Assembly: GCA_964619725.1 (NCBI GenBank) | Contig: CAZUFC010000026.1 | Span: 1 to 64,000 of the forward strand | Reading direction: 5' to 3' | DNA length: 64,000 nt | From: an uncultured bacterium | GTDB lineage: Bacteria; CSSED10-310; CAZUFC01 | Shown: positions 1-64,000 of the stretch, piece after piece | Layout: every line of letters starts with the position of its first letter | How positions within the stretch are numbered: the first letter of the stretch is position 1 | Translations under genes and position numbers: made by a program | The notes under the pieces: generated by a model | What the model was told of the DNA's origin: nothing | What the model saw: only the letters and a program-made list of their open reading frames with translations | The model's database searches: none

Positions 1-53
1 CCCAGTCTGACGCAGCATTGGGGGAAATTCGCCGTTTATGGACAAAAACTAGC
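1..53 (+). repeat. dispersed repeat family B, partial (3' end, cut by window start)
   Basis: CTGACGCAGCATTGGGGGAAATTCGCCGTTTATGGACAAAAACTAGC matches 40404-40450. Confidence 0.75.
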
Positions 54-71
54 TAAACGTGAGGTAACGGC

Positions 72-1403
72 ATGAACTATCCGTGCTCTCGATATCCTTC
101 CAGAAGCAGAAAAAAAAAGACTCTTGCCGGCCTGGAGGTTAACAGGAAATCCATTGCTGCAGGGCGCATAACGTTGATGGATAAACGGCGTCTTATTCTC
201 CTGGACGAAACGGGAACGATTGAAGTGATCGTCGCCCCGGATGCTGACATGCAGCAAATAAAGAGATTCGATATAATCGAAGCGGAAGGATTTTTGGACG
301 CCGGCGGGGTTTTCAGAGCTGAATGCCTGACCTTGCTTGTTCCTTATAAAGGAGGCGATGCTGACGTAGATAGTTCGACTTTCAGCAATTTTTCTCGCCG
401 CCGAGAATTATTTCAAAAAAGAGCGGAATTCATGAGTGCTGTGCGCGACTTTTTCAATGAACGGGGATTCCTGGAAACGGAGACGCCGACGCTGTTGCCT
501 TTTACAGAAGCGACGGTTCATATTTCTCCTTTTGATGTGGAATATGCGGATGATTCCGGCCGATGGATTTCCATGCATCTTCAGACGTCTCCCGAACATG
601 CCATGAAAAGATTGCTGGCTGAAGGTTTTGAGAGGATATACCAGATATGCCGGTTTTACAGAAACGGTGAATTTTCAAAGATACACAGTCCTGAATTTGT
701 CGGATTGGAATGGTACGAAGCCTATTCTGACTACAGGGATATCATGGAGACTACTGAACAATTAGTCGCGGAACTCGCTCAAAAACTGCTGTCTACGCTG
801 AAAATTACAAGAAAGGGAAAAATGGCAGACTTGACGCCTCCTTGGACTCGTATTTCCGTCAGTCAATTATTCAAAGACATCGGAATCGACCTGGAGAAGG
901 GATTGACGCGAGAGTCGCTGTTTAATTTAATGAAAAAGAAAAATTATGACGTCTCACCGCAAGACGAATACGACGATCTGTTTTTCAAATGCTTCATCAA
1001 TGATATCGAACAGGACCTGGGCTATGGAAAGCCGGTCATACTGTATGATTATCCCCTTCCCATGGGCGCTTTGGCCAGGGAAAGCGAAACGCATAAAGGA
1101 TTTGCTGAAAGATTTGAGTTTTATATCGCCGGACTTGAACTCGGCAATGGATACACCGAATTGAATGATCCCGTGGAACAGGGAAGACGTTTTCTGGATT
1201 CTTATGAAAAAAAATACGGCTCTATGGATAACGTCAAAATGGATGAGGACTTCCTGAAAGCTCTGGAAAGGGGAATGCCTCCAGCCGGAGGTATCGCCGT
1301 CGGACTGGAAAGACTCTTCATGCTCTTTATGGGAGCTGAATCGATCCATGAAGTGCAGACGATCGCTTTTAAACCTGAGAAGATTACAAGGATAGACAAA
1401 TGA
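72..1403 (+). CDS. epmA: EF-P lysine aminoacylase EpmA/GenX-like class II lysyl-tRNA synthetase paralogue with N-terminal OB-fold-like extension
   Basis: HLQTSPEHAMKRLLAEG (EpmA-type), IYQICRFYRNGE..HSPEF motif 2, ERFEFYIAGLELGNGYTELND, GMPPAGGIAVGLERL motif 3. Confidence 0.8.
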   Translation: MNYPCSRYPSRSRKKKTLAGLEVNRKSIAAGRITLMDKRRLILLDETGTIEVIVAPDADMQQIKRFDIIEAEGFLDAGGVFRAECLTLLVPYKGGDADVDSSTFSNFSRRRELFQKRAEFMSAVRDFFNERGFLETETPTLLPFTEATVHISPFDVEYADDSGRWISMHLQTSPEHAMKRLLAEGFERIYQICRFYRNGEFSKIHSPEFVGLEWYEAYSDYRDIMETTEQLVAELAQKLLSTLKITRKGKMADLTPPWTRISVSQLFKDIGIDLEKGLTRESLFNLMKKKNYDVSPQDEYDDLFFKCFINDIEQDLGYGKPVILYDYPLPMGALARESETHKGFAERFEFYIAGLELGNGYTELNDPVEQGRRFLDSYEKKYGSMDNVKMDEDFLKALERGMPPAGGIAVGLERLFMLFMGAESIHEVQTIAFKPEKITRIDK

Positions 1404-2929
1404 AAGTAACTCTTGCCGGATTCAACGTCGACCACGAGATGCTCCGAAGCCTGAAAGACTTGCGGGAAATACTGTCCTGCGCAGGGAAAATGACGGAAAA
1501 TTCAAAAGAGTCTGAGGCTTCAATTTTTTCAATGATGCGGGAGTGGGGTGAAGTTTCGCCGGAATCTCTGACGTCGGCTTACGCGCGTATAAGTCGCGAT
1601 CCCAGGGACGTCAATGCATTACGTAAAAAAGCTTTAAGGGAAATAAAGAAAGCACGGTCCTCCAACAGAAGGATCATATTCGACCTGGGACATGCTTCCG
1701 TATCGGAGCATGCTGTTTTCAATTTCGACGTACAGGGCATATCCCGTTTGGCTGTTGAGGAGCTGGAAAGCCGGAGATTATGTTCGTTCACTGAAAAATC
1801 GCAGAGATACATCAAGCTGGAAAGGGATATTGTAATTCCTGAAAAGGTAAAGGGCAGCGCATTGGAATCGCTGTTTCTGGATACGATAGACAGGCAATGC
1901 CGGGCTTACGAGACTATTCACTCTGCTGTGTTGGAAAACGAATCGGTGAGAAAAGAGCGCAAAAGAAAAGGGATAGCCAGGGAAGATGCCCGTTATGTAT
2001 TGCCGCTGGCTGTTGCGACTCAGTTGGGCATGACGGCCAACGCCAGAAATCTCAACGCCATGATCAGGAAGTTCAACGAATCAGAGCGGGATGAGCTGAA
2101 AAGACTGGCTGAAGCATTATACAAGGCGGTGTCTGATGCCGCGCCGTCGCTTGTGCCTCTGTCGCTTGAAAATAATGTGCATGCCATTGAAGGACGAGAT
2201 ATGGAGCGATCATCTTACGGTTTTTTTTCAACCAATTTTGCAGGCTCATCAACCCCGAAGACGAAAGAAGAACCTCCAGGCGCTGAACGCGGGCCAACGA
2301 AGCTGTTGAGTTATCCCGAACACGCGGATGAGATACTGGCGCAGGCGCTCAGGCGCCGTTTCTGCCCGGAAGCGGCACGCGCCGTGGATACCGACATGAA
2401 GAAGTCCATATTTTACAATGTGCTGAAAAAAATGAATCCGGAAGAAGGCGCTCCCAGGGAATTTGAATTGGTCAGTTTTCTCTTTGAGTTGACGGTCAGC
2501 GCCTCCTGTTTCGCTCAGTTAAAACGCCACCGGATGGCCACGATTATTCCCGGACCGCTTGATCCGAAGCTGGGCTGCGTTGTGCCTTCTTCCGTGAAAC
2601 GGGCGAATCAGCGGGAATTATTTGAAAACGTCATGGAATCCGCTGATTCCACCTATCAACAATTAAAAGAAAAAGTCCCCGAATGTGCGGATTATATCCT
2701 GACAAACGCGCATAAAAGAAAAATATTAGTTAACATGAACGCCCGATCGCTCTATCATTTCGCCGCCATAAGAATGGACCGGCATGCTCAATGGGAAATA
2801 CGGCAGACAGCAGAGGAGATGGTTAATGCGGCAAAGCGGAAGGCGCCTTTGGCAATGGCTGCAGCCGCAGGACTGGATAACTTTGAAGAGAATAAAAAAC
2901 GGGTATTGAACAGCGTGTTTAACGCATAA
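1400..2929 (+). CDS. thyX: FAD-dependent thymidylate synthase, tandem two-domain ThyX
   Basis: GHASVSEHAVFNF, SFTEKSQRY, REDARYVLP, NARNL in domain 1; FAQLKRHR, MNARSLYHF, HAQWEIR in domain 2; ATGA overlap with upstream gene. Confidence 0.85.
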   Translation: MKVTLAGFNVDHEMLRSLKDLREILSCAGKMTENSKESEASIFSMMREWGEVSPESLTSAYARISRDPRDVNALRKKALREIKKARSSNRRIIFDLGHASVSEHAVFNFDVQGISRLAVEELESRRLCSFTEKSQRYIKLERDIVIPEKVKGSALESLFLDTIDRQCRAYETIHSAVLENESVRKERKRKGIAREDARYVLPLAVATQLGMTANARNLNAMIRKFNESERDELKRLAEALYKAVSDAAPSLVPLSLENNVHAIEGRDMERSSYGFFSTNFAGSSTPKTKEEPPGAERGPTKLLSYPEHADEILAQALRRRFCPEAARAVDTDMKKSIFYNVLKKMNPEEGAPREFELVSFLFELTVSASCFAQLKRHRMATIIPGPLDPKLGCVVPSSVKRANQRELFENVMESADSTYQQLKEKVPECADYILTNAHKRKILVNMNARSLYHFAAIRMDRHAQWEIRQTAEEMVNAAKRKAPLAMAAAAGLDNFEENKKRVLNSVFNA

Positions 2930-2959
2930 AAACCTTTTTAACGGCAAAGGAGCCGGAAG

Positions 2960-3544
2960 ATGAAGATTTACACGGGCAGAGGCGATAAAGGTGAGACCGG
3001 GCTGTTCAGCGGCGAGCGGTTGAGCAAAAACAGCGTGCGGGTATGGGCATACGGCACGGTGGATGAATTGAATTCCTCTATAGGGCTGTTGAAAAGCATC
3101 GTGAAAAAAGAAGACCCCAGGCTTTCCCGGGAACTGGAAAATATACAGGTACGGCTGTTTCGAATCGGGAGCTTACTGGCCGTGAGTCCGGGAACGGAAG
3201 AGTCCCTTCAGTTAAGGAAGCCTTCACGGGAAGACATTGTGGAATTGGAAGAAGCCATTGACCGCATGACCAGTGAAATGCCCGAACTGAGAAACTTCAT
3301 CATTCCAGGAAAAAATTTCACGTCCGCGACCGCTCATCTGGCCAGGACTATATGCAGAAGAGCTGAAAGGACGGTAGTCAAAATATATGAGGAGGAGAAG
3401 ATAAAGGATTCTGACGAGGTTTTCATTACTATCCTCGGATACTTGAACAGGCTGTCGGATTACCTGTTTACGACAGCGCGGCATTGCAGTTTCAGAAAAG
3501 AGGATGCCGATACCTTGTGGAATGAGAGTATGCAAACTGATTGA
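2960..3544 (+). CDS. cob(I)alamin adenosyltransferase, PduO type
   Basis: KIYTGRGDKGETGL, AYGTVDELNS, ARTICRRAER, YLNRLSDYLF. Confidence 0.92.
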   Translation: MKIYTGRGDKGETGLFSGERLSKNSVRVWAYGTVDELNSSIGLLKSIVKKEDPRLSRELENIQVRLFRIGSLLAVSPGTEESLQLRKPSREDIVELEEAIDRMTSEMPELRNFIIPGKNFTSATAHLARTICRRAERTVVKIYEEEKIKDSDEVFITILGYLNRLSDYLFTTARHCSFRKEDADTLWNESMQTD

Positions 3545-3580
3545 CGATGCGTTGAATTCGCCTGATTTACCTTTTGCAAG

Positions 3581-4597
3581 TTGATCGCGACTCCCAAGCT
3601 GAAATGTCGAATAATCCGGCACTCCCTAATACATGCAGAGAACAAAGTGATAAAACTGAATGAATACGAATGGCAGGATCACCCCTTGAATCCGCTCATT
3701 CATCCGCCCGGACGCGAATGGATGATTGCCGATCCCACTGTCATGCCTCCCGAAAAGACCCCCGATGCAAAATGGCATCTGTTCGCCAACAGTCTCGGTT
3801 TCATAAGACATTACCTTTCCGGTGACGGTATTAAATGGGAAATTTCCGGCAATAAATGCTTTCAGGGAATTAGACCTTATCTTTATGTAGAACAGAATCG
3901 TTTTTTTCTGCTTTATGAATGGTTCAGAAGACCCTGGCGGTCAAGCATCGCTGTTCGCTCTTCCCACGATCTGTTTCACTGGAGCGATCCCGTTGTGCTG
4001 CTTGATGCAAACAAAGACAGGAACAACCGTTGCGAAAACGGAAAAATATTTAAATTTATCGGTAATCCCTGCCTTGTCAGGCATAAACAAAAATATCGCC
4101 TCTATTTCAGCTATGATTGGACCTTTTTAAGCGAATGCCTCTATTTTGAACCGCGTTTCGTAGGAATTGCCCGCGCTGACTCAATTTATGGCCCTTATAA
4201 AAGAACCGGCGAACCTTTGATTGAACCGAATCCTTTAGACCCTTATCGCAATTTGGGCGCAGGTTCAGTTAAATTTTTGGCTGATGACGACAAAGGCTGG
4301 TGGGTCCTTAATAACGAAATATTTCGTAATAAAACCGGAAGAGCTTCGTCCGCTATCAGACTGTTGTATTCCCCGGACGGCGTAAAACTGTTCCCTGTTT
4401 CCCGAAAACCCATTATTGCTCCAGAAAAAGGATGGAAAAAAGCTTTTGTTTACGCCTGCTGCCCCCTGATCAGAAACGACGAGTTATACGTATACTACAA
4501 CGCAAGGGACGGATGGTTCAAAGGCGCCGAACGCATAGGACTGTCCATCGGTAAACGCCGGCGGAACAAGGCCGGAGGCTCTTTTTCATCCCAGTGA
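3581..4597 (+). CDS. five-bladed beta-propeller glycoside hydrolase-like protein (GH43/32/130 clan); start uncertain
   Basis: IADPTV, SGDGIKW, SHDLFHW, GNPCLV, YSPDGV, LYVYYNA repeats typical of propeller glycosidases. Confidence 0.6.
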   Translation: MIATPKLKCRIIRHSLIHAENKVIKLNEYEWQDHPLNPLIHPPGREWMIADPTVMPPEKTPDAKWHLFANSLGFIRHYLSGDGIKWEISGNKCFQGIRPYLYVEQNRFFLLYEWFRRPWRSSIAVRSSHDLFHWSDPVVLLDANKDRNNRCENGKIFKFIGNPCLVRHKQKYRLYFSYDWTFLSECLYFEPRFVGIARADSIYGPYKRTGEPLIEPNPLDPYRNLGAGSVKFLADDDKGWWVLNNEIFRNKTGRASSAIRLLYSPDGVKLFPVSRKPIIAPEKGWKKAFVYACCPLIRNDELYVYYNARDGWFKGAERIGLSIGKRRRNKAGGSFSSQ

Positions 4598-4636
4598 CTG
4601 CGCTGTTCGCCCGAATGAGGCTGCTTTTAAAAAATC

Positions 4637-4832
4637 GGGATTGATCAAACCGGGGTTGCACTTCTTTGTAATCTTTTGACAGTTCGTTTCAGTAATCGGG
4701 GTCGGTATCGAAATCGCAACCGGAATCTATAATTACAAGGAGATATGTTTTGTCTTCATCAGATTTTCAAATATCCTCATTTATTCAAGGCTGCGAAAAG
4801 CGTAACCTCAAAACGCGTATATTTGATCAATG
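4637..4832 (+). repeat. dispersed intergenic repeat family A, copy 1 (with internal insertion)
   Basis: GGGATTGATCAAACCGGGGTTGCAC...GTAATCGGGGTCGGTATCGAAATCG...GTAACCTCAAAA...TTTGATCAATG. Confidence 0.8.
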
Positions 4833-4891
4833 ATGAAACATCATTCATTCATGCCTCGTCCTTTCCCGTAAATGTTCTACTGTCGTATGAT

Positions 4892-4919
4892 TTGAGTTCT
4901 GTATGAAATATGTTATAAT
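4892..4919 (+). promoter_or_regulatory. putative sigma70 promoter (extended -10)
   Basis: TTGAGT-N16-TATAAT with TG extension upstream of the 4968 gene. Confidence 0.4.
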
Positions 4920-4937
4920 GACTTCCGACAATATTTC

Positions 4938-6923
4938 TTATCGTATACGGCGCCAAGGAGGAAAAGGATGTCTGAAGAAAAACTGATAGGCAAAATTACT
5001 CATTATTTCGGAAAGATTCAGGTCGCTGTGATCGAAATCAGCGATGGAGAATTGAATATCGGGGACGAGATTCATATCAAGGGAGCCACGACTGATTTTA
5101 CGCAGCAAGTCGAATCGATGGAAATCGATAAGGAAAAGGTGGAAAAAGCCGGACCAGGCGATGCTTTCGGTTTGAAAGTCAGCGGTCCTGTACGTGTCGG
5201 CGATCAGGTTTTTCAGGTTCAGGAAGAGTGATACTGCGGGCGCCCGGCATTTATAAAAGCCTTTTCCGGCGCACCCGTAAGTCGGCTGATAATTACGGGT
5301 TAACTGCTTCAGCGGCGTCGTTTCCCGTCTGATATGCACCTCCCGTAATTCCACGAATTCGGAAGAGCCTTCTTCGCTGCATACTCGCAATATTTTCGTG
5401 GGAAGGTCCTGAAAAATCCGCTCCCAGGGAAGATGAGCCTGAAATTCTGACGAATAAGTAGACACTACGATATATCGAATTTCATAATCTTCCAGAATTT
5501 TTCTTCGCCGTTGGGGACTAGCGCCGGGATCGAAGAAAATTGAGAACAGATGCTCTTTTTTGCGGCGATAGGGTGTCGTGCCCCAATGTCCGAGGAAAAC
5601 GTTTTTTCCCGAAAGCCAGGCGGCTTTGTTGCCCAGATCGCGGTCGATCAGGACGTTTCCTGACGGGAGAACATTCAGAAACCGGAGGCATTCATACTCA
5701 GCATGACTGATGTAGAGACTGGTCGGCCACACGTCGTTTTTCGTCTGTCGGCAGACTTGAACCAGCATGGCGGCATCAGCGATCAGAAACTGAACGAATA
5801 AAAGAGCCGTGACCGTTATCGCCGTTTTTTTTCTGCTGCGATAGAGCGCATACAGAGATGATGCGCTGAAAACCGCGAGCGGAACGAAGAGGGTATGCTG
5901 AAACAGAAGTCCTGTGAGAAAAGGCAGATTGGCGAAGATGAATCCTGTCGCCAGCCACATGAGAAGATAATGACCGCCCGCTTTCTTCATTAAGCCGTTG
6001 AAAGGCAAGCCCAGTAAGGCCAGGGGAAGAAGGAATCCGTATCTTATCCACAGATTGGAAAGCGCTTCATGCGCGTTTGCCTGATAGCAGGTTATGATAT
6101 GAGCGACAATAGGGTCCTGTTTCATCCACCAGATGTAGAACAATACGATGAGAATCGCAGGCGTTTGAAAAGCCGTAAATTTCAGGGCCCTCATGAATTG
6201 CCCCCTCTTCCTGTTGATCAGCAGGGACAGAAAAGGCGCTGAAAACAAAGCGCCGTACGCCGCTATGGCCGTGTTGGGATGAAGCCCCCAAAGCAGCAGT
6301 ACGCATGCGAATCCCCCGGCAAGATTCGCAATGCCCTTTTTTCTGAGATATCGCAGGTAAAAAACGCCCAGGAGCAGTAAGAACGCCAGTCCCAGGACTT
6401 TCAGCGGATTATGATGAAGGCTGAACAGGCTGAATCCGTCCATCCACGTGTTTTTTAATCGGGGTACCTCGTATCCGAATAAATACAGGACGCGTTCCCA
6501 TCCCGTTCCGAAAGCCGTAACGGCCAGGGTCAGAATTCGTAAAAGTCGATCTTCAAAAATATAAGATAAAAAAATGTTCAAAACGACAAAGAAAAATACG
6601 GCAACCAGGGGCGTCGCAGCAGCCCATAAAATCGTTTCACTTACGGAAAACCAGTCCGCAATTCTCCCCAATGCAAAAAAATACAACGCTATTATACGCG
6701 GCGTCTGATGCTCGACCGCCGACCGGTCAAGAAAGAAAAAACGGTCTTCTTCCTTCGCCTGAGACATGAATGATGCATACCGATGATAATCGTCCGAACG
6801 GATATAACCCAGAAATACGTTGTCCTCACGCTCAGCAGTAATCACGCCTGTTAAAGCGGGAAGCAGAAAAGCCAGGCCGGAAATGACGCCCAGGATTATT
6901 GCCGCTGTAAATGTCTTTCTCAT
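4938..6923 (-). CDS. polytopic membrane protein, GT-C glycosyltransferase-like; likely start 6923 (MRKTF), 3' end runs antisense over the 4968 gene
   Basis: N-terminal TM helix, DD in first loop (RSDDYHRY), ~12 hydrophobic segments, soluble C-terminal part (VFLGHWG...YEIRYIVV). Confidence 0.55.
   Translation of the reverse strand: MRKTFTAAIILGVISGLAFLLPALTGVITAEREDNVFLGYIRSDDYHRYASFMSQAKEEDRFFFLDRSAVEHQTPRIIALYFFALGRIADWFSVSETILWAAATPLVAVFFFVVLNIFLSYIFEDRLLRILTLAVTAFGTGWERVLYLFGYEVPRLKNTWMDGFSLFSLHHNPLKVLGLAFLLLLGVFYLRYLRKKGIANLAGGFACVLLLWGLHPNTAIAAYGALFSAPFLSLLINRKRGQFMRALKFTAFQTPAILIVLFYIWWMKQDPIVAHIITCYQANAHEALSNLWIRYGFLLPLALLGLPFNGLMKKAGGHYLLMWLATGFIFANLPFLTGLLFQHTLFVPLAVFSASSLYALYRSRKKTAITVTALLFVQFLIADAAMLVQVCRQTKNDVWPTSLYISHAEYECLRFLNVLPSGNVLIDRDLGNKAAWLSGKNVFLGHWGTTPYRRKKEHLFSIFFDPGASPQRRRKILEDYEIRYIVVSTYSSEFQAHLPWERIFQDLPTKILRVCSEEGSSEFVELREVHIRRETTPLKQLTRNYQPTYGCAGKGFYKCRAPAVSLFLNLKNLIADTYRTADFQTESIAWSGFFHLFLIDFHRFDLLRKISRGSLDMNLVPDIQFSIADFDHSDLNLSEIMSNFAYQFFFRHPFPPWRRIR
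4968..5231 (+). CDS. small beta-barrel 'translation elongation factor-like' protein (EF-Tu domain II / U32 C-terminal-like)
   Basis: AAGGAGG RBS; IGKITHYFGKIQVAV...LNIGDEIHIKG...QQVESME...GDAFGLKVSGPVRVGDQVF. Confidence 0.8.
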   Translation: MSEEKLIGKITHYFGKIQVAVIEISDGELNIGDEIHIKGATTDFTQQVESMEIDKEKVEKAGPGDAFGLKVSGPVRVGDQVFQVQEE

Positions 6924-7036
6924 TTTTACTCGTCGATTCGCCTTCAAAGCGCTATTCAAAGAATGAAGATTCCCCATAAATACAGAAATCATCAGGCAGG
7001 CATGACTATCATAAATGACGGCAAAAGGGCAACCCA

Positions 7037-7080
7037 TTAATTCTCGCAAGCGAGAATTAATTTGTCCGCTTCGCGGAGCC
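7037..7080. repeat. double-hairpin repeat family C, copy 1
   Basis: TTAATTCTCGC-AA-GCGAGAATTAA then TCCGC-TTC-GCGGA; similar copy at 26881-26925. Confidence 0.6.
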
Positions 7081-7377
7081 TTATTCATTCGGATTATATG
7101 CAATAAAAAGCCTGATGTGCCGACTTTCGTGTTAAGTTCAGAGCTCGGCAAGGTCACGTATGATCATAAAAGTCGACATGTTAATTATTTGAATATAAAT
7201 GAAATAAATCTGATGAAAAATCGGGAATATAAATTGGACGTTCGCCGGCTTGAACGATGACCCCCCCTAAAAGCGGCAGAAGAGCGTTGATTTTGCTTAA
7301 TGCGTCGATGACGCGGCAGCATTCCTCCTCTGCATTAAAAGACAACCGCAAAATTGAATTCGGGTACGGGCTTTAAT

Positions 7378-7477
7378 AAAGGACAAAAGGACAAAAGGAC
7401 AAAGGGACAAAGGGACAAAGGGACAAAGGGACAAAGGGACCTAAGGGACCTAAGGGACCTAAGGGACAGAAGGGACG
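7378..7477 (+). repeat. tandem 8/9-mer repeat (AAAGGGAC)n(CTAAGGGAC)3
   Basis: read directly; reverse complement of arrays at 24632 and 27608. Confidence 0.9.
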
Positions 7478-7547
7478 GTTGGAATACAAAATCTTTGGTA
7501 TGAGCAAGAAGCGGCGCCAGAAAATTAACCTTTTCAAATATCCGCAT

Positions 7548-7576
7548 TTGCAGACTCGGGTCAGAAAATATATAAT
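7548..7576 (+). promoter_or_regulatory. putative sigma70 promoter of miaB
   Basis: TTGCAG-N17-TATAAT, followed by GGAGG RBS. Confidence 0.5.
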
Positions 7577-7607
7577 GCGGGCGCCTTTATAAGGTGGAGG
7601 TCAGCGA

Positions 7608-8912
7608 ATGAAATTTTACATTGAAACTTTCGGATGTCAGATGAACGTACATGATTCGGAGACTCTTGCGGGAACATTAAAAGCCGCCGGACATGAGTCC
7701 TGTTCTTCCGTCGGGCAGGCTGATTTGATTCTGCTTAATACCTGCAGCGTCAGGGAGAAGGCTGAAATGAAAGTCCTTAGCCGCGTGGGCAGAATCCGGC
7801 AGATCAAGCAGAACGATTCCGGTTTCCTCCTGGGAATTTGCGGTTGCATGGCTGTGAATAAAGGCGAGGAGCTTTTTAAAAGAATTCCGTCGCTGAATCT
7901 GGTCGTCGGTCCAGGCGGCATCGAGAGGATGCCCGAACACCTTAAAGACGCCCGAAAAGGCAAAAAAGTCATTGACCTCGAATCTGCCGGACGCTCATTC
8001 TTCGACGGTCCCGTCCCGTCGACTCGCCCCAGAAAATTTCAAGCCTATGTTACCATAATGGAAGGATGCGATAACTTTTGCTCATATTGCATCGTTCCTT
8101 ACGTTCGGGGAAGAGAAAAAAGCAGACGGTCCGAAGCGGTTATTGCAGAAGTCGAAAAGCTGGCCGGGGAAGGTTGTCGCGAAATAATACTGCTGGGTCA
8201 GAACGTCAATTCCTATCGTGGCGGAACAAAAGAAAACGTCGATTTCCCGGAATTACTGGAAAGGGTGCATGAAGTCGATAAAATCGAACGGATACGTTTC
8301 ATCACCTCGCATCCTAAAGACTTCAGCGAAAAACTGGCCGCTCAATTCGGAAAACTTAAAAAATTATGCCCGCAGCTTCACATGCCCGCTCAATCCGGTT
8401 CCGACTCCATACTGAAAAAAATGAACCGAGGATATTCCGGTAATGATTACATACGAAAAATCGACATCCTGAAAAATTATTGCCCGCATATAGCCTTGTC
8501 CGGAGATATCATCGTGGGTTTTCCCGGAGAAACCGCTGAAGATTTTGAAGATACCATGAAACTGCTCCGCTACGTCAGATACGATATGCTGTATGCTTTC
8601 AAATACAATACTCGTCCGGGAACTGCCGCCGCTGCGCTTGAGGACGATGTGCCCGAAGAGGTCAAATCGGCGCGTTTAACGGAAGTTTTGAAGCTGCAAT
8701 CGGAAATTATCCTGGAAAGAAACGCTGCGATGGAAGGAAAGACGCTGGAGATACTCGTCGAAGGTATTTCGAGAAAAGGAGGACAGTTGACAGGGCGAAG
8801 TCCCGGCAATCATGTCGTTAATTTCAAGGGTGACCAAGAATTGATCGGACAGGTCGTAAAAGTAAAAATAACGAAGGGCGCGCCGCACTGCCTGGAAGGA
8901 GAGCTCCCTTAA
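7608..8912 (+). CDS. miaB: tRNA-2-methylthio-N6-dimethylallyladenosine synthase MiaB
   Basis: TFGCQMNVHDSE, NTCSVREKAE, CDNFCSYC radical SAM motif, RIRFITSHP, C-terminal TRAM domain. Confidence 0.95.
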   Translation: MKFYIETFGCQMNVHDSETLAGTLKAAGHESCSSVGQADLILLNTCSVREKAEMKVLSRVGRIRQIKQNDSGFLLGICGCMAVNKGEELFKRIPSLNLVVGPGGIERMPEHLKDARKGKKVIDLESAGRSFFDGPVPSTRPRKFQAYVTIMEGCDNFCSYCIVPYVRGREKSRRSEAVIAEVEKLAGEGCREIILLGQNVNSYRGGTKENVDFPELLERVHEVDKIERIRFITSHPKDFSEKLAAQFGKLKKLCPQLHMPAQSGSDSILKKMNRGYSGNDYIRKIDILKNYCPHIALSGDIIVGFPGETAEDFEDTMKLLRYVRYDMLYAFKYNTRPGTAAAALEDDVPEEVKSARLTEVLKLQSEIILERNAAMEGKTLEILVEGISRKGGQLTGRSPGNHVVNFKGDQELIGQVVKVKITKGAPHCLEGELP

Positions 8913-9269
8913 TCTGTTCCGGCCTGATCCCCTTTATCTTCGAGTCTTGCCTTGCGCCCGGCAGTTCGCCGGACCAAATGTTTCTCATCCTGAAACAACA
9001 TTATGAAGTATTCAGCGCTGATGTGTTTTGCTCAAAGGTAATTTTAGTATCGATAGGCCATACATCACAAGAGTCCGACTCAGGCGTTTATGCTCTTGAA
9101 TATTTTTTCAGCCCTTCAGTCGCAATATGTTGTAAACGAAATCAGGAACAGGTTTCTAATATGTCCTTGCTTTAAAATTGGAAAGCAGTTATATTTAAAA
9201 CAGCGCTTCACTGGTCGGGTAGTGGGTGTGCGACAGAAAAGGCGCAGCTGGAATGTCGGAGGAAATCAC

Positions 9270-9758
9270 ATGTTAATCGAAGTTAAAGTAAAAGGGCTTA
9301 CTCTGGACCCGTTAACGAGTATGGCGATAATTCTCTTGAGGGCGGTTGAATCTAAAAAAACTCTACCATTCTGGGTGGGAATATTTGAAGCGAACGCTAT
9401 TGCGGTTGGGTTGGAAAATGAAAAATCGCCTCGCCCCATGACGCATGATCTGCTGAAAAACGTACTGGAAGAATTGGGAGGTCGTTTGGAAAGAGTAGTG
9501 ATAAATGATCTGCGTGACGGCACTTATTTCGCCCATCTGGATATCTGGGTCGCCGGGGAGAAAGTTAAAGTGGATTCGCGCCCCAGCGACGCCATCGCCT
9601 TGTCCGTCAGGTTTAAAGTCCCCATCTTTGTGGACTCGGAAGTCTTTGAAAAAGCCAAGGGCGAAGAAACGATTCCTCCGAGTAATGAAGAGAAAAAGAA
9701 GTTGGCGAACTGGTTGAAAAATTTGAAACCTGAAGATTTTGGGGAATATCCCGTTTGA
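9270..9758 (+). CDS. bifunctional nuclease family protein (DUF151)
   Basis: LPFWVGIFEANAI, PRPMTHDLL, DSRPSDAIAL; GGAGG RBS before ATG 9270. Confidence 0.9.
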   Translation: MLIEVKVKGLTLDPLTSMAIILLRAVESKKTLPFWVGIFEANAIAVGLENEKSPRPMTHDLLKNVLEELGGRLERVVINDLRDGTYFAHLDIWVAGEKVKVDSRPSDAIALSVRFKVPIFVDSEVFEKAKGEETIPPSNEEKKKLANWLKNLKPEDFGEYPV

Positions 9759-9953
9759 AGAATAGAGCATTTCCGTGATTTTAGCGCGTATTCCCTTTAA
9801 AAAACCTCAAAAAATTCATTCTTATCTTTATTAACACCGGAAAATTTCGTAAAATATTCGTTTTGACAGGAACTTTTTGTTCCTGCGCATGTTAAAAACT
9901 TTGACCCGTGATCAATCGGGGGAGAAATTACTTAAGGATGTAAGGAAACAAAG

Positions 9954-11687
9954 ATGACTCAGACTAAAACAAAGCTTTTTTTCGGAGAATTTCTGGTTGA
10001 AAAGAAAATCATCACAAAAGAAGACCTGGAAGCCTGTTTGAATCATCAGAAGAACACCAGGAAAAAGCTTGGTCAGATTATAGTGGAGAGCGGATTCGTT
10101 TCTTCCGCAGAGATGCTGGAAGTGCTGAGCGATTTTCTGGAAGTTCCGTTAATGCGGTTGAATGATCAGGAGTTCGATCCGCCGAGGAACGAGAGCCTGA
10201 CGCTTAAATTTTTAAAGCAGTACAAGGTATTTCCGGCGGAGTTGAACGGGGATGATCAGGTTCTGAAGCTGGTGATGGCAGACCCCAGGGATTATTACAC
10301 TATTGATACGATAAAGCTTCTGCTTGACTGCGACGTCGATGTTTATCTGGGCAATGAGAATGAAATCGTGCAGATGGTGGAAAATTATTACGGTTCCGGA
10401 GCCAGCACGCTGCAAACGATCATCGACGACATGACGGAGGAAGATTTAGAGATTTTGGCGATGGAAGAGGATGAGGATGTAGATCAATTGCGTGATATGG
10501 CATCGGAAGCTCCCGTCATCAAGCTGGTGAATTTGTTTATTTCGCAAGCCGTGGAAAAACGGGCAAGCGACATTCATATAGAGCCTTTTGAGGGGCAACT
10601 GAAGGTGCGATACCGGATTGACGGCGTTTTGCACGATGTGGAGTCTCCGCCTCGCCGTCTGCAGGCTGCCATCATATCCCGCGTAAAGATTATGGCCGGT
10701 TTGAACATCGCTGAAAGGCGACTGCCTCAGGACGGAAGGATACGGTTGCGCGTTCTGGGCAAGAAGTTGGACCTTCGCGTGTCATGCATTCCAACCATGC
10801 ATGGCGAGAGCGTGGTGATGAGAATACTGGACCAGAGCAGCATTTTAATGGATTTGAGGGAACTGGGATTCCAGGACAAAGATTTTTTCATGTTTGAACA
10901 GATCATTAAAAGGCCTCACGGAATAGTCCTGGTCACCGGACCGACCGGAAGCGGAAAAACTACAACGCTTTACGGCGCTTTGGACAAGATCAACAACGTG
11001 GAGAAGAAGATCATCACGGTCGAGGACCCTGTGGAATACCAGTTAAAAGGCGTCAATCAGATACAGGTCAATCCCAAAATAGGACTGACATTCGCTTACG
11101 GACTCCGGTCCATCGTAAGACAGGACCCTGACATCATAATGGTCGGTGAGATTCGAGACAGGGAAACCGGCGAAATAGCCATTCAATCCGCTCTAACCGG
11201 TCACCTGGTTTTTTCCACGCTTCATACGAATGATGCTCCCGGCGCCATCACAAGACTCGTCGACATGGGATTGGAAAATTATCTCGTGGCATCATGCCTG
11301 GAGTCGGTAATGGCTCAGAGGCTTGTTCGTATTATCTGTCCTCATTGCAAGAGGGAAGTAGATCCGGACGTCTCGCAATTACGGGATTGCAATTTCCTGG
11401 ATGAATGTGAAAACGGTTTGAAAGTATATGAAGGAGAAGGATGCAAAGAATGCGGCAACACGGGGTACCTGGGTCGTACGGGCATTTATGAGTTGCTGGT
11501 GGTTAATGATCCGATAAGGGAGTTGATTTTGCAGAAAGTCAGCGCCAATATCGTCAGAAAAGAAGCCCGCCGGCAGGGAATGAGGACTCTGCGTGAAGAC
11601 GGATGGTCTAAGGTGAAGAATGGCATCACCACCGTTGAAGAAGTCCTCAGGGTTACTCAGGATGAAGAAGTGGTATTGGAAAAGTAA
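9954..11687 (+). CDS. gspE: type II secretion ATPase GspE (N-terminal MshEN-like domain)
   Basis: GPTGSGKTT Walker A, RQDPDIIMVGEIRD, TGHLVFSTLHTN, CPHC...CKEC zinc motif. Confidence 0.93.
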   Translation: MTQTKTKLFFGEFLVEKKIITKEDLEACLNHQKNTRKKLGQIIVESGFVSSAEMLEVLSDFLEVPLMRLNDQEFDPPRNESLTLKFLKQYKVFPAELNGDDQVLKLVMADPRDYYTIDTIKLLLDCDVDVYLGNENEIVQMVENYYGSGASTLQTIIDDMTEEDLEILAMEEDEDVDQLRDMASEAPVIKLVNLFISQAVEKRASDIHIEPFEGQLKVRYRIDGVLHDVESPPRRLQAAIISRVKIMAGLNIAERRLPQDGRIRLRVLGKKLDLRVSCIPTMHGESVVMRILDQSSILMDLRELGFQDKDFFMFEQIIKRPHGIVLVTGPTGSGKTTTLYGALDKINNVEKKIITVEDPVEYQLKGVNQIQVNPKIGLTFAYGLRSIVRQDPDIIMVGEIRDRETGEIAIQSALTGHLVFSTLHTNDAPGAITRLVDMGLENYLVASCLESVMAQRLVRIICPHCKREVDPDVSQLRDCNFLDECENGLKVYEGEGCKECGNTGYLGRTGIYELLVVNDPIRELILQKVSANIVRKEARRQGMRTLREDGWSKVKNGITTVEEVLRVTQDEEVVLEK

Positions 11688-11696
11688 GGAATCGAA

Positions 11697-12920
11697 ATGC
11701 CTACATTTACTTACAAAGCGACAGACGTTAACGGAAAATTGATGGAAGGAACGATCGAGGGCAAGGATGAGAGATCGGTCATCTCCAGGTTGCAGGAACA
11801 ACAGTATTTTCCTTTGAAAGTTGAGCGCTCCGCTGAAAAGAAAGGGATTTCCCGCGAATTTTCCGTTAAATCCTTTCTGCAGCGGGTCAAACGTCAGGAC
11901 GTGGTTACATTCACCCAGCAGTTGGCGACGCTTACCGATGCCGGACTGCAACTGGATCGCAGCCTCATGATCCTGGCCGAGCTGAATGAAGGAAACAAGT
12001 TCCAGGGCATCATTCAAAGAATAAGAAAAAACGTGCAGGGAGGCAGCATGTTCGGGGATGCGTTGAGCAAGCATCCCAAGCTTTTCAACCGGTTATACAT
12101 CAATATGGTGAGATCGGGAGAAGCCGGCGGCGTTCTGGACGTCATATTGATAAGATTAGCCGGATTCCTGGAAACCGCTCAGCAGTTGCGGAACGATATA
12201 ATATCCGCGCTGATCTATCCTTTGTTGCTGATCATGGTCGGCGCTTCGGCCCTGGCCATACTCCTTACTTTCGTTATTCCCAAATTCGCTATGATTTTTG
12301 AAGAAATGGGAACGACCTTACCCTGGATGACCCAGCTCGTCATTACAGTCAGTGAAACGATAGCTGAATACTGGTATTTCGTGCTGGGCGGCATAGTATT
12401 TCTCTATCTGATTCTCAGAAGTTACAGAAAAACCGATAAAGGTCGATATAAGCTGGACGAACTGAAATTAAAAGTACCTCTTCTGGGTGACCTTTTTCAT
12501 AAGATTGAAATTGCCCGGTTCGCCAGAACATTAGGGACGCTGACCAGAAGCGGCGTTCCCATTCTCCAGGCGCTGGCCATCGTCAAGGATACTTTAACCA
12601 ACGACGTCATAGCCAAAGCGCTGCTGAAAGTTTACGGCGACATTAAAGAGGGAGAAGGAATTGCTGATCCTCTGGCTCAGACAAAAGTGTTCCCTCCCCT
12701 GGCCGTTCATATGATAAGAGTCGGCGAAGAGACCGGCCAATTGGAAAACATGCTGATAAAAGTTGCCGACAGTTATGAGAATGAAGTCAAGGTGACGACG
12801 AGCCGCATTATGTCCTTGCTTGAACCCGCGTTGATCCTTTTTATGGGATTGCTCATCGGTTTCGTGGTCATTTCAATGCTGTTGGCGATTTTCAGCATTT
12901 CTACGGACGTAGGAATGTAA
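11697..12920 (+). CDS. gspF: type II secretion inner membrane platform GspF
   Basis: QQLATL, GEAGGVL, ALIYP, FARTLGTL..SGVPIL, GEETGQL, LLEP. Confidence 0.93.
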   Translation: MPTFTYKATDVNGKLMEGTIEGKDERSVISRLQEQQYFPLKVERSAEKKGISREFSVKSFLQRVKRQDVVTFTQQLATLTDAGLQLDRSLMILAELNEGNKFQGIIQRIRKNVQGGSMFGDALSKHPKLFNRLYINMVRSGEAGGVLDVILIRLAGFLETAQQLRNDIISALIYPLLLIMVGASALAILLTFVIPKFAMIFEEMGTTLPWMTQLVITVSETIAEYWYFVLGGIVFLYLILRSYRKTDKGRYKLDELKLKVPLLGDLFHKIEIARFARTLGTLTRSGVPILQALAIVKDTLTNDVIAKALLKVYGDIKEGEGIADPLAQTKVFPPLAVHMIRVGEETGQLENMLIKVADSYENEVKVTTSRIMSLLEPALILFMGLLIGFVVISMLLAIFSISTDVGM

Positions 12921-12938
12921 AAGGAGGTAAATTGGATT

Positions 12939-13340
12939 ATGCGTTTTTTTGAGGTCATTTTTAAACGGCGTCAGTCGGGTGAAAGCGGTTTTACCCTGGT
13001 GGAAATCATGGTCGTCGTGATTATTATAGGATTGCTGGCGACCGTCGTCGGTCCCAGAATATTTCGACAATTGGGGAAAGCTCAGGAAAAAGTCGCACGT
13101 CAGCAGATTAAAGACCTCGAAGTTGCCTGCGACCTCTATCGACTGGACGTCGGACAATATCCGTCAAGCCTCGATCAGTTGATCAACGGCAGCTCTCCAA
13201 ACTGGGACGGACCCTATCTCAAAAAAGATGAAATACCTGTCGATCCCTGGGGCAATCCCTATCAATACCGGGTCGTCGACGGAGGTGAGATGGTGGAGAT
13301 ATCTTCCACCGGCGGAGGAAAAGAAACCATTACCAATTAA
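12939..13340 (+). CDS. gspG: major pseudopilin GspG
   Basis: G|FTLVEIMVVVIIIGLL prepilin site; YRLDVGQYP, WDGPYL, DPWGNPYQY. Confidence 0.93.
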   Translation: MRFFEVIFKRRQSGESGFTLVEIMVVVIIIGLLATVVGPRIFRQLGKAQEKVARQQIKDLEVACDLYRLDVGQYPSSLDQLINGSSPNWDGPYLKKDEIPVDPWGNPYQYRVVDGGEMVEISSTGGGKETITN

Positions 13341-13546
13341 ATCCTGTCTGCGAAGCGTGTGAATCTTCAAAACGCAATGTCGCACGGGATTTTACGGATT
13401 CTAATGCGTGAATGAGTTATCCGGAAATTAAACAATCAGCCGGCGACCTGAAAGTCGCATCCCGGTAAGATGCTTTATGCCTGTCCGGGTTCGATCCTGT
13501 CGCTGTGCCGGCCCAAGGGAATGAAGCTGAGCCGTTCATCAACGAA

Positions 13547-14122
13547 ATGAATAAAAACGATAAAAAGAATGTTAAAGGCTATACCCTGGTGGAGATTCTG
13601 GTCGTTATGGCCATTATCGCTTTAGCGGTCTCGCTGATAGGACCCGCCATATCCAGGGGCATGAGAGGCACGCAGGTCAAAGCGGTGGTCAGACATACGG
13701 CATCCGCCTTGCGTTATGCCAGGAGCATGGCCATCACTTACCGCGCCGTCATCGAGGTAGCTTTTAATATGGAAGAATCGCAATACACGGTCAGAGTCCT
13801 TCACCGCGCGGAGAGACCTTCGTTTGACGGCGCCTTGAATCAGGACCCGGCAGAAGAGGAGCCGGCGTATGAGGAAAGTTACCAAGGCGAAGAAAGCGGC
13901 GCGCCTTCCGGAGAAATATATGAAATAGAGGACCCCGTGGTGCTGCTGGGACTCTCGTTCGGCGATTCGAGGATGATCGATTACGGAGAAGCCTCCATCA
14001 TTTTTTTCCCCAAGGGAAATTCGACCGGCGGAACTATCTACATCGGAAAAAGCGAAACTTCCTATTACGCGCTCAGTGTGAATCCGATTACCGGCCTGGT
14101 TGAAGTGGAGGCATCTGAATGA
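13547..14122 (+). CDS. gspH: minor pseudopilin GspH-like (start probably ATG 13547)
   Basis: G|YTLVEILVVMAII; IFFPKGNSTGGTI...VNPITG. Confidence 0.75.
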   Translation: MNKNDKKNVKGYTLVEILVVMAIIALAVSLIGPAISRGMRGTQVKAVVRHTASALRYARSMAITYRAVIEVAFNMEESQYTVRVLHRAERPSFDGALNQDPAEEEPAYEESYQGEESGAPSGEIYEIEDPVVLLGLSFGDSRMIDYGEASIIFFPKGNSTGGTIYIGKSETSYYALSVNPITGLVEVEASE

Positions 14123-14256
14123 GTATGACAGGGAAAAATAAAGATGCTTTATGCAAAGCGCTGAGTTCCTCAACGCAATTCTGCGCTGAAAATAGGACTG
14201 ATCCCTTCTCCGCGAGAAATTCAGCCTTGAATATTGACTTCGCTGATTGGTGAAAC

Positions 14257-14718
14257 ATGTCGTCGATATTTTTCAGATCAAAAAGACAAAGAGGATTTAC
14301 GTTGCTGGAAGTCATTGTGGCGATGGCTATCCTGGGAATTTCGCTGGGCGTCATTATGGATATATTTTCCAACGGCATACGGGGCGCTTTCAAATCCAGA
14401 CGCCATAATCAGGCGGTATTCCTGGCCCAGGGCAAGATGGAAGAGCTCCTCATCAAAAAGGACCTGGAAGAGGGAACGGAAGAAGGCGATTTTGAAGGCA
14501 TGGAAAACTATAGGTGGCAAACCTCGGTGGAAGAGGTGGAGTTGTTTGAAGACGAATGCCAGCCTGTACCGGAAGATGTTGCGGAGAATATGGATTTTTT
14601 CAAGGTGTACGCCCTGACGGTCAGGGTTTCCTGGGGGCAGGACGAAGCCGACAGTTATAAACTGCAAACCGTTAAGTTATTCAAAAATAGGGAAGAGGAG
14701 CAGCTCATTGGTCTATAG
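14257..14718 (+). CDS. gspI: minor pseudopilin GspI-like
   Basis: G|FTLLEVIVAMAIL; YRWQ...VRVSW; position in cluster. Confidence 0.75.
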   Translation: MSSIFFRSKRQRGFTLLEVIVAMAILGISLGVIMDIFSNGIRGAFKSRRHNQAVFLAQGKMEELLIKKDLEEGTEEGDFEGMENYRWQTSVEEVELFEDECQPVPEDVAENMDFFKVYALTVRVSWGQDEADSYKLQTVKLFKNREEEQLIGL

Positions 14719-15547
14719 CGCTTTGAAAAAGTTCGCTCCCGGACGAAAACGAGAGACTGCCGGAATAGCCGGTTTCACGCTTCTGGAAGTGATGCTTGCC
14801 GTAACGATTATGGCGCTGATGTCGGTAATAATCGTCAGCGGACTGCAGATGGCCATCAAAGCCTGGGAAACTGGCGACAGAGAAATTGAATCGCAGCAGA
14901 GGATCAGGATTCTCCTGGACAGGCTCTTCGAAGAACTTAAGTCAGCCTATAGAATGAGAATCAAGGTCGAAGAAGAATTCAGACGCCGCTATAAACTTGG
15001 ATTCATAGGCACTGCAGATCGTCTTGATTTCATTTCTACGGCAGACTCCCTCACCTCACATTTCCTCTCAACAGGATTGAAAAAAGTATCGCTTTATGTG
15101 AACAGTCTCGATGCCGACCTCAGGGGGCTGGTCCTCGAAGAATCATTCATAGACGGAACGGACTCGTTTTTCGATCCCGACACCGAGATTCCTTCCGTCG
15201 CTTATGAAGTGGCTCCGGACGTTACGGACATAAAACTTCGTTACTTCGTCTATCCGCCTTTACGCATCAAAAATATCGAAGGTTACGAGGAAGGCGAATG
15301 GATGGACTGGTGGGGCGGCGGTCTTGAAGAAGAGGAGGAGGCTGCCGAGGCTGAAGAAGAAGCCCCGGAAGAGGAAGGAGAACAGGATGACTGGGATACC
15401 TTCTTCGACAGGCATTCAAATCTTAATCTGCCTCATGGAATTGAAATTACCATCACTATGATCGATCCCAGGGACGAAAATAATACGATTACTTATCCTC
15501 CGGTCTACTTCAGCATGCCGGACAGCGTTGCTGAAGCCATGAAATAA
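14708..15547 (+). CDS. gspJ: minor pseudopilin GspJ-like
   Basis: G|FTLLEVMLAVTIM; C-terminal W..W...LP.GIEITI. Confidence 0.75.
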   Translation: MVYSALKKFAPGRKRETAGIAGFTLLEVMLAVTIMALMSVIIVSGLQMAIKAWETGDREIESQQRIRILLDRLFEELKSAYRMRIKVEEEFRRRYKLGFIGTADRLDFISTADSLTSHFLSTGLKKVSLYVNSLDADLRGLVLEESFIDGTDSFFDPDTEIPSVAYEVAPDVTDIKLRYFVYPPLRIKNIEGYEEGEWMDWWGGGLEEEEEAAEAEEEAPEEEGEQDDWDTFFDRHSNLNLPHGIEITITMIDPRDENNTITYPPVYFSMPDSVAEAMK

Positions 15548-15557
15548 GGAAAAAAAC

Positions 15558-16760
15558 TTGCGCAACATATCTCGTATAATAATTGCAGCGATTAAAAAAG
15601 CGCCTTTTAAAAATCAGAAAGGCGTCGCGCTTATCCTTACCGTCTGGTCCCTGGCGCTCCTGATGATAATGGCTTCCCAGTTCGCTTTCTCCATGCGCAC
15701 GGAAGTCAAAATTACGGCTAATTATAAACAGGAAGTTCAGTGTTATTATATCGCTTACGCCGGCATACAGGCCGCTTTGGCAGAAATGATAAAACCTTAC
15801 ACCAAAAACGCATTGAACGGCGATAAACTGGTTTTTATCCGCCCTTATTCTGACTATGAAACGAACCGGAATGAGGGTAGAGAAGAGGAAGAAGGACTGC
15901 CCTGCACTCCCCAACGCGAAAATGTTCCGCTGGGTCCGGGTTTCTTCAGCTATTATATCACTGATGAAGACGGTAAATTTAACGTCAATTCTTTAATTTC
16001 CCGCAGAAGCAATCGAAACGAAAGCAGTATAGAAAAATTCAGGGAACTGCTGGTCGCTTCCGGTGTCGAGGACGGGATAGAAGCCGACACTATCATAGAT
16101 TCGATTGCGGACTGGATGGACGATGACGATATGCACCACGCCAACGGCGCGGAACAGGATTGGTACGATAAAAACTATGAAGAAAAAGGCTTCGGTTTCC
16201 CCTACAAATGCAAAAACGGTAAACTGGATACTCTCGAAGAATTGATTCTCATCAGGGGGATAACGCCTGAGATACTGTACGGATCGGAGAGAGCTTCCAA
16301 CATGTTTTTGACGGGAGGCCCAAAGAACGATACGGGTTATGATGATGACGAAGCCGGCTTCACCGGCATTATTCAATATCTCACGGTTTACTCCTTTAAA
16401 CGCAATTACAAATCCATCAATAAGGATACGGCATCCCTGTTTTTGCTCAATGTCCTTTTCCCTGAAGAATTCGAGGACATCGCCGAATCGCGGGAATCTC
16501 AGGCGGAAGGCGAGGACGTTTCCGGACGGGGAAGACGCTCCAGGACATTCACAATCCAATCGACCGGATGGCTGAAAAATTCGCCGGTAAGCCGGACCAT
16601 TAAAGCCGTGGTCGATAATTTCGGGTCGTCCCGGGTTTCGTCGAGCCGTAACGGGAGAATCAGGGTCAGGTTCTGGAAAGACAACGCTGAATTTCTGGAA
16701 CCGGGAGAAACGTTGACTTTGGATTATTTTAAAGATACTAAAATATTTTCTTACGATTAG
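15558..16760 (+). CDS. gspK: minor pseudopilin GspK
   Basis: G|VALILTVW (no E5), DEDGKFNVN, IADWMDDDD, GAE, EELILIRGIT. Confidence 0.85.
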   Translation: MRNISRIIIAAIKKAPFKNQKGVALILTVWSLALLMIMASQFAFSMRTEVKITANYKQEVQCYYIAYAGIQAALAEMIKPYTKNALNGDKLVFIRPYSDYETNRNEGREEEEGLPCTPQRENVPLGPGFFSYYITDEDGKFNVNSLISRRSNRNESSIEKFRELLVASGVEDGIEADTIIDSIADWMDDDDMHHANGAEQDWYDKNYEEKGFGFPYKCKNGKLDTLEELILIRGITPEILYGSERASNMFLTGGPKNDTGYDDDEAGFTGIIQYLTVYSFKRNYKSINKDTASLFLLNVLFPEEFEDIAESRESQAEGEDVSGRGRRSRTFTIQSTGWLKNSPVSRTIKAVVDNFGSSRVSSSRNGRIRVRFWKDNAEFLEPGETLTLDYFKDTKIFSYD

Positions 16761-16812
16761 TGAGGAAAAGGGGACGGAAATTTTCAATTTTACAGGTTGA
16801 GGAAAGAGTATA

Positions 16813-18795
16813 ATGAGAATCGCCAAAGACTATTTGGGAGTTGAATTCACGGAAAAAGGCATTCAGATCGCTTGCATATCCAAAGGGATCAGTCAGGTGC
16901 GAATGAAGGCTTCTCGTTTTATACCGCTTAAGGCCAGGGGCTCTTTTTATGAAGAGAGCGAATCCGCTATTGCGGCTGAAATCAGAAGTTTTATGATCGA
17001 CAATGATATTGAGCCGACTGAGATTCATATTGGACTGCCGAGAAAAAGGGTTTTGTTTCAGGAGGTGGAAGTTCCGGTCGTCAGCGAAAGCGAAATACGG
17101 CAGATTATGACCTATGAATTGGAGAAACATATTCCCTTGAGCATCGATTCTGTTTATTTCGATGTCGTCAGTTTCGGAGAAACGACGGGAACAATGCTCC
17201 GGGTGCTTCTGATCGCAGTGCAGAAAAGAGTGCTTGACAGGTTTTTAAGAGTATTCGAAGAAGCCGAATTGACGGTGCATTCCGTCGACGTCTCCTCGGT
17301 CGCCGCAGTCAATTCCTACCTGGCTGCTGCAGGAGCCAAATCGGCAGAAGTGAAATGCTTCGTCAACATCAAATCAACCGATATCGTCTTAACCCTCTTT
17401 CAGGGTAACAAAATCTTGTTTTCCCGCTCTTTTCCCGTTCCCAGAAGAACATCTTCACCCGCCGCATTGGACGATAAAAGCGTCGATGCCGAACATCGAA
17501 GGGAAATTATACATCAAATCGTGCGTGAATTGGACGTCGTTTCAGAAAACCTCCGGCTTAAATCGGAAAACAATCCCATCTCTGAAATTATCCTTTGCGG
17601 GATCGGGATTAAAGGCCCCCAATGGGCCGGCGAAATGCTTGAATTCTCGCGTATTCCCGCTTCATTCCACAACCCACTCGAAAACATTAAATCCGATGTG
17701 GACCTGTTTGAAAGCTTCAAACTGGTTTCCGCCTTCGGTCTCGCCCAGAAGAGCCTCATGCGCGACTTTATTCCCGTTAATCTGATACCTCCTGAAAGAA
17801 GACCGAAAGTTAAAGACCAGGGGCTCGTCATTACCGGCGCTCTGCTCGGAATAATTACTGCCCTGTTCACCTTTCTTATTGTCGTATGGTTCTACAGACT
17901 CAATATAGACATCAGAGAAGTCCAGTACCGCAATGATAAAATAAAAGGCGACGTCACCGAAATCTTGAGAATTACCGAAGAATACAAGAGTATGAAAGAA
18001 CAGATGGACGTCTTTAAGAAAATGGAATTTGAAACTCCCAAAAGATTGGAAGTACTGGGCGAACTCACCAGAATTCTGCCCGTCAGCGAGGAGGATGAAA
18101 CCAAACGAGTGTGGCTCACCGCATTGAACATCGATACTGATGAAGTTGTGTTGAGAGGCGAATCCGAATCGCCGGAGGGACTGATTAAAATTCTTGAAGA
18201 TTCGGACCTTTTTGAACAGGTGCAATTCGACAGCCCCATTTCCCGGAATAAATTTGCGATTAAAGTCGTCGTATCACAGAAAATTATGAAGGAAGAAGAG
18301 CTGCCGGAAGAATTCTTCCAGTCTGAAGAAGAGGCTCAACAAAAACAGCAATCAACCGCTCAAGAAGACGTTTCTCCTCCCACTCCTACTCCTGTCGCTG
18401 AAGAACTGCCTGATGAAAGAGAAGAATTGCCCAGAAACAGGGGACCGGCCTACAAGCTTCCCACAAAACCTCCTCAATTGCCGGAAGAAGAGTTTGAAGA
18501 GGAACCGATGGATGAAGAAATGCTGCCGGATGAACAGTTCGACGAAGAGTTGCCGGATGAGCAGCCGATGGAAATGAATGAGGAAATGGAGGCTTTTGTT
18601 GATGATTACTTATCGGAAGAGGAGGATATGGAGGCGGCTAAACAAAAACTGTTTGACATTTTACAGGGAGACCAAGATAATCAGTTTTTCGACGGCGATT
18701 TGCCGCCGGAAGCCGAAGATTTTATCGAATTCCTTCAGAATCAGGCTGAGGAAGAGGACATTCCTTTTGAAGAAAATATGGACGAAGGATATTGA
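16813..18795 (+). CDS. GspL / PilM-PilN-like fused assembly protein with long acidic C-terminal tail
   Basis: actin-like N-terminal domain (ELEKHIPL..VYFD), VNLIPP motif, TM helix, PilN-like periplasmic domain (VWLTAL..LEDSDLFEQV). Confidence 0.75.
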   Translation: MRIAKDYLGVEFTEKGIQIACISKGISQVRMKASRFIPLKARGSFYEESESAIAAEIRSFMIDNDIEPTEIHIGLPRKRVLFQEVEVPVVSESEIRQIMTYELEKHIPLSIDSVYFDVVSFGETTGTMLRVLLIAVQKRVLDRFLRVFEEAELTVHSVDVSSVAAVNSYLAAAGAKSAEVKCFVNIKSTDIVLTLFQGNKILFSRSFPVPRRTSSPAALDDKSVDAEHRREIIHQIVRELDVVSENLRLKSENNPISEIILCGIGIKGPQWAGEMLEFSRIPASFHNPLENIKSDVDLFESFKLVSAFGLAQKSLMRDFIPVNLIPPERRPKVKDQGLVITGALLGIITALFTFLIVVWFYRLNIDIREVQYRNDKIKGDVTEILRITEEYKSMKEQMDVFKKMEFETPKRLEVLGELTRILPVSEEDETKRVWLTALNIDTDEVVLRGESESPEGLIKILEDSDLFEQVQFDSPISRNKFAIKVVVSQKIMKEEELPEEFFQSEEEAQQKQQSTAQEDVSPPTPTPVAEELPDEREELPRNRGPAYKLPTKPPQLPEEEFEEEPMDEEMLPDEQFDEELPDEQPMEMNEEMEAFVDDYLSEEEDMEAAKQKLFDILQGDQDNQFFDGDLPPEAEDFIEFLQNQAEEEDIPFEENMDEGY

Positions 18796-18856
18796 GAATA
18801 AAGAAGCGCTTTGTGGGCAGAAGCTGTAAAAAAAGCGGAAAGGTTTTACAGGTCCG

Positions 18857-19459
18857 ATGTTTGAGAATATAAGAAAAAGGTTTGCTCAGTTTTCAATCAG
18901 GGAAAGAAGAATCATTATCGCCGGGATCGTCATTATCGTTGGATATTTAGCCTATGTCGCCGTTTTTGAACCGCTTTACCGGATGTACCAGCTTGATAAG
19001 GATAAGTTGGACCAGGAAATGCGGTTATTTGAAAAAAACCTGACCATTCTCAGAAAAAGAGAACAATCCCAGTATAAATTGCGACAGGTTGAACGGATGC
19101 GGCGAATGGTGGAATCAGGATTGCTCTCCGGCGAAAGCGCTGAACTGGCTTCGGCCAATCTTCAGGCCATCATCAAAAATTACGCCAGAGAAATCGGCAT
19201 CGATATAGATCGCGTCAGTCCCAGTCCCCCCAAGGTCAGAAACGGGTATAAGGAAATCCGTATCAAATTGCCCTTCAGATGCGATGTTGAAAAATTGAAG
19301 AATTTCCTTTTTATGATTGAAAATTCCGAACGTTTTCTGTTCGTGCCGACATTAGACGTCAGCGTTCCAAATCCGCGAAATCCGAAAACGCTTCGCGTCA
19401 ACCTGGAAGTCGCCGGTTTCATCCAGCAGGAAGAGGAAGAAACCGCGAGCGACACCTAG
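18857..19459 (+). CDS. gspM: GspM / PilO-like protein
   Basis: SIRERRII followed by TM helix, coiled coil, LKNFLFMIE ferredoxin-like domain. Confidence 0.75.
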   Translation: MFENIRKRFAQFSIRERRIIIAGIVIIVGYLAYVAVFEPLYRMYQLDKDKLDQEMRLFEKNLTILRKREQSQYKLRQVERMRRMVESGLLSGESAELASANLQAIIKNYAREIGIDIDRVSPSPPKVRNGYKEIRIKLPFRCDVEKLKNFLFMIENSERFLFVPTLDVSVPNPRNPKTLRVNLEVAGFIQQEEEETASDT

Positions 19460-19626
19460 AAAAAATAATCTACAAAATGAATACGAAAAGAAAGAACGAG
19501 ACCAAACGCAAACAAATCAGTCAATGGAAAAAAAGATTTTGCGATGTTGATCTCCACAATTATAAAATAATTAAAACTTTGAAACTCCTCGAAAACATTA
19601 TTCCAGGCAGTTAGAGGGAGGCTTTA

Positions 19627-22065
19627 ATGGTGCGCAGAAAAGAACTCCTTGTTTTTGTGTTGTTGATTGCGATTTTACTATCAGGATGTGCAGTGTTGAG
19701 AAAGACATCCGAACCGGAGATGCCGGATCAAACCGGGAGTGAGATGGAAACGACTCCAGAAACGGAGCAGGAAACGGGAGAGCTGGGGGCTGAAGCAGAG
19801 GCTGAAGCAGTTGGCGAAGAAGCGGCGGAAGAAGGGGCCGCGGCCGAAGAAACTGAATTTGAAACGATTGGTACGGAAGGTGAGGCGGCGGCAGCAGATG
19901 AGGAGTTGGGAGAGGAACCGGATCAGCAGACTTTGGATGAAAAAACCGCCAGAGAATTGGAAGAGCTTTTTCGTGAATTGACGAAAGAGGACGAGATGAT
20001 GGAGGAAGCGGAAGAAGAGGGTGAGGAAGCTGAAGAAATGGCCGGAGAAGATGCTGCGTCGGATGAGGACGCGGATGAGACGCCGGCTGCGGCTGGTGTC
20101 GCTGCCGGGACGGAAACCGTTGCTGCTGCTGACGCTGAGGCTGAAGAGGAGGAAGACAAGGGTATCATCATCAATTTTGAGAATGCCACGGTTCTTGAGG
20201 TATTAAAGGCAATCTCCGACATTATCGGAATAGATTATATTCTGGCGCCGGGAGTCGCAGGCGGTGAGGTGACGATCAAGTCCGCCAAGCCGATCAAGAA
20301 GGTAGACCTGTTTTATGTATTGCAATCCATTCTGGAGTTGAACAACCTGGTCGCCATAGATGTTGGACCGTATTATAAAATCGTTCCTTCGCCCGAAGGC
20401 AAGCATCGCCCCATAAGGACGCAAATAGGAAAAATAGCCTCCAAAATAACGCCGACAGATGAAATGATCACGCAGATTATACCCCTGGACTATATAACGC
20501 CTGATGAGATCATCAACACTCTGCGCCCTTTAATAGCTGACGATGCGGTGTTGATTTCGCATCCGGGAACCAATCTGTTGATTATGACGGGATTGGCATC
20601 CAATATACAGAGAATTTTGAAGCTTGTTCAAATGCTCGATGTCGAAACCGCAGTTCTGGAACTGGAGATTTTCCAGATACAATATGCTGACGTCAATGAT
20701 ATCGTCACTATCCTGGAAAGGATATTCGAAAGCCAGAGAACAGGTACGGCATCGCTGGCGCGGGCGCCCAGAGGACGGGCTACGAGGAGGCGAACGACAG
20801 GCGGCGTGACGCGTGGCGGAGAAAAGGATGTGCTGCTTATTCCCGACCTCAGGTCCAATTCCATCATCGTTTTCGCTCAGAAAAAAGACCTGGAATTCAT
20901 AAGAGAAATCATCACAATGCTGGATGTCGACATATACGTCAGTCAGAAAACTTACATCTATTACATGGAGAACGCCAGGGCGACCGATATGGCGCAGTTG
21001 CTGGGTTCAGTCTTCAGCGGGACGGGCAGGGAACAGCGGACAGCGCCCCGGCCCAGAACGAGAACCTCTCGTACGCGTCAACCCGGTGGGACCGCATCCC
21101 TGGGCGCAATCGGCGAAGGCGCAGTGGAAGGTGAAGTGAACATCATTGCCGATGAAAGGACGAACGCACTGGTTATCGTCACTTCACCCGTGAATTATCC
21201 CAACATTTTAACAATAATAAAAGCGCTGGACATTATGCCGAAACAGGTGCTTATCGAAGTGCTGATCGTCGACGTCAAGCTTGAAGACAATACTCAGTTC
21301 GGCGTAGAATGGTTGCTGAAAAGCCAGGGACATCTTGATGTCGGCGGCGATACCTACTACTACGATGGAACGGCTCAGCAGAACCTGGGTATCGGCGACA
21401 ATACGTTAGGTTTTACTTACAATGTGTTTGAAGCTTCACGATTTAAAAGCTTTTTAAGGGCTTACGCCAGGGATTCCAAGCTGGAAGTGCTTTCCAATCC
21501 CCATATCCTGGTCGCCAACAACATGGAAGCCGCCATTGATGTGGGTAATGAAGTGCCAATCGTTACCGCTGAGCAAACCTACGATACCGATTATACTGCC
21601 GACCAGCCCAGGAGAACGTTTAACCGCACCATCCAATACAGAACGACAGGTATTCTTCTGCAGGTTGTCCCTCATATTAACGAAGAACGATACGTCAGCC
21701 TGGAACTCAGCCAGGAAGTCAGCAACATATCGAATATAACCGTGGCAGGCATTGATTCGCCGGTTATCGATAAAAGGACGGCCAACACTTCGGTCGTAGT
21801 CAAGGACGGTCAGACGCTGGTGATCGGCGGAATGATGGAAAGAAAGGTCAATCCTTCACGAGAAGGCATACCCTTCTTATCAAGAATCCCCATATTGGGC
21901 TCTATATTCGGAACGAGAAGCAAGACTGAAAGCACTTCAGAACTGCTGATCTTTCTGACGCCTCACGTCGTCGCATCGCCCGAAGAAGCGCGACTGCTTT
22001 CAGAGGAACTTCAGGATAAAACAAAGTCTAAATTGTTCGATGTGAGTCCCTTGTCGTATTATTAA
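19627..22065 (+). CDS. gspD: type II secretion secretin GspD with lipoprotein signal
   Basis: LLSGC lipobox; INFENA N0; DERTNALVI; QVLIEVLIVDV; VKDGQTLVIGG; GIPFLSRIPILGSIFG; ELLIFLTPHVV. Confidence 0.92.
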   Translation: MVRRKELLVFVLLIAILLSGCAVLRKTSEPEMPDQTGSEMETTPETEQETGELGAEAEAEAVGEEAAEEGAAAEETEFETIGTEGEAAAADEELGEEPDQQTLDEKTARELEELFRELTKEDEMMEEAEEEGEEAEEMAGEDAASDEDADETPAAAGVAAGTETVAAADAEAEEEEDKGIIINFENATVLEVLKAISDIIGIDYILAPGVAGGEVTIKSAKPIKKVDLFYVLQSILELNNLVAIDVGPYYKIVPSPEGKHRPIRTQIGKIASKITPTDEMITQIIPLDYITPDEIINTLRPLIADDAVLISHPGTNLLIMTGLASNIQRILKLVQMLDVETAVLELEIFQIQYADVNDIVTILERIFESQRTGTASLARAPRGRATRRRTTGGVTRGGEKDVLLIPDLRSNSIIVFAQKKDLEFIREIITMLDVDIYVSQKTYIYYMENARATDMAQLLGSVFSGTGREQRTAPRPRTRTSRTRQPGGTASLGAIGEGAVEGEVNIIADERTNALVIVTSPVNYPNILTIIKALDIMPKQVLIEVLIVDVKLEDNTQFGVEWLLKSQGHLDVGGDTYYYDGTAQQNLGIGDNTLGFTYNVFEASRFKSFLRAYARDSKLEVLSNPHILVANNMEAAIDVGNEVPIVTAEQTYDTDYTADQPRRTFNRTIQYRTTGILLQVVPHINEERYVSLELSQEVSNISNITVAGIDSPVIDKRTANTSVVVKDGQTLVIGGMMERKVNPSREGIPFLSRIPILGSIFGTRSKTESTSELLIFLTPHVVASPEEARLLSEELQDKTKSKLFDVSPLSYY

Positions 22066-22083
22066 TAATAAGGGGTACGAATT

Positions 22084-23208
22084 ATGAGAGTTTACATATA
22101 CGCGATATTGAGCATTACAGCGGCTGCGCTTATGTGCTATGTCATCGGAGGGTGCGACAAACCTGATCCGACCGGACCGGCCTCCCAGGCTCGATTAATC
22201 CTGGTGCCGGGCGCGGATACGCTTCCGGCCGACGGCGCTTCCACGACAACGGTTTTCGCCCATGTAAGAAATCCGGACGGAACAGCGGCCGACGGAGCGC
22301 CCATTTTCTTCACTGCTTCATGCGGCACTATTCGTTCAGAAGGAACTGCCGTATCAGGAGGAATGGCCACGGTTACCATCGAAGCCCCCAGTTACCCATG
22401 CACAGCGCTCATTGAAGCGGACTTGCCGACAATGCAGTTGCACAACTCCACGACAGTTGAATTCAAGCCGATAGATTCGGCCACTTTGTCCCTGACGGCT
22501 TCTCCCAAAAGCATACCTGCTGATGGAGAAGCGCATTCGGTGCTGACTGCCAGAGTTTTCGACGAAGAAGGCAAGCCGGTCATTGACGGGACTATAGTGC
22601 ATTTTACGACTAACCTGGGAACCATTGACGACGTTGATGTGGAAACCAGCCTGGGTGAAGCCGTGACCAATCTGAACAGCGGTTATATATCGGGAATTGC
22701 AACCGTCAACGCTGCAGCCGATACAGTTTCCAATACTACCACAGTCGATTTTTATTCCACGGAAGTCGGATCGATCGAATTAAGAGCGCATCCCGATGAA
22801 ATACCGACGGGAGGAAAAAGCATCATCACCGCCACCGTTTACGATCGTAACAGACGAAAAGTTCCCGACGGCACCGTCGTCTATTTCGTTACTACGCACG
22901 GCTCGGTCGACGGCTCCAAAACTACAGACCTGGGTATTGCAACAACGTCGCTCACAGGCGTGTATAATTCCGCAGACGTTTTCATCACGGCTGTCAGCGG
23001 TCAACAAAGCGCTTCCGTTATGGTCAAGGTCAGAGGCGATACTCTGCCCACGCCGTCAGAATCGGCTACGCCCACTCCTTCACCCTCTTCCACGCCGACA
23101 GGCACCATTACGCCTGAACCGTCCGGAACTCCTACCCCTTCCCCCACCGATACCCCGGAAGCCACGATTACGCCTACGCCCACTCCTTCAGCCACACCGA
23201 CGTTTTAA
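22084..23208 (+). CDS. lipoprotein with three Big_1/invasin-type Ig-like domains and Pro/Thr tail
   Basis: IGGC lipobox; ASPKSIPADG...LTARVFD..GKPVIDGTIVHFTTNLG repeats; PTPS tail. Confidence 0.8.
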   Translation: MRVYIYAILSITAAALMCYVIGGCDKPDPTGPASQARLILVPGADTLPADGASTTTVFAHVRNPDGTAADGAPIFFTASCGTIRSEGTAVSGGMATVTIEAPSYPCTALIEADLPTMQLHNSTTVEFKPIDSATLSLTASPKSIPADGEAHSVLTARVFDEEGKPVIDGTIVHFTTNLGTIDDVDVETSLGEAVTNLNSGYISGIATVNAAADTVSNTTTVDFYSTEVGSIELRAHPDEIPTGGKSIITATVYDRNRRKVPDGTVVYFVTTHGSVDGSKTTDLGIATTSLTGVYNSADVFITAVSGQQSASVMVKVRGDTLPTPSESATPTPSPSSTPTGTITPEPSGTPTPSPTDTPEATITPTPTPSATPTF

Positions 23209-23328
23209 TATGATGGCGTATCCAGAAATATATCGATCAATACTCAGCGTCCTTACATCTCTGCATGATCGATATGATTATCAATATCTCAAAGAAAATC
23301 AGCCACTTTTCACTCAGAAGGTGACGGC

Positions 23329-24567
23329 ATGAAATTATTTAAAACTCTTTCGACTTTCCTGGTCATTTTCGGAACAGCCATTCTGATAATCAACGGTTGC
23401 GATAAACCGGACCCCACAGGTCCTGCTTCAACCGCCAGACTCATACTGGTTCCCGAAAACTACGAAGCGCCTGCCGACGGCATGACCACGACGAACGTAG
23501 TAGCATACGTCAGGAATCCCGATGGAACGGCCGCAGACGGCGCTCCCATCTTTTTCTCCGCCTCCTGCGGATTGATCAGGGAAGGAGAGGCCGCAGTCGC
23601 AGGCGGAACCGCAACGATGACCATAGAATCTTCCACTTATCCCTGCACATCAGCCATTACCGCCAGTCTGCCCACAATGTCCCTGGAAAATACCACCCAT
23701 ATTGAATTCACTTCCATTACATCGGAAACGTTAATATTACATGCGTCGCCGACCAGCATTCTGGCTGACGGCGTGGCACAGTCAACCATCACGGCCAAAG
23801 TTTACGGCGAAGACGGCAACCCGGTCATTGACGGCACAACAGTTTATTTCAGTACCGATATGGGAACGCTGAGCGCTGAGTCCGCCGAAACCTCTCTAGG
23901 TAAAGCGCACGTTATGCTGACAAGCAGTGAAATTCCCGGCACCGCCACGGTTACTGCCGTTTCGGGCGTCGTCTCCGATTCCGTACAGGTCCGATTTTCT
24001 TCCACAGACGTAAAATACATAGAACTGACCGCCAGTCCCTATACGATTGGAACAGGTCAGCAAAGCATAGTAACCGCTACAGTCTACGATCAGAACAACA
24101 GGAAAAAAGCAGGCGTCACCGTATACTTCACGACAAACCTGGGCAGCATAGACTCATCAGCCACCACCGATCAATACGGTACAGCCACTGTGAAATTTTC
24201 CTCCTCAACCGCAGGATCAGCCCTCATCACAGCCGTTGCCGGAGACGTCAGCGCCTATATCGTCATTGAAGTTGAAGGAGGCACAATACCCAGTCCCACT
24301 CCAGGCGACGGACCAATAGAAATAACGCCGGGAGCCGCTATCCTTACGGTAGGAGAATCAGAAACTTTTCAGGCCACAGGAGGTTCAGGCTCATACTACT
24401 GGTACCTCGACGACGCAGGAGCCGCAAGAAGCATAGGAACCCTCTCAGCAGACTACGGAAAAAGCACCATCTTCACCGCAGAAAACGAAGGCGAAGGCGA
24501 CCTCTACGCCGTAGACACAAACAATTACGATAACTATGGGTCAGCTTTCATCAGCGTAACAGAATAA
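23329..24567 (+). CDS. paralogous lipoprotein with Big_1 Ig-like domains and a further C-terminal Ig-like domain
   Basis: INGC lipobox; CDKPDPTGPAS..RLILVP shared with upstream gene; ASPTSILADG...VYFSTDMG. Confidence 0.8.
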   Translation: MKLFKTLSTFLVIFGTAILIINGCDKPDPTGPASTARLILVPENYEAPADGMTTTNVVAYVRNPDGTAADGAPIFFSASCGLIREGEAAVAGGTATMTIESSTYPCTSAITASLPTMSLENTTHIEFTSITSETLILHASPTSILADGVAQSTITAKVYGEDGNPVIDGTTVYFSTDMGTLSAESAETSLGKAHVMLTSSEIPGTATVTAVSGVVSDSVQVRFSSTDVKYIELTASPYTIGTGQQSIVTATVYDQNNRKKAGVTVYFTTNLGSIDSSATTDQYGTATVKFSSSTAGSALITAVAGDVSAYIVIEVEGGTIPSPTPGDGPIEITPGAAILTVGESETFQATGGSGSYYWYLDDAGAARSIGTLSADYGKSTIFTAENEGEGDLYAVDTNNYDNYGSAFISVTE

Positions 24568-24631
24568 ATAGCATAATCTACAAAAAATCCGGAATCAAAC
24601 CTCCAGTGTGAATGCCCCTACGATTCCTATC

Positions 24632-24718
24632 GTCCTTTAAGTCCCTTAAGTCCCTTAAGTCCCTTAGGTCCCTTAGGTCCCTTCGTCCCTTTGTCCCTTC
24701 CTCCCTTAAGTCCTTTAA
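24632..24718 (-). repeat. tandem GTCCCTT(AA/AG/T) repeat
   Basis: read directly. Confidence 0.85.
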
Positions 24719-24756
24719 TTCCATTAAATCGAAAAACAAGACCAAACAAAAAAACA

Positions 24757-24940
24757 GGGACTGATCAAACCGGGGTTACACTTTTTACAAAACCTTCGAC
24801 AGTTAGTTTCAGTAATCGGAGTCGGTATCGGGTTCGTAATCGCAATCGCAACCCAAATCGAAATCAAAATCGAAATCGAAACAAAATGATAGAATATTCC
24901 GAAAAATGTAACCTCAAAAGATGCATTTTTGATCCATGCC
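24757..24940 (+). repeat. dispersed repeat family A, copy 2
   Basis: GGGACTGATCAAACCGGGGTTACAC...(AATCGA-like)n...GTAACCTCAAAAGATGCATTTTTGATCCATGCC. Confidence 0.85.
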
Positions 24941-25060
24941 GAAAAAACAATAAGGGGATGCCCGAAAACAAAATTCAACCGCCATTTTACAATTTCAATG
25001 AATTTTAGTACCCTGTAGTAACGTGGACAGTTTATGAACCTCGAACAGGGGAGGAACTCA

Positions 25061-26884
25061 ATGAAAGGGCTAAAGATTTTATTTTTGTTAATGATTCTGT
25101 CGACATGCGTTGGAGAAGGCGTTTTTTCCGCAGTAATCGAAATCCCGGCAGATTACCCGACCATCCAGGAAGGCGTTGACGCGGCCGGCAACGGCGATAC
25201 GATTTTGATCGCCAACGGAACTTACCTGGGCGCCGGCAACAGGAATATTGAACTGCAGGGCAAATCCATAACGGTCATGTCTGCCGGCAGCGCCCTGTTG
25301 TGCATGATCGATTGCGAGAAAACAACGGTGGGTTTCAACATTCATCAGGGTGAAGATCAAAATACGGTCCTGGAAGGTATAACCGTTAAAAACGGATTAG
25401 GCTTGAACGGCGGAGGCATTATATGCGACGGGGCATCCCCGACGATAAGAAATTGCTCTATTACAAGAAATACCGCATTGATCCAGGACCAGGGCAGAGG
25501 CGGCGGTATTTATATAAATAACGCTTCTCCGCAGATTATGAATTGTCTGATCAGAAGGAACATATCGAATGAAGGCGGCGGCCTTTACATGCAGAATTCC
25601 GCGGCAGTAATAGAAAACAGCACGATATTAGGCAATACGAGCGGACTGTCGGGCGGAGGCATTAAGATGATTCAATCTGTTCCCATGTTTGACGGATGCA
25701 TCATTTCCGGTAATTCTTCCTCGTCAGGCGGCGGAGCATACATCACGCAGGGAAGCGATCCGTTATTCTCGACATGCGTTTTTTCCGGCAATAGCGTACC
25801 GCAGAGTTTCCCGGTATATTACGGAGGAGGAGTTCATTGTTATGAGGCTTCGGCCATGGTTTTGAACACTCTGTTCCGGGACAACGGCGCGTATTACGGC
25901 GGCGGCATAGCCTGGGAATCATCAACTGACGTTTCAGTTATCAACTGCATTTTTACGGGTAATCAGGCATTCAGCGGGGCGGCATTATATTGCGAAGAAA
26001 CCGGCCTGCAATTGCTGAACGTGACGGTAGCGAGCAACCTGGCGACAGACGCCGGAGGAGGAATAGATGCCCTGGGGACCTGCAATGCGAATATCGTCAA
26101 CAGCATTTTCTGGAACAACATGCCGGAATCGATAGGCGGCGAAGGTTCGCCGGCGGTAACTTATTCCGACATACAGGGAGGCTGGCCGGGCGAAGGCAAC
26201 ATAGACGCCTGGCCTGAATTCGTCAACGGACCGGTAGGCGGTTACTACCTGAGCCAGATAGCCGCAGGACAATTACTGGACAGTCCCTGCGTGAATGCCG
26301 GCAACGACGCGGCAGCGAATATACTCCTGCCTTTCCCGGAAGGCGACGTCCCGTTAAGCGAACTGACCACAAGAACAGACGAAGTCCCTGACGCAGGGCA
26401 GGCGGATATGGGTTTTCACCTCATCCCGTCGACCCCGACCAATATACCGACGAATTCCCCAACGCCCACCAGGTCTCCCACGGCAACGCCGACCCAGGCT
26501 GCAAGTTACACGCCGACGGCTGAACCCACGATAACCATGGGCGTAAACTTAACCTTATCCGAGGAAATATTCTATCCCAACGACCAGTTTATCCTGAATG
26601 CGATAATATCCAATCCGGGCCCTGAAACATACACCCAAATACCCTTCGCCGTATTACTGGACGCCTACGGACTCTATTTCTGGTATCCCGCCTGGACTAG
26701 CGAATTCAACTACGAAAATATATACTTGGGCATACAGTCCTTCACCAAAGAAATTCTAAACTTCCAATGGCCCAACGAACAAAGTACAGGCTCAGGACTG
26801 ATCTTCTACGGAGCCCTCCTCACCGAAAACTTCACCGGCATTATAGGTGAACTGGGAACCGTTCAGTTCGGCTGGGCCTATTAA
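25061..26884 (+). CDS. secreted right-handed parallel beta-helix repeat protein with Pro/Thr linker and C-terminal beta domain
   Basis: signal peptide, IPADYPTIQEGVD, GGGI/N-rich repeats, PT linker; GAGG RBS before ATG 25061. Confidence 0.8.
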   Translation: MKGLKILFLLMILSTCVGEGVFSAVIEIPADYPTIQEGVDAAGNGDTILIANGTYLGAGNRNIELQGKSITVMSAGSALLCMIDCEKTTVGFNIHQGEDQNTVLEGITVKNGLGLNGGGIICDGASPTIRNCSITRNTALIQDQGRGGGIYINNASPQIMNCLIRRNISNEGGGLYMQNSAAVIENSTILGNTSGLSGGGIKMIQSVPMFDGCIISGNSSSSGGGAYITQGSDPLFSTCVFSGNSVPQSFPVYYGGGVHCYEASAMVLNTLFRDNGAYYGGGIAWESSTDVSVINCIFTGNQAFSGAALYCEETGLQLLNVTVASNLATDAGGGIDALGTCNANIVNSIFWNNMPESIGGEGSPAVTYSDIQGGWPGEGNIDAWPEFVNGPVGGYYLSQIAAGQLLDSPCVNAGNDAAANILLPFPEGDVPLSELTTRTDEVPDAGQADMGFHLIPSTPTNIPTNSPTPTRSPTATPTQAASYTPTAEPTITMGVNLTLSEEIFYPNDQFILNAIISNPGPETYTQIPFAVLLDAYGLYFWYPAWTSEFNYENIYLGIQSFTKEILNFQWPNEQSTGSGLIFYGALLTENFTGIIGELGTVQFGWAY

Positions 26885-26925
26885 TTTTCGCAAGCAAAAA
26901 TTAATCGGTCCGCTTCGCGGACGCT
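26881..26925. repeat. double-hairpin repeat family C, copy 2 (possible terminator)
   Basis: TTAATTTTCGCAAGCAAAAATTAATCGGTCCGCTTCGCGGAC directly at the stop codon. Confidence 0.55.
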
Positions 26926-27210
26926 CATAAATAAAACTGTTCTAACGAAAATAAATGAACTGATCAAACTCAGATTAAGGGACTGATCAAAACAGGATAA
27001 AAGTTTTTGCCGGCAAAAAAATTTACTGAGTGAAATCCCCCCTATAGGGTCCGTTGATTTAATCGAAAATGAAAGCGCTTCAAAATCATTAGGCATCATC
27101 TCTCATAATATTTTCTTATTCCCATGGTTCGAATCGAATTTCGATTAAATCAAAGCTCGTCTAACGGATACAGCGGGGGCTTTATAAAGTCAAAGTTTTT
27201 TCTGACCTTT

Positions 27211-27420
27211 CAGCTTGTTTTTGTCCATAAACGGCGAATTTTACCTAATACTGCGTCAGGCTACGGATTGGGTCAGTCAACGTACAAGCAATCCCCCTAC
27301 TTCGCAAATCCCTGCCTTCCTTGCCTTAAGAAAAATTCGCCCGTTCATGGATCAAAAACCCAAGTGGCTGTCCAGCATTAAATTTTGAATCAAGATTTGA
27401 GTTCGTGGGCAGACACTAGC
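27211..27420 (-). repeat. dispersed repeat family B (long internal inverted repeats)
   Basis: reverse-complement similarity to 40243-40450 and to 1-53. Confidence 0.8.
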
Positions 27421-27607
27421 TTAATAACTCCTTGTATTTGATGTATAAAATGAAAATTATCAAAGCGATGGAAAAAACAAGCCAGGAAGAATGAATAGAA
27501 ATAAGACCCAGGAACTTCCGTCAGGATGAATGCCGACCGGATAATAAAGTAGACCTCATTCCCAAAAAAAGGCTGATAAAAAAATTGAGTCGTTCAATAT
27601 CCAGAAA

Positions 27608-27664
27608 GTCCCTTCCGTCCCTTAGGTCCCTTTGTCCCTTTGTCCCTTTGTCCCTTTGTCCCTT
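27608..27664 (-). repeat. tandem GTCCCTTT repeat
   Basis: read directly. Confidence 0.85.
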
Positions 27665-27812
27665 CGTTTCTATGACCTTTCCAAGGCCGAAAAACCAGGA
27701 ACAAAAAATTTTTAAAAAAAGAAACAAATTCAATAACTTAAAACAAACATGCTCAACAAAATACCATAATAATTCAATTCATTGCTTCAATTTGAAAAAA
27801 CACAAAAAGTTA

Positions 27813-27966
27813 GGGACTGATCGAACCAGGGTTAACTTTTTTCAAAACTTTTGACAGGTTGTTACAGTAATAGGGGTCGGTATCGAAATCCAAATCGAAA
27901 TCCAAACAAAATGAATGGATATTCGGAAGAATCACAACCTAAAAAGACGCATTTTTGATCAATGCC
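27813..27966 (+). repeat. dispersed repeat family A, copy 3 (left flank of DGR)
   Basis: GGGACTGATCGAACCAGGGTTA...GACGCATTTTTGATCAATGCC. Confidence 0.85.
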
Positions 27967-28100
27967 GAAAATTCCACTTTTAAAGTTCATCCTGGTAAAT
28001 AAACAAACCCAATCCAAAGACCGATCAAAAAAACATTGACGCAATCCAAGCACAACCGTATCATAAAAATCAACAAACCAACCGCTGGAAAGGAAAAAAA

Positions 28101-31100
28101 GTGACTTCATTTTCCAGGATAAACGATAACGAATCGCCCAAACGTATGCTGAACATATTCATATCATCCACGGCAGAAGACCTGGAGACTCACAGAACCA
28201 GGCTGATCAACGCAGTCCAGCGTTCCGGTCACCATCCCTCGTATATGGAAACATTCGGCGCAAGACCCGATCAGCCGGTAGAAGGATGCCGGAAATTAAT
28301 AAAAAAGTCTGACGCCGTAATAGTCATCGTCGCCTATCGTTACGGTTACGTGCCGGACAGAGACGAAGGCGGCGACGACAAACATTCCATGACCTGGCTG
28401 GAGGTCAAAGCGGCTGAGGAATTCAACAAGCCGGTATTCGCTTTTCTGGTCGATGAAAAAGCGCCCTGGACGAAAATGCGGGAAGAAAATTTGTTGAATG
28501 AGGTCCTGGAAGATGTTGAAGCATCACAACGAATTCTGAGTAACATGCGATCACTAAGGGAATTCAAAAAATATTTAGAAAAAAAATGCATGCGCGATAA
28601 ATTCCGATCAGAAGACGACTTGGCCGAAAAAGCGATTTCAAGCCTGTCCCGATGGATTAATGAAGAATTCGGACTTCGGACGAGCATCCCCGCAAGCGAC
28701 GCCGTATCCGAAACGGAAATCCTGGAAGGTTATCTGAACAAACTCCTCCCGGAAACAAGATGGATCGATATAAGAGGCATAAGCGCGGAGCGGGGATCAT
28801 CAAAGGACATGTGGCGTTTCCCCATTGAGGAACTTTTCACGCCGTTGAAAACCACAGGCTTCGCTAATAAAGCCGGCGGGTTCAAACCCGACATGGAAAA
28901 ACGCCGACCGGATGATATGCCGCTGAAAACGGAGGAACAGGACCAGCGACCGGAACTGTCGGATTTTCTGAAAGATAACCGCAAGCTGCTCCTGATAGGC
29001 GCGCCGGGAGGCGGAAAAACCACCTTCCTGCGCCTTATATCATGTGTGCTCGCAAAGGACCTCCTGGGAGAAAAGCATGGTTTCACTCAACCGGGCCGCT
29101 CGGTTCACCTGGGATTACACCTGACCGATGAACCGCCGGTCCCGGTCTTCATCAGGCTGGCTCTACTGGCATCTTACATGAATAAGGATGATGACGTCCC
29201 CTGCAACGATCACATATCCCGTATACTGAATCTTTTTCAAAAACTGTACGGCGAGCAAACCAGGGATATACTCGAAAAACGCCTGAACGAAGGGCGTTGC
29301 GCCCTTTTGCTAGATGGACTCGACGAAGTGGCCGACACCGACATGCGATGCCGAATCACAAATCTGGTGGATGAAATACTGCAGAAATGGGGAGAGAACC
29401 TGGTGATAGTCACTTCCAGACCGCACGGTTACAAGGAGGTCGAAGGATTAAAAGGCGTCGTAAAACTTGAAATAGACGAGTTTAACGAAAAGGACACGGC
29501 CGAATTCCTGAATAAGTGGGTCAACGTCATCTACTCTGAGCAGGATATGGAATCGCGGAACAGTTACCATCAGGAGCTGGAAGCGGCCATAGGATCATCC
29601 CGCAACATAAGAAGAATGGCCCGGAACCCCGTCATGCTGACCTGCCTGTGCGTGGTTCACTGGAACGAACGAAAGTTGCCGGAGGGCAAGGCTGACCTGA
29701 TGAGCGCGGTATTACGATGGCTGGTGGACGTCAGGAAAGAACAGAGGAAAAACGAAGGTTACACCAACACCTTTGCCGAAGAATGTTTCAAGTCGCTGGC
29801 CCTGGGCATGACGAATCATCCCGGAGGCAAAAAAAGCGTGGTCGACATAGCCTGGGCAGCCGAACAATTAGCCAAACCCTTCCATACCGAACAGGGAATT
29901 GACGACCTGGAAACCGTCCGAAGAAAAGGAAGTCATATCCTGGAATCAGAAATGATCTTCAGCGGCATTATAGAACGGGTCGGCCTGGGACAGTTAAGAT
30001 TCTGGCACCTGACTTTTCAGGAACATTACGCAGCCAGGCGCATTTCTGAACTGAGCGACCTGGACGATGAAACAGGATGGTGGCCTCTGATTAAACCTCA
30101 TATTTACGACCAGCAATGGTTCGAACTCCTGGACCATTTCGCGGGTTGCCTCTCCAGAAAAGGAAGGGAAAAACTCAACCTGCTCGTTGAAAGGTTTCTG
30201 AACGATTGCGATGACTCAGACCTGGCTTCAGTGGCTAAAACAGTCGGCATCCTGGGACGCCTGTTGCGAGTGCTCGAAGAATACGAATATACTCCGCCGC
30301 CGCAACTAGGCTGGGAAAAAGCACGCGAACGGGTCATGGAAATATTTAAAGTGGAAGGCGCAAAAAAAGTGAAAATCAAGCAAAGAATCACCGCAGCAGA
30401 AGCCCTGGGACAAAGCGGAGACCCCAGGTTAGAATTGCGTGAAAGGAAAAAGAATTTTAGACCGATTCCAGGACTCGAAAAGATAAAATTGGGAATATAT
30501 CCCGTCACCGTGGAAGAATACAAAGCCTTTGTCGAGGATGACGGTTACCGGAAACAGGATTTCTGGGGCGAATACTGGAGGATTCGTGAAAAAAATGAAT
30601 GGAATGCGCCCGATAATTGGGAGCGACAGTTGGACAAACCGAACCGTCCCGTCGTCTATGTGTCATGGTACGAAGCCAAAGCATACTGCCGCTGGCGATC
30701 CAAAACAGAACGCAGGGAGTATCGCCTGCCTGCGGAAAAAGAGTGGGAAGCGGCTGCCGTTAATCCTGACGGACCCTATCCATGGGGTAAAGAAGAACCG
30801 AATAATGAATTGGCGAATTATTATTTTGCGGGACCGAGAGAAACGACGCCTGTCGGTGTTTACCCGGCGGGCGCCACGCCTGAAGGTCACCTGGATATGG
30901 CGGGGAATGTCTGGGAATGGTGCGAAGATGACGTTACAAAAGAATACAAGGGCGATCGCCCTCTGCGGGCGCTGCGGGGCGGCTGCTTTTGGCTCGATGC
31001 TGTTTGCCTTCGCTCGACGGACCGTGACTGGCTCGAGGCTGATTACCGGAGCGACGACCTCGGCTTTCGGTTGGTCGTCGCCGCGAGCACGGTTGATGTT

Positions 31101-31103
31101 TGA
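28101..31103 (+). CDS. DGR target 1: DUF4062 - NACHT NTPase - FGE-sulfatase/C-type lectin fold protein
   Basis: IFISST..DL...ME.FGARP...RYG...SMTWLE (DUF4062); GAPGGGKTT, LLLDGLDEV, VTSR, NPVML, FWHLTFQEHYAA (NACHT); YPVT, PVVYVSWYEA, RLP.EKEWE, DMAGNVWEW, GFRLV (FGE). Alternative start ATG 28146. Confidence 0.92.
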   Translation: MTSFSRINDNESPKRMLNIFISSTAEDLETHRTRLINAVQRSGHHPSYMETFGARPDQPVEGCRKLIKKSDAVIVIVAYRYGYVPDRDEGGDDKHSMTWLEVKAAEEFNKPVFAFLVDEKAPWTKMREENLLNEVLEDVEASQRILSNMRSLREFKKYLEKKCMRDKFRSEDDLAEKAISSLSRWINEEFGLRTSIPASDAVSETEILEGYLNKLLPETRWIDIRGISAERGSSKDMWRFPIEELFTPLKTTGFANKAGGFKPDMEKRRPDDMPLKTEEQDQRPELSDFLKDNRKLLLIGAPGGGKTTFLRLISCVLAKDLLGEKHGFTQPGRSVHLGLHLTDEPPVPVFIRLALLASYMNKDDDVPCNDHISRILNLFQKLYGEQTRDILEKRLNEGRCALLLDGLDEVADTDMRCRITNLVDEILQKWGENLVIVTSRPHGYKEVEGLKGVVKLEIDEFNEKDTAEFLNKWVNVIYSEQDMESRNSYHQELEAAIGSSRNIRRMARNPVMLTCLCVVHWNERKLPEGKADLMSAVLRWLVDVRKEQRKNEGYTNTFAEECFKSLALGMTNHPGGKKSVVDIAWAAEQLAKPFHTEQGIDDLETVRRKGSHILESEMIFSGIIERVGLGQLRFWHLTFQEHYAARRISELSDLDDETGWWPLIKPHIYDQQWFELLDHFAGCLSRKGREKLNLLVERFLNDCDDSDLASVAKTVGILGRLLRVLEEYEYTPPPQLGWEKARERVMEIFKVEGAKKVKIKQRITAAEALGQSGDPRLELRERKKNFRPIPGLEKIKLGIYPVTVEEYKAFVEDDGYRKQDFWGEYWRIREKNEWNAPDNWERQLDKPNRPVVYVSWYEAKAYCRWRSKTERREYRLPAEKEWEAAAVNPDGPYPWGKEEPNNELANYYFAGPRETTPVGVYPAGATPEGHLDMAGNVWEWCEDDVTKEYKGDRPLRALRGGCFWLDAVCLRSTDRDWLEADYRSDDLGFRLVVAASTVDV
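30955..31091 (+). repeat. DGR variable repeat VR1
   Basis: 137-bp ungapped match to TR; 18 mismatches, all opposite TR adenines. Confidence 0.97.
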
Positions 31104-31135
31104 ATTATTGAATATTGATCTTTATTCTTGGGGTT

Positions 31136-31154
31136 CCAGGGGCGGAGCCCCTGG
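31136..31154 (+). promoter_or_regulatory. DGR target-recognition hairpin/cruciform downstream of VR1
   Basis: CCAGGGGC-GGA-GCCCCTGG, 32 nt after stop. Confidence 0.85.
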
Positions 31155-31242
31155 CGAACGCAAAAACGTAATTATGTCATTTTGTAAACCCCGCCATGCA
31201 ACCAAAACGACAAAATGACAAACAAAATGACAAGCGTGACAA

Positions 31243-32250
31243 TCATTGACGGATTGCCGCAAAACCGGTCAAACCGCGATAAGAAGACAACGAACGGTAA
31301 AAATCCTCCGGTCTTCCATGTCCGGCCAGATACCGGAGCCTTCTCCTCATCCTCACCAGCATTCGCCTGGATGGTCTTATGCCGGAACGTGAAACATGAT
31401 ATCCCAGATAAATGAAAGCGCCCGACGTCCGCCTGGGTTGAACAGAGGGATTCTTTATCCGCAGTCGCCTATTTTTCATCAACCAGTCTACGGCTGCTTC
31501 CTTCGCCTCGGCCAGGCGCCGGCGGGAATCGGAAAAAAGAGCTGTATCGTCCATGTAACGTTGAACGTGAGGTATTTTCAGCTCCCGTTTAAGGAAGTGG
31601 TCGAAGCCCGACAGGTAATGATTTCCCCACCATTGACTGGTTAAGTTGCCTATCGGCAATCCGCAATCGTAAGGCGGATACCCTGGCGGCAAATTCAGCT
31701 TTTCGGAAACGTCGCGCCTTCTGTAAATCCCACGCCCGCTGTCAGCGATTAATCTCAGCAACCATAAAAAATCATCGTCTTTTATTTTTTTCCTCATTAT
31801 CTGCATCAATATGTTAATATCAATGCTCAGAAAATAATGAGCGATATCCATCAAAAGAGCAAAACGATATCGCCTGACAGCGCCGAGAAAACGAATCACG
31901 GCCCTGTGCGATCCTCTGCCCGGAAGGCATGCGTAAGTTGTATCGATCAATCCCCTGTCCATGAACGGTGCGATAACTCTGTGAACTGCATGATGAACGA
32001 TTCTGTCACGTACCGAAGCGGCAGAAATCAGTCTTATCTTAGGGTCATTAATGAAAAACAGATGGTATCCTCCGTGACTATAATTTTTCTGCTCCAAATC
32101 ACGACTCAATTTAATAATTTCTCGATCCGCTTCGGCCTCGAATCGTCTGACCGAGGGCCGGTTCCGTTTCCCGCGACGAAATTGCCGCCAGGCACGCCAA
32201 AGATTCCTTATTTCTGCCGTTTTATGAAAGAGGTCGCCGGCTCTTTTCAT
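31243..32250 (-). CDS. DGR reverse transcriptase
   Basis: DPKIRLISAASVRDRIVHHA, YACLPGRGSH, MDIAHYF.SI, GLPIGNLTSQW (DGR-type SQ), RYMDD, FIYLGY; 335 aa with no maturase or endonuclease domain. Confidence 0.95.
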   Translation of the reverse strand: MKRAGDLFHKTAEIRNLWRAWRQFRRGKRNRPSVRRFEAEADREIIKLSRDLEQKNYSHGGYHLFFINDPKIRLISAASVRDRIVHHAVHRVIAPFMDRGLIDTTYACLPGRGSHRAVIRFLGAVRRYRFALLMDIAHYFLSIDINILMQIMRKKIKDDDFLWLLRLIADSGRGIYRRRDVSEKLNLPPGYPPYDCGLPIGNLTSQWWGNHYLSGFDHFLKRELKIPHVQRYMDDTALFSDSRRRLAEAKEAAVDWLMKNRRLRIKNPSVQPRRTSGAFIYLGYHVSRSGIRPSRRMLVRMRRRLRYLAGHGRPEDFYRSLSSYRGLTGFAAIRQ

Positions 32251-32437
32251 TTTCTGCCCCTATGCGGTTTTGTTTCTGGAATCCTTATCCCTGTATGAAC
32301 ATTGGACGGCTTTACAGAAACGGAAAGCCCGGCCGGACGTTCGGCGCTTGCCTACCAGAACGGCCGGGCGAAGGTTAATTCGGCATGCCGCAGCACGCCC
32401 GGATTCCTCCTGCACGGTGATCATCATCTTTCGTCAG

Positions 32438-32574
32438 CGTGTTCGCGGCGACGACCAACCGAAAGCCGATGTTGTCGTTCCGGTTATCAGCCTCGTTCCT
32501 GTTACGGTTCGTTGAGCGAAGGTTATCAGCATCGTTCCAATAGCTGCCGCCCCGCAGCGCCCGCAGAGGGCGAT
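32438..32574 (-). ncRNA. DGR template repeat TR (part of DGR RNA)
   Basis: between avd and RT; 31 adenines, 9 AAC codons in target frame; matches both VRs. Confidence 0.95.
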
Positions 32575-32601
32575 ACTTTTCAGAGAAACCCTCGGTCATC
32601 A

Positions 32602-32934
32602 TTATATCTCTTTCTGCTTTTTCAACCAACCGCCGATTTGCCGTCCTATAAGGTCCGCCTGCTGCGAAAATTCCAGGTAACTCATCTCTGTAAGTAACCC
32701 AAGCTCGAATCCCAACGCCATATATGCCCTGAGCAGACGCAGATCGCAGTCGGCATCGGTCAGGCTCTCGAACCTGTTGCGGCCTTGTATCGCAAGCGTT
32801 ATATCGTCAAGAAGATGAAAGCTTGCATTTATCAGTCTATTTTTCAATAAAGTGTAGCGCGGCAATGATTCCAGTTCCTCAAGAAGTACTCCGCATAAGG
32901 CCATAACATCTCTGTACAAAGGCGATTCTTTCAT
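32602..32934 (-). CDS. avd: accessory variability determinant Avd (four-helix bundle)
   Basis: 110 aa helical protein, LPRY, LRLLRAYM, C-terminal IGRQIGGWLKK; immediately upstream of TR. Confidence 0.85.
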   Translation of the reverse strand: MKESPLYRDVMALCGVLLEELESLPRYTLLKNRLINASFHLLDDITLAIQGRNRFESLTDADCDLRLLRAYMALGFELGLLTEMSYLEFSQQADLIGRQIGGWLKKQKEI

Positions 32935-32938
32935 CAGA

Positions 32939-33565
32939 CTAATAACCCGTCGGATCGCGGCGGCTGCCGAATCCTTGAAAACGCTTCCTGTACGATCTCT
33001 TTTCAGTACTCCTCACCAGCGATGATAAAAAAGGGATGTAATCCTGCTCTATCCTGTCCGCAAATTCAATACGCATCGATTCATCCGCTCCGTTTTTTAT
33101 CAGAAGTTGAATGACCGCAGAGGCCGCCGCTTTCCGGGCTTCATTATAATGCAGCGACTTGTTGTTCGGTTGATACTCGTGACACCCCCGGCAAAGCGCC
33201 GTTAGAGAATCCTCAAGAAGACGGCTCGCCGGATGCTCCTCTCCCAGACGCAAACTGGTCTCTTTGTATATGATTATCCCCGACTTGTAAGCCCGCAGAT
33301 CACGAACTGAATAATACCTGCCCTTTTTCACTTTGCCCACGGAACGGCCCACAGGGGAAATCGCCTCATCCGCCGCATCCTGCAGATTCTTCAGTCGCAT
33401 GGCCGCCGCTGTCCTCTGCGCATTACTCAAAGGCAGAACTTCAGAATCGATGACCCAGCGGCCGCCCTTTTTTCGTGCCGGCAATTCATTCTTCTTAATG
33501 GCGTAACGCAACTGCCTCACGCTTTTACCCAATAAGTCAGCAGCCTCTGATAAGGACAGTTCCAT
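32939..33565 (-). CDS. helix-turn-helix (excisionase/HTH_17-like) protein fused to a four-helix-bundle-like domain; likely start ATG 33565
   Basis: LSLSEAADLLGKSVRQLRYAIKKNELPARKKGGRWVI; C-terminal SVRDLRAY...LCRG...HYNEARKAAASAVIQL; AAGGGGAA RBS. Confidence 0.75.
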   Translation of the reverse strand: MELSLSEAADLLGKSVRQLRYAIKKNELPARKKGGRWVIDSEVLPLSNAQRTAAAMRLKNLQDAADEAISPVGRSVGKVKKGRYYSVRDLRAYKSGIIIYKETSLRLGEEHPASRLLEDSLTALCRGCHEYQPNNKSLHYNEARKAAASAVIQLLIKNGADESMRIEFADRIEQDYIPFLSSLVRSTEKRSYRKRFQGFGSRRDPTGY

Positions 33566-33706
33566 AAGTTCCCCTTTTGTCAAGATTGTTTCAATATCGG
33601 CAGTTTGTCAATGCTGTCTTTAACAAAACTGCTGTAATTCTTACATATTGTCAGTAATTTGTCAAGTTTAAACGGTGAAAATGACGAAATTTCGAATTTG
33701 TCGCGG

Positions 33707-33725
33707 CCAGGGGCTTCGCCCCTGG
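33707..33725 (-). promoter_or_regulatory. DGR target-recognition hairpin/cruciform downstream of VR2
   Basis: CCAGGGGC-GAA-GCCCCTGG on the minus strand, 32 nt after stop. Confidence 0.85.
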
Positions 33726-33757
33726 ACCCCTGAAAGACAAGAACAATTATCAATAAA

Positions 33758-36700
33758 TCAAACATCAACCGTGCTCGCGGCGACGACCAACCGAAAGCCG
33801 ACGAGGTCGTCCCGGGGACCAGCCTCGCTCCAGAGACGGTGCGGAGAGCGAAGGTTACCAGCAACGTCCCAATAGCCGCCGCCCCGCAGCGCCCGCAGAG
33901 GGCGATTTGAACTCCCCCCATATTCTTCAGTAACATCATCTTCGCACCATTCCCAGACATTTCCCGCCATATCCAGATGACCGGCCGGCGCAGCCCCTTT
34001 CGGATAAATTCCCACTGGTGTGGGGCTGTCCACGTTACTGTAAAAATTCGCCAACTCAGCATCAGGCTCATCTTTCCCCCAGGGATACGGACCGTTCGAG
34101 TTCCGCGCCGCATCTTCCCATTCTTCCTCGTAGGGCAGCCGATAATTCCGTTTCCGCTCCAGTTTAGAACGCCATCGGCAATAGGCCACGGCTTCGTACC
34201 AGGAAACTTCAACCACGGGTCTATTGGGCGTTTCCAACTGGTCCTCCCAACTGTCGGGTTTAGTCCAGTCGTTATCTTCACGAATTTTCCAGTATTCGCC
34301 CCAGAATTCCTCTTTGGAATAACCGCCGTCATCGACGAAGTCTTTAAACTCTTCGACGGTTACGGGATAAATACCGAGCATAAGATGTTCGCGTCCTGGT
34401 ACAAGCTCGAAGTTATTAACCCGCTTTTCCGGCGTCAGGCGAGGGTCTCCGCCCTGTCCCAGTCCTTCGGCCGCGGTAATTCTATCTTTGATTTTGACCT
34501 TTTCTGCGCCTTCAACAGTAAATATTTCCATAACCCTGTCGCGAGCCACTGTCCATCCGATCTGCGGCGGAGGCGTGTATCTGTAGACCTCCAGCACTCG
34601 AAGCAATCTTCCCAGGACGCCGACTGCCCTGGCCGTTCCCGCCAGTCCTTCTTGTTCGCCCTGTTCCAGAATACGTTTAACCAGTTTAGTCAGTCCATCC
34701 CTCCTTGTTTTTGCCAGGCACCCGGCGAAATGGTCCAGCACTTCGGCCCAGTTGCGATCATGCACATGAGGCGATATGATCCGCCACCACCCTTTTTCAT
34801 CATCTTCATCCCTGCATTGAGCCAGCATGACGGCAGCATAGTGTTCCTGAAACGTCAGGTGCTTGAACCGGACCTGTCCTTCATTGACTCTTTCCACTAT
34901 GCCGCTGTCCATCATTTCACATTCTAAAAATCGAGTTCCTTTATCGTTCAATTCCCTATGGTCCGTAATGCCGAATTCGTTGTAAAACGGTCCTTTCAGA
35001 AATTCAGCCGCTTCCGAAAGATCGGCGACGGCCTTTTTACCGGCTTTATGAGTCGTCATTTCAAATGCCAAGGTCTTGAAACACTGTTCAGCGAATTCAT
35101 TGCCGTAACCCCTGGATTCACGGACATGCTTGTGGGAATTCAACAACCACTTGAGCACAGCGGCCAAAAGATCGGCTTTACCTTCCGGCAGTTTTCTTTC
35201 ATTCCAGTGAACCACGCAGAGGCATGTGAGCATGACCGGGTTTTTCGCCAGTCTTCTTATCGTCGGCGATGAGATGATCGCTTCATTCAGCTCGAACCTG
35301 AGCTTACGGCATTCCCTTTGATCTTCGGGAAAAACCGCTGCCGCCCAGCGATCGATAAATTCGATTATTTCATCTTCGCCGAAATCGGAGATATGAGTGG
35401 TATTCATGGTTTCCAGTTCGGAGACTCCTTCGTATCCGAATGGACGTGAAGTGATGACGATCAGGCTCTTTTTCCATTTTTTGACGGAAGCTTCCACGAT
35501 ATTGATTACCTGCTCCCGTCTTTCCAGTTCAGGGACCTCATCCAGTCCGTCGAATAAAAGAGCGGCCCGTCCTTTGATCAAACGATTTTCGATAATATTA
35601 CGCATGGGTTTCCCATGGATGGATTCCAGGTATTCAAAAAGGCAGCGAACAGGGTTGACGTCTCTTCCCTGGTCATTTCTGGAAATATGCTGGGAAAGCG
35701 CGGCCAGGGTAACGAATACAGGCAGCGGAGCGACTTTCGCCAGGTCAAGCCCCAGGTGGATATGCCGTTCCTTCGCTGTTTCATTTTTCATTTCCGTAAG
35801 CATATCTTCCGCGGTAACGCATGCGATGAACCGTAAAAACGTGGTTTTACCGCCGCCGGGAGCCCCTACCAGCATCAGTTTGCTGCAATCCTTCAGCAAA
35901 TCTGAAAGTTTGACGTCGCGTTCTCTTTCCATACCGGCATGCTGCAATTCATCGTCACCGCCGGCGCTGCGTGATCGTCCTCTCCTGACCGCGCACTCCG
36001 GTCCCGCCGTTTTTAAAGGCGTAAACAGTTTTTTGATGGAAAAATGGCTGGCGGCATATCCTTCGCCCGCTCGCGAACCGATCCCCTGTATCTTGATGCG
36101 GGAAAATTGTGATACGACCGACTCCAGGTATTCCCTCAGCGCCTTCCTTTCAGAAACATGGTGCAGTTCTATATCCGGTCCGGGAACCGGTGGCGTTCGA
36201 TCGCCCGGTCTGAGAACGTCGATTCTCTCTCGCAGATGGTTTGAAAGCGCTGTTACCACTTTTTTCGCCAGGTTATCCGGGTTCAGGAATGTCGTTAAAG
36301 TATGTTTGTCGTTAAGGTGTTTTTTGAAGTTTTTGAGTTCCTGTATCGCCTTGTAAATATCCTGAATTTCGTGAGGTTTCGCCTCTTCCATACGGTCCTG
36401 TTCTTTCGGAAGAAAACGCTTAAGAGAATCGTCCGCAATATAAGCGAACACCGGAATGCCTTTTTTCTCAGCCGCTTCAACCTCGAACCAGGTAATGGAC
36501 TTTGCTCCGTTCCCGCCTTTTTCCGCCGTAGGGACCCATCCATAACGCCATCCGACGATAACGACCAGCGCATCAGCGCTATCTGCCATGCCCAAAGATT
36601 CGTTCAAAGGTGTATCGGGACGCGCTCCGAAGCTTTCCATCCCGACTGATTGAATGTGAAGATCGTCGACAGCTTCCCGGACTGCATTGCGATAAGGCTT

Positions 36701-36784
36701 CAGGTCTTCATAAGTAGAGGATATAAAAACGCGAAAAGCCCTGTGCCTGTCAAACGTGTTATCAGGATAACCATTTCGGTTCAT
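33758..36784 (-). CDS. DGR target 2: DUF4062 - NACHT NTPase - FGE-sulfatase/C-type lectin fold protein
   Basis: VFISSTYEDL..MESFGARP..RYG..SITWFE; GAPGGGKTT, LLFDGLDEV, ITSR; DMAGNVWEW..GFRLVVAASTVDV; paralogue of 28101..31103. Confidence 0.92.
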   Translation of the reverse strand: MNRNGYPDNTFDRHRAFRVFISSTYEDLKPYRNAVREAVDDLHIQSVGMESFGARPDTPLNESLGMADSADALVVIVGWRYGWVPTAEKGGNGAKSITWFEVEAAEKKGIPVFAYIADDSLKRFLPKEQDRMEEAKPHEIQDIYKAIQELKNFKKHLNDKHTLTTFLNPDNLAKKVVTALSNHLRERIDVLRPGDRTPPVPGPDIELHHVSERKALREYLESVVSQFSRIKIQGIGSRAGEGYAASHFSIKKLFTPLKTAGPECAVRRGRSRSAGGDDELQHAGMERERDVKLSDLLKDCSKLMLVGAPGGGKTTFLRFIACVTAEDMLTEMKNETAKERHIHLGLDLAKVAPLPVFVTLAALSQHISRNDQGRDVNPVRCLFEYLESIHGKPMRNIIENRLIKGRAALLFDGLDEVPELERREQVINIVEASVKKWKKSLIVITSRPFGYEGVSELETMNTTHISDFGEDEIIEFIDRWAAAVFPEDQRECRKLRFELNEAIISSPTIRRLAKNPVMLTCLCVVHWNERKLPEGKADLLAAVLKWLLNSHKHVRESRGYGNEFAEQCFKTLAFEMTTHKAGKKAVADLSEAAEFLKGPFYNEFGITDHRELNDKGTRFLECEMMDSGIVERVNEGQVRFKHLTFQEHYAAVMLAQCRDEDDEKGWWRIISPHVHDRNWAEVLDHFAGCLAKTRRDGLTKLVKRILEQGEQEGLAGTARAVGVLGRLLRVLEVYRYTPPPQIGWTVARDRVMEIFTVEGAEKVKIKDRITAAEGLGQGGDPRLTPEKRVNNFELVPGREHLMLGIYPVTVEEFKDFVDDGGYSKEEFWGEYWKIREDNDWTKPDSWEDQLETPNRPVVEVSWYEAVAYCRWRSKLERKRNYRLPYEEEWEDAARNSNGPYPWGKDEPDAELANFYSNVDSPTPVGIYPKGAAPAGHLDMAGNVWEWCEDDVTEEYGGSSNRPLRALRGGGYWDVAGNLRSPHRLWSEAGPRDDLVGFRLVVAASTVDV
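33770..33906 (-). repeat. DGR variable repeat VR2
   Basis: 137-bp ungapped match to TR; 19 mismatches, all opposite TR adenines. Confidence 0.97.
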
Positions 36785-36868
36785 AACATCACCGCCCTTG
36801 TTGATGGCTGTTTAACAGGATAAATTTAACCAGACGTATGACTTTGTGTCAATATCTTAAAGGGATTC

Positions 36869-37029
36869 GGGACTGATCACACACGGGTTACACTTTTTTC
36901 AAGTCTTGTGAAAGTTTGTTTGATTAATCGGAGTCGGTATCAGGATCGAAATCTAAATCGAAATCGAAACAAAATTATGGGATATCCGGAATAATTGTAA
37001 CCTCAAAAGACGCTTCTTTGATCAATGTC
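36869..37029 (+). repeat. dispersed repeat family A, copy 4 (right flank of DGR)
   Basis: GGGACTGATCACACACGGGTTACAC...GTAACCTCAAAAGACGC..TTTGATCAATGTC. Confidence 0.85.
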
Positions 37030-37282
37030 GAAAAACGTCAGGCGAAAGCTTCAGGAAATTGAGCCACGGATTTTCACGGATCGAACACGGATGAAATGAA
37101 TTTGAAATATGAAAAATGAACCGGACGGCGAAAACGCTGAACCAAAAGCTTACGCGTCTTCGCCGCCGCCGGTTATACGCATGACGATATGTTTTTGCCG
37201 TTTCCGCTGGACGTGCATGAAATCAAATTGCTTTTTTCAGCATGTGATGCTAGATTAAAACTTAGGAATGGGTGGAGAAAAG

Positions 37283-38155
37283 ATGATGAAATTTGTTGAT
37301 CCTAAAAATGATGTAGCGTTTAAAAAGATTTTTGGAGATGAGAACAAAAAACAGATACTCATCAGTTTCCTCAACGCCATTCTGGACTATATCGGCACCG
37401 ACAAGGAAATCGAAAGCATCGACATTTTGAATCCTTACCAGATTCCGAAGCTGCCGGGGCTTAAGGAGACTATTCTGGATATTCGGGCCGTAGACAGGCG
37501 CAAAGTCAGCTATATCATCGAAATGCAAGTTTTTCACACGCCTGCGTTTGAAAAACGAGTTCTTTACTATGCAGCCAAGTCCTACGCCATGCAGTTGGAA
37601 AAAGCCGAAGATTACCCCCGGCTGAACCAGGTGATCTTCATAGGTTTTCTGGATTTCATAGTATTTCGAGATGATCCTCGATACATGACGCGTCATCTGG
37701 TCCTGGAAGAAAAAACGAACGATCACTATTTGAAGGACTTGGACTTTCGGTTTATAGAATTACCGAAGTTTACCCGGGAGCTGGATGAAATAAAAGACGT
37801 CAAAGAGAAGTGGATATATTTCGTGAAAAATGCGGCGGACCTCCAGATTATACCCGCCAATATGAAAGAGCCTCCTGCTTTGCGCGAAGCTTTCGAGTCA
37901 GCGGATCAGATGAGTTGGAGCAAGGAAGAATTGCACGCTTATGATGCGAAGGGCATTTACATCCAGGACGAACGGGGCAGAATTGAACTGGCGCTGAGGC
38001 AGGGTGAAGAGATCGGCATGGTTAAAGGCGTAAAGATCGGAGCAGAAAGGGAAAAATTACAAACAGCCCTGAAAATGAAAAGGGAAGGTCTGGATGTTTC
38101 CATTATCATGAAGGTTACCGGGCTTTCACGTAATGATATTGCCGGATTGAAGTAA
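37283..38155 (+). CDS. Rpn family recombination-promoting nuclease / PD-(D/E)XK putative transposase
   Basis: DPKNDVAFKKIFG, LISFLNAIL, ILDIRA...IIEMQ, RVLYYAAK, FIELPKF, C-terminal GxxxG repeats and VTGLS. Confidence 0.9.
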   Translation: MMKFVDPKNDVAFKKIFGDENKKQILISFLNAILDYIGTDKEIESIDILNPYQIPKLPGLKETILDIRAVDRRKVSYIIEMQVFHTPAFEKRVLYYAAKSYAMQLEKAEDYPRLNQVIFIGFLDFIVFRDDPRYMTRHLVLEEKTNDHYLKDLDFRFIELPKFTRELDEIKDVKEKWIYFVKNAADLQIIPANMKEPPALREAFESADQMSWSKEELHAYDAKGIYIQDERGRIELALRQGEEIGMVKGVKIGAEREKLQTALKMKREGLDVSIIMKVTGLSRNDIAGLK

Positions 38156-38211
38156 TCTGACGGAAGATAAACGTCCGCTTCGGTTGCCGTATTTTTTTTC
38201 TTGAATTATTC

Positions 38212-38365
38212 GGGTCTGATCAAACCGGATTACACTTCTTTCAAGTCTTTCGAAAGTTTGTTTCGGAAATCGGTGCCGGTATCGCAATCGGTATCGGAAT
38301 CGTAATCGAACGAAATGATGGAATATTCGGAAGAATTCTCAAAAGACGCATTTTTAATCAATGCC
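38212..38365 (+). repeat. dispersed repeat family A, copy 5
   Basis: GGGTCTGATCAAACCGGATTACAC...AAAAGACGCATTTTTAATCAATGCC. Confidence 0.8.
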
Positions 38366-38373
38366 GATTATTC

Positions 38374-39792
38374 TTACTGCAAGTACCCCAGCGATTTCAA
38401 GTTTTCGATGAGTTCCTCGCCCATTTTTTCCTCATCAAAACTCTCCTTGAAGTAGGGGATACGATGTATGCGGGACCAGCTCTGCAACTGTTTCAGCATC
38501 TGCATGGCTTTTTGCCGGTTCTGGAAGGAGATGTTGTTTTTTTCTTCCGGGTCGTTTTCCAGGTTGTACATATTAACCCGGCATCGCTGAGGTTCCAGGC
38601 GCCAGTTGTGTATATCGCTGCGGTCTATTCCTGTGAGTTGAACGATCAGTTTCCAGGGGTAATCTATGATGGAGAAGAGGTGACTGTCTTTCGTGTAGAA
38701 GAAGCGCTGGGCGTAACCGGTCGTTCTTGCTCCGGCGTCTTTACGGTTCATTATATCCAGTAAACTGCGTCCTTGAACGCTTTGAGGAATTTCCAGTCCC
38801 AGAAATTCCATGATCGTCGGCGCTATATCCACCGATTCGACGACATTCGCTTCGTCCTTGCCGGGTTTGATGACTCCCGGCGCATGAAATATCAGCGGTA
38901 TTCGCAACAATTCATTATATAACGTGTGATCATGGCCCATTTTGCCGCGGTCCTGCAACTCTTCGCCGTGGTCCGCCAGGATGATTATAAGCGTATCATC
39001 GTTGAATCCATAATCCTGCAGCATTTTAAATATGCGGCCGACAGCATCGTCGCAGTATCTTATTTCACTGTCGTATGCTGCTTTGACGAACGTGAGTTCT
39101 TCAGGGCTGAGCAATTTTGTCTTATCTTTATAAAGGTTCACCATATCATTGGTAAAAGTGAAATAGGGACCGTCGTAATCCGGAAGAAATTCTTTCACAT
39201 AGGGTTCATGCGGCAAAAAATCCGCATGCGGCTCCAGGTAATGCAGCCACAGAAAAAACGGTCCTTCCTTTTGCCGCAGCAGCCAGGCGCGTATGGATTC
39301 TTCTACATTGGATTCGGTTATCGAAACCCTGGAGTGGTAAAAATCATCGAAACCCCGAGTGAAACCCACTTCTTCGGATAACCAGAAATTCTGTACGAAC
39401 GCTCCAGTGCGGTAGGAATGCTCACCCAGCATCCCGGCAAGCATCCGGGAATCATCCTCAAGCAGGCGTGAACCGATTACAGAATTGTGCCGCAGGGGGT
39501 AAGTTCCCGTCATGACAGATGCCAGGGAACTGTGAGTATGCGGCGCCTGAACGAAAGCCTTATTGAACAGGAATCCGTTTTGGACCGCCTGGTCGATGCA
39601 GGGCGAAGTATTGCGTTCATACCCATAGCAACCCAGATGATCGGCCCGAAGAGCATCAATGGATATCATAACGATGTTCCAGCCCTTTCCGGGCCCCGGC
39701 GTAGAAGGACCGGAACAACCGGCGCCGGACAAAAATGCGACAATGACCGCTAAGATAAAAAAAACAAATATTTCAAAAATGCGATAACCCAT
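38374..39792 (-). CDS. sulfatase-like hydrolase (alkaline phosphatase superfamily), exported
   Basis: NIVMISIDALRADHLGCYGY, PFFLWLHY.EPH, YDSEI...D, ADHGEE, HDHTLY, DIAPTI, LKSLGYL. Confidence 0.85.
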   Translation of the reverse strand: MGYRIFEIFVFFILAVIVAFLSGAGCSGPSTPGPGKGWNIVMISIDALRADHLGCYGYERNTSPCIDQAVQNGFLFNKAFVQAPHTHSSLASVMTGTYPLRHNSVIGSRLLEDDSRMLAGMLGEHSYRTGAFVQNFWLSEEVGFTRGFDDFYHSRVSITESNVEESIRAWLLRQKEGPFFLWLHYLEPHADFLPHEPYVKEFLPDYDGPYFTFTNDMVNLYKDKTKLLSPEELTFVKAAYDSEIRYCDDAVGRIFKMLQDYGFNDDTLIIILADHGEELQDRGKMGHDHTLYNELLRIPLIFHAPGVIKPGKDEANVVESVDIAPTIMEFLGLEIPQSVQGRSLLDIMNRKDAGARTTGYAQRFFYTKDSHLFSIIDYPWKLIVQLTGIDRSDIHNWRLEPQRCRVNMYNLENDPEEKNNISFQNRQKAMQMLKQLQSWSRIHRIPYFKESFDEEKMGEELIENLKSLGYLQ

Positions 39793-39932
39793 GGAACAAG
39801 CCTAAATTCCTCAATGAATGAAAAAGACCCAGCCCTTGTGAAAAATAAAATGTTAAGAAACGAAAGTCAATTAAACGGGAGAAACCGGGTATCATTACTA
39901 CAGTCTGCCGACTCCAGAGTTCAAAAAACGAA

Positions 39933-40090
39933 ATTGATCAAAAATGCGTCTTTTGAGGGAACAATCTGACAGAATCACCCGTCATTTTGTTTCGATTTCG
40001 ATTGCGACCCCGACCCCGAATCTATACCGATTACTGAAATAAAACGTCAAAAGGTTTTTAAAGAAGTGTTACCCCGGTTTGATCAGTCCC
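39933..40090 (-). repeat. dispersed repeat family A, copy 6
   Basis: ATTGATCAAAAATGCGTCTTTTGAGG...ACCCCGGTTTGATCAGTCCC. Confidence 0.85.
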
Positions 40091-40242
40091 CAAAAAACGT
40101 TAAAAATGGATTCGTTGTCGTGATCATTGTCGTTGTCGAATTCAAACTTGACGCCCCTTCAGTAGAAATTGAATTTAAAACTCATTTCGCACGATACTCA
40201 GGCAACGGCAACCGCTTCGCTGACAAAGACAACGATTCATCA

Positions 40243-40450
40243 GCTAGTGACTGTCCACTAACTCGATTCTCGATTCAAAATTTAATGCTGGACAGTCACT
40301 GCGGTTTTTGATCCATAAACGAGCGAATTTTTCTTAAAACAAGGATGGTGAGGATTTGCGAGGCAGGGGCGGCGCTTATACGTTGCCTGAGCAAATCCGA
40401 ATACTGACGAAGAATTGGGGAAAATTCGCCGTTTATGGACAAAAACCAGC
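40243..40450 (+). repeat. dispersed repeat family B
   Basis: AGTGACTGTCCA/TGGACAGTCACT IR, then GTTTTTGATCCATAAACGAGCGAATTTT ... AAAATTCGCCGTTTATGGACAAAAAC IR. Confidence 0.8.
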
Positions 40451-40793
40451 GAACATATTTAGAAGTAATGAGGTAAGGCTTATCCTGATACGTATTCCGG
40501 TTGCGTGGGGATATGGGGGGCTGAAAATTGCATAATTACTATGCCAGGTTGCAATGCAGGAAAATCAAATTTTTTCAATATATTGAGACCTCATTGTTTA
40601 GAGTTGTGAAATTATCATTTTTACGCGTATATTTTACAGGCGCCCGTATTAGGTCATTTGACACTTCAAACGAAAACTCGCATAAATGAAGTGAGAAGTG
40701 GACGAAGATGTTATGAAAGGAAGAAATGGATACAGAAGAGATTAAATTTAATTGGAAGAATAAAAAACGAAAAAAAGCGGGGAGGCAAACAAG

Positions 40794-42449
40794 ATGAGAA
40801 GACTCTTTTCTGTCGGGGTAACGATGTTATTGTATTTATCGATGCCAGAATCGGCGTTGCTTGAAGTAAAAAATGTTCCGTCCGTATATCCGACCATTCA
40901 GAGCGCCATTGACGCTTCAAATAATGGCGATACTGTGCTGGTCGCTGCGGGAACTTATTCTGAAAAGTTAAATTTTAACGGGAAGGCGATAACTGTGATA
41001 AGCAGCGCAGGCGCGGTCGAAACCATAATCGATGCGAGTACGGTCATGAAGTCTGAAGGACAACGCGTTGCTTACGACAGTGTAGTCACTTTTCAGAACG
41101 GCGAGGGTTCTGATTCTGTTCTTGAGGGTTTTACTCTTCAGGGAGGCAGCGGGTATGGCGGCGGCAACTGGTATGGAGGCGGCATAGTATGCCTTTCTTC
41201 TTCATCGCCGACCATAAAGTATAATATCATCAGGAATAACGCTGTTCCCTGGGGACACGGCGGCGGCATAGGAATTATGTCCAATTGTAATCCTCTGGTC
41301 GCCGGAAACATAATCATCAATAACGTGATAACGTCCGGCGACCAGAATTGCGGGGGAGCTGGTCTTTACATTAATTGGGCCGGCCCGGTTTTAATCAACA
41401 ATTTAATTGCATCGAATTCCGGAAACGGATCGGGAGGCGGCATTCATTTAAATTCATCAAATGCGGTCCTGATCAACAACACGATATGTGATAACAGTAT
41501 CTCCTATTACGGAGGAGGAATATATTGCAGGGGAAGCTCAGCCGTCAATGCGGACTTCAGTAACGGCATCATATGGTCGAACGGCGCATCGACCGGCGGT
41601 AATATTCATGTTGCGGCAGTTTCTCAACTGACGGTGAGTTACAGCGATGTGGAAAGCGGAGCCGGTTCAATACATGTAAACTCCGGCAGCGATCTCAACT
41701 GGCTCGAGGGCAATATTGACGGCGATCCAATGTTCGTGACGGGTAATCTCGGAGGTTATTATCTGAGTCAGATACAGGCCGGACAGGCGTTGACGAGTCC
41801 ATGCACAGATGCAGGCGGTTCGCCGGCATGCGACGTATGTTTCGGCGAACCAGGCCATACCATATGCCTGAATTTTTTTACCACAAGAACAGACGATGTG
41901 CCAGACTCAGACATAGTAGATATGGGATTCCATTACCAGACGCAACTAATCCCAACGCAAACGCCGCCGCCGACGCCGACCGTTGTGCCCACGGAAACGC
42001 CGACATCCACACAGACCTTTTCTCCCACAGAAACGCCGACCTTCTCACCCACGGTTACATACTCACCCACTGACACGCCGACAATGACGCACAGCACAAC
42101 GCCGACCCTTACCAGCACAGCGTCCTCAACATTAACTCCCACCAGTACGGATACGAAGACTCAAACGCCCACACAATCGCCAAGCCTGACGCCCACAATT
42201 ACTCCAACGCTATCACCGACATTAATTCCGACTGAAACCCAAACGCCTACCGGGTCGCCGACTGCCTCTCAAACATTCACGCCCGCAGAAACAATGACGC
42301 CGACAAACACTCCCATCCCTCCGCCCATACCCATTCTTAACCCAGGTTCCATGTGGTTCAAATTGCTGCTCTTAATGTTTACGGCGAGTATACTGTATAG
42401 CAGAAAACATCATCGATGCCCGGATAATCGGTCACCAAGGTCGATGTAA
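40794..42449 (+). CDS. secreted beta-helix repeat protein with long Pro/Thr stalk and IPTL-CTERM-like anchor
   Basis: VPSVYPTIQSAID, GGGI repeats, long TP linker, PIPILNP + hydrophobic segment + RKH. Confidence 0.8.
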   Translation: MRRLFSVGVTMLLYLSMPESALLEVKNVPSVYPTIQSAIDASNNGDTVLVAAGTYSEKLNFNGKAITVISSAGAVETIIDASTVMKSEGQRVAYDSVVTFQNGEGSDSVLEGFTLQGGSGYGGGNWYGGGIVCLSSSSPTIKYNIIRNNAVPWGHGGGIGIMSNCNPLVAGNIIINNVITSGDQNCGGAGLYINWAGPVLINNLIASNSGNGSGGGIHLNSSNAVLINNTICDNSISYYGGGIYCRGSSAVNADFSNGIIWSNGASTGGNIHVAAVSQLTVSYSDVESGAGSIHVNSGSDLNWLEGNIDGDPMFVTGNLGGYYLSQIQAGQALTSPCTDAGGSPACDVCFGEPGHTICLNFFTTRTDDVPDSDIVDMGFHYQTQLIPTQTPPPTPTVVPTETPTSTQTFSPTETPTFSPTVTYSPTDTPTMTHSTTPTLTSTASSTLTPTSTDTKTQTPTQSPSLTPTITPTLSPTLIPTETQTPTGSPTASQTFTPAETMTPTNTPIPPPIPILNPGSMWFKLLLLMFTASILYSRKHHRCPDNRSPRSM

Positions 42450-42652
42450 GCATCGCAACCGGACATTCGATAAAAAGAACGGCGATATTTGGTCGCATTT
42501 ATCAAGTGTGTTCAAAATTGACCTTTCAAAGTTTTATGTAATATTGCAAACTCCACTATTCTCATTTGATATGAATTTAAAAAGCCGATACTCGTCTACG
42601 GAGGCGAAACCAGGCGAATGAGAATGAAAAAATGGATTCTAAAAAAATAAAC

Positions 42653-42724
42653 TCGAAATCGAAACAAAATTAATGGATATTCGGAAGAGTTGTAACCTCA
42701 AAAGAGGCATTTTTGATCAATGTC
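42653..42724 (+). repeat. dispersed repeat family A, partial (3' half)
   Basis: TCGAAATCGAAACAAAAT...GTAACCTCAAAAGAGGCATTTTTGATCAATGTC. Confidence 0.75.
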
Positions 42725-42859
42725 TGGTCGTCCCGTTTCCGTCTGATCTCTCGACAAAGGCGATTTGGTTTTCTTACTCCCTAAAATGTTCCTTTCAGTT
42801 ATCAATCAAAAGTTTTTATGCTATTAAATCAAGGGATATCTTTTTGAATGTGATATGAT

Positions 42860-43044
42860 ATGCCGAAAAATCTTTAAAAAATTGAGCAAATGCCCTGAAT
42901 TTACCGACGCAGCAACGGGCATTCCTTGCTGACCGTCTTCTTAGTTCGCTCGACTGTGAAATCCTGAGCGATGTTGATGCCGCCTGGGTTGCAGAGGCTG
43001 AGCGCCGTTATAATGAATATAAGACGGGTAATTTAAACGCCTGA
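42860..43044 (+). pseudogene. putative addiction-module antitoxin (TIGR02574-like), disrupted
   Basis: ALNLPTQQRAFLADRLLSSLD..DVDAAWVAEAERRYNEYKTG from 42892; ATG 42860 is followed by TAA at codon 6 and a frameshift. Confidence 0.7.
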
Positions 43045-43437
43045 AAATGGTTATAAATGATCCAATTAATCAACTTCTAACCTCAAAAAATCGAAAGAGA
43101 ATACTGTAAGACAACTCAGCCCCGTGTTTTCAGTCGCCCGGCAGGAGGAAAGCAGCCTGGGATTAAAGTCACGGTCGTGATGAAACGTCGCCTTTCCCTC
43201 ACCGATACGGGAAGAGGAGCCGGGGAGCAAAATAATATCCGCAGTAAGACGCTGGCTCCTTCTCTACAGTATGGAGAGGGAACCGTGAGGTGAGGTAACC
43301 CGGAAATATTTTGACAACCGGCGCGGAATCAGGGTATTTTTAAGAAGATTTTCGTTTCGACTCGGCGATCTTATGCAGAAGGATAAACGGAATGCACTGG
43401 GATGGAAAATTTAACGGATATTTGATGGGAGGCTGAA

Positions 43438-43773
43438 ATGAAAATAAATAAAAGGAAAGTGAACGATGTGACAGTGCTTGATCTTTCGGGAGACATCACG
43501 ATTGGGGAAGGCGACGTCAAGTTGCGTGATACGGTTAAGGAATTGCTGGAACAGGGTGAAAAGAACATCATATTGAATCTGGGCAATGTGAAGTATATCG
43601 ACAGTTCGGGCGTGGGCGAGCTGGTGCGTTGTTTTACCAGCGTCAAGAACCGCGGCGGCGAATTGAAGCTTCTTAACCTGATGAAAAAAATCCGGGAGGT
43701 TCTGACCATAACCCAACTGATAACTATTTTTGATATTTATACTGACGAAAAAGAAGCGGTCGAGAGCTTTTAA
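43438..43773 (+). CDS. anti-sigma factor antagonist (STAS, RsbV-like)
   Basis: VLDLSGDI...[18 protein letters not shown]. Confidence 0.92.
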
Positions 43774-43782
43774 ATCGGTATC

Positions 43783-44226
43783 GTGAGTAAAAAAGCTGAC
43801 AGCGAGCTGATTAACAAGAGAGCAGCGATCGGGGTTCGTATGCCCAGCGATCTTCAGTATCTGCCTATAATCGGACGTTTCATCAGGGAGCTTTCGATTG
43901 AATGGGGACTGGACGAAGAGTCGGCGGAAAACTTAAAATTCGCCTGTCATGAAGCGTGCGTCAATGCGATCAAACACGGCAACAAATTTTCGGAATCGCT
44001 TGAAGTGGCCCTGGAAATGAGGAATACTGCAGACAGCGTATCGGTCGAAATTACGGATGAGGGAGAAGGATTCGATTTAGCATGCATCAGAAATCCTACA
44101 AGTAAGGAATGTCTGCTTCTTCCTCAGGGCAGGGGAATTTTCCTGATGAAACATTACGTTGACAATGCGGAAATTACGGCGAAACCGGGAAGCCCCACGA
44201 AAGTCAAACTAATAAAAAACAAATGA
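43783..44226 (+). CDS. anti-sigma factor / Ser kinase (RsbW-like HATPase)
   Basis: EACVNAIKHGN, DEGEGFD, GRGIFLM. Confidence 0.9.
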   Translation: MSKKADSELINKRAAIGVRMPSDLQYLPIIGRFIRELSIEWGLDEESAENLKFACHEACVNAIKHGNKFSESLEVALEMRNTADSVSVEITDEGEGFDLACIRNPTSKECLLLPQGRGIFLMKHYVDNAEITAKPGSPTKVKLIKNK

Positions 44227-45332
44227 CCGAGAGTGAAAAGCCGCAACAGACGGAACAGAGGGAATGCCGCAAATGCGGCTTTCAGTTTCCGCAATCCTAT
44301 CTTTACTGTCCCGAATGCGGCAAGCCTAATCGATATAAAGCGGCAGTCTATTTTTTCCGGTTTCTGGTAAAGATACTTGAAGTTTTTTTATTTATCCTGT
44401 TCGGGATCGTTCTGATTTTTGCGTTTGTTTTCCGATTTATTTTCAAATGGCTCAGGAAAGCGGGAAAGAAGCGTAAAGATGCCGTTGACGCAGATTCAGA
44501 GAAGATATATCCGCCTGAAGATAATGCCGCGACCGTAAAAACTGTAGCTTTGACCATTCTGCGTACGCCGGAAAATATTTTTAATTTTCTGCCCTTGTGT
44601 TACGTTCTTGAATCACATTGGTACGACGGCCAGGGAAAGATCATCTGGAACGCCTCTTTTTTCGAAAAAACAATGAAATTATTCTGCCCCTACAACACGG
44701 TGATTTACATGATTCGCCGCACCGGGGATATTGCGCCCGAAGAATTCGATTTCTTCAACAAGAAGGATATTCACTTTGAAGTGGAAAAGAAGAAGGAGTA
44801 TCAATTGCCGGGATTCCTGGAAAAATATATTCCGCAGTACAAGGACAAATACGGCGGGCTGATGGTTCGGTTCAACGGTTTAAGCTCGCTGATAGAATAT
44901 TACGGTTTTTTTCCTGAGCGGATAATATTTGAAGAATCCGACATATTTTTTGCGTTTCGTGACAGGTTGATGCCGGTTTTCGGCAGGATAGACTTCAATA
45001 CATTGAATCAGATGGACCGTTTTATATTTCCGGCAGATTCGACGGAAAATCCCGATGATATTTTTTCCAACTACTCCGCCTTGTTAAAGACATCGGGAGA
45101 AAAAGAGGTTGACCTGCCGAAAAGCGAATTATGGGACAAGGCAAGACGATTGCATTTTTACGGAACTTTTCGAGTGAATGCCTATTTGAATAAAGCGCAG
45201 ATGATTGCATTCACTGGCGCTGCGGCACCAGACGATGTTGAAAGGGAGTTAAGAAAGAGCGCCGAGGAAGAGGGTTTGAATTTCCGCATGCGAGAAACTG
45301 AACACAGGGATGAGGATAGAGTCCGGGCGTAG
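44223..45332 (+). CDS. hypothetical membrane protein with N-terminal zinc ribbon
   Basis: CRKCG...YCPECG followed by TM segment. Confidence 0.6.
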   Translation: MTESEKPQQTEQRECRKCGFQFPQSYLYCPECGKPNRYKAAVYFFRFLVKILEVFLFILFGIVLIFAFVFRFIFKWLRKAGKKRKDAVDADSEKIYPPEDNAATVKTVALTILRTPENIFNFLPLCYVLESHWYDGQGKIIWNASFFEKTMKLFCPYNTVIYMIRRTGDIAPEEFDFFNKKDIHFEVEKKKEYQLPGFLEKYIPQYKDKYGGLMVRFNGLSSLIEYYGFFPERIIFEESDIFFAFRDRLMPVFGRIDFNTLNQMDRFIFPADSTENPDDIFSNYSALLKTSGEKEVDLPKSELWDKARRLHFYGTFRVNAYLNKAQMIAFTGAAAPDDVERELRKSAEEEGLNFRMRETEHRDEDRVRA

Positions 45333-45382
45333 TCCTGGAATTCACTGGACAGGTTTGTGTTTGATATAAGGGAGTTGAAGAA

Positions 45383-46390
45383 ATGCGCGTATTGATAATC
45401 GGCGGTACGGGATTCATAGGGCCTTATGCGGTACGTATGCTGCATGAGCAGGGGCATGAGTTGGCGTTGTTCAATCGATGTCGTTCGGAAACCGGTATTC
45501 CCGGGGATATAAAGCGCATCTGCGGGGACCGCAGGGAGTTATCCGAACACAGGCAGGCATTTAAAGATTTCGGTCCGGATGCCGTTCTGGATATGTTTCC
45601 CATCGGCGAAGAAGATGCGGAAGCCGCCATGAAAGTATTCCGGGATCTGACCGAACGGGTTATTGCGGTCAGCAGCCAGGATGTGTATAAAGCCTGGGGG
45701 ATACTTATCGGAAGCGAAGAAGGAGAGCTACAGGAGTTACCTTTAACCGAAGAATCGCGGTTGAGGGAGAATTACTATCCATACAAGGACAAAATGCCCC
45801 TCGGCGACAGGTATGACAAGATACTGGCGGAAAGACAGGTCATGAATGATCCGCACATCAAAGGGACAGTCCTGAGATTACCCATGGTTTACGGACCGGG
45901 CGATCAGCAGCGCCGGTTATTCCCTTATTTGAAAAGGATGGACGACGGCAGACCGGCTGTTATACTGGATCAGAACCTGGCAAACTGGAAATGGACTAAA
46001 TGTTATGTTGAAAACGCAGCAGCAGCAGTATCGATGTCCGTAACCGATTCCAATGCTGCAGGAAGAATATACAATGTGGCCGAAAAAAACACGGCGTCGA
46101 TGCTGGAATGGATCGAAGCAATAGCTGAAAAAGCGGGTTGGAATGGAAGAATTATAGCCGTCCCCGCGGATAAATTGTCCGATAAATTTAAAGCCGGTAT
46201 GAGGACCGAACAGGATATTATTGCGGATTCTACCCGGATACGGGATGAATTGGGATTTGAGGAAATAACCGGGTTCGATGAAGGGCTCAAAAAAACGGTC
46301 GAGTGGGAAAGGTCTCACATGCCGAAAGAATATCCAGCGGAGATGTTTGATTACGAAGCGGAAGACGAAGTATTGCGTCAGTTAAGTTAA
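45383..46390 (+). CDS. NAD-dependent epimerase/dehydratase family protein
   Basis: IIGGTGFIG, SSQDVY, YDKILAE, LRLPMVYGPGD. Confidence 0.88.
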   Translation: MRVLIIGGTGFIGPYAVRMLHEQGHELALFNRCRSETGIPGDIKRICGDRRELSEHRQAFKDFGPDAVLDMFPIGEEDAEAAMKVFRDLTERVIAVSSQDVYKAWGILIGSEEGELQELPLTEESRLRENYYPYKDKMPLGDRYDKILAERQVMNDPHIKGTVLRLPMVYGPGDQQRRLFPYLKRMDDGRPAVILDQNLANWKWTKCYVENAAAAVSMSVTDSNAAGRIYNVAEKNTASMLEWIEAIAEKAGWNGRIIAVPADKLSDKFKAGMRTEQDIIADSTRIRDELGFEEITGFDEGLKKTVEWERSHMPKEYPAEMFDYEAEDEVLRQLS

Positions 46391-46452
46391 ATGCCGCTGA
46401 ATGGTTTACGATTCATTGCAGGAGCAGGTTCCCCTGTTTGAAGAGGATTAAA

Positions 46453-46498
46453 TTCTGAACTCCCGTTATTTGGAGCGCCGCATAACGGGAGTTCAGAA
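46453..46498. terminator. putative bidirectional terminator between convergent genes
   Basis: 17-bp perfect IR TTCTGAACTCCCGTTAT / ATAACGGGAGTTCAGAA. Confidence 0.7.
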
Positions 46499-46506
46499 CC
46501 TTAATT

Positions 46507-48924
46507 TTAATGTTTCCGGTAAATAGCGACTCCCATGCCTGCGATCAGGATAACAAGGCCCACGGCGCTGAAAGCGGGAATGGGCGCTCCGACGGTGAAA
46601 GTGTAGGGATCGGCTTCTGCGGTTGAGCGAGCGGTAGTTTTGGCGTTTCCGTCATGCAGGAAAGTTGTGTCGTAACCGGGGTTCCACAATTCGAGGTAGT
46701 ATTGTATTTGGTCTCCGGACTGGTAGGGATTGGCGAAGGATGCCATCCAGTATTCGTTGCTGCTGTTGTTGCTGTCCCAGTGTAAATCGGAGCTTGACCA
46801 GATCGGATTGCCCTGTTTGCGGTAATACAATTTACCGGAATAGAGGGTGCCGGCAGGATAGGCGCCGGTATAAATGTATACGGGCGAATCGCCTTCACCG
46901 ACGTTCAGGGGATTCCTCATGGTGACGCTGGGCGGTTCTTCATTCGCGGGAATATGCCATACGTTCGGAAGAGGATTCGATTCGGGCGTAGCAGTGGGTT
47001 CGGTGGGAGTAGGCGTAGGCGTCGACGAAGGCAGCGTATAGGTGTAGGGATTGGAGGCGGCATGGTCCAGATCGGCTGTCGTCTGGGAAGTATCGTCGGT
47101 ACCGTAAACATACGTCGTGTCATATCCCGGATTCTCCGCGCTGATGAAATACTTTAACGTATCGCCGGGATTGAGGAAATTTTCGAAACTGGCTATGAAA
47201 TACTCGTTGTCGCCCGGATTAGAGTCCCATGCAAATTCAGCGGTGTTCCACTGCGGCATATTGTTTTTCCGGTAATACAGCGTAGCGTAATGAATGGTTC
47301 CCTGCGGCCATCCGCCCAGGTAGACGTAAATATTTTCGTCGGTTGCCGAAGGATACAGGGGATTTCGCATGTGTACGGTCGGAGGTTCTTCATTTGTGGG
47401 AATGTGCCAGACGTTCATCAAGTTCGGCGCGGAAGTGGGCGTCGGCGTCGGTGATGGAACTCCCGACTCCTGAATGGTGAACTCAAATGGATTCTCCTGA
47501 GCCTCCGACTGTTCCGTTGAATTGAAACTTTGAGAATCCGAGCCGTAAACATAGGTTATGTTGTATGCCGGATTCTGAAGTTTCAGGTAATATTCCACGG
47601 CATCTCCGGCATCATAATTATTGGCGAAACTTGCCATCCAGTATTCATTGGGATACTGATTCACGTCCCAATTGAACGATGATTCATTCCACATTGCGGT
47701 CCCGGCCTCACGGTAATAAAGCGTTCCGGAGTAGATCGTTCCCATCGGATAGGCGCCGACATAAAAATATATGTTTTCGGCGTTGTCGTCAGGAGACAGC
47801 GGATTACGCATCGTCACCGAGGGCGGTTCGATATTGGAAGGAATATGCCAGCAGTTCATCATGTTGGCGACTCTGCGCGCCACGTATATTTCCTTGTCGT
47901 TTCCGTCGAATCCGTGCCAGGCGATGCGTCCGTTTTTAATTTTAGGTTTTTCGTCCCATCCCGGTTTATTCGAAACGTTTACCGTGTAAACGCCGTCATA
48001 ATATTTTATTTCAAAATCGTAATTTTCTCCCTGCGAGCTCCATACGATTTCGCCTCCGTCAATATCCGGGTCCACGCTGGGATTGTAGAAGTTGGTCAGT
48101 TTAGTTTTTTCACCGTCTGCCCACATATATATCTGCCACCCGGCATTGTCTGCGCCCATCCAGACTATCTTGCCGTTACTCACTTCCGGGTTCCAGTCAG
48201 TCCATATCTTATCGGAAATGTTGGCAATAGTCGTTCCATCCCAGTAATAAACTTCATCTGCGTAAGTTCCCTGCGGAAATCCATGCCATACTAAATTGTG
48301 TCCGTCAAAACGGGGCCGGCGTCCCATCATCTCATCGGTGGTTATCTTCTGAGTCGTCGTTCCGTTCCACAAATAAAGATCGACTCTCTGTTCGCCGTCA
48401 TTCCAACGGCTCCACGCTGCCCACCCGTCTTCAATATCCGGTTCCTCATTCACCGCAGAATCATCCGTCAGTTGATTGATAGTCGATCCGTTCCAGTAAT
48501 AAATCTCCGTATCATCTTCGCCCTCGCGTCCGACCCATACCGCCTCTCCCATGTTCGTCCTGGGTGAAAACTGTTCTATTCCATCGTCGGTCAACTCGGT
48601 CGCATTCGTGCCGTCCCAGAATACCACTTCCGCTGCCGAACCTTCACCCGTTATCCAGACCGCTTTGCCGTCCTCCAGGTGAGGTGAATGATCGTTTATC
48701 CCATTGTCCGTCAATGCTGATACGGTTGATCCGTCATAAAGATATATCTCCAGATCATTCCCGTCATATCCCGTCCATATGATGTATTCCTCGTCCATTA
48801 CTACGTCGTAATCGTCAAAATCATTGAACGTCAGTTGTTCCACTTCAAAAGTCACAGCACTGACGCTTAAAACAGAAAATAACATTACGCTTAACACGAT
48901 TAACCAGGTTTCTAATAATTTCAT
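46507..48924 (-). CDS. secreted surface protein: beta-propeller-like repeats, three tandem ~130-aa domains, IPTL-CTERM-like anchor
   Basis: signal peptide; W.G.DG.D.EIY.WDG repeats; 3x WHIP.N.EPP.V.MRNPL; APIPAFSAVGLVILIAGMGVAIYRKH. Confidence 0.8.
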   Translation of the reverse strand: MKLLETWLIVLSVMLFSVLSVSAVTFEVEQLTFNDFDDYDVVMDEEYIIWTGYDGNDLEIYLYDGSTVSALTDNGINDHSPHLEDGKAVWITGEGSAAEVVFWDGTNATELTDDGIEQFSPRTNMGEAVWVGREGEDDTEIYYWNGSTINQLTDDSAVNEEPDIEDGWAAWSRWNDGEQRVDLYLWNGTTTQKITTDEMMGRRPRFDGHNLVWHGFPQGTYADEVYYWDGTTIANISDKIWTDWNPEVSNGKIVWMGADNAGWQIYMWADGEKTKLTNFYNPSVDPDIDGGEIVWSSQGENYDFEIKYYDGVYTVNVSNKPGWDEKPKIKNGRIAWHGFDGNDKEIYVARRVANMMNCWHIPSNIEPPSVTMRNPLSPDDNAENIYFYVGAYPMGTIYSGTLYYREAGTAMWNESSFNWDVNQYPNEYWMASFANNYDAGDAVEYYLKLQNPAYNITYVYGSDSQSFNSTEQSEAQENPFEFTIQESGVPSPTPTPTSAPNLMNVWHIPTNEEPPTVHMRNPLYPSATDENIYVYLGGWPQGTIHYATLYYRKNNMPQWNTAEFAWDSNPGDNEYFIASFENFLNPGDTLKYFISAENPGYDTTYVYGTDDTSQTTADLDHAASNPYTYTLPSSTPTPTPTEPTATPESNPLPNVWHIPANEEPPSVTMRNPLNVGEGDSPVYIYTGAYPAGTLYSGKLYYRKQGNPIWSSSDLHWDSNNSSNEYWMASFANPYQSGDQIQYYLELWNPGYDTTFLHDGNAKTTARSTAEADPYTFTVGAPIPAFSAVGLVILIAGMGVAIYRKH

Positions 48925-49151
48925 CTTAATCCTCCCGTCTGTCATGAGTTGACTGTTGCCGTAACATTAATAAAAAATATGAACCATAGCAAGAGATCGA
49001 CAGGCGATCTGCCAAAGGATTTATACAGATTTTTTTGGAAAAATCAAATTCACGTACTGTTTCGAAAGAGATACCTATACCGACCCCGATTACAGCCGGT
49101 TACTTCTTCTGATTTGAAAAAGCAGGACGATCTTCGACGAATAGATTTTTA

Positions 49152-49300
49152 GGCATTGATCAAAAAAGCGTCTTTTGCAGTTACGATTCGAAAGAATAGT
49201 TCATCAACTTGTTTCGATTGCGATTGCGATACCGATCCCGATTAATGAAACAAACCGTAAAAAGTTTTGAAAGATGTGTAACCCCGATCTGATCAGTCCC
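49152..49300 (-). repeat. dispersed repeat family A, copy 7
   Basis: GGCATTGATCAAAAAAGCGTCTTTTG...GTGTAACCCCGATCTGATCAGTCCC. Confidence 0.85.
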
Positions 49301-49553
49301 GATTTTTATGGGTTATGAACAACTCGGAAAAGCTGCGAAGAATAGACGCGGGGCCGTCTTGTAAGAGGTTATTCGTAAAGGTCTAAGAAGTGTTTCGCTG
49401 AACAGTAAATCGCAACGGGAAGTTGGTTTCAAGCCAGACGCTGATCTTGTTTTAGGTGAGTAAACAGCATCATCACCCCCAATTTGTGCTATTGGGTTTC
49501 GGGCTATCCCGCCTCGCTGCGGCTTGGCGCTTGCACCCCCTGTCTCTTCCTTT

Positions 49554-50085
49554 TTATTCATCCTTGAACTTGATTGTGTAAGCATGATTGGCGACGTGAA
49601 TCCGCCCGACGAATTGCCTGAACCTTGCCGGCAATTCCTGAAAATCTTCGTAACTCTTTGTGAAGGAACGCCTGGGTTCATGCACTATATCGCGCCCATC
49701 TGCGTACGATTCGTTTGTAGGCCGAATCAATGACCCGCCGGAGACTTCACTCTATATCCGATAAAAGGTTCTTCCTGATCTCCAATCCCTGAGATAAACT
49801 GATACGCTCTCCACGGTATTCGATTTCATGAGCGAAATTAGACGCCTGTATGGCCTGGTTCACCATGACCCGTTTCGTCTGCAACTTTTTTAATTCCTCC
49901 CCTGCAGCATCAGGGTAAAAATCCGCACTGGGTTCCCGCTCCTCCTCATCCCTCCTGCTCAGGAACCCTCGCTCCTTCTCAAAGCCCTTTTCCGTGATTC
50001 TCTCTATAACTTTTATGTGACGGTCATGTTGGTTTCGCAATTCAATGGCTTCGTAAATATAGAGATTCTGCTTCTCGTCAGGCAT
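49554..50085 (-). pseudogene. DIP1984-like coiled-coil protein, disrupted by a stop and a frameshift
   Basis: IYEAIELR...NQAIQASN...ISLSQGLEIR; reading continues after TGA 49747 (RVIDSAYKRIV) and in a shifted frame (DGRDIVHEP...IHVANHAYTIKFKDE*). Confidence 0.5.
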
Positions 50086-51053
50086 CAAAAAGTTCTTTTT
50101 AGAAACGCTGCAATTTTCCGGGGCGTTATACTAAATTTAAAATTTTACTAAAAGCAAAAAGTTGACGATCACATTTTCTCTGAATTCAATCATCGTTCAA
50201 AGCAACCGGTATTAACAGCGACGAATCAGCCGGATAATTATGAAAACGAACAAAAATTGTCCCGAAAGAAATGAGACGGGCTAAGCTATTGAAATAAATG
50301 ATAAACCATGCCCCATCGTTTCGGGCCCTCCCCCACGTCCGGTTTCGGCTCGGACTCCACCTCCACGGGCATTATCCGACTCCTGAAGCGCTGCTGCTTT
50401 TCAGAAGCATGCCCCCAGCCTTCCTTCGGACGTAAGATTGTCTGCTTTCGGACCGAAGCCGACGGAAAGAATTTAAGCATTTTACATGCCAAAAAAAATA
50501 ATTCCTTATTCTACAGTAACTTGAATTTTAAGGGCATAGAATCCTGCTTGTTTTTGCGCCCTGAGGGTCAAAAATTTTGAATTTTTTTCAAATTTTTTGA
50601 ATATTCGAATTCAAATAAATATGAAAAAGCCTTCCCCCGGATTCCAAATACTTAATGAAATTGTTTATTTTACAAGTAAATAAAGCATCATTCGAAGTTC
50701 CGGTTTTTAACCCGGAAACAAACCTGAACAATTCAAATTTTTTGATTCCGGAAACGAAATGCGCCCCGGGAAAGCGGCAGGATGCCGCTTCTCCCTTTTC
50801 TTCTTTGATTTTTATTGAGGTTCAAAAAAATTGTTTTTATAGTGTAGAGGCAGCATACTGCCGCATTTAAGCCGGTTCTATATATACCGGCCATAGAACC
50901 TAATGAAAACGGGAGTACTGCCGTGCATCATCCGGCCTCGAAAAAGGGACAAAACCCTTCGCAGACTAAAACGGTTAAAAATCCGATTATGGACGTCATA
51001 AAGGCATACAATATCCCAAGGCCGTCGAGCCGATCAACAGTTTTCGATGATTA

Positions 51054-51399
51054 CTGGGAGCGCAGGCTTCCAGCCTGCCTGCGCATCGTATACGGTTATG
51101 AAACGAAAAGCCTGCTGTCAGGCTGGACCTGTAAATCAACCGAAATTGACGACTCAGGCGGCAAAATTCTTCCATAAAAAATAAATAAGGCATTACACCG
51201 GGAGCTGATAGACATGCCATCCTTCGAAAGACCTAACGAATTCCCATTCAAAATGAAAAAAAGAGGACGAATCATTCCACGAGTGTTTTAATTCGCTAAG
51301 GGTTGCAAAGATGGTTTTCTTAAAGCGCCGGGTCCTTTGATCGTAAACTGTTATCGGAAGCCTCGATTTAGAAGGCAGGCTGGAAGCCTGCGGTCCCAG
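51054..51399. repeat. REP-like inverted pair (27 bp, 1 mismatch) at 51054-51080 and 51373-51399
   Basis: CTGGGAGCGCAGGCTTCCAGCCTGCCT / AGGCAGGCTGGAAGCCTGCGGTCCCAG; each copy internally palindromic. Confidence 0.8.
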
Positions 51400-51513
51400 T
51401 GCAGCGTTGCCTTCATTTGAGCATTCCCATCTTTTCAGCCATTCGGAATTGACAGTTCAGGCTTTGATTTTTAAACTTCAGGGGAGATGCAGGTGAGTTA
51501 GGGAGGTGCAGTA

Positions 51514-53001
51514 TTGGATAACAGAGAAGCAGGGCGCATAATGATGATCGGATTTGATGGTACAGATGTTGATCCTGAGGTCAGACGATTGTTTGAAGCG
51601 GTTCGTCCTGCTGGGGTTGTGCTTTTTCAAAGAAACATCATTACTGTTGATCAGACGAAAGCGCTGGTCGGTCAATTGCGTGAAACGGCACGCCAATACA
51701 TGGACGAAATGCTGTTGATTGCCGTAGATCATGAAGGCGGGCAGGTACACCGTTTCGGAGGAGAACTCACTCAGTTTCCCGGCAACCTGGCGCTGGGTCG
51801 TCTTGACTCCGAAGCCACTGCTGAGAGCGTGGGTTACGGTATGGGAATGGAGTTGAATCTATTGGGAGTCGACATCAATTTCGCCCCTGTTCTTGATTTG
51901 CTTTCGCTGCGTGAGAATCCTCAGACCCTGACGCGATCCTACGGAGGAGCCCCCATCAAAACAGCCCGTCTCGGCGCCGCATTCATCAAAGGATTGGAAA
52001 AGGCAGGCATACCGGCGACAGCGAAACACTTTCCCGGACTCGGCAACTGCAGAATCGACAGTCACATTCAAAGACCCGTCATCGAGTCATCATTTGATGA
52101 ACTAATGAAAAATGACCTTGTACCTTTCCGCATTGCCGTGGATAAGGGGGTTCCTCTTGTCATGACGGCTCACGCAGCTTATCCCGCTCTGGATGATTCG
52201 GGAAGTCCCGCCACGTTTTCCCGCCCGGTGATCGAAGGCATACTGCGCGAACGGCTTGAATACAAGGGAGCGGTTATCACCGATGCGCTTGAAATGGGAG
52301 CTGTTACGGAAACCCTGTCTCCGGAAAAAGTCGCTCCGGCCGCTTTTTCTGCCGGTTGCGATCTGCTGCTGGCATGCAGGGATCATCAATACATCCTGAC
52401 GCTTCATGATAATCTCCAGAAATTTCTGGAGTCCAATGAGATGCCGGAGCGAAGATGGATGAATTCAATAAGACGAATTGAGGATTTGAGAAACAGAATA
52501 AAAAAAACGAGCATAAAGAAGGTTGACTGGCGAGAACTTCTGGACAAAAATGCAGAACTGGCGCAATCGGTCGCCTTGAATTCTTTGGAGCTGATCAGAG
52601 ATACTGAAGGTCTGATCCCCTTGAAGCCCGGCACGACGTTGCTCGTTTCGAAGTTAAATGAGAAAAGAACTAGTGAAGTATTTGAAAAAGGGACTTTTGC
52701 AACGATATTCATCGATTATTTAAGAAAAAAAGGCTTCCATATTAATGAATCGATTGAGAGAGACGTTACACCCGATGATTCGAAAAGCGTTCGGGTATTA
52801 TTGAACGAACGCCCTCTAAGCCGGCGGAGGCTTCGGGAATTGAGCGAAACTGCCGGTCCAGGTTCTGAAACGATTTTCATAGATGCAGGAGTTCCTGTGG
52901 ATAATGAGAAGCTTCCTGACCACTGGACGGTGATCAATACATACAGCAGTTGCCGTTTCAGTATGGAAGCGGCAGCCGGACTTTTATGCGGGGCTGATTA
53001 G
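51514..53001 (+). CDS. nagZ: GH3 beta-N-acetylhexosaminidase (NagZ-like)
   Basis: AVDHEGGQV.R, NFAPVLD, KHFPGLG...DSH, VMTAH, ITDALEMGA. Confidence 0.85.
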   Translation: MDNREAGRIMMIGFDGTDVDPEVRRLFEAVRPAGVVLFQRNIITVDQTKALVGQLRETARQYMDEMLLIAVDHEGGQVHRFGGELTQFPGNLALGRLDSEATAESVGYGMGMELNLLGVDINFAPVLDLLSLRENPQTLTRSYGGAPIKTARLGAAFIKGLEKAGIPATAKHFPGLGNCRIDSHIQRPVIESSFDELMKNDLVPFRIAVDKGVPLVMTAHAAYPALDDSGSPATFSRPVIEGILRERLEYKGAVITDALEMGAVTETLSPEKVAPAAFSAGCDLLLACRDHQYILTLHDNLQKFLESNEMPERRWMNSIRRIEDLRNRIKKTSIKKVDWRELLDKNAELAQSVALNSLELIRDTEGLIPLKPGTTLLVSKLNEKRTSEVFEKGTFATIFIDYLRKKGFHINESIERDVTPDDSKSVRVLLNERPLSRRRLRELSETAGPGSETIFIDAGVPVDNEKLPDHWTVINTYSSCRFSMEAAAGLLCGAD

Positions 53002-53040
53002 CCAAGAGAGAATTTATGTAATGAAGAAAGAGAGAATACA

Positions 53041-54648
53041 ATGAAAATAAACTTCAGGAGCGAACTCAGCGTCGGCGGTTCAGTAAAAAGGCGCTTGACG
53101 ATGATCATTGCGATTTTATTTTTTTGCACAGCATTGATCGCCGGCACAGGATGCAAATCCGACAGGGATGACCGGATAACTCTGCACATCGGCATCAACG
53201 GCGATCCCAGGAGCCTTGATCCCCGGACGGCTACCGATGCGGCGTCGTCCCGGGTCAATCAACTTATTTATAATTCACTGATCAAAAAGGACATTCATTC
53301 TGACCTTGTTCCTGATCTGGCCGAGTCCTGGAGTATGCCGGACGATTCCACTTATGTTTTCAAACTGAAACAAGGAGTCAAATTCCATGACGGTTCGGAT
53401 TTGACGGCTGAGGACGTCGCTTTCACATTCAACAGCCTGCTGGACCCTGAATTCAGGTCGCCGAAACGAGCGGCATACGAAAAACTGGAATCGATCAACG
53501 TCAAGGACCCTTATACTATCGTTTTCCATTTGAAAGAACCTTTTGCACCGTTTCTGATCAATATGGTACTGGGAATAGTTCCGAAACCGGAAGGGGAAGA
53601 AGGATTACGCGACCTTAATGAGAATCCCGTGGGGACAGGACCTTTTCGTTTTGTTTCTCGCCGATCAGGTGAAGAGATCGTGCTGGAGCGGTTCACGGAT
53701 TACTTTTCGCCGTTTGAGGAACCTGGTCGTTTGGAAAGGCTGGTTTACAGGATCATACCCGATGACACCATCCGCATCCTGGAGCTGGAGAAGGGCTCGA
53801 TAGATTTCGTGCAAAATAATATTCCCCGCGATATCGTCGGCAGAATGCGTGAAAAAGATGAGTTTGAAGTTTCGGTTAAGCCGGGCACGAATTTTTATTA
53901 TATGGGCTTCAACATGCAGGACGATATTTTGAAATCGGAAAAGGTGCGGCAGGCTATATGCCATGCGGTAGACCGCGACAGCATCATCGAGAATCTTCTT
54001 TACGGTTTTGCAACGCCTGCAGGAAGTTTATTGCCGGAAGGCCATTGGGCTTATGAACCCGAAACGATCGAATACGGTCATGATCCTGAAAAGGCTGAAC
54101 AACTTCTGGAAGAGGCGGGTTATGAACTAAAACAGCTTGAAGGCGCTGACGAACCGGCACGCTTTAAATTACTGTATAAGACATCTCAGAACAAGCTTTC
54201 GCGGCAGATAGCGGAAGTATTCCAGGCCAACCTGAAGCAAGTCGGCATTCATGTGGATATAAGGTCGTATGAATGGGGGACCTTTTACGATGACATCATA
54301 AAAGGAAATTTCCAGTTGTATTCCCTGTCCTGGGTAGGCATAACCGATCCCGACATTTATTATTCCATATTTCATAGTTCCAGCGTGCCGCCTAATGGAA
54401 GGAACAGGGGACGATACTCCAATCCCGAACTGGATGAATTGCTGGAACAGGGTCGCCTGACGCTCGATCAGGATAAAAGGGCGCGTATTTATTCAAAGGT
54501 GCAGAAGATATTGTCGGAGGAGGTCCCTTATTGCTGCTTATGGCATGAGGATAATATCGTCATAATGGAGGAAGACTTCCGGGGTTACAGGATATACCCG
54601 GCGGGGGATTTCGATTCATTGAGCCAGGTAGTGTATCGACCATCCTGA
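53041..54648 (+). CDS. ABC transporter substrate-binding lipoprotein, family 5 (peptide/nickel)
   Basis: GTGC lipobox, PDLAESW, VKFHDGS, PVGTGPF, VRQAI.HAVDR. Confidence 0.92.
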   Translation: MKINFRSELSVGGSVKRRLTMIIAILFFCTALIAGTGCKSDRDDRITLHIGINGDPRSLDPRTATDAASSRVNQLIYNSLIKKDIHSDLVPDLAESWSMPDDSTYVFKLKQGVKFHDGSDLTAEDVAFTFNSLLDPEFRSPKRAAYEKLESINVKDPYTIVFHLKEPFAPFLINMVLGIVPKPEGEEGLRDLNENPVGTGPFRFVSRRSGEEIVLERFTDYFSPFEEPGRLERLVYRIIPDDTIRILELEKGSIDFVQNNIPRDIVGRMREKDEFEVSVKPGTNFYYMGFNMQDDILKSEKVRQAICHAVDRDSIIENLLYGFATPAGSLLPEGHWAYEPETIEYGHDPEKAEQLLEEAGYELKQLEGADEPARFKLLYKTSQNKLSRQIAEVFQANLKQVGIHVDIRSYEWGTFYDDIIKGNFQLYSLSWVGITDPDIYYSIFHSSSVPPNGRNRGRYSNPELDELLEQGRLTLDQDKRARIYSKVQKILSEEVPYCCLWHEDNIVIMEEDFRGYRIYPAGDFDSLSQVVYRPS

Positions 54649-54652
54649 TATT

Positions 54653-55588
54653 ATGCAGCAGTTCATAATCCGCAGAATTTTACTTATAATCCCGGTAGTC
54701 TGGGGCGTCTCCACACTCGTATTTCTGTTCATCCACTTTATACCGGGAGACCCTGCGGTCATAATGCTGGGAGAATCAGCGCAACCCGCGGATATTGAGA
54801 ACATGCGCAGGACCCTCGGACTGGATAAACCTTTGCACGAACAATACTGGACATTTTTAAAGGGATTAGCGACGGGCGATCTCGGGGATTCCATACAAAC
54901 CGAAGGTCCGGTGGTGCGCATGGTGCTGGAGCGTTTTCCGGCCACGTTGCAGTTGACGCTGGCGAGTATGCTGGCGGCTGTGCTTATCGCTTTTCCGTTG
55001 GGTGTAATGTCCGCTGTGAAGCAGGGATCATCCATTGACCAGTCGAGCCGTTTTTTATCATTGCTGGGCATATCCATACCGAATTTCTGGCTGGGTCCCA
55101 TGCTTATAATCATTTTTTCCCTTAAACTGGATATTTTTCCCGTATCAGGCAGAAGAGGCATATCCTATTATATTCTTCCAGCGGTGACGCTGGGGACGGC
55201 CATGGCGGCCATACTCACCAGGATGATCCGGGCGAGCCTGCTGGAGATCATCCGGTCCGATTATATCATAACGGCAAGGAGTAAAGGCGTTTCTGAAAAG
55301 GTCGTCGTTTTGAAGCATGCCTTGAGGAATTCTCTTATTCCTGTGATCACGGTGATCGGTTTACAATTCGGGGCCCTTCTGGGCGGTTCGATCATAACGG
55401 AAAAGATATTTTCCTGGCCGGGAATCGGCAGCCTGCTGATCAGCGCCATCAGCCAGAGGGATTATCCCGTGGTACAGGGCTGCGTTCTCCTTATATCTTT
55501 CAGTTACGTACTGGTCAATCTTTTAACGGATATCACCTACGGATTCCTTGATCCGCGCGTCAGAATACTGACGTCGAAAAGCTCATGA
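54653..55588 (+). CDS. ABC peptide transporter permease (DppB/OppB)
   Basis: PGDPA, GDLG.S, RFPATLQL, TARSKG, HALRNS, RDYPVVQG. Confidence 0.92.
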   Translation: MQQFIIRRILLIIPVVWGVSTLVFLFIHFIPGDPAVIMLGESAQPADIENMRRTLGLDKPLHEQYWTFLKGLATGDLGDSIQTEGPVVRMVLERFPATLQLTLASMLAAVLIAFPLGVMSAVKQGSSIDQSSRFLSLLGISIPNFWLGPMLIIIFSLKLDIFPVSGRRGISYYILPAVTLGTAMAAILTRMIRASLLEIIRSDYIITARSKGVSEKVVVLKHALRNSLIPVITVIGLQFGALLGGSIITEKIFSWPGIGSLLISAISQRDYPVVQGCVLLISFSYVLVNLLTDITYGFLDPRVRILTSKSS

Positions 55589-56418
55589 AACACCGTAAAT
55601 TTAGAAAACTCATGAGAAACAAAACCGCGCTGATCGGCGCGGTTATTACGATTGTTTTTATCTTCACAGGCATTTTCGGCAAATTCCTGACTCCCTATGA
55701 TCCCCTGGAACAAAACCTCGATCTTAAAAAAGAAGGCCCGTCCTGGAAGCATCCCTGCGGCAGAGACCATCTGGGCAGGGACATCTTCAGCAGAATACTG
55801 GCCGGAGCCGGCATATCACTTAAAGTAGGCTTTATCGTAGTTTTCGTTTCCTGCCTGGTCGGACTTCTTGTCGGAACTGCAGCGGGTTACTTCGGCGGAC
55901 TCTTCGATGAAATCATCATGCGCATAATCGATATACTGCTGGCCTTTCCCGGCATATTGCTCGCCATCGCCATGGTCGCTGTTCTGGGACCCAACATCAA
56001 TAACGTCATTATCGCTCTCTGCATAATGGGATGGGTAGGCTTCGCCAGGCTGGCCAGAGGACAAGCGCTGCTCATCAGGGAGCTGGAATACGTCGAAGCA
56101 GCCAGGGCTATGGGCGCAAAACCACTAAGGATAATCATCAGCCACGTAATACCCAATCTTACTGCCCCCATCCTCGTGCAAGCCACTCTGGGCATAGCCG
56201 GCGCCATCATCGCCGAAGCAGGCCTCAGCTTCCTGGGTCTGGGCGTCGAACCCCCGGCGCCGAGCTGGGGCAGCCTCCTGGACGAAGGGGTTGCTCAAAT
56301 ACTGACCTCTCCGCATATGACAGTCTTTCCGGGAATAGCCATCGCTCTGACCGTTATGGGCCTTAATTTCGTCGGCGACGGTCTCCGGGACGTCCTGGAC
56401 CCAAAACAGGCAGATTGA
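55585..56418 (+). CDS. ABC peptide transporter permease (DppC/OppC)
   Basis: GRDIFSR, EYVEAARAMGA, EAGLSFLGLG, PSWG, GDGLRD. Confidence 0.92.
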   Translation: MKHRKFRKLMRNKTALIGAVITIVFIFTGIFGKFLTPYDPLEQNLDLKKEGPSWKHPCGRDHLGRDIFSRILAGAGISLKVGFIVVFVSCLVGLLVGTAAGYFGGLFDEIIMRIIDILLAFPGILLAIAMVAVLGPNINNVIIALCIMGWVGFARLARGQALLIRELEYVEAARAMGAKPLRIIISHVIPNLTAPILVQATLGIAGAIIAEAGLSFLGLGVEPPAPSWGSLLDEGVAQILTSPHMTVFPGIAIALTVMGLNFVGDGLRDVLDPKQAD

Positions 56419-56535
56419 ACCGCAGCGCAACCTTGATTTCAAGAGTCCGCTGTTGACATAATACAGACCGTTATATAATAATTTTACGCGGGATTTATTC
56501 AGGGGCTGGAAAAAAATTGTTTAAAGGCTCAAATA

Positions 56536-56880
56536 ATGAAAAAAGCATTATCCAATCTGAAAAGTTATGAAAAGGAAGCCCTCTTTAAATTTCTGAAAGC
56601 CGTCAGACGAAAAACCGGAGGAAAAATTTTAGAAGTCAGGCTGTTCGGTTCAAAATTCCGCGGCGATTATAATAAAGATTCGGACATCGACATTATGATG
56701 ATAGTGAAAGAAAGAACTGACGATTTGATGGATGCTGTATACGACGAGCTGGTGGAGATAGAATTGATCTATGACTCAAAAATTTCTCTTACTATTTTTT
56801 CAGAAAAAGAATACCATATGAATATTGAAGCGCACACTCCTTTTATTGAAAATCTCCAAAAAGAAGAAATTAAAGTGTGA
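56536..56880 (+). CDS. minimal nucleotidyltransferase (MNT) of an MNT-HEPN pair
   Basis: LFGSKFRGDYNKDSDIDI. Confidence 0.85.
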   Translation: MKKALSNLKSYEKEALFKFLKAVRRKTGGKILEVRLFGSKFRGDYNKDSDIDIMMIVKERTDDLMDAVYDELVEIELIYDSKISLTIFSEKEYHMNIEAHTPFIENLQKEEIKV

Positions 56881-57285
56881 CGGAAACAGATAAAAAGGAA
56901 ACCCTTATTCGATATAGACTGCAAAGCAGTAAAGAGAGATTGAAATCGGCGAAATACTTCTTGAGAATAATCAACACGACGATTCAATATCGAGGTCCTA
57001 TTATGCAATGTTTACTGCTGCCAGAGCGCTTTTGGCATTCAGACAACTCGACAGCAGTAAACATTCGGGTGTGATTTCGCTTTTTAACAGATATTTCGTT
57101 AAAACCGGGATTTTAGAAAAGAAATGAGTAGAATTCTGATGAAATCAAAGGGTCTCAGGCAGAATGGAGAGTACGAAGATTTTGTGAAAAGCACTAAAGA
57201 AGAAGCTGAAAAACAGTTCAAGGAAGCGGAATATTTTGTAAATGCCGTTTTGAGAGTCCAGAAGAGAAGCCCGGAGATCGAGTAA
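56877..57285 (+). pseudogene. HEPN domain protein with two frameshifts
   Basis: joined frames give SISRSYYAMF.AARALL...SKHSGVISLF...FVKTG...RQNGEY; single-base losses near 56953 and 57123. Confidence 0.75.
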
Positions 57286-57469
57286 GGTCAACCGTAATCG
57301 ACATCCATTGACACAGTTCAGGTAATTGCGGTTATTGACCCGGCATAGACCGTTACGCTATAATTAAATAGAAAAACATGGAATGTCGCTTCGAAACTGA
57401 AGCAGAAGAAACATCAGTGACGTTAATGTTGGTTTTGAATCAATAATTGGATGAAGGAGGAATGAAGCA

Positions 57470-58091
57470 ATGAAAAATGTTAAGAAAATAAGCATGATGT
57501 CTGTAATGGCGGCAATTGCGCTGATCGCGTCAATGTGGATGACATGTTCCATCGTTCAGGCTGATGATTTTGATCCCTACAGAATATACGTATACGCCGA
57601 CGATTTTGATACGGACAAAGCCAGGGAAGACAGCTACGATCATTCAGTCTTCTGGCCGGAAAACGCATTCCCGCCGCCTGAACCGTATCTCTTTTATTCC
57701 TCCATGTACGGGATACCGCCGTCAGGACCGAGGGGACTGGCGTTTGCGGATTATTATGGCGAGCCGGCTCATCTGAATTACTGTTTTCCAGTTCGCAATT
57801 CGCATTTTTTTTTCACAGGAGTTTGCCATGGAATGCCGGCGAGTGAGGGGATACATAGAATTCGACGTTTTATTCAATGAGGACGGATATTTCTGTTATT
57901 CGATTTCGCATGACGGCATTCACTGGACTTTTCCCATTCCGGTAGAGCCCGGACATCAGCAAATAAGAATCGGCTCAGACCAGGGTACATGTTACGTGAG
58001 ATTGATGGGTGAGAGAGCATTAATGGATAATCTGCGGGTCGTGCTGAAGAAAATGGAGGTCCAGGAACCATCGCACTTCTTTTTTCCTTGA
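57470..58091 (+). CDS. secreted hypothetical protein split at a T9 tract (57805-57813)
   Basis: AAGGAGG RBS and signal peptide; removing one T fuses 57470..57880 with 57828..58091. Confidence 0.5.
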
Positions 58092-58230
58092 GACCTCACC
58101 TCCTGACCCCCTTTCCTTCACCAGACTATTACACACACGTGACACAAGAGTTCGATTGGCTCTATTCTGTATATTTGATTTAAGATTGCGATGCCTATAC
58201 CGACCCCGATACCCGACAGAGGCTGCGTGG

Positions 58231-58362
58231 GATCAAAAATGCGTCTTTTGAGGTTACTGTTCTTCCGAATTTCCCATCATTTTGTTTCGATATCAACCCC
58301 TGATTATCGAAACAAAATGTCAAACGTTTTGAAGGAAGCGTAACCCCGGTTTGATCAGTCCC
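58231..58362 (-). repeat. dispersed repeat family A, copy 8
   Basis: GATCAAAAATGCGTCTTTTGAGGTTAC...GTAACCCCGGTTTGATCAGTCCC. Confidence 0.85.
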
Positions 58363-58426
58363 GAATGATCCATTGTTTAAATATGAGCCTGCCCACCCTA
58401 AATCTAAACAAAATCCCATCTGACTC

Positions 58427-58464
58427 CCCCTCTCCAGCCATGGAGAGGGGGCCGGGGGGTGAGG
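58427..58464. repeat. CCCCTCTCCA/TGGAGAGGGG palindromic repeat (REP-like or terminator); degenerate relatives near 43193-43295 and 58094-58117
   Basis: 10-bp perfect stem, 4-nt loop, followed by GGGGGGTGAGG. Confidence 0.6.
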
Positions 58465-58470
58465 TAAAAA

Positions 58471-61008
58471 CTAAGATGGATCGACAAGCCGGTGCAATTT
58501 TATCCCGGGTTTCAATTTTTTCCGTTCATCGTCCGGACTATCCTTCGTCTGGTCAATACGGCGTTTCGCCTGGAGATACTCATTGTAAGCTGCAGATTGA
58601 GCGTCAGAAATCGATTCCGGTTTCCCAGTTCCGCCGGAAATGTTTTCAGCGTAACATAAAGCGCTGAAATAAAGCCTCTGCGCAGTCGATTCAAACTGGA
58701 AAAAATCAGCGATATCCGCCAGGGTATCAAGAGCTGCAGTTGCCGTGGAGTTACCGGGAAACCATCTTATTTTATTGATGAATAGGGAGGACGAAGCGTT
58801 TTCATCAACGCTGACGATAACGATTCTCGATTCTACCCTCTGATGAAATTCGATCATCACGTGGGACCATTCTGCTTTTTGAACGGAGAATTCCACTGTT
58901 CTTTCATCATTGAATGTAATTTTACCATGGGCATCGACGCCGGCATTTTCTGATTTGACCGACAGCAGCATTTTTTTATAACGGGAGCCGGGCGGCAAAT
59001 GAAATAGAATTTCCGCGCCAGGGGTAAGTTCCCGGCCGTATTGCGTCTGAAAATGAAAATAGGGATCGATGGGATAAGGGTAGACTTTTCCGCCCCTGTG
59101 AGTAATCCTTTCACGGTCTTCCGCTTCCATTTTTGATGAAAAGACGCCGCACCATCCGAAAGTTTGCATGATGATTGAAAGGCCGAGGAGGAAAGCAAGT
59201 GATAATTTGAATGCAATGCTGATGAGTTTTCGTTTTTTTGCGAGCAGGATGAAATCGACCAGCAACAGCATCAGAACGAAAGACCATATCCATGTCATTT
59301 TGGAGGGTCTGACGACGGAGGGGAGCAATTGAGTCAAAGAAAGATGGAGCGTGCTGCCCAGCGTTTCTATGGCATCATTGGCGCCGTCGGCGAAGTTGTA
59401 ACGCCATTCGGGTTGTATGAACAACGCGCATGTCCATAGCACAGGTATGAACAGGCCCATAAAAACCAAGGGATTTTTAATGGTTTTATTTTTATATTTT
59501 CTTGCTGCATGAATGCTTATCAGGGGTATCCAGAGAGGAATGACCGGCAGAAGGTATCTCAATGGCGGGGTGGGAAGACTGTGCCAGGTCCTGTGTCCCG
59601 ATATGGCGATAATGTATGGCAGCGTAAGAACAAGTAGTCTGGAGACGGTATACTCTTCGCCATATCCCTTTTTTTTCAACCGCTTTCTGCGTTCCATCAA
59701 ACCCGGAATAATCAGGATATAAAGAGGAGAAAAAAAGAGTAAGCCTGATTCCTGATCAATTAAGAGTCCGATAATGACTTTTGGAAAATCCGAGCCGGGC
59801 AGGAAAGCCGAAATTTTGCGTAAGCTGCCGAAACGATTGAAAAACAGGTCGCCTTTGAGCAAAAAATAATCGATACTTAAATAGACGGCGACGATGACTG
59901 CGATCAGGAGGGAAAATCGCAGTAAGCGAGCTTTATTTCTCATTAACGACAGGATAAGAAGCAGCGCAAAAGAGCAGCAGATCGGGGCATAGCGGAATTT
60001 CAGAAACAGCAGAATTGCGGTTATGGATATGATTATGGAGAAAGACAGTATTGTCTGTTTTCCGGCGGAAAGCTTCATGAAACAGATAAAGCCGACGAGG
60101 GTCAAAAGCGCTGCGAGCATATCCGGGTAAACCTGTGATGAGTAGACACTGATGGGCAGCGCCAGGCAGGCGGCAGCAGTCGTCCCAAGAGAGACGGCGA
60201 CGTTATGAGTCGTTTTGAGGCAGGTTTTAAATATCAACAGAGCCAGAAAAGCGCTGATAAGGCACATTTCGATCAGGACCCCGTTATATCCGAATATGAT
60301 ATAGCCGGGAGCGAGCAGCAGGGGAAAAAGGAAGCCCAATCCCTGAGAATAGATTTTTCCAGGGCTTACGATGTCGGAGGGTTTGGTTTCCAGTTCATGC
60401 CTGTAAAAGGAACGATAATCCTCATCATGGTAATTATTATATTGATTCATATCCTGGTCGTGAATCATGCTGTGCGTGATAAGCAGATAATGAGGTTCGT
60501 CTCCGAAAGTTGTGCCGGCTCCGCCGAACCATCCGGCAGCCCCAAGAAAAAAGAGAAATGCCACAGTGAAAATGACCGCTGATTTCGGCTCAGGGAATTT
60601 TTCTTCCGGTTTTTTCAGCCCCCGGTTCGGATGCATCGTAAGAGAGAGAACGGCAGCAGTTTTAAAAAGAAGTCCGGCGAAGTAAAAAAAACCGAGGAAC
60701 CATTCTTTTTCAACCTGATCGCTGAACAGAACAATCAGAATGGCTGATGAAAAGGCTATTGCATTGAACAGGAGGTCAATTATGAGCAGCAAGTCGCAGC
60801 GCGTTCTCCTTGAAACATTGATTTCCAGGGAAATCAACTTAAGCAGGAGCGAAAGCGAGAGATAAACGAAAGGCAGATAGAACAAAAGAAGAGGCGTCCA
60901 TTGAAAATCAAAAGGGGCTGACGTTCTTAAGATAAGCGTCCTGTAAAACAAACTGAAAAAGAGGGCTAAAGCGGTATAGACGATAATATTTGAGATGCTC
61001 TTTTTCAT
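58471..61008 (-). CDS. polytopic membrane protein, GT-C glycosyltransferase-like
   Basis: GDEPHYLLITHS..HDQD loop, YSSQVYPD, LKFRY, LIDQESGLLFFSP. Confidence 0.7.
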   Translation of the reverse strand: MKKSISNIIVYTALALFFSLFYRTLILRTSAPFDFQWTPLLLFYLPFVYLSLSLLLKLISLEINVSRRTRCDLLLIIDLLFNAIAFSSAILIVLFSDQVEKEWFLGFFYFAGLLFKTAAVLSLTMHPNRGLKKPEEKFPEPKSAVIFTVAFLFFLGAAGWFGGAGTTFGDEPHYLLITHSMIHDQDMNQYNNYHDEDYRSFYRHELETKPSDIVSPGKIYSQGLGFLFPLLLAPGYIIFGYNGVLIEMCLISAFLALLIFKTCLKTTHNVAVSLGTTAAACLALPISVYSSQVYPDMLAALLTLVGFICFMKLSAGKQTILSFSIIISITAILLFLKFRYAPICCSFALLLILSLMRNKARLLRFSLLIAVIVAVYLSIDYFLLKGDLFFNRFGSLRKISAFLPGSDFPKVIIGLLIDQESGLLFFSPLYILIIPGLMERRKRLKKKGYGEEYTVSRLLVLTLPYIIAISGHRTWHSLPTPPLRYLLPVIPLWIPLISIHAARKYKNKTIKNPLVFMGLFIPVLWTCALFIQPEWRYNFADGANDAIETLGSTLHLSLTQLLPSVVRPSKMTWIWSFVLMLLLVDFILLAKKRKLISIAFKLSLAFLLGLSIIMQTFGWCGVFSSKMEAEDRERITHRGGKVYPYPIDPYFHFQTQYGRELTPGAEILFHLPPGSRYKKMLLSVKSENAGVDAHGKITFNDERTVEFSVQKAEWSHVMIEFHQRVESRIVIVSVDENASSSLFINKIRWFPGNSTATAALDTLADIADFFQFESTAQRLYFSALCYAENISGGTGKPESISDAQSAAYNEYLQAKRRIDQTKDSPDDERKKLKPGIKLHRLVDPS

Positions 61009-64000
61009 GGAGATTCAGCTTTTTCATGCAATATATCGATTTTAAGCGGCCTTACGCTGAATTTTTCATTCTTTTGAGGTACAGGCAGGAATGCGGCGAC
61101 ATCGACCTGGAAGACTCCCTTTCCGAAAGCTGAGGCAAATGTGACTTTTTGGGGAATGACAGGTTCGTCTAAAGTAATGCGGGTCAGGTAGTTATGTGCG
61201 GTATAAGGGATATCGAATTCAACGGCCGGCCAGGAGCTGAAGATGTCGGGTCTGCTGTGCGGCAGTTTACCTTTCACTGTAGGAAAGTCGTAAGCCTCTT
61301 CCGCCGTATTTCTTCCGATGATAATGGGAAATTTAAAATTACGATCTTCGCCCACGAATGTAACTTCAGCTATTTTAGTGTTAAAGGGTATCACGGACAG
61401 TACATGGGAAACCCGGGAAACCAGCACAAATTCACTGGACAAATGCGCGGCCGGCATCTTTAACTCTATCTGATCGTAACCGGCTATGGCCACGGTATGA
61501 GGTAAAACGAAAACAGCGGACTTCAGCATATCTTTAAGTTTACGAACTGCTTTTTCATCCGGTTTTGGACCTTCGCCTGGAGAAACTTCTATAGAATTCA
61601 AAACCATTACATTATCAAAAAACATGGTGCGTTCAGACACTTTTATTACAGATTCGGGATCGGCAGGATTGATTTTCAAACCTGTGAAGAAACGTCCCGT
61701 CCCCATATCGAAAGGCAATTCCAGTTGTCTGTCGTATTGTAAGTTTTTGCCTTTCTGCAGAGTGATGGGGACAGAGCAGGAACGTTCCCCGGAGAAGAGA
61801 CAGATTTCATAATCATGTTCTCCTGGGGAAGTTTCAGATGAGCGGGAATATTGAAAGGAGAAATTAAATCCCTGGCCTTGACTTATGCCGGCGGGAGCCA
61901 GGTTGGAACGGAATATCCTGACGTCATTAAGCGTGCCGCGTGGGGTATCTTCAAATTCGATGGGATTGGGAAGCGAATTCTTGGATATCAACGGTTCGTC
62001 TCGCCTTTTCAGAAGATTTCCGAGAAACGGCCAGACGGGTGAAGGATTTACATTGACATAGTCGATGTCGATCGGACGATCTTCATTGCTCTCGCAACGC
62101 AATACCGCTTGACCGTTTCCCCGGGTATTTTGAGTTTTAAAGGAGTATGATTTCCAGATATCCGTATTTATTTTTTTTCTGTCTATCATTTTACCGTTGA
62201 TGAACAGAATCAAATCAACGGATTTCAGGCCGGGTTCAGGGCACCTGGCATTGACCAGGACTTGAGGATCAACTCCAGCCGCTATCAGGGGGAATTTGAT
62301 TTCTTCCATTGGAGGCAATCGCCAGCTTGTTTTATAAGGCCAGATTTTCGAAAACGTTGAATGCCAGACCTTGCGACCCCCGGTGCGGACAGCCTCAGGG
62401 TCCTCTGCCTCAATTATCGCCGTTGATATTTTGGTTCCCATTATGCCCATACACAAAAGAAATACCGCAAATAAGCATATTAAAGGAAACGGAGGAACGT
62501 TCCAGCGCGATAAAATATCCTTTTTTTCTTTTAATTTAAAATAGATTACCAGGATTCCCACGCCTGCCAGAGCCAGTCCCGTCAACTGGAAAATCAAAAA
62601 AGTATCCGGACGATCGAATAGGGGAAATAAACGGTGAAGACGCAATTCGGTCATGTAATAGAGCCACTCGAAAAATTTGTTCGTCTCTCCGGGAACGTTA
62701 AACTGGAATGAAGGATTGATGAGAAAAACGGCAGACCAGCCCAGGCTTAATCCCAGGGCGCTTTGAAACACAATTCCTTTCTTGCCGATTGCAAAATAGC
62801 CGACCAGCGGCAGGGATGCTAGAGCCAGCCAGACGACCATGAAACGACCTGGAGAACTGTAACCCCCGATCAATTCTGCGGAACTGGCTATAACTAAAAA
62901 ATAGGGAGCCAGGAGGAAGATGCCTTTCAAGGTTTGAAATAAAATTTTATGACTTTGCGTTTCGTTTTTTACCCTTGAGATTCCCAATAAACGGCTGATT
63001 CCTGCAAGTGTAAACAGGAGAACGGGAGAATAAAAAAGTATGCCGTACTGCTGATCGAGCAGCAAAGCCAGGGAACCGAGCGCCAGACGGATCGGCGATG
63101 ACATTAAACTATCCAGGTTGTGCCCGAACAAGAGGGTTCCGAAGCGGTAAATATTGTATCCCGCAAGAAGAGATAGAAGCAGTATGAAAATGGCGGCGAC
63201 GATGAGGGTAATTTTGCGGGGGAGTTTTTTTTTCGCTGCAGACAAAATCAGTAAGGGTATGGAGATCATCAGGTATCTCATTTTCAGAAGCCCTGTAACT
63301 GTCGTCAAACAGATCGATCCCGCTATGCGCGCCAGTCCCCTCTTAGTCATCATTAAATACAAATAAAATAATCCCATGATAGCGGCAGCTCCGAAAATTT
63401 CCGTATATATTCTTCTGGTATAGGGAAACAGAGGAACTGTGAACATGAGAACGCACAGCGCCTTAAAAACGGCGTCGGCATTTCTGAAAATAAGCACGGC
63501 GGAAGAAAACCAGAGCAAGGCGAAAACCGCGCCTGTGATCGCCGGGGTAACAGCAGCGCCGGTTCTTCCCGCAAGGATGAAAGCCGGTAAAATAATCAGG
63601 GATGGAAGCGGGCTGTGACGCGAATATAAACGGCCGTCTCGATTGGGGTCCCAATCCTGGGGTCCCAGGGCCCGGCTCATGAACTCAAGAGACGTTTTCC
63701 GACGGTACTCATCCGTCAATTCAAGATCGCCATCCTCATACAGGCTGTGCGCCATGAGGATGAAATAAGGCTCATCCCCGGTCAGCTCGGAAAAGCGGCT
63801 TTCATATACGGCAAAACTGCTTAAGCATAAAGCGAAAAACAGAAAGACCGCCGTCCGGTTTATGACTGGATTTTTTTTCTGATGAACGCTCGATAGGTAT
63901 TTTGATGTAATAATGAAAAGTAAAATTGCATCGGTCGCGATAAATATCAGAACAGCGATTTTTAATAAAATAATCAGCGCAGCAGGTCCGATATTGATAA
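61005..64000 (-). CDS. paralogous GT-C-like membrane protein; 5' end lies beyond the window
   Basis: frame is open from the window edge through LTGDEPYFILMAHSLYEDGD; LKMRY, LLDQQYGILFYSP. Confidence 0.7.
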   Translation of the reverse strand, partial: INIGPAALIILLKIAVLIFIATDAILLFIITSKYLSSVHQKKNPVINRTAVFLFFALCLSSFAVYESRFSELTGDEPYFILMAHSLYEDGDLELTDEYRRKTSLEFMSRALGPQDWDPNRDGRLYSRHSPLPSLIILPAFILAGRTGAAVTPAITGAVFALLWFSSAVLIFRNADAVFKALCVLMFTVPLFPYTRRIYTEIFGAAAIMGLFYLYLMMTKRGLARIAGSICLTTVTGLLKMRYLMISIPLLILSAAKKKLPRKITLIVAAIFILLLSLLAGYNIYRFGTLLFGHNLDSLMSSPIRLALGSLALLLDQQYGILFYSPVLLFTLAGISRLLGISRVKNETQSHKILFQTLKGIFLLAPYFLVIASSAELIGGYSSPGRFMVVWLALASLPLVGYFAIGKKGIVFQSALGLSLGWSAVFLINPSFQFNVPGETNKFFEWLYYMTELRLHRLFPLFDRPDTFLIFQLTGLALAGVGILVIYFKLKEKKDILSRWNVPPFPLICLFAVFLLCMGIMGTKISTAIIEAEDPEAVRTGGRKVWHSTFSKIWPYKTSWRLPPMEEIKFPLIAAGVDPQVLVNARCPEPGLKSVDLILFINGKMIDRKKINTDIWKSYSFKTQNTRGNGQAVLRCESNEDRPIDIDYVNVNPSPVWPFLGNLLKRRDEPLISKNSLPNPIEFEDTPRGTLNDVRIFRSNLAPAGISQGQGFNFSFQYSRSSETSPGEHDYEICLFSGERSCSVPITLQKGKNLQYDRQLELPFDMGTGRFFTGLKINPADPESVIKVSERTMFFDNVMVLNSIEVSPGEGPKPDEKAVRKLKDMLKSAVFVLPHTVAIAGYDQIELKMPAAHLSSEFVLVSRVSHVLSVIPFNTKIAEVTFVGEDRNFKFPIIIGRNTAEEAYDFPTVKGKLPHSRPDIFSSWPAVEFDIPYTAHNYLTRITLDEPVIPQKVTFASAFGKGVFQVDVAAFLPVPQKNEKFSVRPLKIDILHEKAESP

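Follow-up and report, generated by a model that had tools for sequence, protein, structure and literature searches.

Organization of the Retroelement Cassette

In the window, the whole stretch of 64,000 nucleotides that was analyzed, a minus-strand operon encodes a helix-turn-helix (HTH) protein, the accessory protein Avd, a template repeat (TR) with a structured spacer RNA, and a reverse transcriptase (RT), with a paralogous target gene on either side, the two in opposite orientation. The cassette is ordered as target 2, HTH gene, Avd, TR, spacer RNA and RT, followed by the convergent target 1. The genes are the following:

28101-31103, plus strand: target gene 1, 1000 aa, with DUF4062, NACHT and FGE-sulfatase/C-type-lectin domains
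31243-32250, minus strand: reverse transcriptase of a diversity-generating retroelement (DGR), 335 aa, RVT_1
32602-32934, minus strand: Avd accessory protein, 110 aa, PF22296 bAvd
32939-33565, minus strand: HTH accessory gene, 208 aa, with an excisionase-type HTH_17 domain and a C-terminal four-helix bundle
33758-36784, minus strand: target gene 2, 1008 aa, with DUF4062, NACHT and FGE-sulfatase/C-type-lectin domains

The motif [I/L/V]GxxxSQ is known as a specific mark of DGR RTs. The open reading frame at 31243-32250 carries IGNLTSQ and YMDD, which agrees with the GNLTSQ and YMDD of a preliminary description of this DNA. The best match in the PDB is a DGR RT (8ub7_A, E 4.2e-36, 127.9 bits), compared to 53.9 bits (E 1.4e-13) for the group II intron RT GsI-IIC and 27 bits for retron-type RTs. 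In the RT tree, a branch with 100/99 support separates this RT from the group II intron and CRISPR RTs of its own genome, and its sister is the RT of a second cassette in that genome. The 8ub7 match speaks against a grouping with group II intron or retron RTs, and the tree against one with the group II intron RTs. Avd is recognized by PF22296 (46.9 bits, above the cut-off of 40), and also by NF033474 with an E-value of 1.8e-12 but with 47.5 bits, under the NCBIfam cut-off of 80. Its gene ends 27 nt before the TR, as expected from the earlier placement of Avd directly upstream of the TR.

The assembly is a metagenome-assembled genome (MAG) of 9.17 Mb with 6.5% contamination, and no relative nearer than phylum level was found among the 30 other genomes searched. 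Related cassettes have been compared, and 8 of 10 have two variable repeats (VRs) per TR. Together with Dore et al. 2024 (PMC10907252), as far as its available text goes, this indicates that two targets per TR is the usual layout of the lineage and is not special to this locus.

Template and Variable Repeats

The repeats lie at the following positions:

32438-32574, minus strand: TR, with 31 adenines, 27 of them within the variable core
30955-31091, plus strand: VR1, at the 3' end of target 1, 12 nt short of the gene end
33770-33906, minus strand: VR2, at the 3' end of target 2

The three repeats were aligned with MAFFT and the mismatches were tallied by script. The alignment has 137 columns and is free of gaps. 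VR1 differs from the TR at 18 positions and VR2 at 19, and all of these (18/18 and 19/19) are TR adenines, while none of the 106 non-adenine positions is changed in either VR (0/212 together). When mismatches are placed randomly over the 137 TR positions, 31 of which are A, such a pattern has a probability of 1.5e-14 for VR1 and 1.6e-15 for VR2. The preliminary description had arrived by hand at the same gapless alignment, the same counts and the same TR, VR1 and VR2 peptides, which equal the fresh translations, and the formal alignment brought no non-adenine mismatch to light. The existence of the repeats is all that favors an origin by plain duplication or gene conversion, with no reverse transcription involved. 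This hardly credible reading is rejected, refuted by a mismatch spectrum in which all 37 differences fall on adenines of a single copy (p of about 1e-14 for VR1 and 1e-15 for VR2) and by the intact DGR RT and Avd that adjoin that very copy.

The variable core comprises TR positions 30-105, in which 27 adenines are spread over 19 codons and 26 of the 27 are at codon position 1 or 2. The core includes eight AAC codons, and mutagenesis of adenines cannot create a stop codon. In each target, 4^27 (10^16.3) DNA variants are permitted, in line with the earlier count, corresponding to about 10^15.3 protein variants. An ORF of 84 aa overlying the TR (32375-32629) also matches FGE-sulfatase, only because the TR copies the VR.

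TR positions 106-131 are without A and are identical in both VRs, and position 133 is an A in the TR and a G in both VRs. In related cassettes, the TR end reads CGAACACG in 11/11 and the VR end reads CGAGC in 17 of the 18 VR ends compared. This difference is fixed throughout the lineage, which makes an IMH*/IMH distinction a better explanation for it than mutagenesis, and the invariant VR 3' end with position 133 is a putative IMH/IMH* signal on the target side. Among the 18 TR-VR pairs of related cassettes, 240 of 272 mismatches are at TR adenines.

The two targets share 50% protein identity, and their DNA is 37-84% identical per 100 aligned columns. The lack of non-A drift in VR1 and VR2 despite this divergence of the paralogs indicates that this TR was copied over both of them at some time after the split of the two genes. 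No third VR was found in a scan of the whole 9.17 Mb assembly, a search for further remote VRs that had been proposed earlier. Every defining part of a DGR with one TR serving two target genes is intact, as had been claimed, and the locus is very probably a complete chromosomal DGR that rewrites the lectin tips of two NLR-like sensor genes from one template.

Spacer RNA and Hairpins

Three further elements accompany the repeats:

32251-32437, minus strand: spacer (Sp-like) portion of the DGR RNA, structurally conserved and located between TR and RT
31136-31154: hairpin 1, CCAGGGGC-GGA-GCCCCTGG, 44 nt past the end of VR1
33707-33725: hairpin 2, CCAGGGGC-GAA-GCCCCTGG in minus-strand reading, 44 nt past the end of VR2

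The structure of the spacer RNA is supported by covariation. An alignment of 11 cassettes gives 29 pairs, of which 15 show compensatory change, and 94.2% of the cells are paired. None of 500 shuffles scored as high, and slid controls were 29-46% paired. Both GC hairpins fold as inverted repeats. Their motif occurs three times in the 9.17 Mb assembly, every time after a DGR target, and has no copies in the reversed-sequence control. The same element is also observed 3' of the VRs in related cassettes, and the downstream hairpin is a putative target-side signal for the VR.

The HTH Accessory Protein and the TGACA Boxes

The HTH gene, which is tightly linked to this RT lineage, starts with ATG at 33565, and an alternative TTG start at 33583 is possible. 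The N-terminal 35-40 residues of the protein match excisionase-type models (PF12728 with 9e-10, TIGR01764, and 4j2n with E 4e-4). Its C-terminal bundle resembles 2rld (Z 12.4), 8ub7_B (Z 11.9) and 4dwl (Z 11.0) in fold, at a level that unrelated bundles reach as well (12-13). With Foldseek, the best match is weak (2gsc, E 0.054), hhalign against the Avd/23S-rRNA-IVP family gives probabilities of 0.2% and 1%, and leads from the atlas reach only 0.78. Next to the hairpins, two groups of short boxes are found:

31175-31241: four TGACA boxes, three of them direct TGACAA repeats, between hairpin 1 and the RT stop
33578-33664, minus strand: four TGACA boxes in the interval from hairpin 2 to the HTH gene

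Past each VR, the order is thus GC hairpin and then phased TGACAA boxes. Across 24 loci, with controls, the TGACAA boxes are at least 10-fold enriched beside VRs; where the RT and the convergent target face each other with their 3' ends, the density is 2.42 per 100 nt (24 loci), and the box spacings peak at 10-11, 20-22 and 32-33 nt. No published description of the HTH gene or of the TGACAA boxes was found.

The phased TGACAA boxes beside each VR are the most likely binding sites of the conserved HTH protein, and two roles for such binding have been considered. It is quite conceivable, although short of an even chance, that the protein is a mere transcriptional (auto)regulator of the cassette, with the boxes as promoter or operator elements that have no role in retrohoming. 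TTGACA is the sigma-70 -35 consensus, HTH_17/MerR-type domains are common among regulators, and one box of the 33578-33664 group overlaps a promoter-like site before the HTH gene (TTGACA-17-AAGAAT, 33665-33637) as its -35 element. However, the boxes show the same enrichment in the stretch where the RT and the convergent target meet tail to tail, a place in which promoters are unexpected, and each flank has several of them at the spacings given above. In addition, the region holds 12 promoter-like sites, compared to 9.7 +/- 3.4 in shuffles, which is not above the shuffles.

The HTH gene and the boxes together hint at an accessory factor that marks the target. As a tentative proposal, somewhat doubtful as it stands, a fourth dedicated protein of the cassette, the HTH-bundle protein, would sit on the TGACAA arrays past the hairpins as an architectural 'directionality factor' of mutagenic retrohoming that brings RT, Avd and cDNA to the VR or orients them there. 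If true, this target-marking role would offer a handle on the unsolved step that directs DGR cDNA into its target. The HTH gene, the covarying spacer RNA, the VR-proximal hairpin and the phased boxes are testable candidates for DGR target-site recognition, and could aid in porting such DGRs into tractable hosts for targeted diversification.

Activity of the Element

Population data were available as Logan contigs from four runs of one study, and contigs drop rare variants. No VR polymorphism was observed in these contigs, in which rare variants are invisible: VR1 is covered over 104 nt in run X2 and over its full 137 nt in run X3, with 0 differences, and a contig of run X4 covers 115 nt of VR2, also with 0 differences. 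We infer recent or current activity of the DGR rather than observe it, since these sole read data show identical VRs. As contigs hide rare variants and a single study is covered, the identity of the VRs argues only against rapid turnover at the population level.

It is rather improbable that the element is a relic, or very rarely active, with VRs that are fixed alleles left by past rewriting and receive cDNA no longer. The unchanged VRs in the three further runs of the same study would fit this, and degenerate relatives do exist: on contig C8 of this genome, a TR/spacer-like stretch and a mere RT fragment come after a target, and five metagenome loci hold HTH fragments without a full RT. In contrast, here every ORF is intact, as are the spacer RNA, the hairpins and the boxes, and none of the 212 non-A positions has drifted, while the sister cassette on contig C9 has 2 of its 15 mismatches at non-A positions. 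Moreover, minority variants cannot show in contigs.

The Targets as Probable NLR-like Sensors

In target 1, DUF4062 (residues 19-104, PF13271, 1.8e-18), NACHT (296-474, PF05729, 1.7e-10) and FGE-sulfatase/C-type-lectin (796-992, PF03781, 4.5e-40) domains follow one another, and target 2 matches PF13271 (E 4.4e-18) and PF05729 as well. Both carry the Walker A motif GAPGGGKTT and share DGLDE, which in target 1 is visible as the Walker B motif LLLDGLDE. The VRs fall within the last 49 codons of the PF03781 domains. In related targets, FGE is present in 22/22 and NACHT in 20/22, and the N-terminal slot is swapped between DUF4062, TIR_2, SIR2_2, Metallophos and CHAT. Because the N-terminal domains are interchangeable in relatives, DUF4062 is taken to occupy the effector slot. 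A NACHT with Walker A and B thus lies between an N-terminal effector slot and a C-terminal sensor, which is the STAND/NLR-like layout. Given this order of DUF4062 TIR-like NADase, NACHT and FGE/C-type lectin (CLec), the targets are most likely NLR-like intracellular sensors.

Two preprints describe DUF4062 proteins as NADases that act in phage defense through NAD+ depletion, and place the catalytic region at E97 of KpSwz and at 'acidic-SYT ... E-Y' of Eva01 (bioRxiv 10.64898/2026.05.01.722283, 10.64898/2026.06.25.731849, in their available text). The N-terminus of target 1 matches chain 10wc, the solved DUF4062 of KpSwz, with an E-value of 1.3e-5 when used alone and of 2.8e-9 as a profile, and the motifs F-x-S-S-T and S-x-T-x-x-E are present in the DUF4062 of the targets. 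The Glu of the latter motif (E101 of target 1) is invariant in the 4/4 sequences compared and is a candidate catalytic residue, matched by motif descriptions only, as the PDB alignments stop at chain residue 75-76, short of E97 of KpSwz.

By analogy with the BPP-1 mechanism, RT-Avd would copy the RNA of TR and spacer into cDNA, placing random nucleotides opposite adenines, and this cDNA would take the place of each VR. The target would be signaled by the invariant 3' stretch (IMH) and by the hairpin downstream of it. Such replacement would rewrite 19 codons of the ligand-binding face of the C-type lectin. The hypervariable tip may then bind an invader or another ligand, upon which the NACHT would oligomerize and the N-terminal NADase would deplete NAD+.

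A role of the diversified proteins outside anti-phage sensing, in the recognition of other ligands such as in kin/self recognition or regulatory signaling, is considered unlikely. The targets match none of the PADLOC defense models (0 families), and no defense island is evident around the locus, the neighbors of which are type II secretion genes, Ig-like proteins, a sulfatase and a PD-(D/E)XK transposase-like gene. In addition, Dore et al. 2024 (PMC10907252), in the available text, themselves describe the immune role as untested. Against this, the N-terminal slot of relatives holds TIR, SIR2, CHAT and phosphoesterase domains, all of them typical effectors of abortive infection, and the DUF4062 proteins of the two 2026 preprints, as far as their text is available, stop phage by NAD+ depletion. 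Kin/self-recognition or signaling roles have been proposed earlier for cyanobacterial DGR targets.

On the NLR-like sensor reading, the locus is a clean, intact DGR by which the sensor tips of two such proteins would be hypermutated, with an effector domain whose NAD+-degrading immune role has been reported only this year, in two preprints. It joins three lines, namely DGR-diversified 'antigen sensors', bacterial NACHT/NLR immunity and DUF4062 NADases. By itself this joining is incremental, and the comparative yield is more useful.

Comparison with Known Systems

Judged by its architecture, the locus fits the known DGR lineage with two STAND-CLec targets of Dore et al. 2024. In the available text of that study (PNAS, PMC10907252), DGRs of clade 5D, such as DGR 3 and DGR 6 of Thiohalocapsa PB-PSB1, are proposed to be antigen sensors; they are of the same architecture class, the comparison being one of architecture. 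An HTH accessory gene or TGACA boxes are not mentioned in the main text of that paper, as far as available.

The DGR of Bordetella phage BPP-1 (mtd-avd-TR-brt; RNP 8ub7), whose RT is the best solved match (E 4.2e-36), shares the RT-Avd pair, the avd-TR-RT order, the A-specific mutagenesis, a structured spacer RNA 3' of the TR, and a VR at the 3' end of a CLec-fold gene with a hairpin downstream. To our knowledge, BPP-1 is without an HTH accessory gene. Unlike the present locus, it belongs to a phage and has a single target, which is a receptor-binding tail protein, and its hairpin immediately follows the VR (Guo 2011, PMC3240598, available text), whereas here it is 44 nt away.

The DGR accessory genes catalogued in the available text of Wu et al. 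2018 (NAR, PMC5758913) are Avd, HRDC, MSL and CH1. Like these, the HTH gene is small, lies inside the cassette and is confined to one RT lineage, and it co-occurs with avd, as does MSL, which was compared by its description there only. HTH is not mentioned in the available text of that paper, and five peptide motifs of the HTH family were not found in its supplementary text (1.13 million characters).

With phage excisionases and recombination directionality factors (PDB 4j2n, Gp37), the HTH protein shares the N-terminal excisionase-type HTH. Helically phased arrays of short repeats, like those beside the VRs, are typical binding sites of excisionase-type proteins. Unlike in those systems, no integrase or att site is present here, the protein has an extra four-helix-bundle domain, and its DNA binding is putative.

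The Swarozyc/Evangelion anti-phage proteins also have an N-terminal DUF4062 TIR-like domain. 'Retroelement' has 0 occurrences in the available text of bioRxiv 10.64898/2026.05.01.722283, and 'diversity-generating retroelement' has 0 in that of both DUF4062 preprints. In those systems, as described in the available text, DUF4062 is paired with a fixed auxiliary sensor domain, without a DGR (bioRxiv 10.64898/2026.05.01.722283, 10.64898/2026.06.25.731849), whereas here it shares one protein with NACHT and a hypervariable CLec sensor. The targets are closer to the DUF4062-NACHT layout of eukaryotic TEP1/NWD1, which these preprints mention in the text available.

Organization of the locus

The locus is a real and complete diversity-generating retroelement (DGR). 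The interpretation put forward in the preliminary description, in which two target genes are diversified from one template, holds, and all parts of such an element are present:

Features of the DGR cassette
36784-33758, minus strand: target 2, with the variable repeat VR2 at its 3' end
190 nt: intergenic region between target 2 and the HTH gene
33565/33583-32939, minus strand: HTH accessory gene, 208-214 aa
32934-32602, minus strand: Avd accessory protein gene
32574-32438, minus strand: template repeat (TR)
187 nt, minus strand: spacer between TR and RT
32250-31243, minus strand: reverse transcriptase (RT)
28101-31103, plus strand: target 1, with the variable repeat VR1 at its 3' end, convergent with RT

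Avd lies directly upstream of TR, as described earlier, with a gap of 27 nt. The preliminary description had also suggested looking for further remote VRs in the rest of the genome; no third VR was found in the whole assembly (9.17 Mb, 344 contigs) by BLAST or by an ungapped scan that allowed any change at adenines and at most 12 changes elsewhere.

The neighbouring genes encode type II secretion components, Ig-like proteins, a sulfatase and a PD-(D/E)XK transposase-like protein, and the setting is therefore chromosomal rather than that of a phage. Directly upstream of target 1, at 16813-26884 (plus strand), lies a type II secretion/pilus-like set (PilM/GspL-like, GspM, secretin), followed by two Big_1/invasin-like proteins and one Chlamydia-PMP-repeat protein. 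The PD-(D/E)XK nuclease-family transposase-like gene (37268-38155, plus strand; PF12784, 8e-52) is found 480 nt from the start of target 2; the role of transposons in DGR duplication has been discussed by Dore et al. (PMC10907252). Across the whole window, Rfam gave no matches at gathering thresholds.

Template and variable repeats

TR (32438-32574), VR1 (30955-31091) and VR2 (33770-33906) align without gaps over 137 columns, as claimed, and the homology has sharp boundaries at these coordinates. A scripted count reproduced the 18 mismatches in VR1 and 19 in VR2 that had been counted by hand, all of them opposite TR adenines; at the 106 non-adenine positions both VRs are identical to TR. Given that 31 of the 137 positions are adenines, all mismatches would fall on adenines by chance with a probability of 1.5e-14 for VR1 and 1.6e-15 for VR2. 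The peptides quoted for the three repeats are correct. The reading of these mismatches as mutagenesis stands for all but one of them. TR position 133 is G in both VRs, the TR end reads CGAACACG in all 11 related cassettes, and CGAGC is found in 17 of the 18 VR ends printed; position 133 is therefore better understood as a fixed TR/VR difference of the IMH*/IMH type, IMH* and IMH being the 3' stretches of TR and VR. At TR position 75 (codon AGG; window positions 31029 and 33832), an identical A-to-T change is present in both VRs and gives Trp in both proteins; instead of chance, this may point to a structural Trp being under selection.

The variable core contains 27 adenines across 19 codons, and 26 of these adenines occupy the first or second codon position; AAC accounts for eight of the codons, and a stop codon cannot be reached by any substitution. 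The upper bound of 4^27 variants per target corresponds to 10^16.3 DNA variants and about 10^15.3 protein variants. Targets 1 and 2 share 50% protein identity, and their DNA identity ranges from 37 to 84% per 100 aligned columns. Both VRs match TR at all non-adenine positions despite this divergence; TR must therefore have been copied over each of them at a time when the two genes had already diverged.

Reverse transcriptase

The RT contains the motifs IGNLTSQ (previously noted as GNLTSQ) and YMDD. Its closest solved structure is 8ub7 chain A (E 4.2e-36, 127.9 bits), from an entry titled 'DGR ribonucleoprotein reverse transcriptase'; the next matches are a group II intron RT (53.9 bits) and retron-type RTs (about 27 bits). 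NCBIfam has no model for DGR RTs, and the best match there, group II RT/maturase, reaches 85 bits, below its cut-off of 300. Other RT types also occur in the window's own genome, namely a group II intron RT (RVT_1 + GIIM) and, immediately beside a Cas1 gene, a CRISPR-associated one (C274:1920-2729 and C78:1672-2523; loci L018 and L019). A maximum likelihood tree of 27 RTs separates these two from all DGR-linked RTs with 100/99 branch support. In this tree, the sister (100/98) of the window RT belongs to a second cassette in the same genome, on contig C9. The grouping with group II intron or retron RTs that had been named as the alternative is thus not found. No solved relatives of Avd were retrieved by sequence search.

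Related cassettes

TR/VR pairs were sought in ten related cassettes, namely nine from other genomes and the C9 cassette. The nine are from metagenome-assembled genomes labelled as several different phyla, and their RTs are 47-58% identical. An HTH homologue is present in all ten, two VRs match one TR in eight, and the order target - HTH - Avd - TR - RT is kept in nine, usually followed by a reversed target; in the exception, locus L027, the HTH gene comes after the second target. Across 18 TR-VR pairs, 240 of 272 mismatches are at TR adenines. No close relatives suited to VR comparison were found, as the 30 other genomes searched share the phylum at most and gave short, chance-level matches only.

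The C9 cassette (C9:103855-108527; L014, L042) is a full one, arranged as target - HTH - Avd - TR - RT - reversed target, with an RT 59% identical to the window RT. In its downstream VR, 13 of 15 mismatches are at TR adenines and two at G; the CCAGGGGC hairpin follows its upstream target, and TGACA boxes occur on both sides. Further DGR material and NACHT-FGE paralogs are found on C280 (whole 4.5 kb), C8:46291-49406, C226, C23, C324 and C6:15008-16510. C280 carries an HTH-less DGR in which 19 of 21 mismatches fall on the template base; on C8, a target precedes a TR/spacer-like stretch and no more than an RT fragment; and C6 has an N-terminal DUF4062-NACHT half with three TGACA boxes after it. 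From these loci it follows that the genome holds a repertoire of such receptors together with degenerate cassettes.

HTH accessory gene

The 11 HTH homologues share a start that corresponds to the ATG at 33565 in the window. An N-terminal HTH_17 domain is found in all 11, and the C-terminal 120 residues match no Pfam family. Three parts make up the AlphaFold model (pLDDT 85.5): winged HTH, long helix and four-helix bundle. Structures similar to the bundle include the S23/IVP-family protein 2rld (Z 12.4) and Avd (8ub7_B, Z 11.9; 4dwl, Z 11.0), with unrelated bundles scoring as high, and a profile comparison of the C-terminal domain with Avd was insignificant. A profile of 123 family members matches the excisionase-type protein 4j2n at residues 3-37 (E 4e-4).

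A word-indexed search retrieved only four relatives beyond the window's own protein; the family was recovered by a full profile search of 1.84 billion proteins, with 216 representatives at E <= 1e-30 and 626 at E <= 1e-10. No relatives were found in viral contigs. Of 40 metagenome loci found with the family, 17 are too short for judging and five have HTH fragments only. An RT is present in all 18 loci with a full-length gene and at least 1,600 nt downstream (one RT inverted, two loci near-duplicates); a full RT is found in none of the five fragment loci and an RT fragment in one. In the metagenome locus L054, the RT (2396-3376) lies on the strand opposite HTH-Avd, forming a rearranged cassette. 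No published description of this gene as a DGR component was found in the accessible text, and it is possibly drawn unnamed in figures or PDF supplements: the family motifs gave no matches in the supplement of Wu et al. 2018 (PMC5758913), nor did a word search in that of Dore et al. 2024 (PMC10907252), and the figures of both may show the gene.

Spacer RNA, hairpin and TGACA boxes

The 187-nt spacer aligns across 11 cassettes with invariant blocks. Its consensus structure, based on an alignment made without fitting to structure, has 29 pairs, with 94.2% of cells paired and compensatory changes in 15 pairs; none of 500 shuffles reached any of five measures, and slid controls were 29-46% paired. 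In one helix, CACG at the TR 3' end pairs with CGUG of the invariant CACCGUGCAGG block. In the DGR RNA of BPP-1, the spacer positions the TR end for priming, and the predicted helix would be compatible with such an RNA.

A hairpin, CCAGGGGC-GRA-GCCCCTGG, is located exactly 44 nt past each VR. The motif occurs three times in the assembly, after VR1, VR2 and the C9 upstream target, and not at all in the reversed-sequence control. The nearest RT relatives have an almost identical stem, and more distant ones have other GC stems, mostly with three-base G-N-A-type loops; the stem sequence is therefore not conserved lineage-wide. Among 33 metagenome loci, just four have the exact CCAGGGGC motif in the 260 nt that precede the HTH gene. 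Guo et al. 2011 (PMC3240598) reported that stem structure matters and stem sequence does not, with a sequence-dependent loop, and the variable stems, mostly with one type of loop, seen here agree with this. The hairpins were rejected as intrinsic terminators, having no T run and being absent from the list of terminator-like sites, which were themselves no more frequent than in shuffles.

TGACA(A) boxes cluster beyond the hairpins. The window holds 62 TGACA sites versus 95 expected, and eight of these lie within 31175-31241 and 33578-33664. Enrichment was also observed across related loci:

Density of TGACA/TGTCA sites per 100 nt
180 nt before the HTH gene, 37 loci: 1.91
Rest of those 37 loci: 0.12
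RT end to convergent target end, 24 loci (two near-duplicates): 2.42
Other non-ORF DNA of the RT/target-end loci (3 sites in 5,542 nt): 0.05
Non-ORF DNA of the genome's first 40 contigs: 0.18

No other 5-mer is as enriched as TGACA in the stretch preceding the HTH gene. The boxes have the consensus TGACAA(A/T)T and are distributed 71 to 58 over the two strands, and spacing peaks at 10-11, 20-22 and 32-33 nt. Within the same genome, the HTH-less DGR on C280 has no boxes in the 1,020 nt from target to RT, while the C9 cassette has two and three. This co-occurrence suggests a putative role of the HTH protein at the TGACAA boxes. A caveat to this role is that -35 elements have the consensus TTGACA too, and that a promoter-like site preceding the HTH gene includes one of the boxes.

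Target proteins

[quoted passage not shown] The FGE domain is present in all 22 target proteins taken from related loci and NACHT in 20 of them, and their N-termini include DUF4062 (2), TIR_2 (4), SIR2_2 (3), Metallophos (6) and CHAT (1). From this swapping of N-terminal domains, DUF4062 is assigned to the effector position of an NLR-like protein. In two 2026 preprints (bioRxiv 10.64898/2026.05.01.722283 and 10.64898/2026.06.25.731849), DUF4062 is reported to act in abortive-infection defence as a TIR-like NADase, and eukaryotic TEP1/NWD proteins are mentioned as having DUF4062-NACHT fusions. In the accessible text, 'diversity-generating retroelement' occurs in neither preprint, and 'retroelement' is absent from the first, which deals with the anti-phage protein Swarozyc. 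Target 1 matches the solved DUF4062 chain of KpSwz with E 1.3e-5 (single sequence) and 2.8e-9 (profile). The Glu of an S-x-T-x-x-E motif is invariant in the four DUF4062-bearing targets aligned and, judging from motif descriptions, may be equivalent to that of the catalytic region described as 'acidic-SYT ... E-Y'; the PDB alignments stop short of this residue.

Activity in the sampled communities

The locus occurs, as contigs, in only four DNA runs (X1-X4), all from one microbial-mat study, of which X1 may be the source; no RNA run with it is listed. Among the contig pieces listed, X2 covers 104 nt of VR1, X3 all of VR1 and X4 115 nt of VR2, with no differences. No VR variants were seen among the pieces listed for the four runs, minority variants not being visible in contigs, and the identity of the VRs in X2, X3 and X4 means that no turnover is visible at the consensus level. 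A set of 24 'other letter' rows was rejected as VR variants: their origin is two single contigs of X1 that differ at 24 and 20 positions, non-adenine TR positions among them, within about 100 nt. They are read as a paralogous cassette, probably that on C9. Contig breaks at 31074-31089 and 33772-33787 coincide with sequence common to TR and both VRs and are read as assembly-graph effects. What speaks for the recent activity suggested earlier is the absence of non-adenine drift, together with the intactness of every part.

Comparison with known systems

The two targets are on opposite strands (28101-31103, plus; 33758-36784, minus), as in most related cassettes. For BPP-1 in E. coli, work from 2026 describes efficiency as being affected by how the target is oriented with respect to replication (PMC12875486); if this holds here, VR1 and VR2 might diversify at different rates. 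The DUF4062 effector ties the locus to the very recent work on TIR-like NADases, and the HTH gene, the spacer RNA structure, the hairpin and the phased TGACAA boxes are the parts of most further interest.

The locus belongs to a known class, the cellular DGRs that diversify paired STAND-CLec sensors. Two-target DGRs make up 13% of the set of Wu et al. 2018 (PMC5758913), and DGR-diversified FGS domains were linked to conflict systems earlier by Kaur et al. 2020 (PMC7159879). The layout is like that of clade 5D of Dore et al. 2024 (PMC10907252), which has two targets, each with a STAND NTPase and one CLec domain, and N-terminal extensions that are often unannotated.

Follow-up and report, generated by a model that had tools for sequence, protein, structure and literature searches.

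Which part of its target proteins does the DGR in this locus rewrite, and what might a bacterium use such proteins for? The window (the whole stretch of DNA that was analysed, 64,000 nucleotides long) contains, at positions 28101–36784, one complete cellular DGR with two targets, consisting of an RT, an Avd protein, an HTH gene, one TR, and two VRs. The two targets, the RT with its YMDD motif, Avd, and the TR are all intact, and the genes on the minus strand run in the order target 2–HTH–Avd–TR–RT, starting with target 2. The DNA originates from a microbial-mat metagenome. The cassette comprises the following genes and repeats, each given with the evidence for it.

28101–31103, plus strand: DGR target 1, 1000 aa, GTG start, intact (open reading frame, translation, Pfam, and model), with the architecture DUF4062–NACHT–helical/HEAT-like–FGE-type CLec (Pfam and full-length model)
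30955–31091, plus strand: VR1, codons 952–997 of target 1 (comparison with TR)
31136–31154, plus strand: GC-rich hairpin CCAGGGGC-GGA-GCCCCTGG, which begins 44 nt past the end of VR1 (conservation, DNA fold)
31243–32250, minus strand: DGR reverse transcriptase, 335 aa (Pfam RVT_1, 5.5e-11; PADLOC RT model, 5.8e-36)
32438–32574, minus strand: TR with 31 adenines (comparison with VRs)
32602–32934, minus strand: Avd accessory protein, 110 aa (Pfam bAvd, 4.5e-12, 46.9 bits, cut-off 40)
32939–33583, minus strand: HTH_17 protein, 214 aa (Pfam HTH_17, 9.9e-10)
33707–33725, minus strand: matching GC-rich hairpin, which begins 44 nt past the end of VR2 (conservation, DNA fold)
33758–36784, minus strand: DGR target 2, 1008 aa, intact, with the architecture DUF4062–NACHT–helical–CLec (open reading frame, Pfam)
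33770–33906, minus strand: VR2, near the C-terminus of target 2 (comparison with TR)

The RT carries the motif IGNLTSQ at residue 200 and YMDD at residue 232; the pattern I/LGxxxSQ is a hallmark of DGR RTs. Its gene shares the strand of the TR and starts 187 nt downstream of it. Avd is also matched by the NCBIfam model DivGenRetAVD (1.8e-12), with 47.5 bits and thus under that model's cut-off of 80. Homologues of the HTH_17 protein occupy the equivalent cassette position on contig C9 of the same genome (44% identity) and in the Acidobacteriota MAG L006 (39%); the protein is conserved in cassettes of this type, where its role may be regulatory or accessory.

Comparison of the repeats revealed the pattern of mutation. 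All 18 mismatches between VR1 and the TR, and all 19 between VR2 and the TR (37 in total), fall at TR adenines. At non-adenine positions the TR, VR1, and VR2 agree without exception (106/106), whereas the 150–600 nt of coding DNA upstream of VR1 share merely 67–69% identity with those upstream of VR2. Neither chance nor ordinary divergence can produce such a pattern. The two VRs are alike at only 8 of the 31 adenine positions. All but one of the TR adenines (30/31) lie in codon positions 1 or 2, and the TR has ten AAC codons, nine of them within residues 965–986 and one at residue 996. Each VR has 21 variable codons, for which about 10^17.7 amino-acid combinations were computed to be possible, and a stop codon cannot arise through adenine mutation. 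The GC-rich hairpin is kept 3′ of both VRs, is missing 3′ of the TR, and makes a stem in DNA folds; we infer that the two copies are candidate DGR target-recognition elements.

The targets themselves are paralogous proteins in which Pfam places all three domains over the curated cut-offs. When target 1 was divided into four pieces and compared with target 2 by tblastn, identity was 37% in the DUF4062 piece, 49% in the NACHT piece, 60% in the middle piece, and 69% in the CLec piece. The domains of target 1 are located as follows.

28149–28682, plus strand: predicted TIR-like (DUF4062) head, residues ~17–194 (Pfam, model, Foldseek)
28956–30050, plus strand: predicted NACHT nucleotide-binding oligomerisation module (Pfam, motifs, Foldseek)
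30486–31076, plus strand: FGE-type C-type-lectin-fold sensor domain (Pfam, PDB sequence matches)

The N-terminal domain is modelled with a TIR/nucleoside deoxyribosyltransferase-like fold. Pfam DUF4062 scores 66.9 bits in target 1 (1.8e-18) and 65.7 bits in target 2 (4.4e-18) against a cut-off of 24.7, and in target 1 the match spans 28155–28412, which includes the codon of Glu101 (28401–28403). By sequence, the head of target 1 also matches the solved KpSwz TIR/DUF4062 chain 10wc_A (E 1.3e-05). In the head model (pLDDT 89.5), E101 lies in the helix 97–107, preceded by the strand 72–77, and Foldseek retrieves plant TIRs, MilB, nucleoside 2′-deoxyribosyltransferases (NDT), the SPARTA TIR, and SARM1, with the RPS4 and RPPT TIR domains, MilB, and NDT as the top matches (target-normalised TM 0.55–0.60). 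E101 sits in an S-x-T-W-x-E motif and is invariant in all 40 aligned homologues, as are F20, S23, T24, D27, R32, D71, P85, and S96. DUF4062 has been described as a TIR-like NADase, and the active-site Glu97 of KpSwz as needed for defence and NAD+ depletion (Osinski et al, 2026, bioRxiv 10.64898/2026.05.01.722283); Evangelion, another DUF4062 defence family, is likewise reported to be a TIR-like NADase (Ibarra-Chavez et al, 2026, bioRxiv 10.64898/2026.06.25.731849). Because the HMMER alignment of target 1 to KpSwz covers residues 16–87 and ends before E101, we only infer at residue level that E101 corresponds to E97 of KpSwz.

The central part of the targets is, as modelled, an NLR-type NACHT module. 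Pfam NACHT is found over residues 296–474 of target 1 (1.7e-10, 41.4 bits) and in target 2 (1.9e-07, 31.5 bits; cut-off 26.7), and NPHP3_N, which many homologues have among their precomputed domains, matches the same region weakly (E 9.2e-4). Both proteins retain intact Walker A, Walker B, sensor, and winged-helix His motifs: GAPGGGKTT at residues 300 and 307 (target 1 and target 2, respectively), LDGLDE at 404 and FDGLDE at 411, TSRP at 438 and 445, NPVML at 509 and 515, and HLTFQEHY at 636 and 642. Residues G300, P302, G303, G305, K306, T308, D405, D408, E409, R440, and H636 are invariant in 40/40 homologues. The full-length model of target 1 (pLDDT 85.7, pTM 0.73) matches NLRC4 (E 6e-11), NOD2, and NLRP3 in Foldseek over about 520–670 aligned columns.

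The C-terminal domain is of the FGE type (Pfam FGE-sulfatase, 3.9e-40 over residues 796–992 of target 1 and 2e-39 in target 2), and its sequence matches in the PDB are ToxD, EgtB, FGE, and TvpA (2y3c, E 6.5e-4). Identity with an FGE-fold enzyme was rejected, the NCBIfam models scoring far below their cut-offs (EgtB 86 bits against 360, SenA 76 against 420, OvoA 66 against 400, and PvdO 57 against 500). We take the variable stretch to correspond to the catalytic Cys pair of FGE; Cys codons are absent from the variable stretch of the TR. Kyte–Doolittle analysis, a crude hydropathy test and not a signal-peptide predictor, found no hydrophobic segment or hydrophobic N-terminus in either target, the highest 19-residue means being 1.11 (target 1) and 1.57 (target 2).

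These results agree with a first-pass annotation of the locus, which had been made from the letters alone and had proposed checking the three domains by HMM and structure prediction: the DUF4062, NACHT, and FGE-type CLec assignments hold. Its DUF4062-like head is borne out by Pfam, the KpSwz chain, and the modelled TIR/NDT fold, and the conserved Glu that it had read in SMTWLE and SITWFE is E101, both motifs starting at residue 96. The NACHT NTPase that it saw in both proteins is confirmed by Pfam and the NLRC4, NOD2, and NLRP3 matches, and its list of motifs recurs in both, with the Walker B of target 2 reading FDGLDE. It had also placed the VR in the last ~45 codons of a C-terminal FGE-type CLec, and by Pfam, the PDB matches, and the TR/VR comparison VR1 indeed spans residues 952–997 of 1000; the crude hydropathy test is likewise in line with its finding of neither signal peptide nor TM helix.

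Homologous NACHT–lectin cores have other heads at the equivalent site. Among the best 120 homologues listed, 44 have a DUF4062 head (two of them the window's own proteins), 20 NNH5, 15 HD-CE, two Metallophos, one SEFIR/TIR_2, one PNP_UDP_1, one Trypsin_2, and two HTH, and 34 have no N-terminal Pfam family; these heads were tallied by hand from the listing, and nine of the 120 were confirmed by hmmscan. An Mrr-type nuclease is also found as a head on homologous NACHT–lectin cores. Since heads swap on a conserved NACHT–lectin core, the effector–STAND–sensor architecture that the first-pass annotation had read in these proteins gains support. The cassette itself recurs: MAG L006 shares its order and has the targets Metallophos–NACHT–CLec and TIR_2–NACHT–CLec, and a paralogous cassette on contig C9 has a Metallophos–NACHT–CLec target. 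In all, the 9.17-Mb genome contains at least two further such DGRs, and thus at least three cassettes with NACHT–CLec targets. It also contains degenerate relatives, namely a 617-aa target on contig C9 that joins a DUF4062 fragment to CLec without NACHT, and a DUF4062–NACHT fragment with an in-frame TAG on contig C6. Among 80 related loci kept, there are 12 in which the matched gene itself carries an A-biased VR at its 3′ end; six of the 12 are DUF4062-type genes of Acidobacteriota. An RT was found in the examined flanks of only 17/80, and a DGR in cis is absent from most relatives.

The locus does not lie in a defence island: Pfam searches of the window ORFs identified a type II secretion operon, Big_1 proteins, a PDDEXK_2 transposase, and a sulfatase. 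Several catalogued systems were considered and rejected. Among the PADLOC-DB 2.0 defence families, mad8 alone matched target 1, and weakly (E 0.002 over 34 residues), and none matched target 2, and the NCBIfam antiphage NACHT families scored far too low (EruA 16.2 and 16.9 bits, cut-off 1000; DS8 18.5 bits, cut-off 790). The vWA–MoxR–VMAP ternary system was set aside because Pfam found no MoxR, vWA, or VMAP family in the 35 window ORFs that were searched. Membership in Swarozyc or Evangelion was likewise rejected, as the targets contain no small AUX region and the KpSwz match is limited to DUF4062 (residues 16–87), although their effector end would act in a similar way.

How, then, do the targets relate to systems that are already known? 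In bNACHT and Avs proteins, bacterial NLR-like proteins whose role in defence has been shown by experiment, an N-terminal effector is followed by a STAND NTPase and a C-terminal sensor, and ligand binding leads to abortive infection; for sensing, they have repeats such as TPR that are fixed in the germline. The targets share this tripartite effector–STAND–sensor layout, but their sensor is a CLec domain that is rewritten by a retroelement, and they have no significant PADLOC or NCBIfam antiphage NACHT match. With Mtd of Bordetella phage BPP-1 and TvpA of Treponema denticola they have in common the CLec/FGE fold, a VR at the extreme C-terminus, and adenine mutagenesis from a TR adjoining avd and RT; Mtd and TvpA, however, are extracellular, as receptor-binding or surface proteins, whereas the targets are predicted to be cytoplasmic multidomain NTPases.

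Hypermutating NLR-like immune sensors are a class that has already been proposed, with a hypothesised function (Kaur et al, 2020; Doré et al, 2024), and the locus is a clean, intact example of this DGR-diversified NACHT–CLec class. Kaur, Burroughs, Iyer & Aravind (2020, eLife, PMC7159879) described NTP-dependent conflict systems with DGR-linked FGS domains, in which the FGS/CLec is always C-terminal and DGR-diversified and is read as the direct binder of the invader. The targets resemble these systems in combining such a domain with an NTPase switch and effector domains, but differ from the vWA–MoxR–VMAP systems, the ternary ones most detailed there, in uniting sensor, switch, and effector in one polypeptide. 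The STAND NTPase–CLec "antigen sensors" of Thiohalocapsa PB-PSB1 (DGR 3 and DGR 6; RT clade 5D) described by Doré et al (2024, PNAS, PMC10907252) are similar in that one DGR serves two targets, each predicted to be cytoplasmic, with a central STAND NTPase (NACHT or nSTAND1 in theirs) and, at the C-terminus, a single CLec that contains the VR, and in that large genomes have several DGRs; the likeness is one of target architecture. Some of their targets have TIR or peptidase effectors. The head here, in contrast, is DUF4062, which is absent from the main text of Doré et al, the locus lacks both an adaptor (EAD) gene and a separate peptidase gene, and the host is from a sparsely sampled phylum. 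The role in defence or self/non-self recognition and the activation driven by oligomerisation that the first-pass annotation had put forward as an inference agree with the hypothesis of Doré et al.

The head connects the targets to a further set of proteins. The single-gene systems Swarozyc (KpSwz) and Evangelion (Eva01) also have an N-terminal DUF4062 TIR-like domain with a conserved Glu, and the logic of an auxiliary sensing region that activates an NADase is shared as a prediction. In both systems the auxiliary domain is small and fixed (in KpSwz it binds the phage portal), whereas in the targets DUF4062 is followed by a NACHT switch, a helical region, and a DGR-hypermutated lectin fold; lectin, FGE, and retroelement are not mentioned in the text of the two papers. 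In human NWD1, NWD2, TEP1, and NPHP3, DUF4062 adjoins NACHT (Osinski et al, 2026), and the targets likewise have DUF4062 directly N-terminal to the NACHT ATPase, but the eukaryotic proteins, which are not diversified, have WD40 or TPR repeats at their C-terminus. By sequence, the TEP1 chain 11gz_A gave no significant match (E 0.99). A literature search of main texts found no publication linking DUF4062 to DGRs.

We consider it probable that the DGR rewrites the lectin faces of two NLR-like, NADase-headed sensors that trigger abortive infection in response to phage. In the proposed mechanism, the DGR would go on changing about 21 codons in the CLec domain, at its ligand-binding face, in two paralogous cytoplasmic NLR-like proteins. 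An RT–Avd complex would copy the TR RNA, erring at adenines, and the cDNA would replace VR1 and VR2, at sites probably marked by the GC-rich 3′ end that the repeats share and by the hairpin downstream, so that each cell lineage would have its own pair of sensor specificities. The target protein would be autoinhibited at rest, until a cytoplasmic ligand, most likely a protein of a phage or another invader, binds the variable lectin face and releases the NACHT switch. The NACHT module would then oligomerise on ATP and bring the DUF4062 heads together, which would hydrolyse NAD+ via the conserved Glu101, whereupon the infected cell would arrest or die (abortive infection). Mutating the activator of a suicide enzyme at random creates an autoimmunity problem, which this mechanism leaves unsolved. 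More tentatively, the targets could be anticipatory immune receptors: the DGR would generate a somatic repertoire of cytoplasmic sensors, a variant that binds a phage protein would set off NACHT oligomerisation and NAD+ depletion, and selection would favour lineages with useful VRs.

Other uses of such sensors have to be weighed against phage defence. The variable lectin face could sense proteins of non-kin conspecifics in a dense mat or aggregate, e.g. after cytoplasmic exchange, and trigger death as in fungal NACHT het loci. Doré et al (2024, PMC10907252) raised self/non-self recognition as an alternative for the class, and it would suit DNA from a microbial-mat metagenome, a large genome with several NACHT–CLec cassettes, and paralogous targets with different VRs. 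We nevertheless regard it as unlikely: the sensors are predicted to be cytoplasmic, no linked cell–cell transfer apparatus was found and the upstream type II secretion operon is a separate unit, and random somatic diversification would render clonal sisters mutually incompatible. Quite improbable, in our view, is a role in non-immune signalling, in which the proteins would be tunable sensors for ligands from the cell or the environment and the head would adjust NAD+/nucleotide pools or signals and not kill. The HTH and Metallophos heads on homologous cores, whose toxicity is not obvious, and a locus outside any defence island are compatible with such a role, but TIR, SEFIR, trypsin, Mrr-type nuclease, PNP, and HD-CE, the remaining heads, are classic conflict effectors, two independent preprints report DUF4062 as an abortive-infection NADase, and the computed number of VR combinations would be hard to explain if the physiological ligand were fixed.

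Finally, the cassette may once have diversified and now be silent, leaving proteins that are fixed-specificity NLR-like receptors or functionless. Contigs of three further samples from the same study have VR letters identical to the window, with 0 other letters (identical stretches: X2 over 30448–31058, X3 over 30919–31109, and X4 over 33792–33956). This population comparison covers assembled contigs from four runs of one study, and because contigs drop rare variants, their identity is weak evidence against current diversification. The locus was found in none of the RNA runs, which weighs for neither view. Together with the degenerate relatives on contigs C9 and C6, the identical VR letters in up to four samples would fit a frozen relic, which we judge very unlikely: the targets, the RT with YMDD, Avd, and the TR are intact, and non-adenine mismatches, which accumulate after homing stops, number zero. 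The identity at 106/106 non-adenine positions, compared with about 68% in the adjacent coding DNA, indicates evolutionarily recent homing into both VRs.

If the targets are indeed such anticipatory receptors, the locus would represent NLR-based adaptive immunity with receptor diversification in a bacterium, and it would employ a DUF4062–NACHT module common to human TEP1, NWD1, and NPHP3. A multi-receptor repertoire would then arise from the two paralogues, each tuned differently, together with two or more further cassettes.

The diversity-generating retroelement (DGR) cassette in the window spans 8.7 kb, and every part of it is intact. The minus strand carries, in this order, target 2, an HTH gene, the Avd gene, the template repeat (TR) and the reverse transcriptase (RT), and target 1 is convergent with this run.

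Parts of the DGR cassette, in order of position
28101-31103, plus strand: target 1, an ORF of 1000 aa
30955-31091: variable repeat VR1 of target 1, from repeat finder and alignment
31136-31154 and 33707-33725: 8-bp GC hairpins, 44 nt after VR1 and VR2, respectively
31243-32250, minus strand: RT (RVT_1 5.5e-11; PADLOC RT 5.8e-36), with the motifs IGNLTSQ (residue 200) and YMDD (residue 232)
32438-32574, minus strand: TR, 137 nt
32602-32934, minus strand: Avd gene (Pfam bAvd 4.5e-12)
32939-33583, minus strand: HTH_17 gene, between target 2 and Avd
33758-36784, minus strand: target 2, an ORF of 1008 aa and paralogue of target 1
33770-33906: variable repeat VR2 of target 2, from repeat finder and alignment

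Of the mismatches to the TR, 18 are in VR1 and 19 in VR2, and every one of them (37/37) falls on a TR adenine. The non-adenine positions are identical across TR, VR1 and VR2 (106/106), while the stretches of coding sequence, 150-600 nt long, that directly precede VR1 and VR2 are only 67-69% identical to each other, indicating that both VRs were overwritten from the TR recently on an evolutionary scale. Nearly all TR adenines (30/31) lie in codon position 1 or 2; nine AAC codons fall within residues 965-986 and a tenth at residue 996. No adenine substitution in the TR can create a stop codon, and the 21 variable codons of each VR allow ~10^17.7 amino-acid combinations. The same GC hairpin follows both VRs and is absent after the TR; by analogy with the hairpin of the Bordetella phage DGR, the hairpins can be read as a candidate target-site element. 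No further VR for this TR was found elsewhere in the genome of the window (G000), and Rfam at gathering thresholds gave no match across the whole window. The 214-aa HTH_17 protein has a C-terminal region of ~150 residues without annotation, and its place between target 2 and Avd is conserved in this cassette type. It shows no similarity to Avd.

Both targets contain the Pfam families DUF4062, NACHT and FGE-sulfatase above curated cut-offs (residues 19-104, 296-474 and 796-992 of target 1). The first-pass annotation had described them as NLR-like proteins, candidate immune receptors in which a DUF4062 effector, a NACHT NTPase and a hypervariable C-type-lectin-fold (CLec) domain follow one another, and all of the motifs it listed are present in both. 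Structure prediction agrees with the HMM profiles, giving a DUF4062 head with a TIR/MilB/deoxyribosyltransferase-like fold, an NLR-like centre and an FGE-like C-terminus. The 214-residue head model (pLDDT 89.5) had its best Foldseek matches in plant TIR domains (RPS4, RPPT, Roq1, RUN1), the CMP N-glycosidase MilB and nucleoside 2'-deoxyribosyltransferases, with SPARTA TIR, TIR-STING, DNPH1 and SARM1 also among the best, and a sequence comparison links it to the solved chain 10wc_A, labelled "KpSwz TIR/DUF4062" (E 1.3e-05). The full-length model (pLDDT 85.7, pTM 0.73) matches NLRC4, NOD2, NLRP3 and NAIP/NLRC4 over about 520-670 columns, and its C-terminal domain matches EgtB, ToxD, FGE and PvdO; TvpA, a classical DGR variable protein, is a sequence match to the target. 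Invariant across 40 aligned homologues with DUF4062 are Glu101 of the S-x-T-W-x-E motif and F20, S23, T24, D27, R32, D71, P85 and S96 in the head, G300, P302, G303, G305, K306 and T308 in the P-loop, and D405, D408 and E409 in Walker B, together with R440 and H636.

The possibility that the FGE-fold domain is a known enzyme was rejected on its scores, which fall well short of the cut-off for every NCBIfam equivalog. A complex prediction of two DUF4062 heads (residues 14-200, alignment A4) lent no support to a pairing (score 0.00 against a mark of 0.42), a result that weighs neither for nor against it. As the first-pass annotation had claimed for signal peptides and TM helices, neither protein has a hydrophobic stretch (19-residue hydropathy peaks at 1.11 in target 1 and at 1.57 in target 2), and both sensors are predicted to be cytoplasmic. 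The earlier observation thus stands in full, and its interpretation is supported as far as computation goes.

A homologue search with residues 1-780 of target 1 returned 1026 hits at E <= 1e-3 out of 7999 proteins scored. The N-terminal families of the best 120 of these 1026 were DUF4062 (44, two of them the window's own), NNH5 (20), HD-CE (15), Metallophos (2), HTH (2), and SEFIR/TIR_2, PNP_UDP_1 and Trypsin_2 (1 each), and 34 had no N-terminal Pfam family. A re-scan confirmed nine homologues, two of which carry an Mrr-type nuclease domain N-terminal to DUF4062. Among the matches listed, target 1 shares about 47-53% identity over the NACHT-CLec part with homologues that have other heads, and 33-47% with DUF4062-bearing homologues from other sources. 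Cores with other heads are thus as close as, or closer than, those bearing DUF4062, which indicates that closely related cores have swapped their heads and is evidence for the DUF4062 head being an exchangeable effector on a NACHT-CLec core, as judged from sequence relationships. A locus in an Acidobacteriota MAG (L006) has exactly the gene order of the window cassette, including the HTH and Avd genes, and an RT that is 53% identical. It encodes Metallophos-NACHT-CLec and TIR_2-NACHT-CLec targets, so that in the latter a canonical TIR domain occupies the place of DUF4062 in the window targets. The HTH_17 protein of this locus is 39% identical to that of the window, and two further loci (L048 and L061) carry one too.

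G000 is a 9.17-Mb MAG from a microbial-mat metagenome (344 contigs, 90.9% complete, 6.5% contamination). Its nearest relatives among the species genomes compared are at phylum level only, and the lineage is very poorly sampled. Within the same phylum (12 genomes with completeness of at least 69%, plus one at 60%), only one genome (G005) has a NACHT-CLec relative, at 31% identity; others gave CLec-domain matches only. G000 itself contains a second cassette on contig C9 (about 100.8-108.8 kb; L104 1823-9801), which has the gene order of the window, a 59% identical RT, a 44% identical HTH_17 protein and VR mismatches at adenines in 13/15 cases. Its targets are a Metallophos-NACHT-CLec protein of 1206 aa and a 617-aa protein in which DUF4062 is cut down to profile positions 1-55 of 82 and NACHT is missing, but an A-biased VR (13/15) is kept; this shorter protein could have arisen by deletion or serve as a decoy. 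The 4.5-kb contig C280 (L105) holds a third DGR (TR 364-491, VR 2517-2644, mismatches at adenines 19/21), with a NACHT-CLec target and an RT that is 33% identical by tblastn and 35% in another search. Additional NACHT-CLec genes are found on contigs C8, C23 and C324; the one on C324 is a target fragment very similar to the C280 target, and could represent a strain variant of it or its duplication in the assembly. A DUF4062-NACHT fragment on contig C6 (15020-16510), 38% identical over residues 7-507, lacks CLec and contains an in-frame TAG; it is probably a pseudogene or split gene.

Across contigs representing one genome per species, 595 stretches fit the search patterns, 410 encode relatives and 80 were kept. 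These 80 loci are distributed over Acidobacteriota, Planctomycetota, Chloroflexota, Magnetococcales, Desulfobacterota, Promethearchaeota and others. The examined flanks contain an RT in 17/80, and an adenine-biased TR/VR pair was flagged in 15/80, reduced to 14 when the pair of L077 was dropped as a contig-end inverted-repeat artefact. The majority of relatives therefore show no DGR in cis, in a set where some contigs are short and for elements that can act in trans. In 12 of the 14 loci the matched gene itself carries the VR at its 3' end, and in two (L028 and L078) a neighbouring gene carries it. Among the 21 loci of DUF4062 type, defined by a match beginning no later than residue 20, six have their own VR and two more have an RT at the contig end.

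Two readings of the cassette's surroundings were rejected. The direct repeats at 27835-27971 and 36892-37034 could be taken as element ends and so as boundaries of the cassette; they are copies of a ~137-nt repeat dispersed through the genome, with 514 blastn HSPs on 207/344 contigs of G000 and a summed contig depth of 286-392, versus about 8 in flanking genes. Further intergenic copies lie at 4660-4719, 24857-24945, 38234-38367, 39933-40003, 42649-42722, 49147-49272 and 58231-58291. The repeat includes TCGAAATCCAAATCGAAATCC-like short periodic motifs and looks MITE- or REP-like. A PDDEXK_2 "transposase" family gene (37268-38155, plus strand, 8e-52) directly adjoins the cassette between two copies. 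Nor is the neighbourhood a defence island. Upstream are an EpmA/GenX-type class II tRNA-synthetase-like gene (72-1403, named from homologues), genes for ThyX, a MiaB-like protein, a PMP-repeat protein and two Big_1 proteins, and a complete type II secretion operon, and downstream are the PDDEXK_2 transposase and a sulfatase. MoxR, vWA and VMAP genes are absent from the Pfam-scanned surroundings.

Among 5.8 billion proteins, no homologue of the EpmA/GenX-like protein exceeds 47% identity (best full-length 42%), and the homologues bear mixed names (Gemmatimonadota, Patescibacteria, Myxococcales). The 509-aa protein at 1400-2929 (plus strand) has two Thy1 (ThyX) stretches and resembles a flavin-dependent thymidylate synthase in tandem or duplicated form. 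Four large minus-strand ORFs of 739-916 aa (4938-7157, 46507-48945, 58471-61008 and 61005-63755) have no Pfam family at E <= 1e-5.

The locus was found in four sequencing runs of one study, as assembled (Logan) contigs; the samples are not independent, and one run is possibly the source of the window DNA. None of the runs found was an RNA run. In contigs of three of these samples (X2, X3 and X4), the VR letters equal those of the window wherever covered, which argues against large between-sample VR differences at the consensus level, minor variants being beyond what contigs can reveal. The contigs break at 31074-31089 and 33772-33787, for which the 3' ends that TR and VRs have in common offer the best explanation.

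DGR-linked FGS domains inside NTP-dependent conflict systems are described in the available text of Kaur et al (2020; PMC7159879), and the idea of DGR-diversified NLR-like immune sensors has been in print since 2020-2024, experimentally untried according to the accessible part of Doré et al (2024; PMC10907252); no later test was found in the literature searched. In the available text of a recent preprint, DUF4062 is a TIR-like NADase, a phage portal activates the defence system KpSwz, which requires Glu97, and human NWD1, NWD2, TEP1 and NPHP3 have DUF4062 beside NACHT (Osinski et al, 2026; bioRxiv 10.64898/2026.05.01.722283). The corresponding text on the Evangelion system takes the same view of DUF4062 (Ibarra-Chavez et al, 2026; bioRxiv 10.64898/2026.06.25.731849). 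The available text of these two preprints contains no mention of lectin, FGE or retroelement, and no paper in the literature searched, where supplementary tables could list such architectures, combines DUF4062 with "diversity-generating retroelement" or "DGR". The locus is a clean member of a class described earlier, for which that literature holds no experimental test. What appears new, relative to the DGR papers within that literature, is the DUF4062 head on a DGR target, with NADase activity predicted.

Taken together, the window locus adds DUF4062 to the known effector repertoire of the DGR-diversified NLR-like class and ties the bacterial DUF4062-NACHT pairing to the same pairing in human TEP1, NWD1 and NPHP3. 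It is a good place to try immune-receptor function, because the cassette is compact and intact, both sensors are predicted to be cytoplasmic, and the effector readout would be simple: in the available text of the two preprints it is NAD+ hydrolysis dependent on one Glu, as predicted for the window targets. Should DGR-diversified NLR-like proteins indeed serve as immune sensors, bacteria would possess protein-based receptors that diversify somatically, in a system whose logic is nearer to vertebrate antigen receptors than to CRISPR.

Follow-up and report, generated by a model that had tools for sequence, protein, structure and literature searches.

Introduction

Avd, one of the accessory proteins encoded by DGRs, is a homopentamer that binds the DGR reverse transcriptase (RT). 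Accessory lists name Avd, HRDC, MSL and CH1, together with four tenuous candidates (available portions of PMC5758913, PMC6602519, PMC6642488 and the González-Delgado review, PMC8632793). The words "HTH" and "helix-turn-helix" are not found in the available text of Wu et al. 2018 (PMC5758913), MyDGR (PMC6602519) or Yan et al. 2019 (PMC6642488). For the BPP-1 DGR, the cis requirements of the target site are the IMH and a GC hairpin or cruciform, and the available portion of the paper describing them (Guo et al. 2011) names no protein factor for target recognition.

The protein described here has its DNA-binding domain family in common with RdfS, lambda Xis (HTH_17) and the MerR-like BldC. Lambda Xis binds several sites cooperatively as an oligomer, and excisionase-type winged helices typically oligomerize along several phased sites, coating the DNA and shaping it for recombination. 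RdfS, a winged-helix factor, binds its own promoter and the recombination site attP as an oligomer, and BldC binds direct repeats as cooperative multimers, according to the available parts of the respective reports. Excisionases and recombination directionality factors (RDFs) are ~60–90 aa and partner tyrosine recombinases, whereas our protein has an extra 120-aa bundle and partners an RT cassette.

We analyzed a 64,000-nucleotide stretch of DNA from an uncultured bacterium (hereafter, the window) and in particular the gene at 32939–33565 on the minus strand, whose product we provisionally name HTH-X. A sequence-only reading had proposed that this gene fuses a helix-turn-helix (HTH) domain to an Avd/IVP-like bundle, and that such a fusion is absent from the listed DGR accessories; the latter agrees with the accessory lists in the portions of the DGR literature cited above.

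Results

A complete DGR in the window

HTH-X is set in a complete DGR, with the order target, HTH-X, avd, template repeat (TR), RT and inverted target. Target gene 1 (33758–36784, minus strand; 1008 aa) has Pfam matches to FGE-sulfatase, which has a C-type-lectin fold (2e-39), DUF4062 (4.4e-18) and NACHT (1.9e-07), and its 3' end holds the variable repeat VR1 (33770–33906, minus strand). Target gene 2 (28101–31103, plus strand; 1000 aa) has the Pfam arrangement DUF4062–NACHT–FGE-sulfatase, is inverted relative to the cassette, and ends in VR2 (30955–31091, plus strand). Comparison of the repeats defines a TR of 137 nt (32438–32574, minus strand), to which VR1 is 86% identical and VR2, in inverted orientation, 87% identical; both differ from the TR at TR adenines. 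Between TR and HTH-X lies avd (32602–32934, minus strand; 110 aa), which matches PF22296 (4.5e-12) and also NF033474 (1.8e-12), yet under the cut-off of the latter. The RT (31243–32250, minus strand; 335 aa) matches RVT_1 (5.5e-11). No remote VRs for this TR were found in the genome assembly. Four DNA contig sets from one study of the source habitat have contig breaks at both VRs and show no VR letter differences between samples, a result that is uninformative as to whether the cassette is expressed or active.

Doré et al. 2024 (PMC10907252) described a cassette of this kind, with two STAND-lectin targets, as clade 5D. The available part of that paper regards NACHT/STAND-lectin sensors as putative antigen sensors and mentions a single HTH gene, which belongs to a different locus type.

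The HTH-X gene and its N-terminal domain

Two starts are available to the HTH-X reading frame. A TTG gives a longer ORF (32939–33583, minus strand) of 214 aa, and the ATG at 33565 gives 208 aa. The alignment of homologues begins at the Met of 33565 and a GGGG run stands ~7 nt upstream of this ATG, so that 32939–33565 is the likely gene, encoding a winged HTH, a long helix and a four-helix bundle. Its stop codon (32939–32941) is followed after a gap of 4 nt by the start of avd at 32934 in the same direction, just as the sequence-only reading had placed the two genes.

The first 42 codons (33440–33565, minus strand) encode an HTH_17 or excisionase-type winged HTH, modelled as strand-helix-helix-wing. 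Residues 3–42 match Pfam HTH_17 (PF12728) at 9.2e-10, with 39.1 bits against a cut-off of 27, and this family is matched by 113 of the 113 HTH-X family members. The domain had been read by eye as HTH_17/MerR-like; the HTH_17 half of that assignment holds, but the MerR models score under their cut-offs on HTH-X (PF00376, 17.4 bits versus 28.2; PF13411, 13.1 versus 21.6), as does a Fis-type Pfam match. PHROG families of recombination directionality factors and excisionases match the same N-terminal stretch (5.9e-06 to 4.4e-03), and the NCBIfam model TIGR01764 "excise" gives 3.2e-04 and 21 bits, not reaching its cut-off of 28.8. A sequence-profile search of the PDB matched the HTH alone (4j2n Gp37, 5.5e-4), and the sole PADLOC match, to mad1, was likewise restricted to the HTH. 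Across the family the recognition helix (GKSxRQ[VIL]RY) hardly varies, residue 16 being its one variable position.

The C-terminal bundle compared with Avd

An AlphaFold2 model of HTH-X, built from an alignment of 113 sequences (mean pLDDT 91.9), places the winged HTH at residues 1–42, a long helix at 48–75, then a variable linker and four helices at 91–107, 112–128, 133–156 and 162–200. The modelled succession of HTH, long helix 48–75 and C-terminal domain would correspond to a MerR-like layout. The C-terminal half (codons 85–200; 32966–33313, minus strand), which belongs to no Pfam family, is predicted to form a four-helix bundle of Avd/IVP-like fold, as the sequence-only reading had anticipated, with all four helices falling within residues 91–200. 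Within the bundle E173 is invariant, and at least 95% of members keep H129, K136, A143, R144 and L183.

We compared the model with 48,161 representative solved chains, by a search that did not use Foldseek. The best match is 2gsc_A (Z 14.3, rmsd 1.9 over 101 residues), in a comparison where helical bundles attain Z ~13–14 from shape alone. Ranks two to five are a pectin methylesterase inhibitor (Z 12.3), 2rld_A (12.2), a second inhibitor (12.1) and 8ub7_B (11.4), the Avd chain (bAvd) of the DGR ribonucleoprotein, and among all these matches only 2gsc stands clear of unrelated bundles. We take 2gsc and 2rld to be members of the 23S rRNA-IVP family, an assignment that for 2rld is also given by the entry title and for neither by a sequence test. 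Foldseek likewise puts 2gsc first (E 0.03), with bAvd 4dwl at E 0.5 and weak rows that include HiNmlR and CarH (E 0.1–0.5). As a control, the real Avd of the window was modelled (pLDDT 94.0), and its top four are 2gsc (Z 18.1), 4dwl (15.9), 8ub7_B (15.8) and 2rld (15.7), followed by the same inhibitor at 13.1.

Sequence methods are silent on this relationship. BLASTP of HTH-X against the neighbouring Avd detects no homology, the best E of 0.14 being located in the HTH region; hhalign of HTH-X against 8 and against 22 Avds gives a probability of 0.3%; and neither PF22296 (bAvd-like) nor PF05635 (23S_rRNA_IVP) matches HTH-X at E<=0.1. The 25 Pfam families most often matched by the 113 members include neither Avd nor IVP. 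A protein-language search with residues 80–208 has 23S_rRNA_IVP and bAvd as its nearest named clusters, at a score of 0.78 that falls under the 0.9 line and counts as a lead only. The Avd/IVP-like C-terminus that had been claimed is therefore retained as a predicted four-helix bundle whose best match, 2gsc, is also that of a real Avd, but the by-eye sequence motifs offered for it find no counterpart in BLASTP, hhalign or Pfam. Since the nearest solved neighbour is common to a real Avd, but is a single clear match set against silent sequence methods, we describe the C-terminal half as having a predicted Avd-like fold, with homology unproven.

The resemblance to BPP-1 Avd (4dwl, 8ub7; PF22296), 2gsc and 2rld accordingly concerns a modelled ~110-residue four-helix up-down bundle, and HTH-X and Avd are both DGR-encoded. 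HTH-X differs from BPP-1 Avd by an added N-terminal winged HTH and long linker helix and by the lack of detectable sequence homology, and it occurs besides a normal Avd rather than replacing it.

A large family linked to DGR cassettes

An exhaustive search recovers 522 representative clusters of HTH-X at E<=1e-3 and 267 at E<=1e-10, and most of the 150 clusters listed are full length (170–230 aa). A word-index homologue search had given only four relatives; it was the exhaustive search that showed the family to be large. To place the gene in context we collected 33 loci outside the window, 12 from species genomes (L001–L012) and 21 from metagenomes. They were located by a single C-domain peptide pattern, by which divergent members in other contexts could be missed; the metagenome scan used a 5-row alignment, the 113-row alignment being too diverse. 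Genes were called with RT, Avd, FGE and HTH-X profiles on six-frame translations. Since the window and L001–L012 supplied the sequences for the RT, Avd and FGE profiles, matches there are partly by construction, and the 21 metagenome loci and a Pfam scan provide the independent evidence.

HTH-X sits, in the cassette order seen in the window, between the end of an FGE-type target and the DGR machinery in all 33 outside loci, which bears out the linkage of homologues to DGR parts that the sequence-only reading had proposed to check. A whole or fragmentary avd directly follows HTH-X in 24 of 33 (9 of 12 genome loci and 15 of 21 metagenome loci), and in L002, L003, L006 and L007 the HTH-X stop overlaps the avd start by 4 nt. 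The other nine (L001, L010, L012, L024, L025, L028, L034, L035 and L036) are deletion remnants in which HTH-X abuts an RT piece. RT sequence, whole or partial, occurs in 31 of 33, and the remaining two contigs end before the RT. Among 90 ORFs of the 12 genome loci, the independent Pfam scan finds bAvd in seven loci (E<=1e-4), RVT_1 in eight and FGE-sulfatase targets in 12 of 12. Hence HTH-X is a DGR accessory gene in the operational sense of Wu et al. 2018, that is, one conserved inside many distinct DGR cassettes.

As named in their records, the genome loci belong to Holophagales, Myxococcales, several Gammaproteobacteria (Lamprocystis and Accumulibacter among them), a Planctomycetota bin and others. 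Within the 9.2-Mb genome to which the window belongs there are also a second complete HTH-X copy (contig 9), a truncated copy and a fragment. None of 35 pattern matches in viral contigs encodes an HTH-X relative, and no close RT was found among 60 phylogenetic relatives of the window's genome.

Association with a single DGR lineage is seen both within and between genomes. In five other genomes HTH-X is present in 11 of 21 RT loci. Nine RT loci of a different cassette order in these genomes have neither HTH-X nor arrays of the kind described below (<=1 TGACA per 120 nt), and one degenerate RT fragment retains arrays without HTH-X. The window's genome has in addition two HRDC-type DGRs, in which an HRDC gene occupies the slot between target and avd, and TGACA is absent from the target–HRDC spacers of both. 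HRDC and HTH-X thus have this slot in common, and both are small, nucleic-acid-binding folds; they differ in that the folds are unrelated and in that the examined HRDC cassettes lack TGACA in the spacer. HTH-X is strictly linked to one DGR lineage, which diversifies STAND/NACHT-lectin sensors.

Phased repeat arrays beside both VRs

Downstream of the stop codon of each target the DNA follows one plan: a T/G-rich stretch comes first, followed by a GC hairpin (3-nt loop), an A/T run and four to 11 copies of TGACA/TGTCA. The hairpin after VR1 (33707–33725, minus strand) has an 8-bp stem and a 3-nt loop (DNA fold −12.2 kcal/mol, z −3.09), and the one after VR2 (31136–31154, plus strand) folds at −11.1 kcal/mol (z −3.16). 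Array 1 (33577–33703, minus strand) is situated between the VR1 hairpin and the HTH-X start codon, with CGACAA at 33698, TGACAA at 33659, 33648, 33605 and 33577, and AGACAG at 33614. Array 2 (31174–31242, plus strand) follows the VR2 hairpin in the spacer between the target 2 stop and the RT stop (31243), with TGACAT at 31174 (minus strand), CGACAA at 31208, and TGACAA at 31216, 31228 and 31237. Three of the five copies of TTGACAA in the 64-kb window fall within array 1. Both arrays lie outside a 229-nt inverted repeat that is common to the two flanks.

These features recur across the family. Counting 20 VR1 flanks and 17 VR2 flanks, we found TGACA/TGTCA 86 times in the former (3,667 nt) and 82 times in the latter (3,686 nt). 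The remaining 201,495 nt of the same loci hold 191 copies, which makes the flanks ~24-fold enriched. TGACA ranks first among 60 pentamers of equal composition in the flanks (168 versus a median of 5). The motifs are phased, with 77 of 132 neighbour distances being 10–12 nt; orientation alternates in 89 of 132 neighbour pairs, and the base after the motif is A in 65%. A hypothesis of five motifs per array, matching the Avd pentamer, was dropped, as VR2 arrays hold four to 11.

The position of the arrays is fixed relative to the hairpin rather than to the start codon of HTH-X. The distance from hairpin to first motif has a median of 12.5 nt (IQR 10–16, n = 24 flanks), while that from last motif to HTH-X start has a median of 39 nt (IQR 11–53, range 9 to 95 nt, n = 14). 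In 25 of 37 flanks a GC hairpin with a perfect stem could be picked; the pick for L018 VR1 falls inside the array. FGE paralogues that are unmatched by the TR and have no VR (in L002 and L018) lack hairpin and array alike.

The exact pentamer is sparse at some loci that have HTH-X. VR1/VR2 flank counts are 1/4 in L003, 1/2 in L009, 1/2 in L012 and 2/1 in L032, with one copy in L017 and none in L001, and five of the 11 HTH-X loci in the five other genomes hold <=3 TGACA per 120 nt. Such motif-poor loci carry CGACA or GGACA variants, on account of which we take the core as NGACA, a definition widened after seeing the data; the GACA core of the motif is nearly invariant. The first base of the motif may follow the one variable position of the recognition helix. 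Where residue 16 is V, R, T or Y, the flanks hold 134 TGACA and 21 CGACA, and where it is E or P they hold 34 TGACA and 41 CGACA; because the loci are kin, this co-variation is a hint only and is given without a statistical test.

The sequence TTGACA is also the −35 consensus of sigma-70 promoters. The first TGACAA of array 1 forms the −35 box of a promoter-like site (33637–33665, minus strand; TTGACA, 17 nt, TG-extended AAGAAT, 10 of 12 positions), which is a consensus match only. At array 2 the RT and target 2 genes run towards each other, and so there is no gene start there that would need a promoter.

An unusual division of charge

HTH-X proteins are basic, with a median pI of 9.9 for the whole protein and 8.7 for the C-domain (n = 113). 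Their partner Avds have a median pI of 6.2, with 18 of 22 below 7.5, whereas the HRDC-type Avds of the window's genome have pI 9.7 and 9.8 and Avds in general a mean of 9.5 (Wu et al. 2018, PMC5758913, available text). A basic HTH-X beside an unusually acidic Avd fits a split of labour in which HTH-X would supply nucleic-acid binding as its candidate role.

Discussion

DGRs are a known system; the HTH-X protein family and the array in cis are undescribed. We found no description of either in the DGR papers searched, the supplements of which may draw or list the gene without comment. The reading we favour, to which we give about an even chance, is that HTH-X is the dedicated sequence-specific DNA-binding accessory of one DGR lineage, an architectural protein that marks the VR target sites as well as its own promoter. 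Its excisionase-type winged helix would read NGACA half-sites, which stand about one helical turn apart from ~12 nt past the GC hairpin that follows each VR. The Avd-like bundle would tie bound copies of HTH-X together, or tie them to the acidic Avd–RT particle. A nucleoprotein structure would then form beside each VR, comparable to those that excisionases and RDFs build at att sites, and this structure may mark or shape the site at which mutagenized cDNA is integrated. Domain architecture, modelled fold, linkage to DGRs, co-occurrence with the arrays, their phasing and their anchoring to the hairpin form the observed basis, from which we infer that HTH-X binds the arrays, oligomerizes or touches Avd, and acts in retrohoming. 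As array 1 covers the promoter-like site of the cassette, the same binding would also tune expression of HTH-X, avd, TR and RT. The sequence-only reading had suggested that HTH-X may co-assemble with Avd and tether the RT–Avd–RNA complex to target DNA, or else regulate the cassette. The arrays beside both VR hairpins lend the tethering idea indirect support, and regulation stands on equal terms with it, since the −35 box of the promoter-like site is the first array motif.

A different account makes HTH-X purely a transcription factor or insulator without any part in retrohoming: array 1 would control the HTH-X–avd–TR–RT operon, array 2 would block convergent read-through, and the bundle would be a dimerization or signal-sensing domain of the kind found in MerR- or CarH-type regulators. 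We consider this unlikely, if a serious competitor. A 10/12 promoter match with an extended −10 has the first array motif as its −35 box, which makes autoregulation of HTH-X plausible as well; with TTGACA being the −35 consensus and array 1 overlapping the promoter-like site, plain autoregulation explains array 1. Both arrays stand exactly where transcription of a target gene would enter the cassette, and array 2, instead of serving integration, could act as a roadblock to transcription. With its HTH, long helix and C-terminal domain HTH-X is laid out like MerR-type regulators, the weak Foldseek rows HiNmlR and CarH point the same way, 66 of the 113 members touch a MerR HTH model at E<=1, and the conserved polar set H129, K136, R144 and E173 could form a ligand site. 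However, MerR Pfam scores remain under their cut-offs, the number of phased sites, four to ten, exceeds the usual need of an operator, and the distance that is constant is the one from array to hairpin and not to start codon. A dual role for HTH-X, combining regulation with a target-site function, is likely.

The favoured reading of HTH-X as an architectural mark also has a stronger form, which we hold to be possible yet on the doubtful side. HTH-X would then be the first DGR-encoded reader of target DNA, an oligomer that, held together by its Avd-like bundle and seated on the phased NGACA array next to each VR hairpin, hands the RT–Avd–cDNA particle over to that site; hairpin and array would form a protein–DNA code that sets target choice alongside the TR/VR homology, and the acidic Avd would have ceded to HTH-X its role in nucleic-acid binding. 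The same bundle and the same charges can be taken in another direction, with HTH-X as an Avd paralogue, a subunit of the RT–Avd–RNA particle that joins or caps the Avd pentamer, its main role lying in cDNA synthesis, by binding RNA or RT, and the HTH being secondary. The best structural neighbour, 2gsc, is that of a real Avd, with 2rld and bAvd among the top five; the protein-language clusters named above, a lead only at their score, are those of IVP and bAvd; the gene is separated from avd by 4 nt or joined to it by a start–stop overlap; and a basic HTH-X accompanies an acidic Avd. Yet BLASTP, hhalign and Pfam show no sequence homology, the matches other than 2gsc lie among generic four-helix bundles, and the arrays are left unexplained, so that we judge a paralogue of Avd improbable. 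Least credible by far is that HTH-X is the excisionase or RDF of a mobile element that merely carries a DGR. The PHROG matches and the sub-cut-off TIGR01764 match of the N-terminus would suit such a protein, but in every one of the 33 loci HTH-X is directly flanked by a DGR target and by avd or RT, not by a recombinase; viral contigs yielded no relative with the patterns used; and the internal order is constant across several phyla.

The window also bears comparison with the BPP-1 target site, which has a GC-rich hairpin a few tens of nucleotides downstream of the VR, as here (hairpin criteria of MyDGR, PMC6602519, available text). The window differs in that its hairpins precede phased arrays and its cassette encodes a candidate binder. 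The step of mutagenic retrohoming that is least understood is how DGR cDNA finds its VR and replaces it, and the HTH-X lineage supplies a candidate reader together with candidate sites beside both VRs of NACHT/STAND-lectin cassettes, which makes direct tests possible. For annotation, HTH-X provides a fifth recurrent accessory class beside Avd, HRDC, MSL and CH1, and the arrays provide a simple DNA signature of the HTH-X DGR lineage. More broadly, HTH-X and its arrays may reveal the way in which such cassettes locate or control their targets. Should HTH-X prove no more than a regulator, it would still be a switch dedicated to the activity of cellular DGRs, the control of which is poorly known; if it does read the target, moving an array could retarget hypermutation.

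HRDC-Type DGRs in the Same Genome and the Charge of Avd

The genome that contains the window also carries two DGRs of another architecture, arranged as target, HRDC gene, avd, RT, and TR (contig C280, L041:1838–2335; contig C226, L042:1949–2464). In both, an HRDC protein (Pfam match ~1e-17) occupies the slot of HTH-X, the 208-aa winged-HTH and four-helix-bundle protein, and the VR is followed by long hairpins. Inspection of the spacer between target and HRDC gene in these two DGRs found none of the phased TGACA/TGTCA arrays that lie beyond the hairpins of HTH-X cassettes. The Avds also carry different computed charges. Those adjoining HTH-X (the window's own, 32602–32934, and the Avd genes of loci L002–L037) are acidic to neutral, with a median pI of 6.2 and values below 7.5 in 18 of 22, and the two HRDC-type Avds have pIs of 9.7 and 9.8; a passage in Wu et al. 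2018 (PMC5758913) gives a mean of 9.5 for Avds. In HTH-X (residues 190–205, window 32951–32998) and many homologues, a basic tail with a recurrent R-F-x-R-F/Y-G motif lies C-terminal to the bundle.

Both VRs of the window's cassette coincide with break points of public contigs from the probable source sample (window 31074–31089 and 33772–33801). That study's contigs from three further samples show no differences from the window in the parts they cover.

Interrupted Cassettes and Remnants

Deletion remnants of HTH-X cassettes recur among the outside loci in a profile search (L001, L008, L010, L012, L024, L025, L028, L034, L035, and L036). In these ten, the TR has been lost and HTH-X, whole or truncated, is fused straight onto a fragment of RT or Avd; in L024, L025, and L028, HTH-X is full-length and the adjoining RT lacks its first 22–32 residues. 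The cassette at L005:6900–11500 is interrupted, with its RT in two pieces and ~3.4 kb, including an ORF that weakly matches a transposase-associated domain, separating the RT from avd and TR.

A degenerate locus also occurs in the window's genome, on contig C155 (L043:2090–2650), where a target is followed by a truncated HTH-X (the HTH plus ~60 residues) and both avd and RT are missing. Q18 of the recognition helix is replaced by H in this copy, and in the spacer upstream of the truncated gene TGACA is replaced by GGACA and CGGA-type repeats. More than 20 further domains of the FGE-sulfatase type, the C-type-lectin fold of DGR targets, are spread over many contigs of this genome (for example, C153, C161, and C179), mostly with no DGR component nearby, and several RT or Avd fragments are found on contigs C8, C29, and C207. 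The window's genome thus holds many DGR-related remnants.
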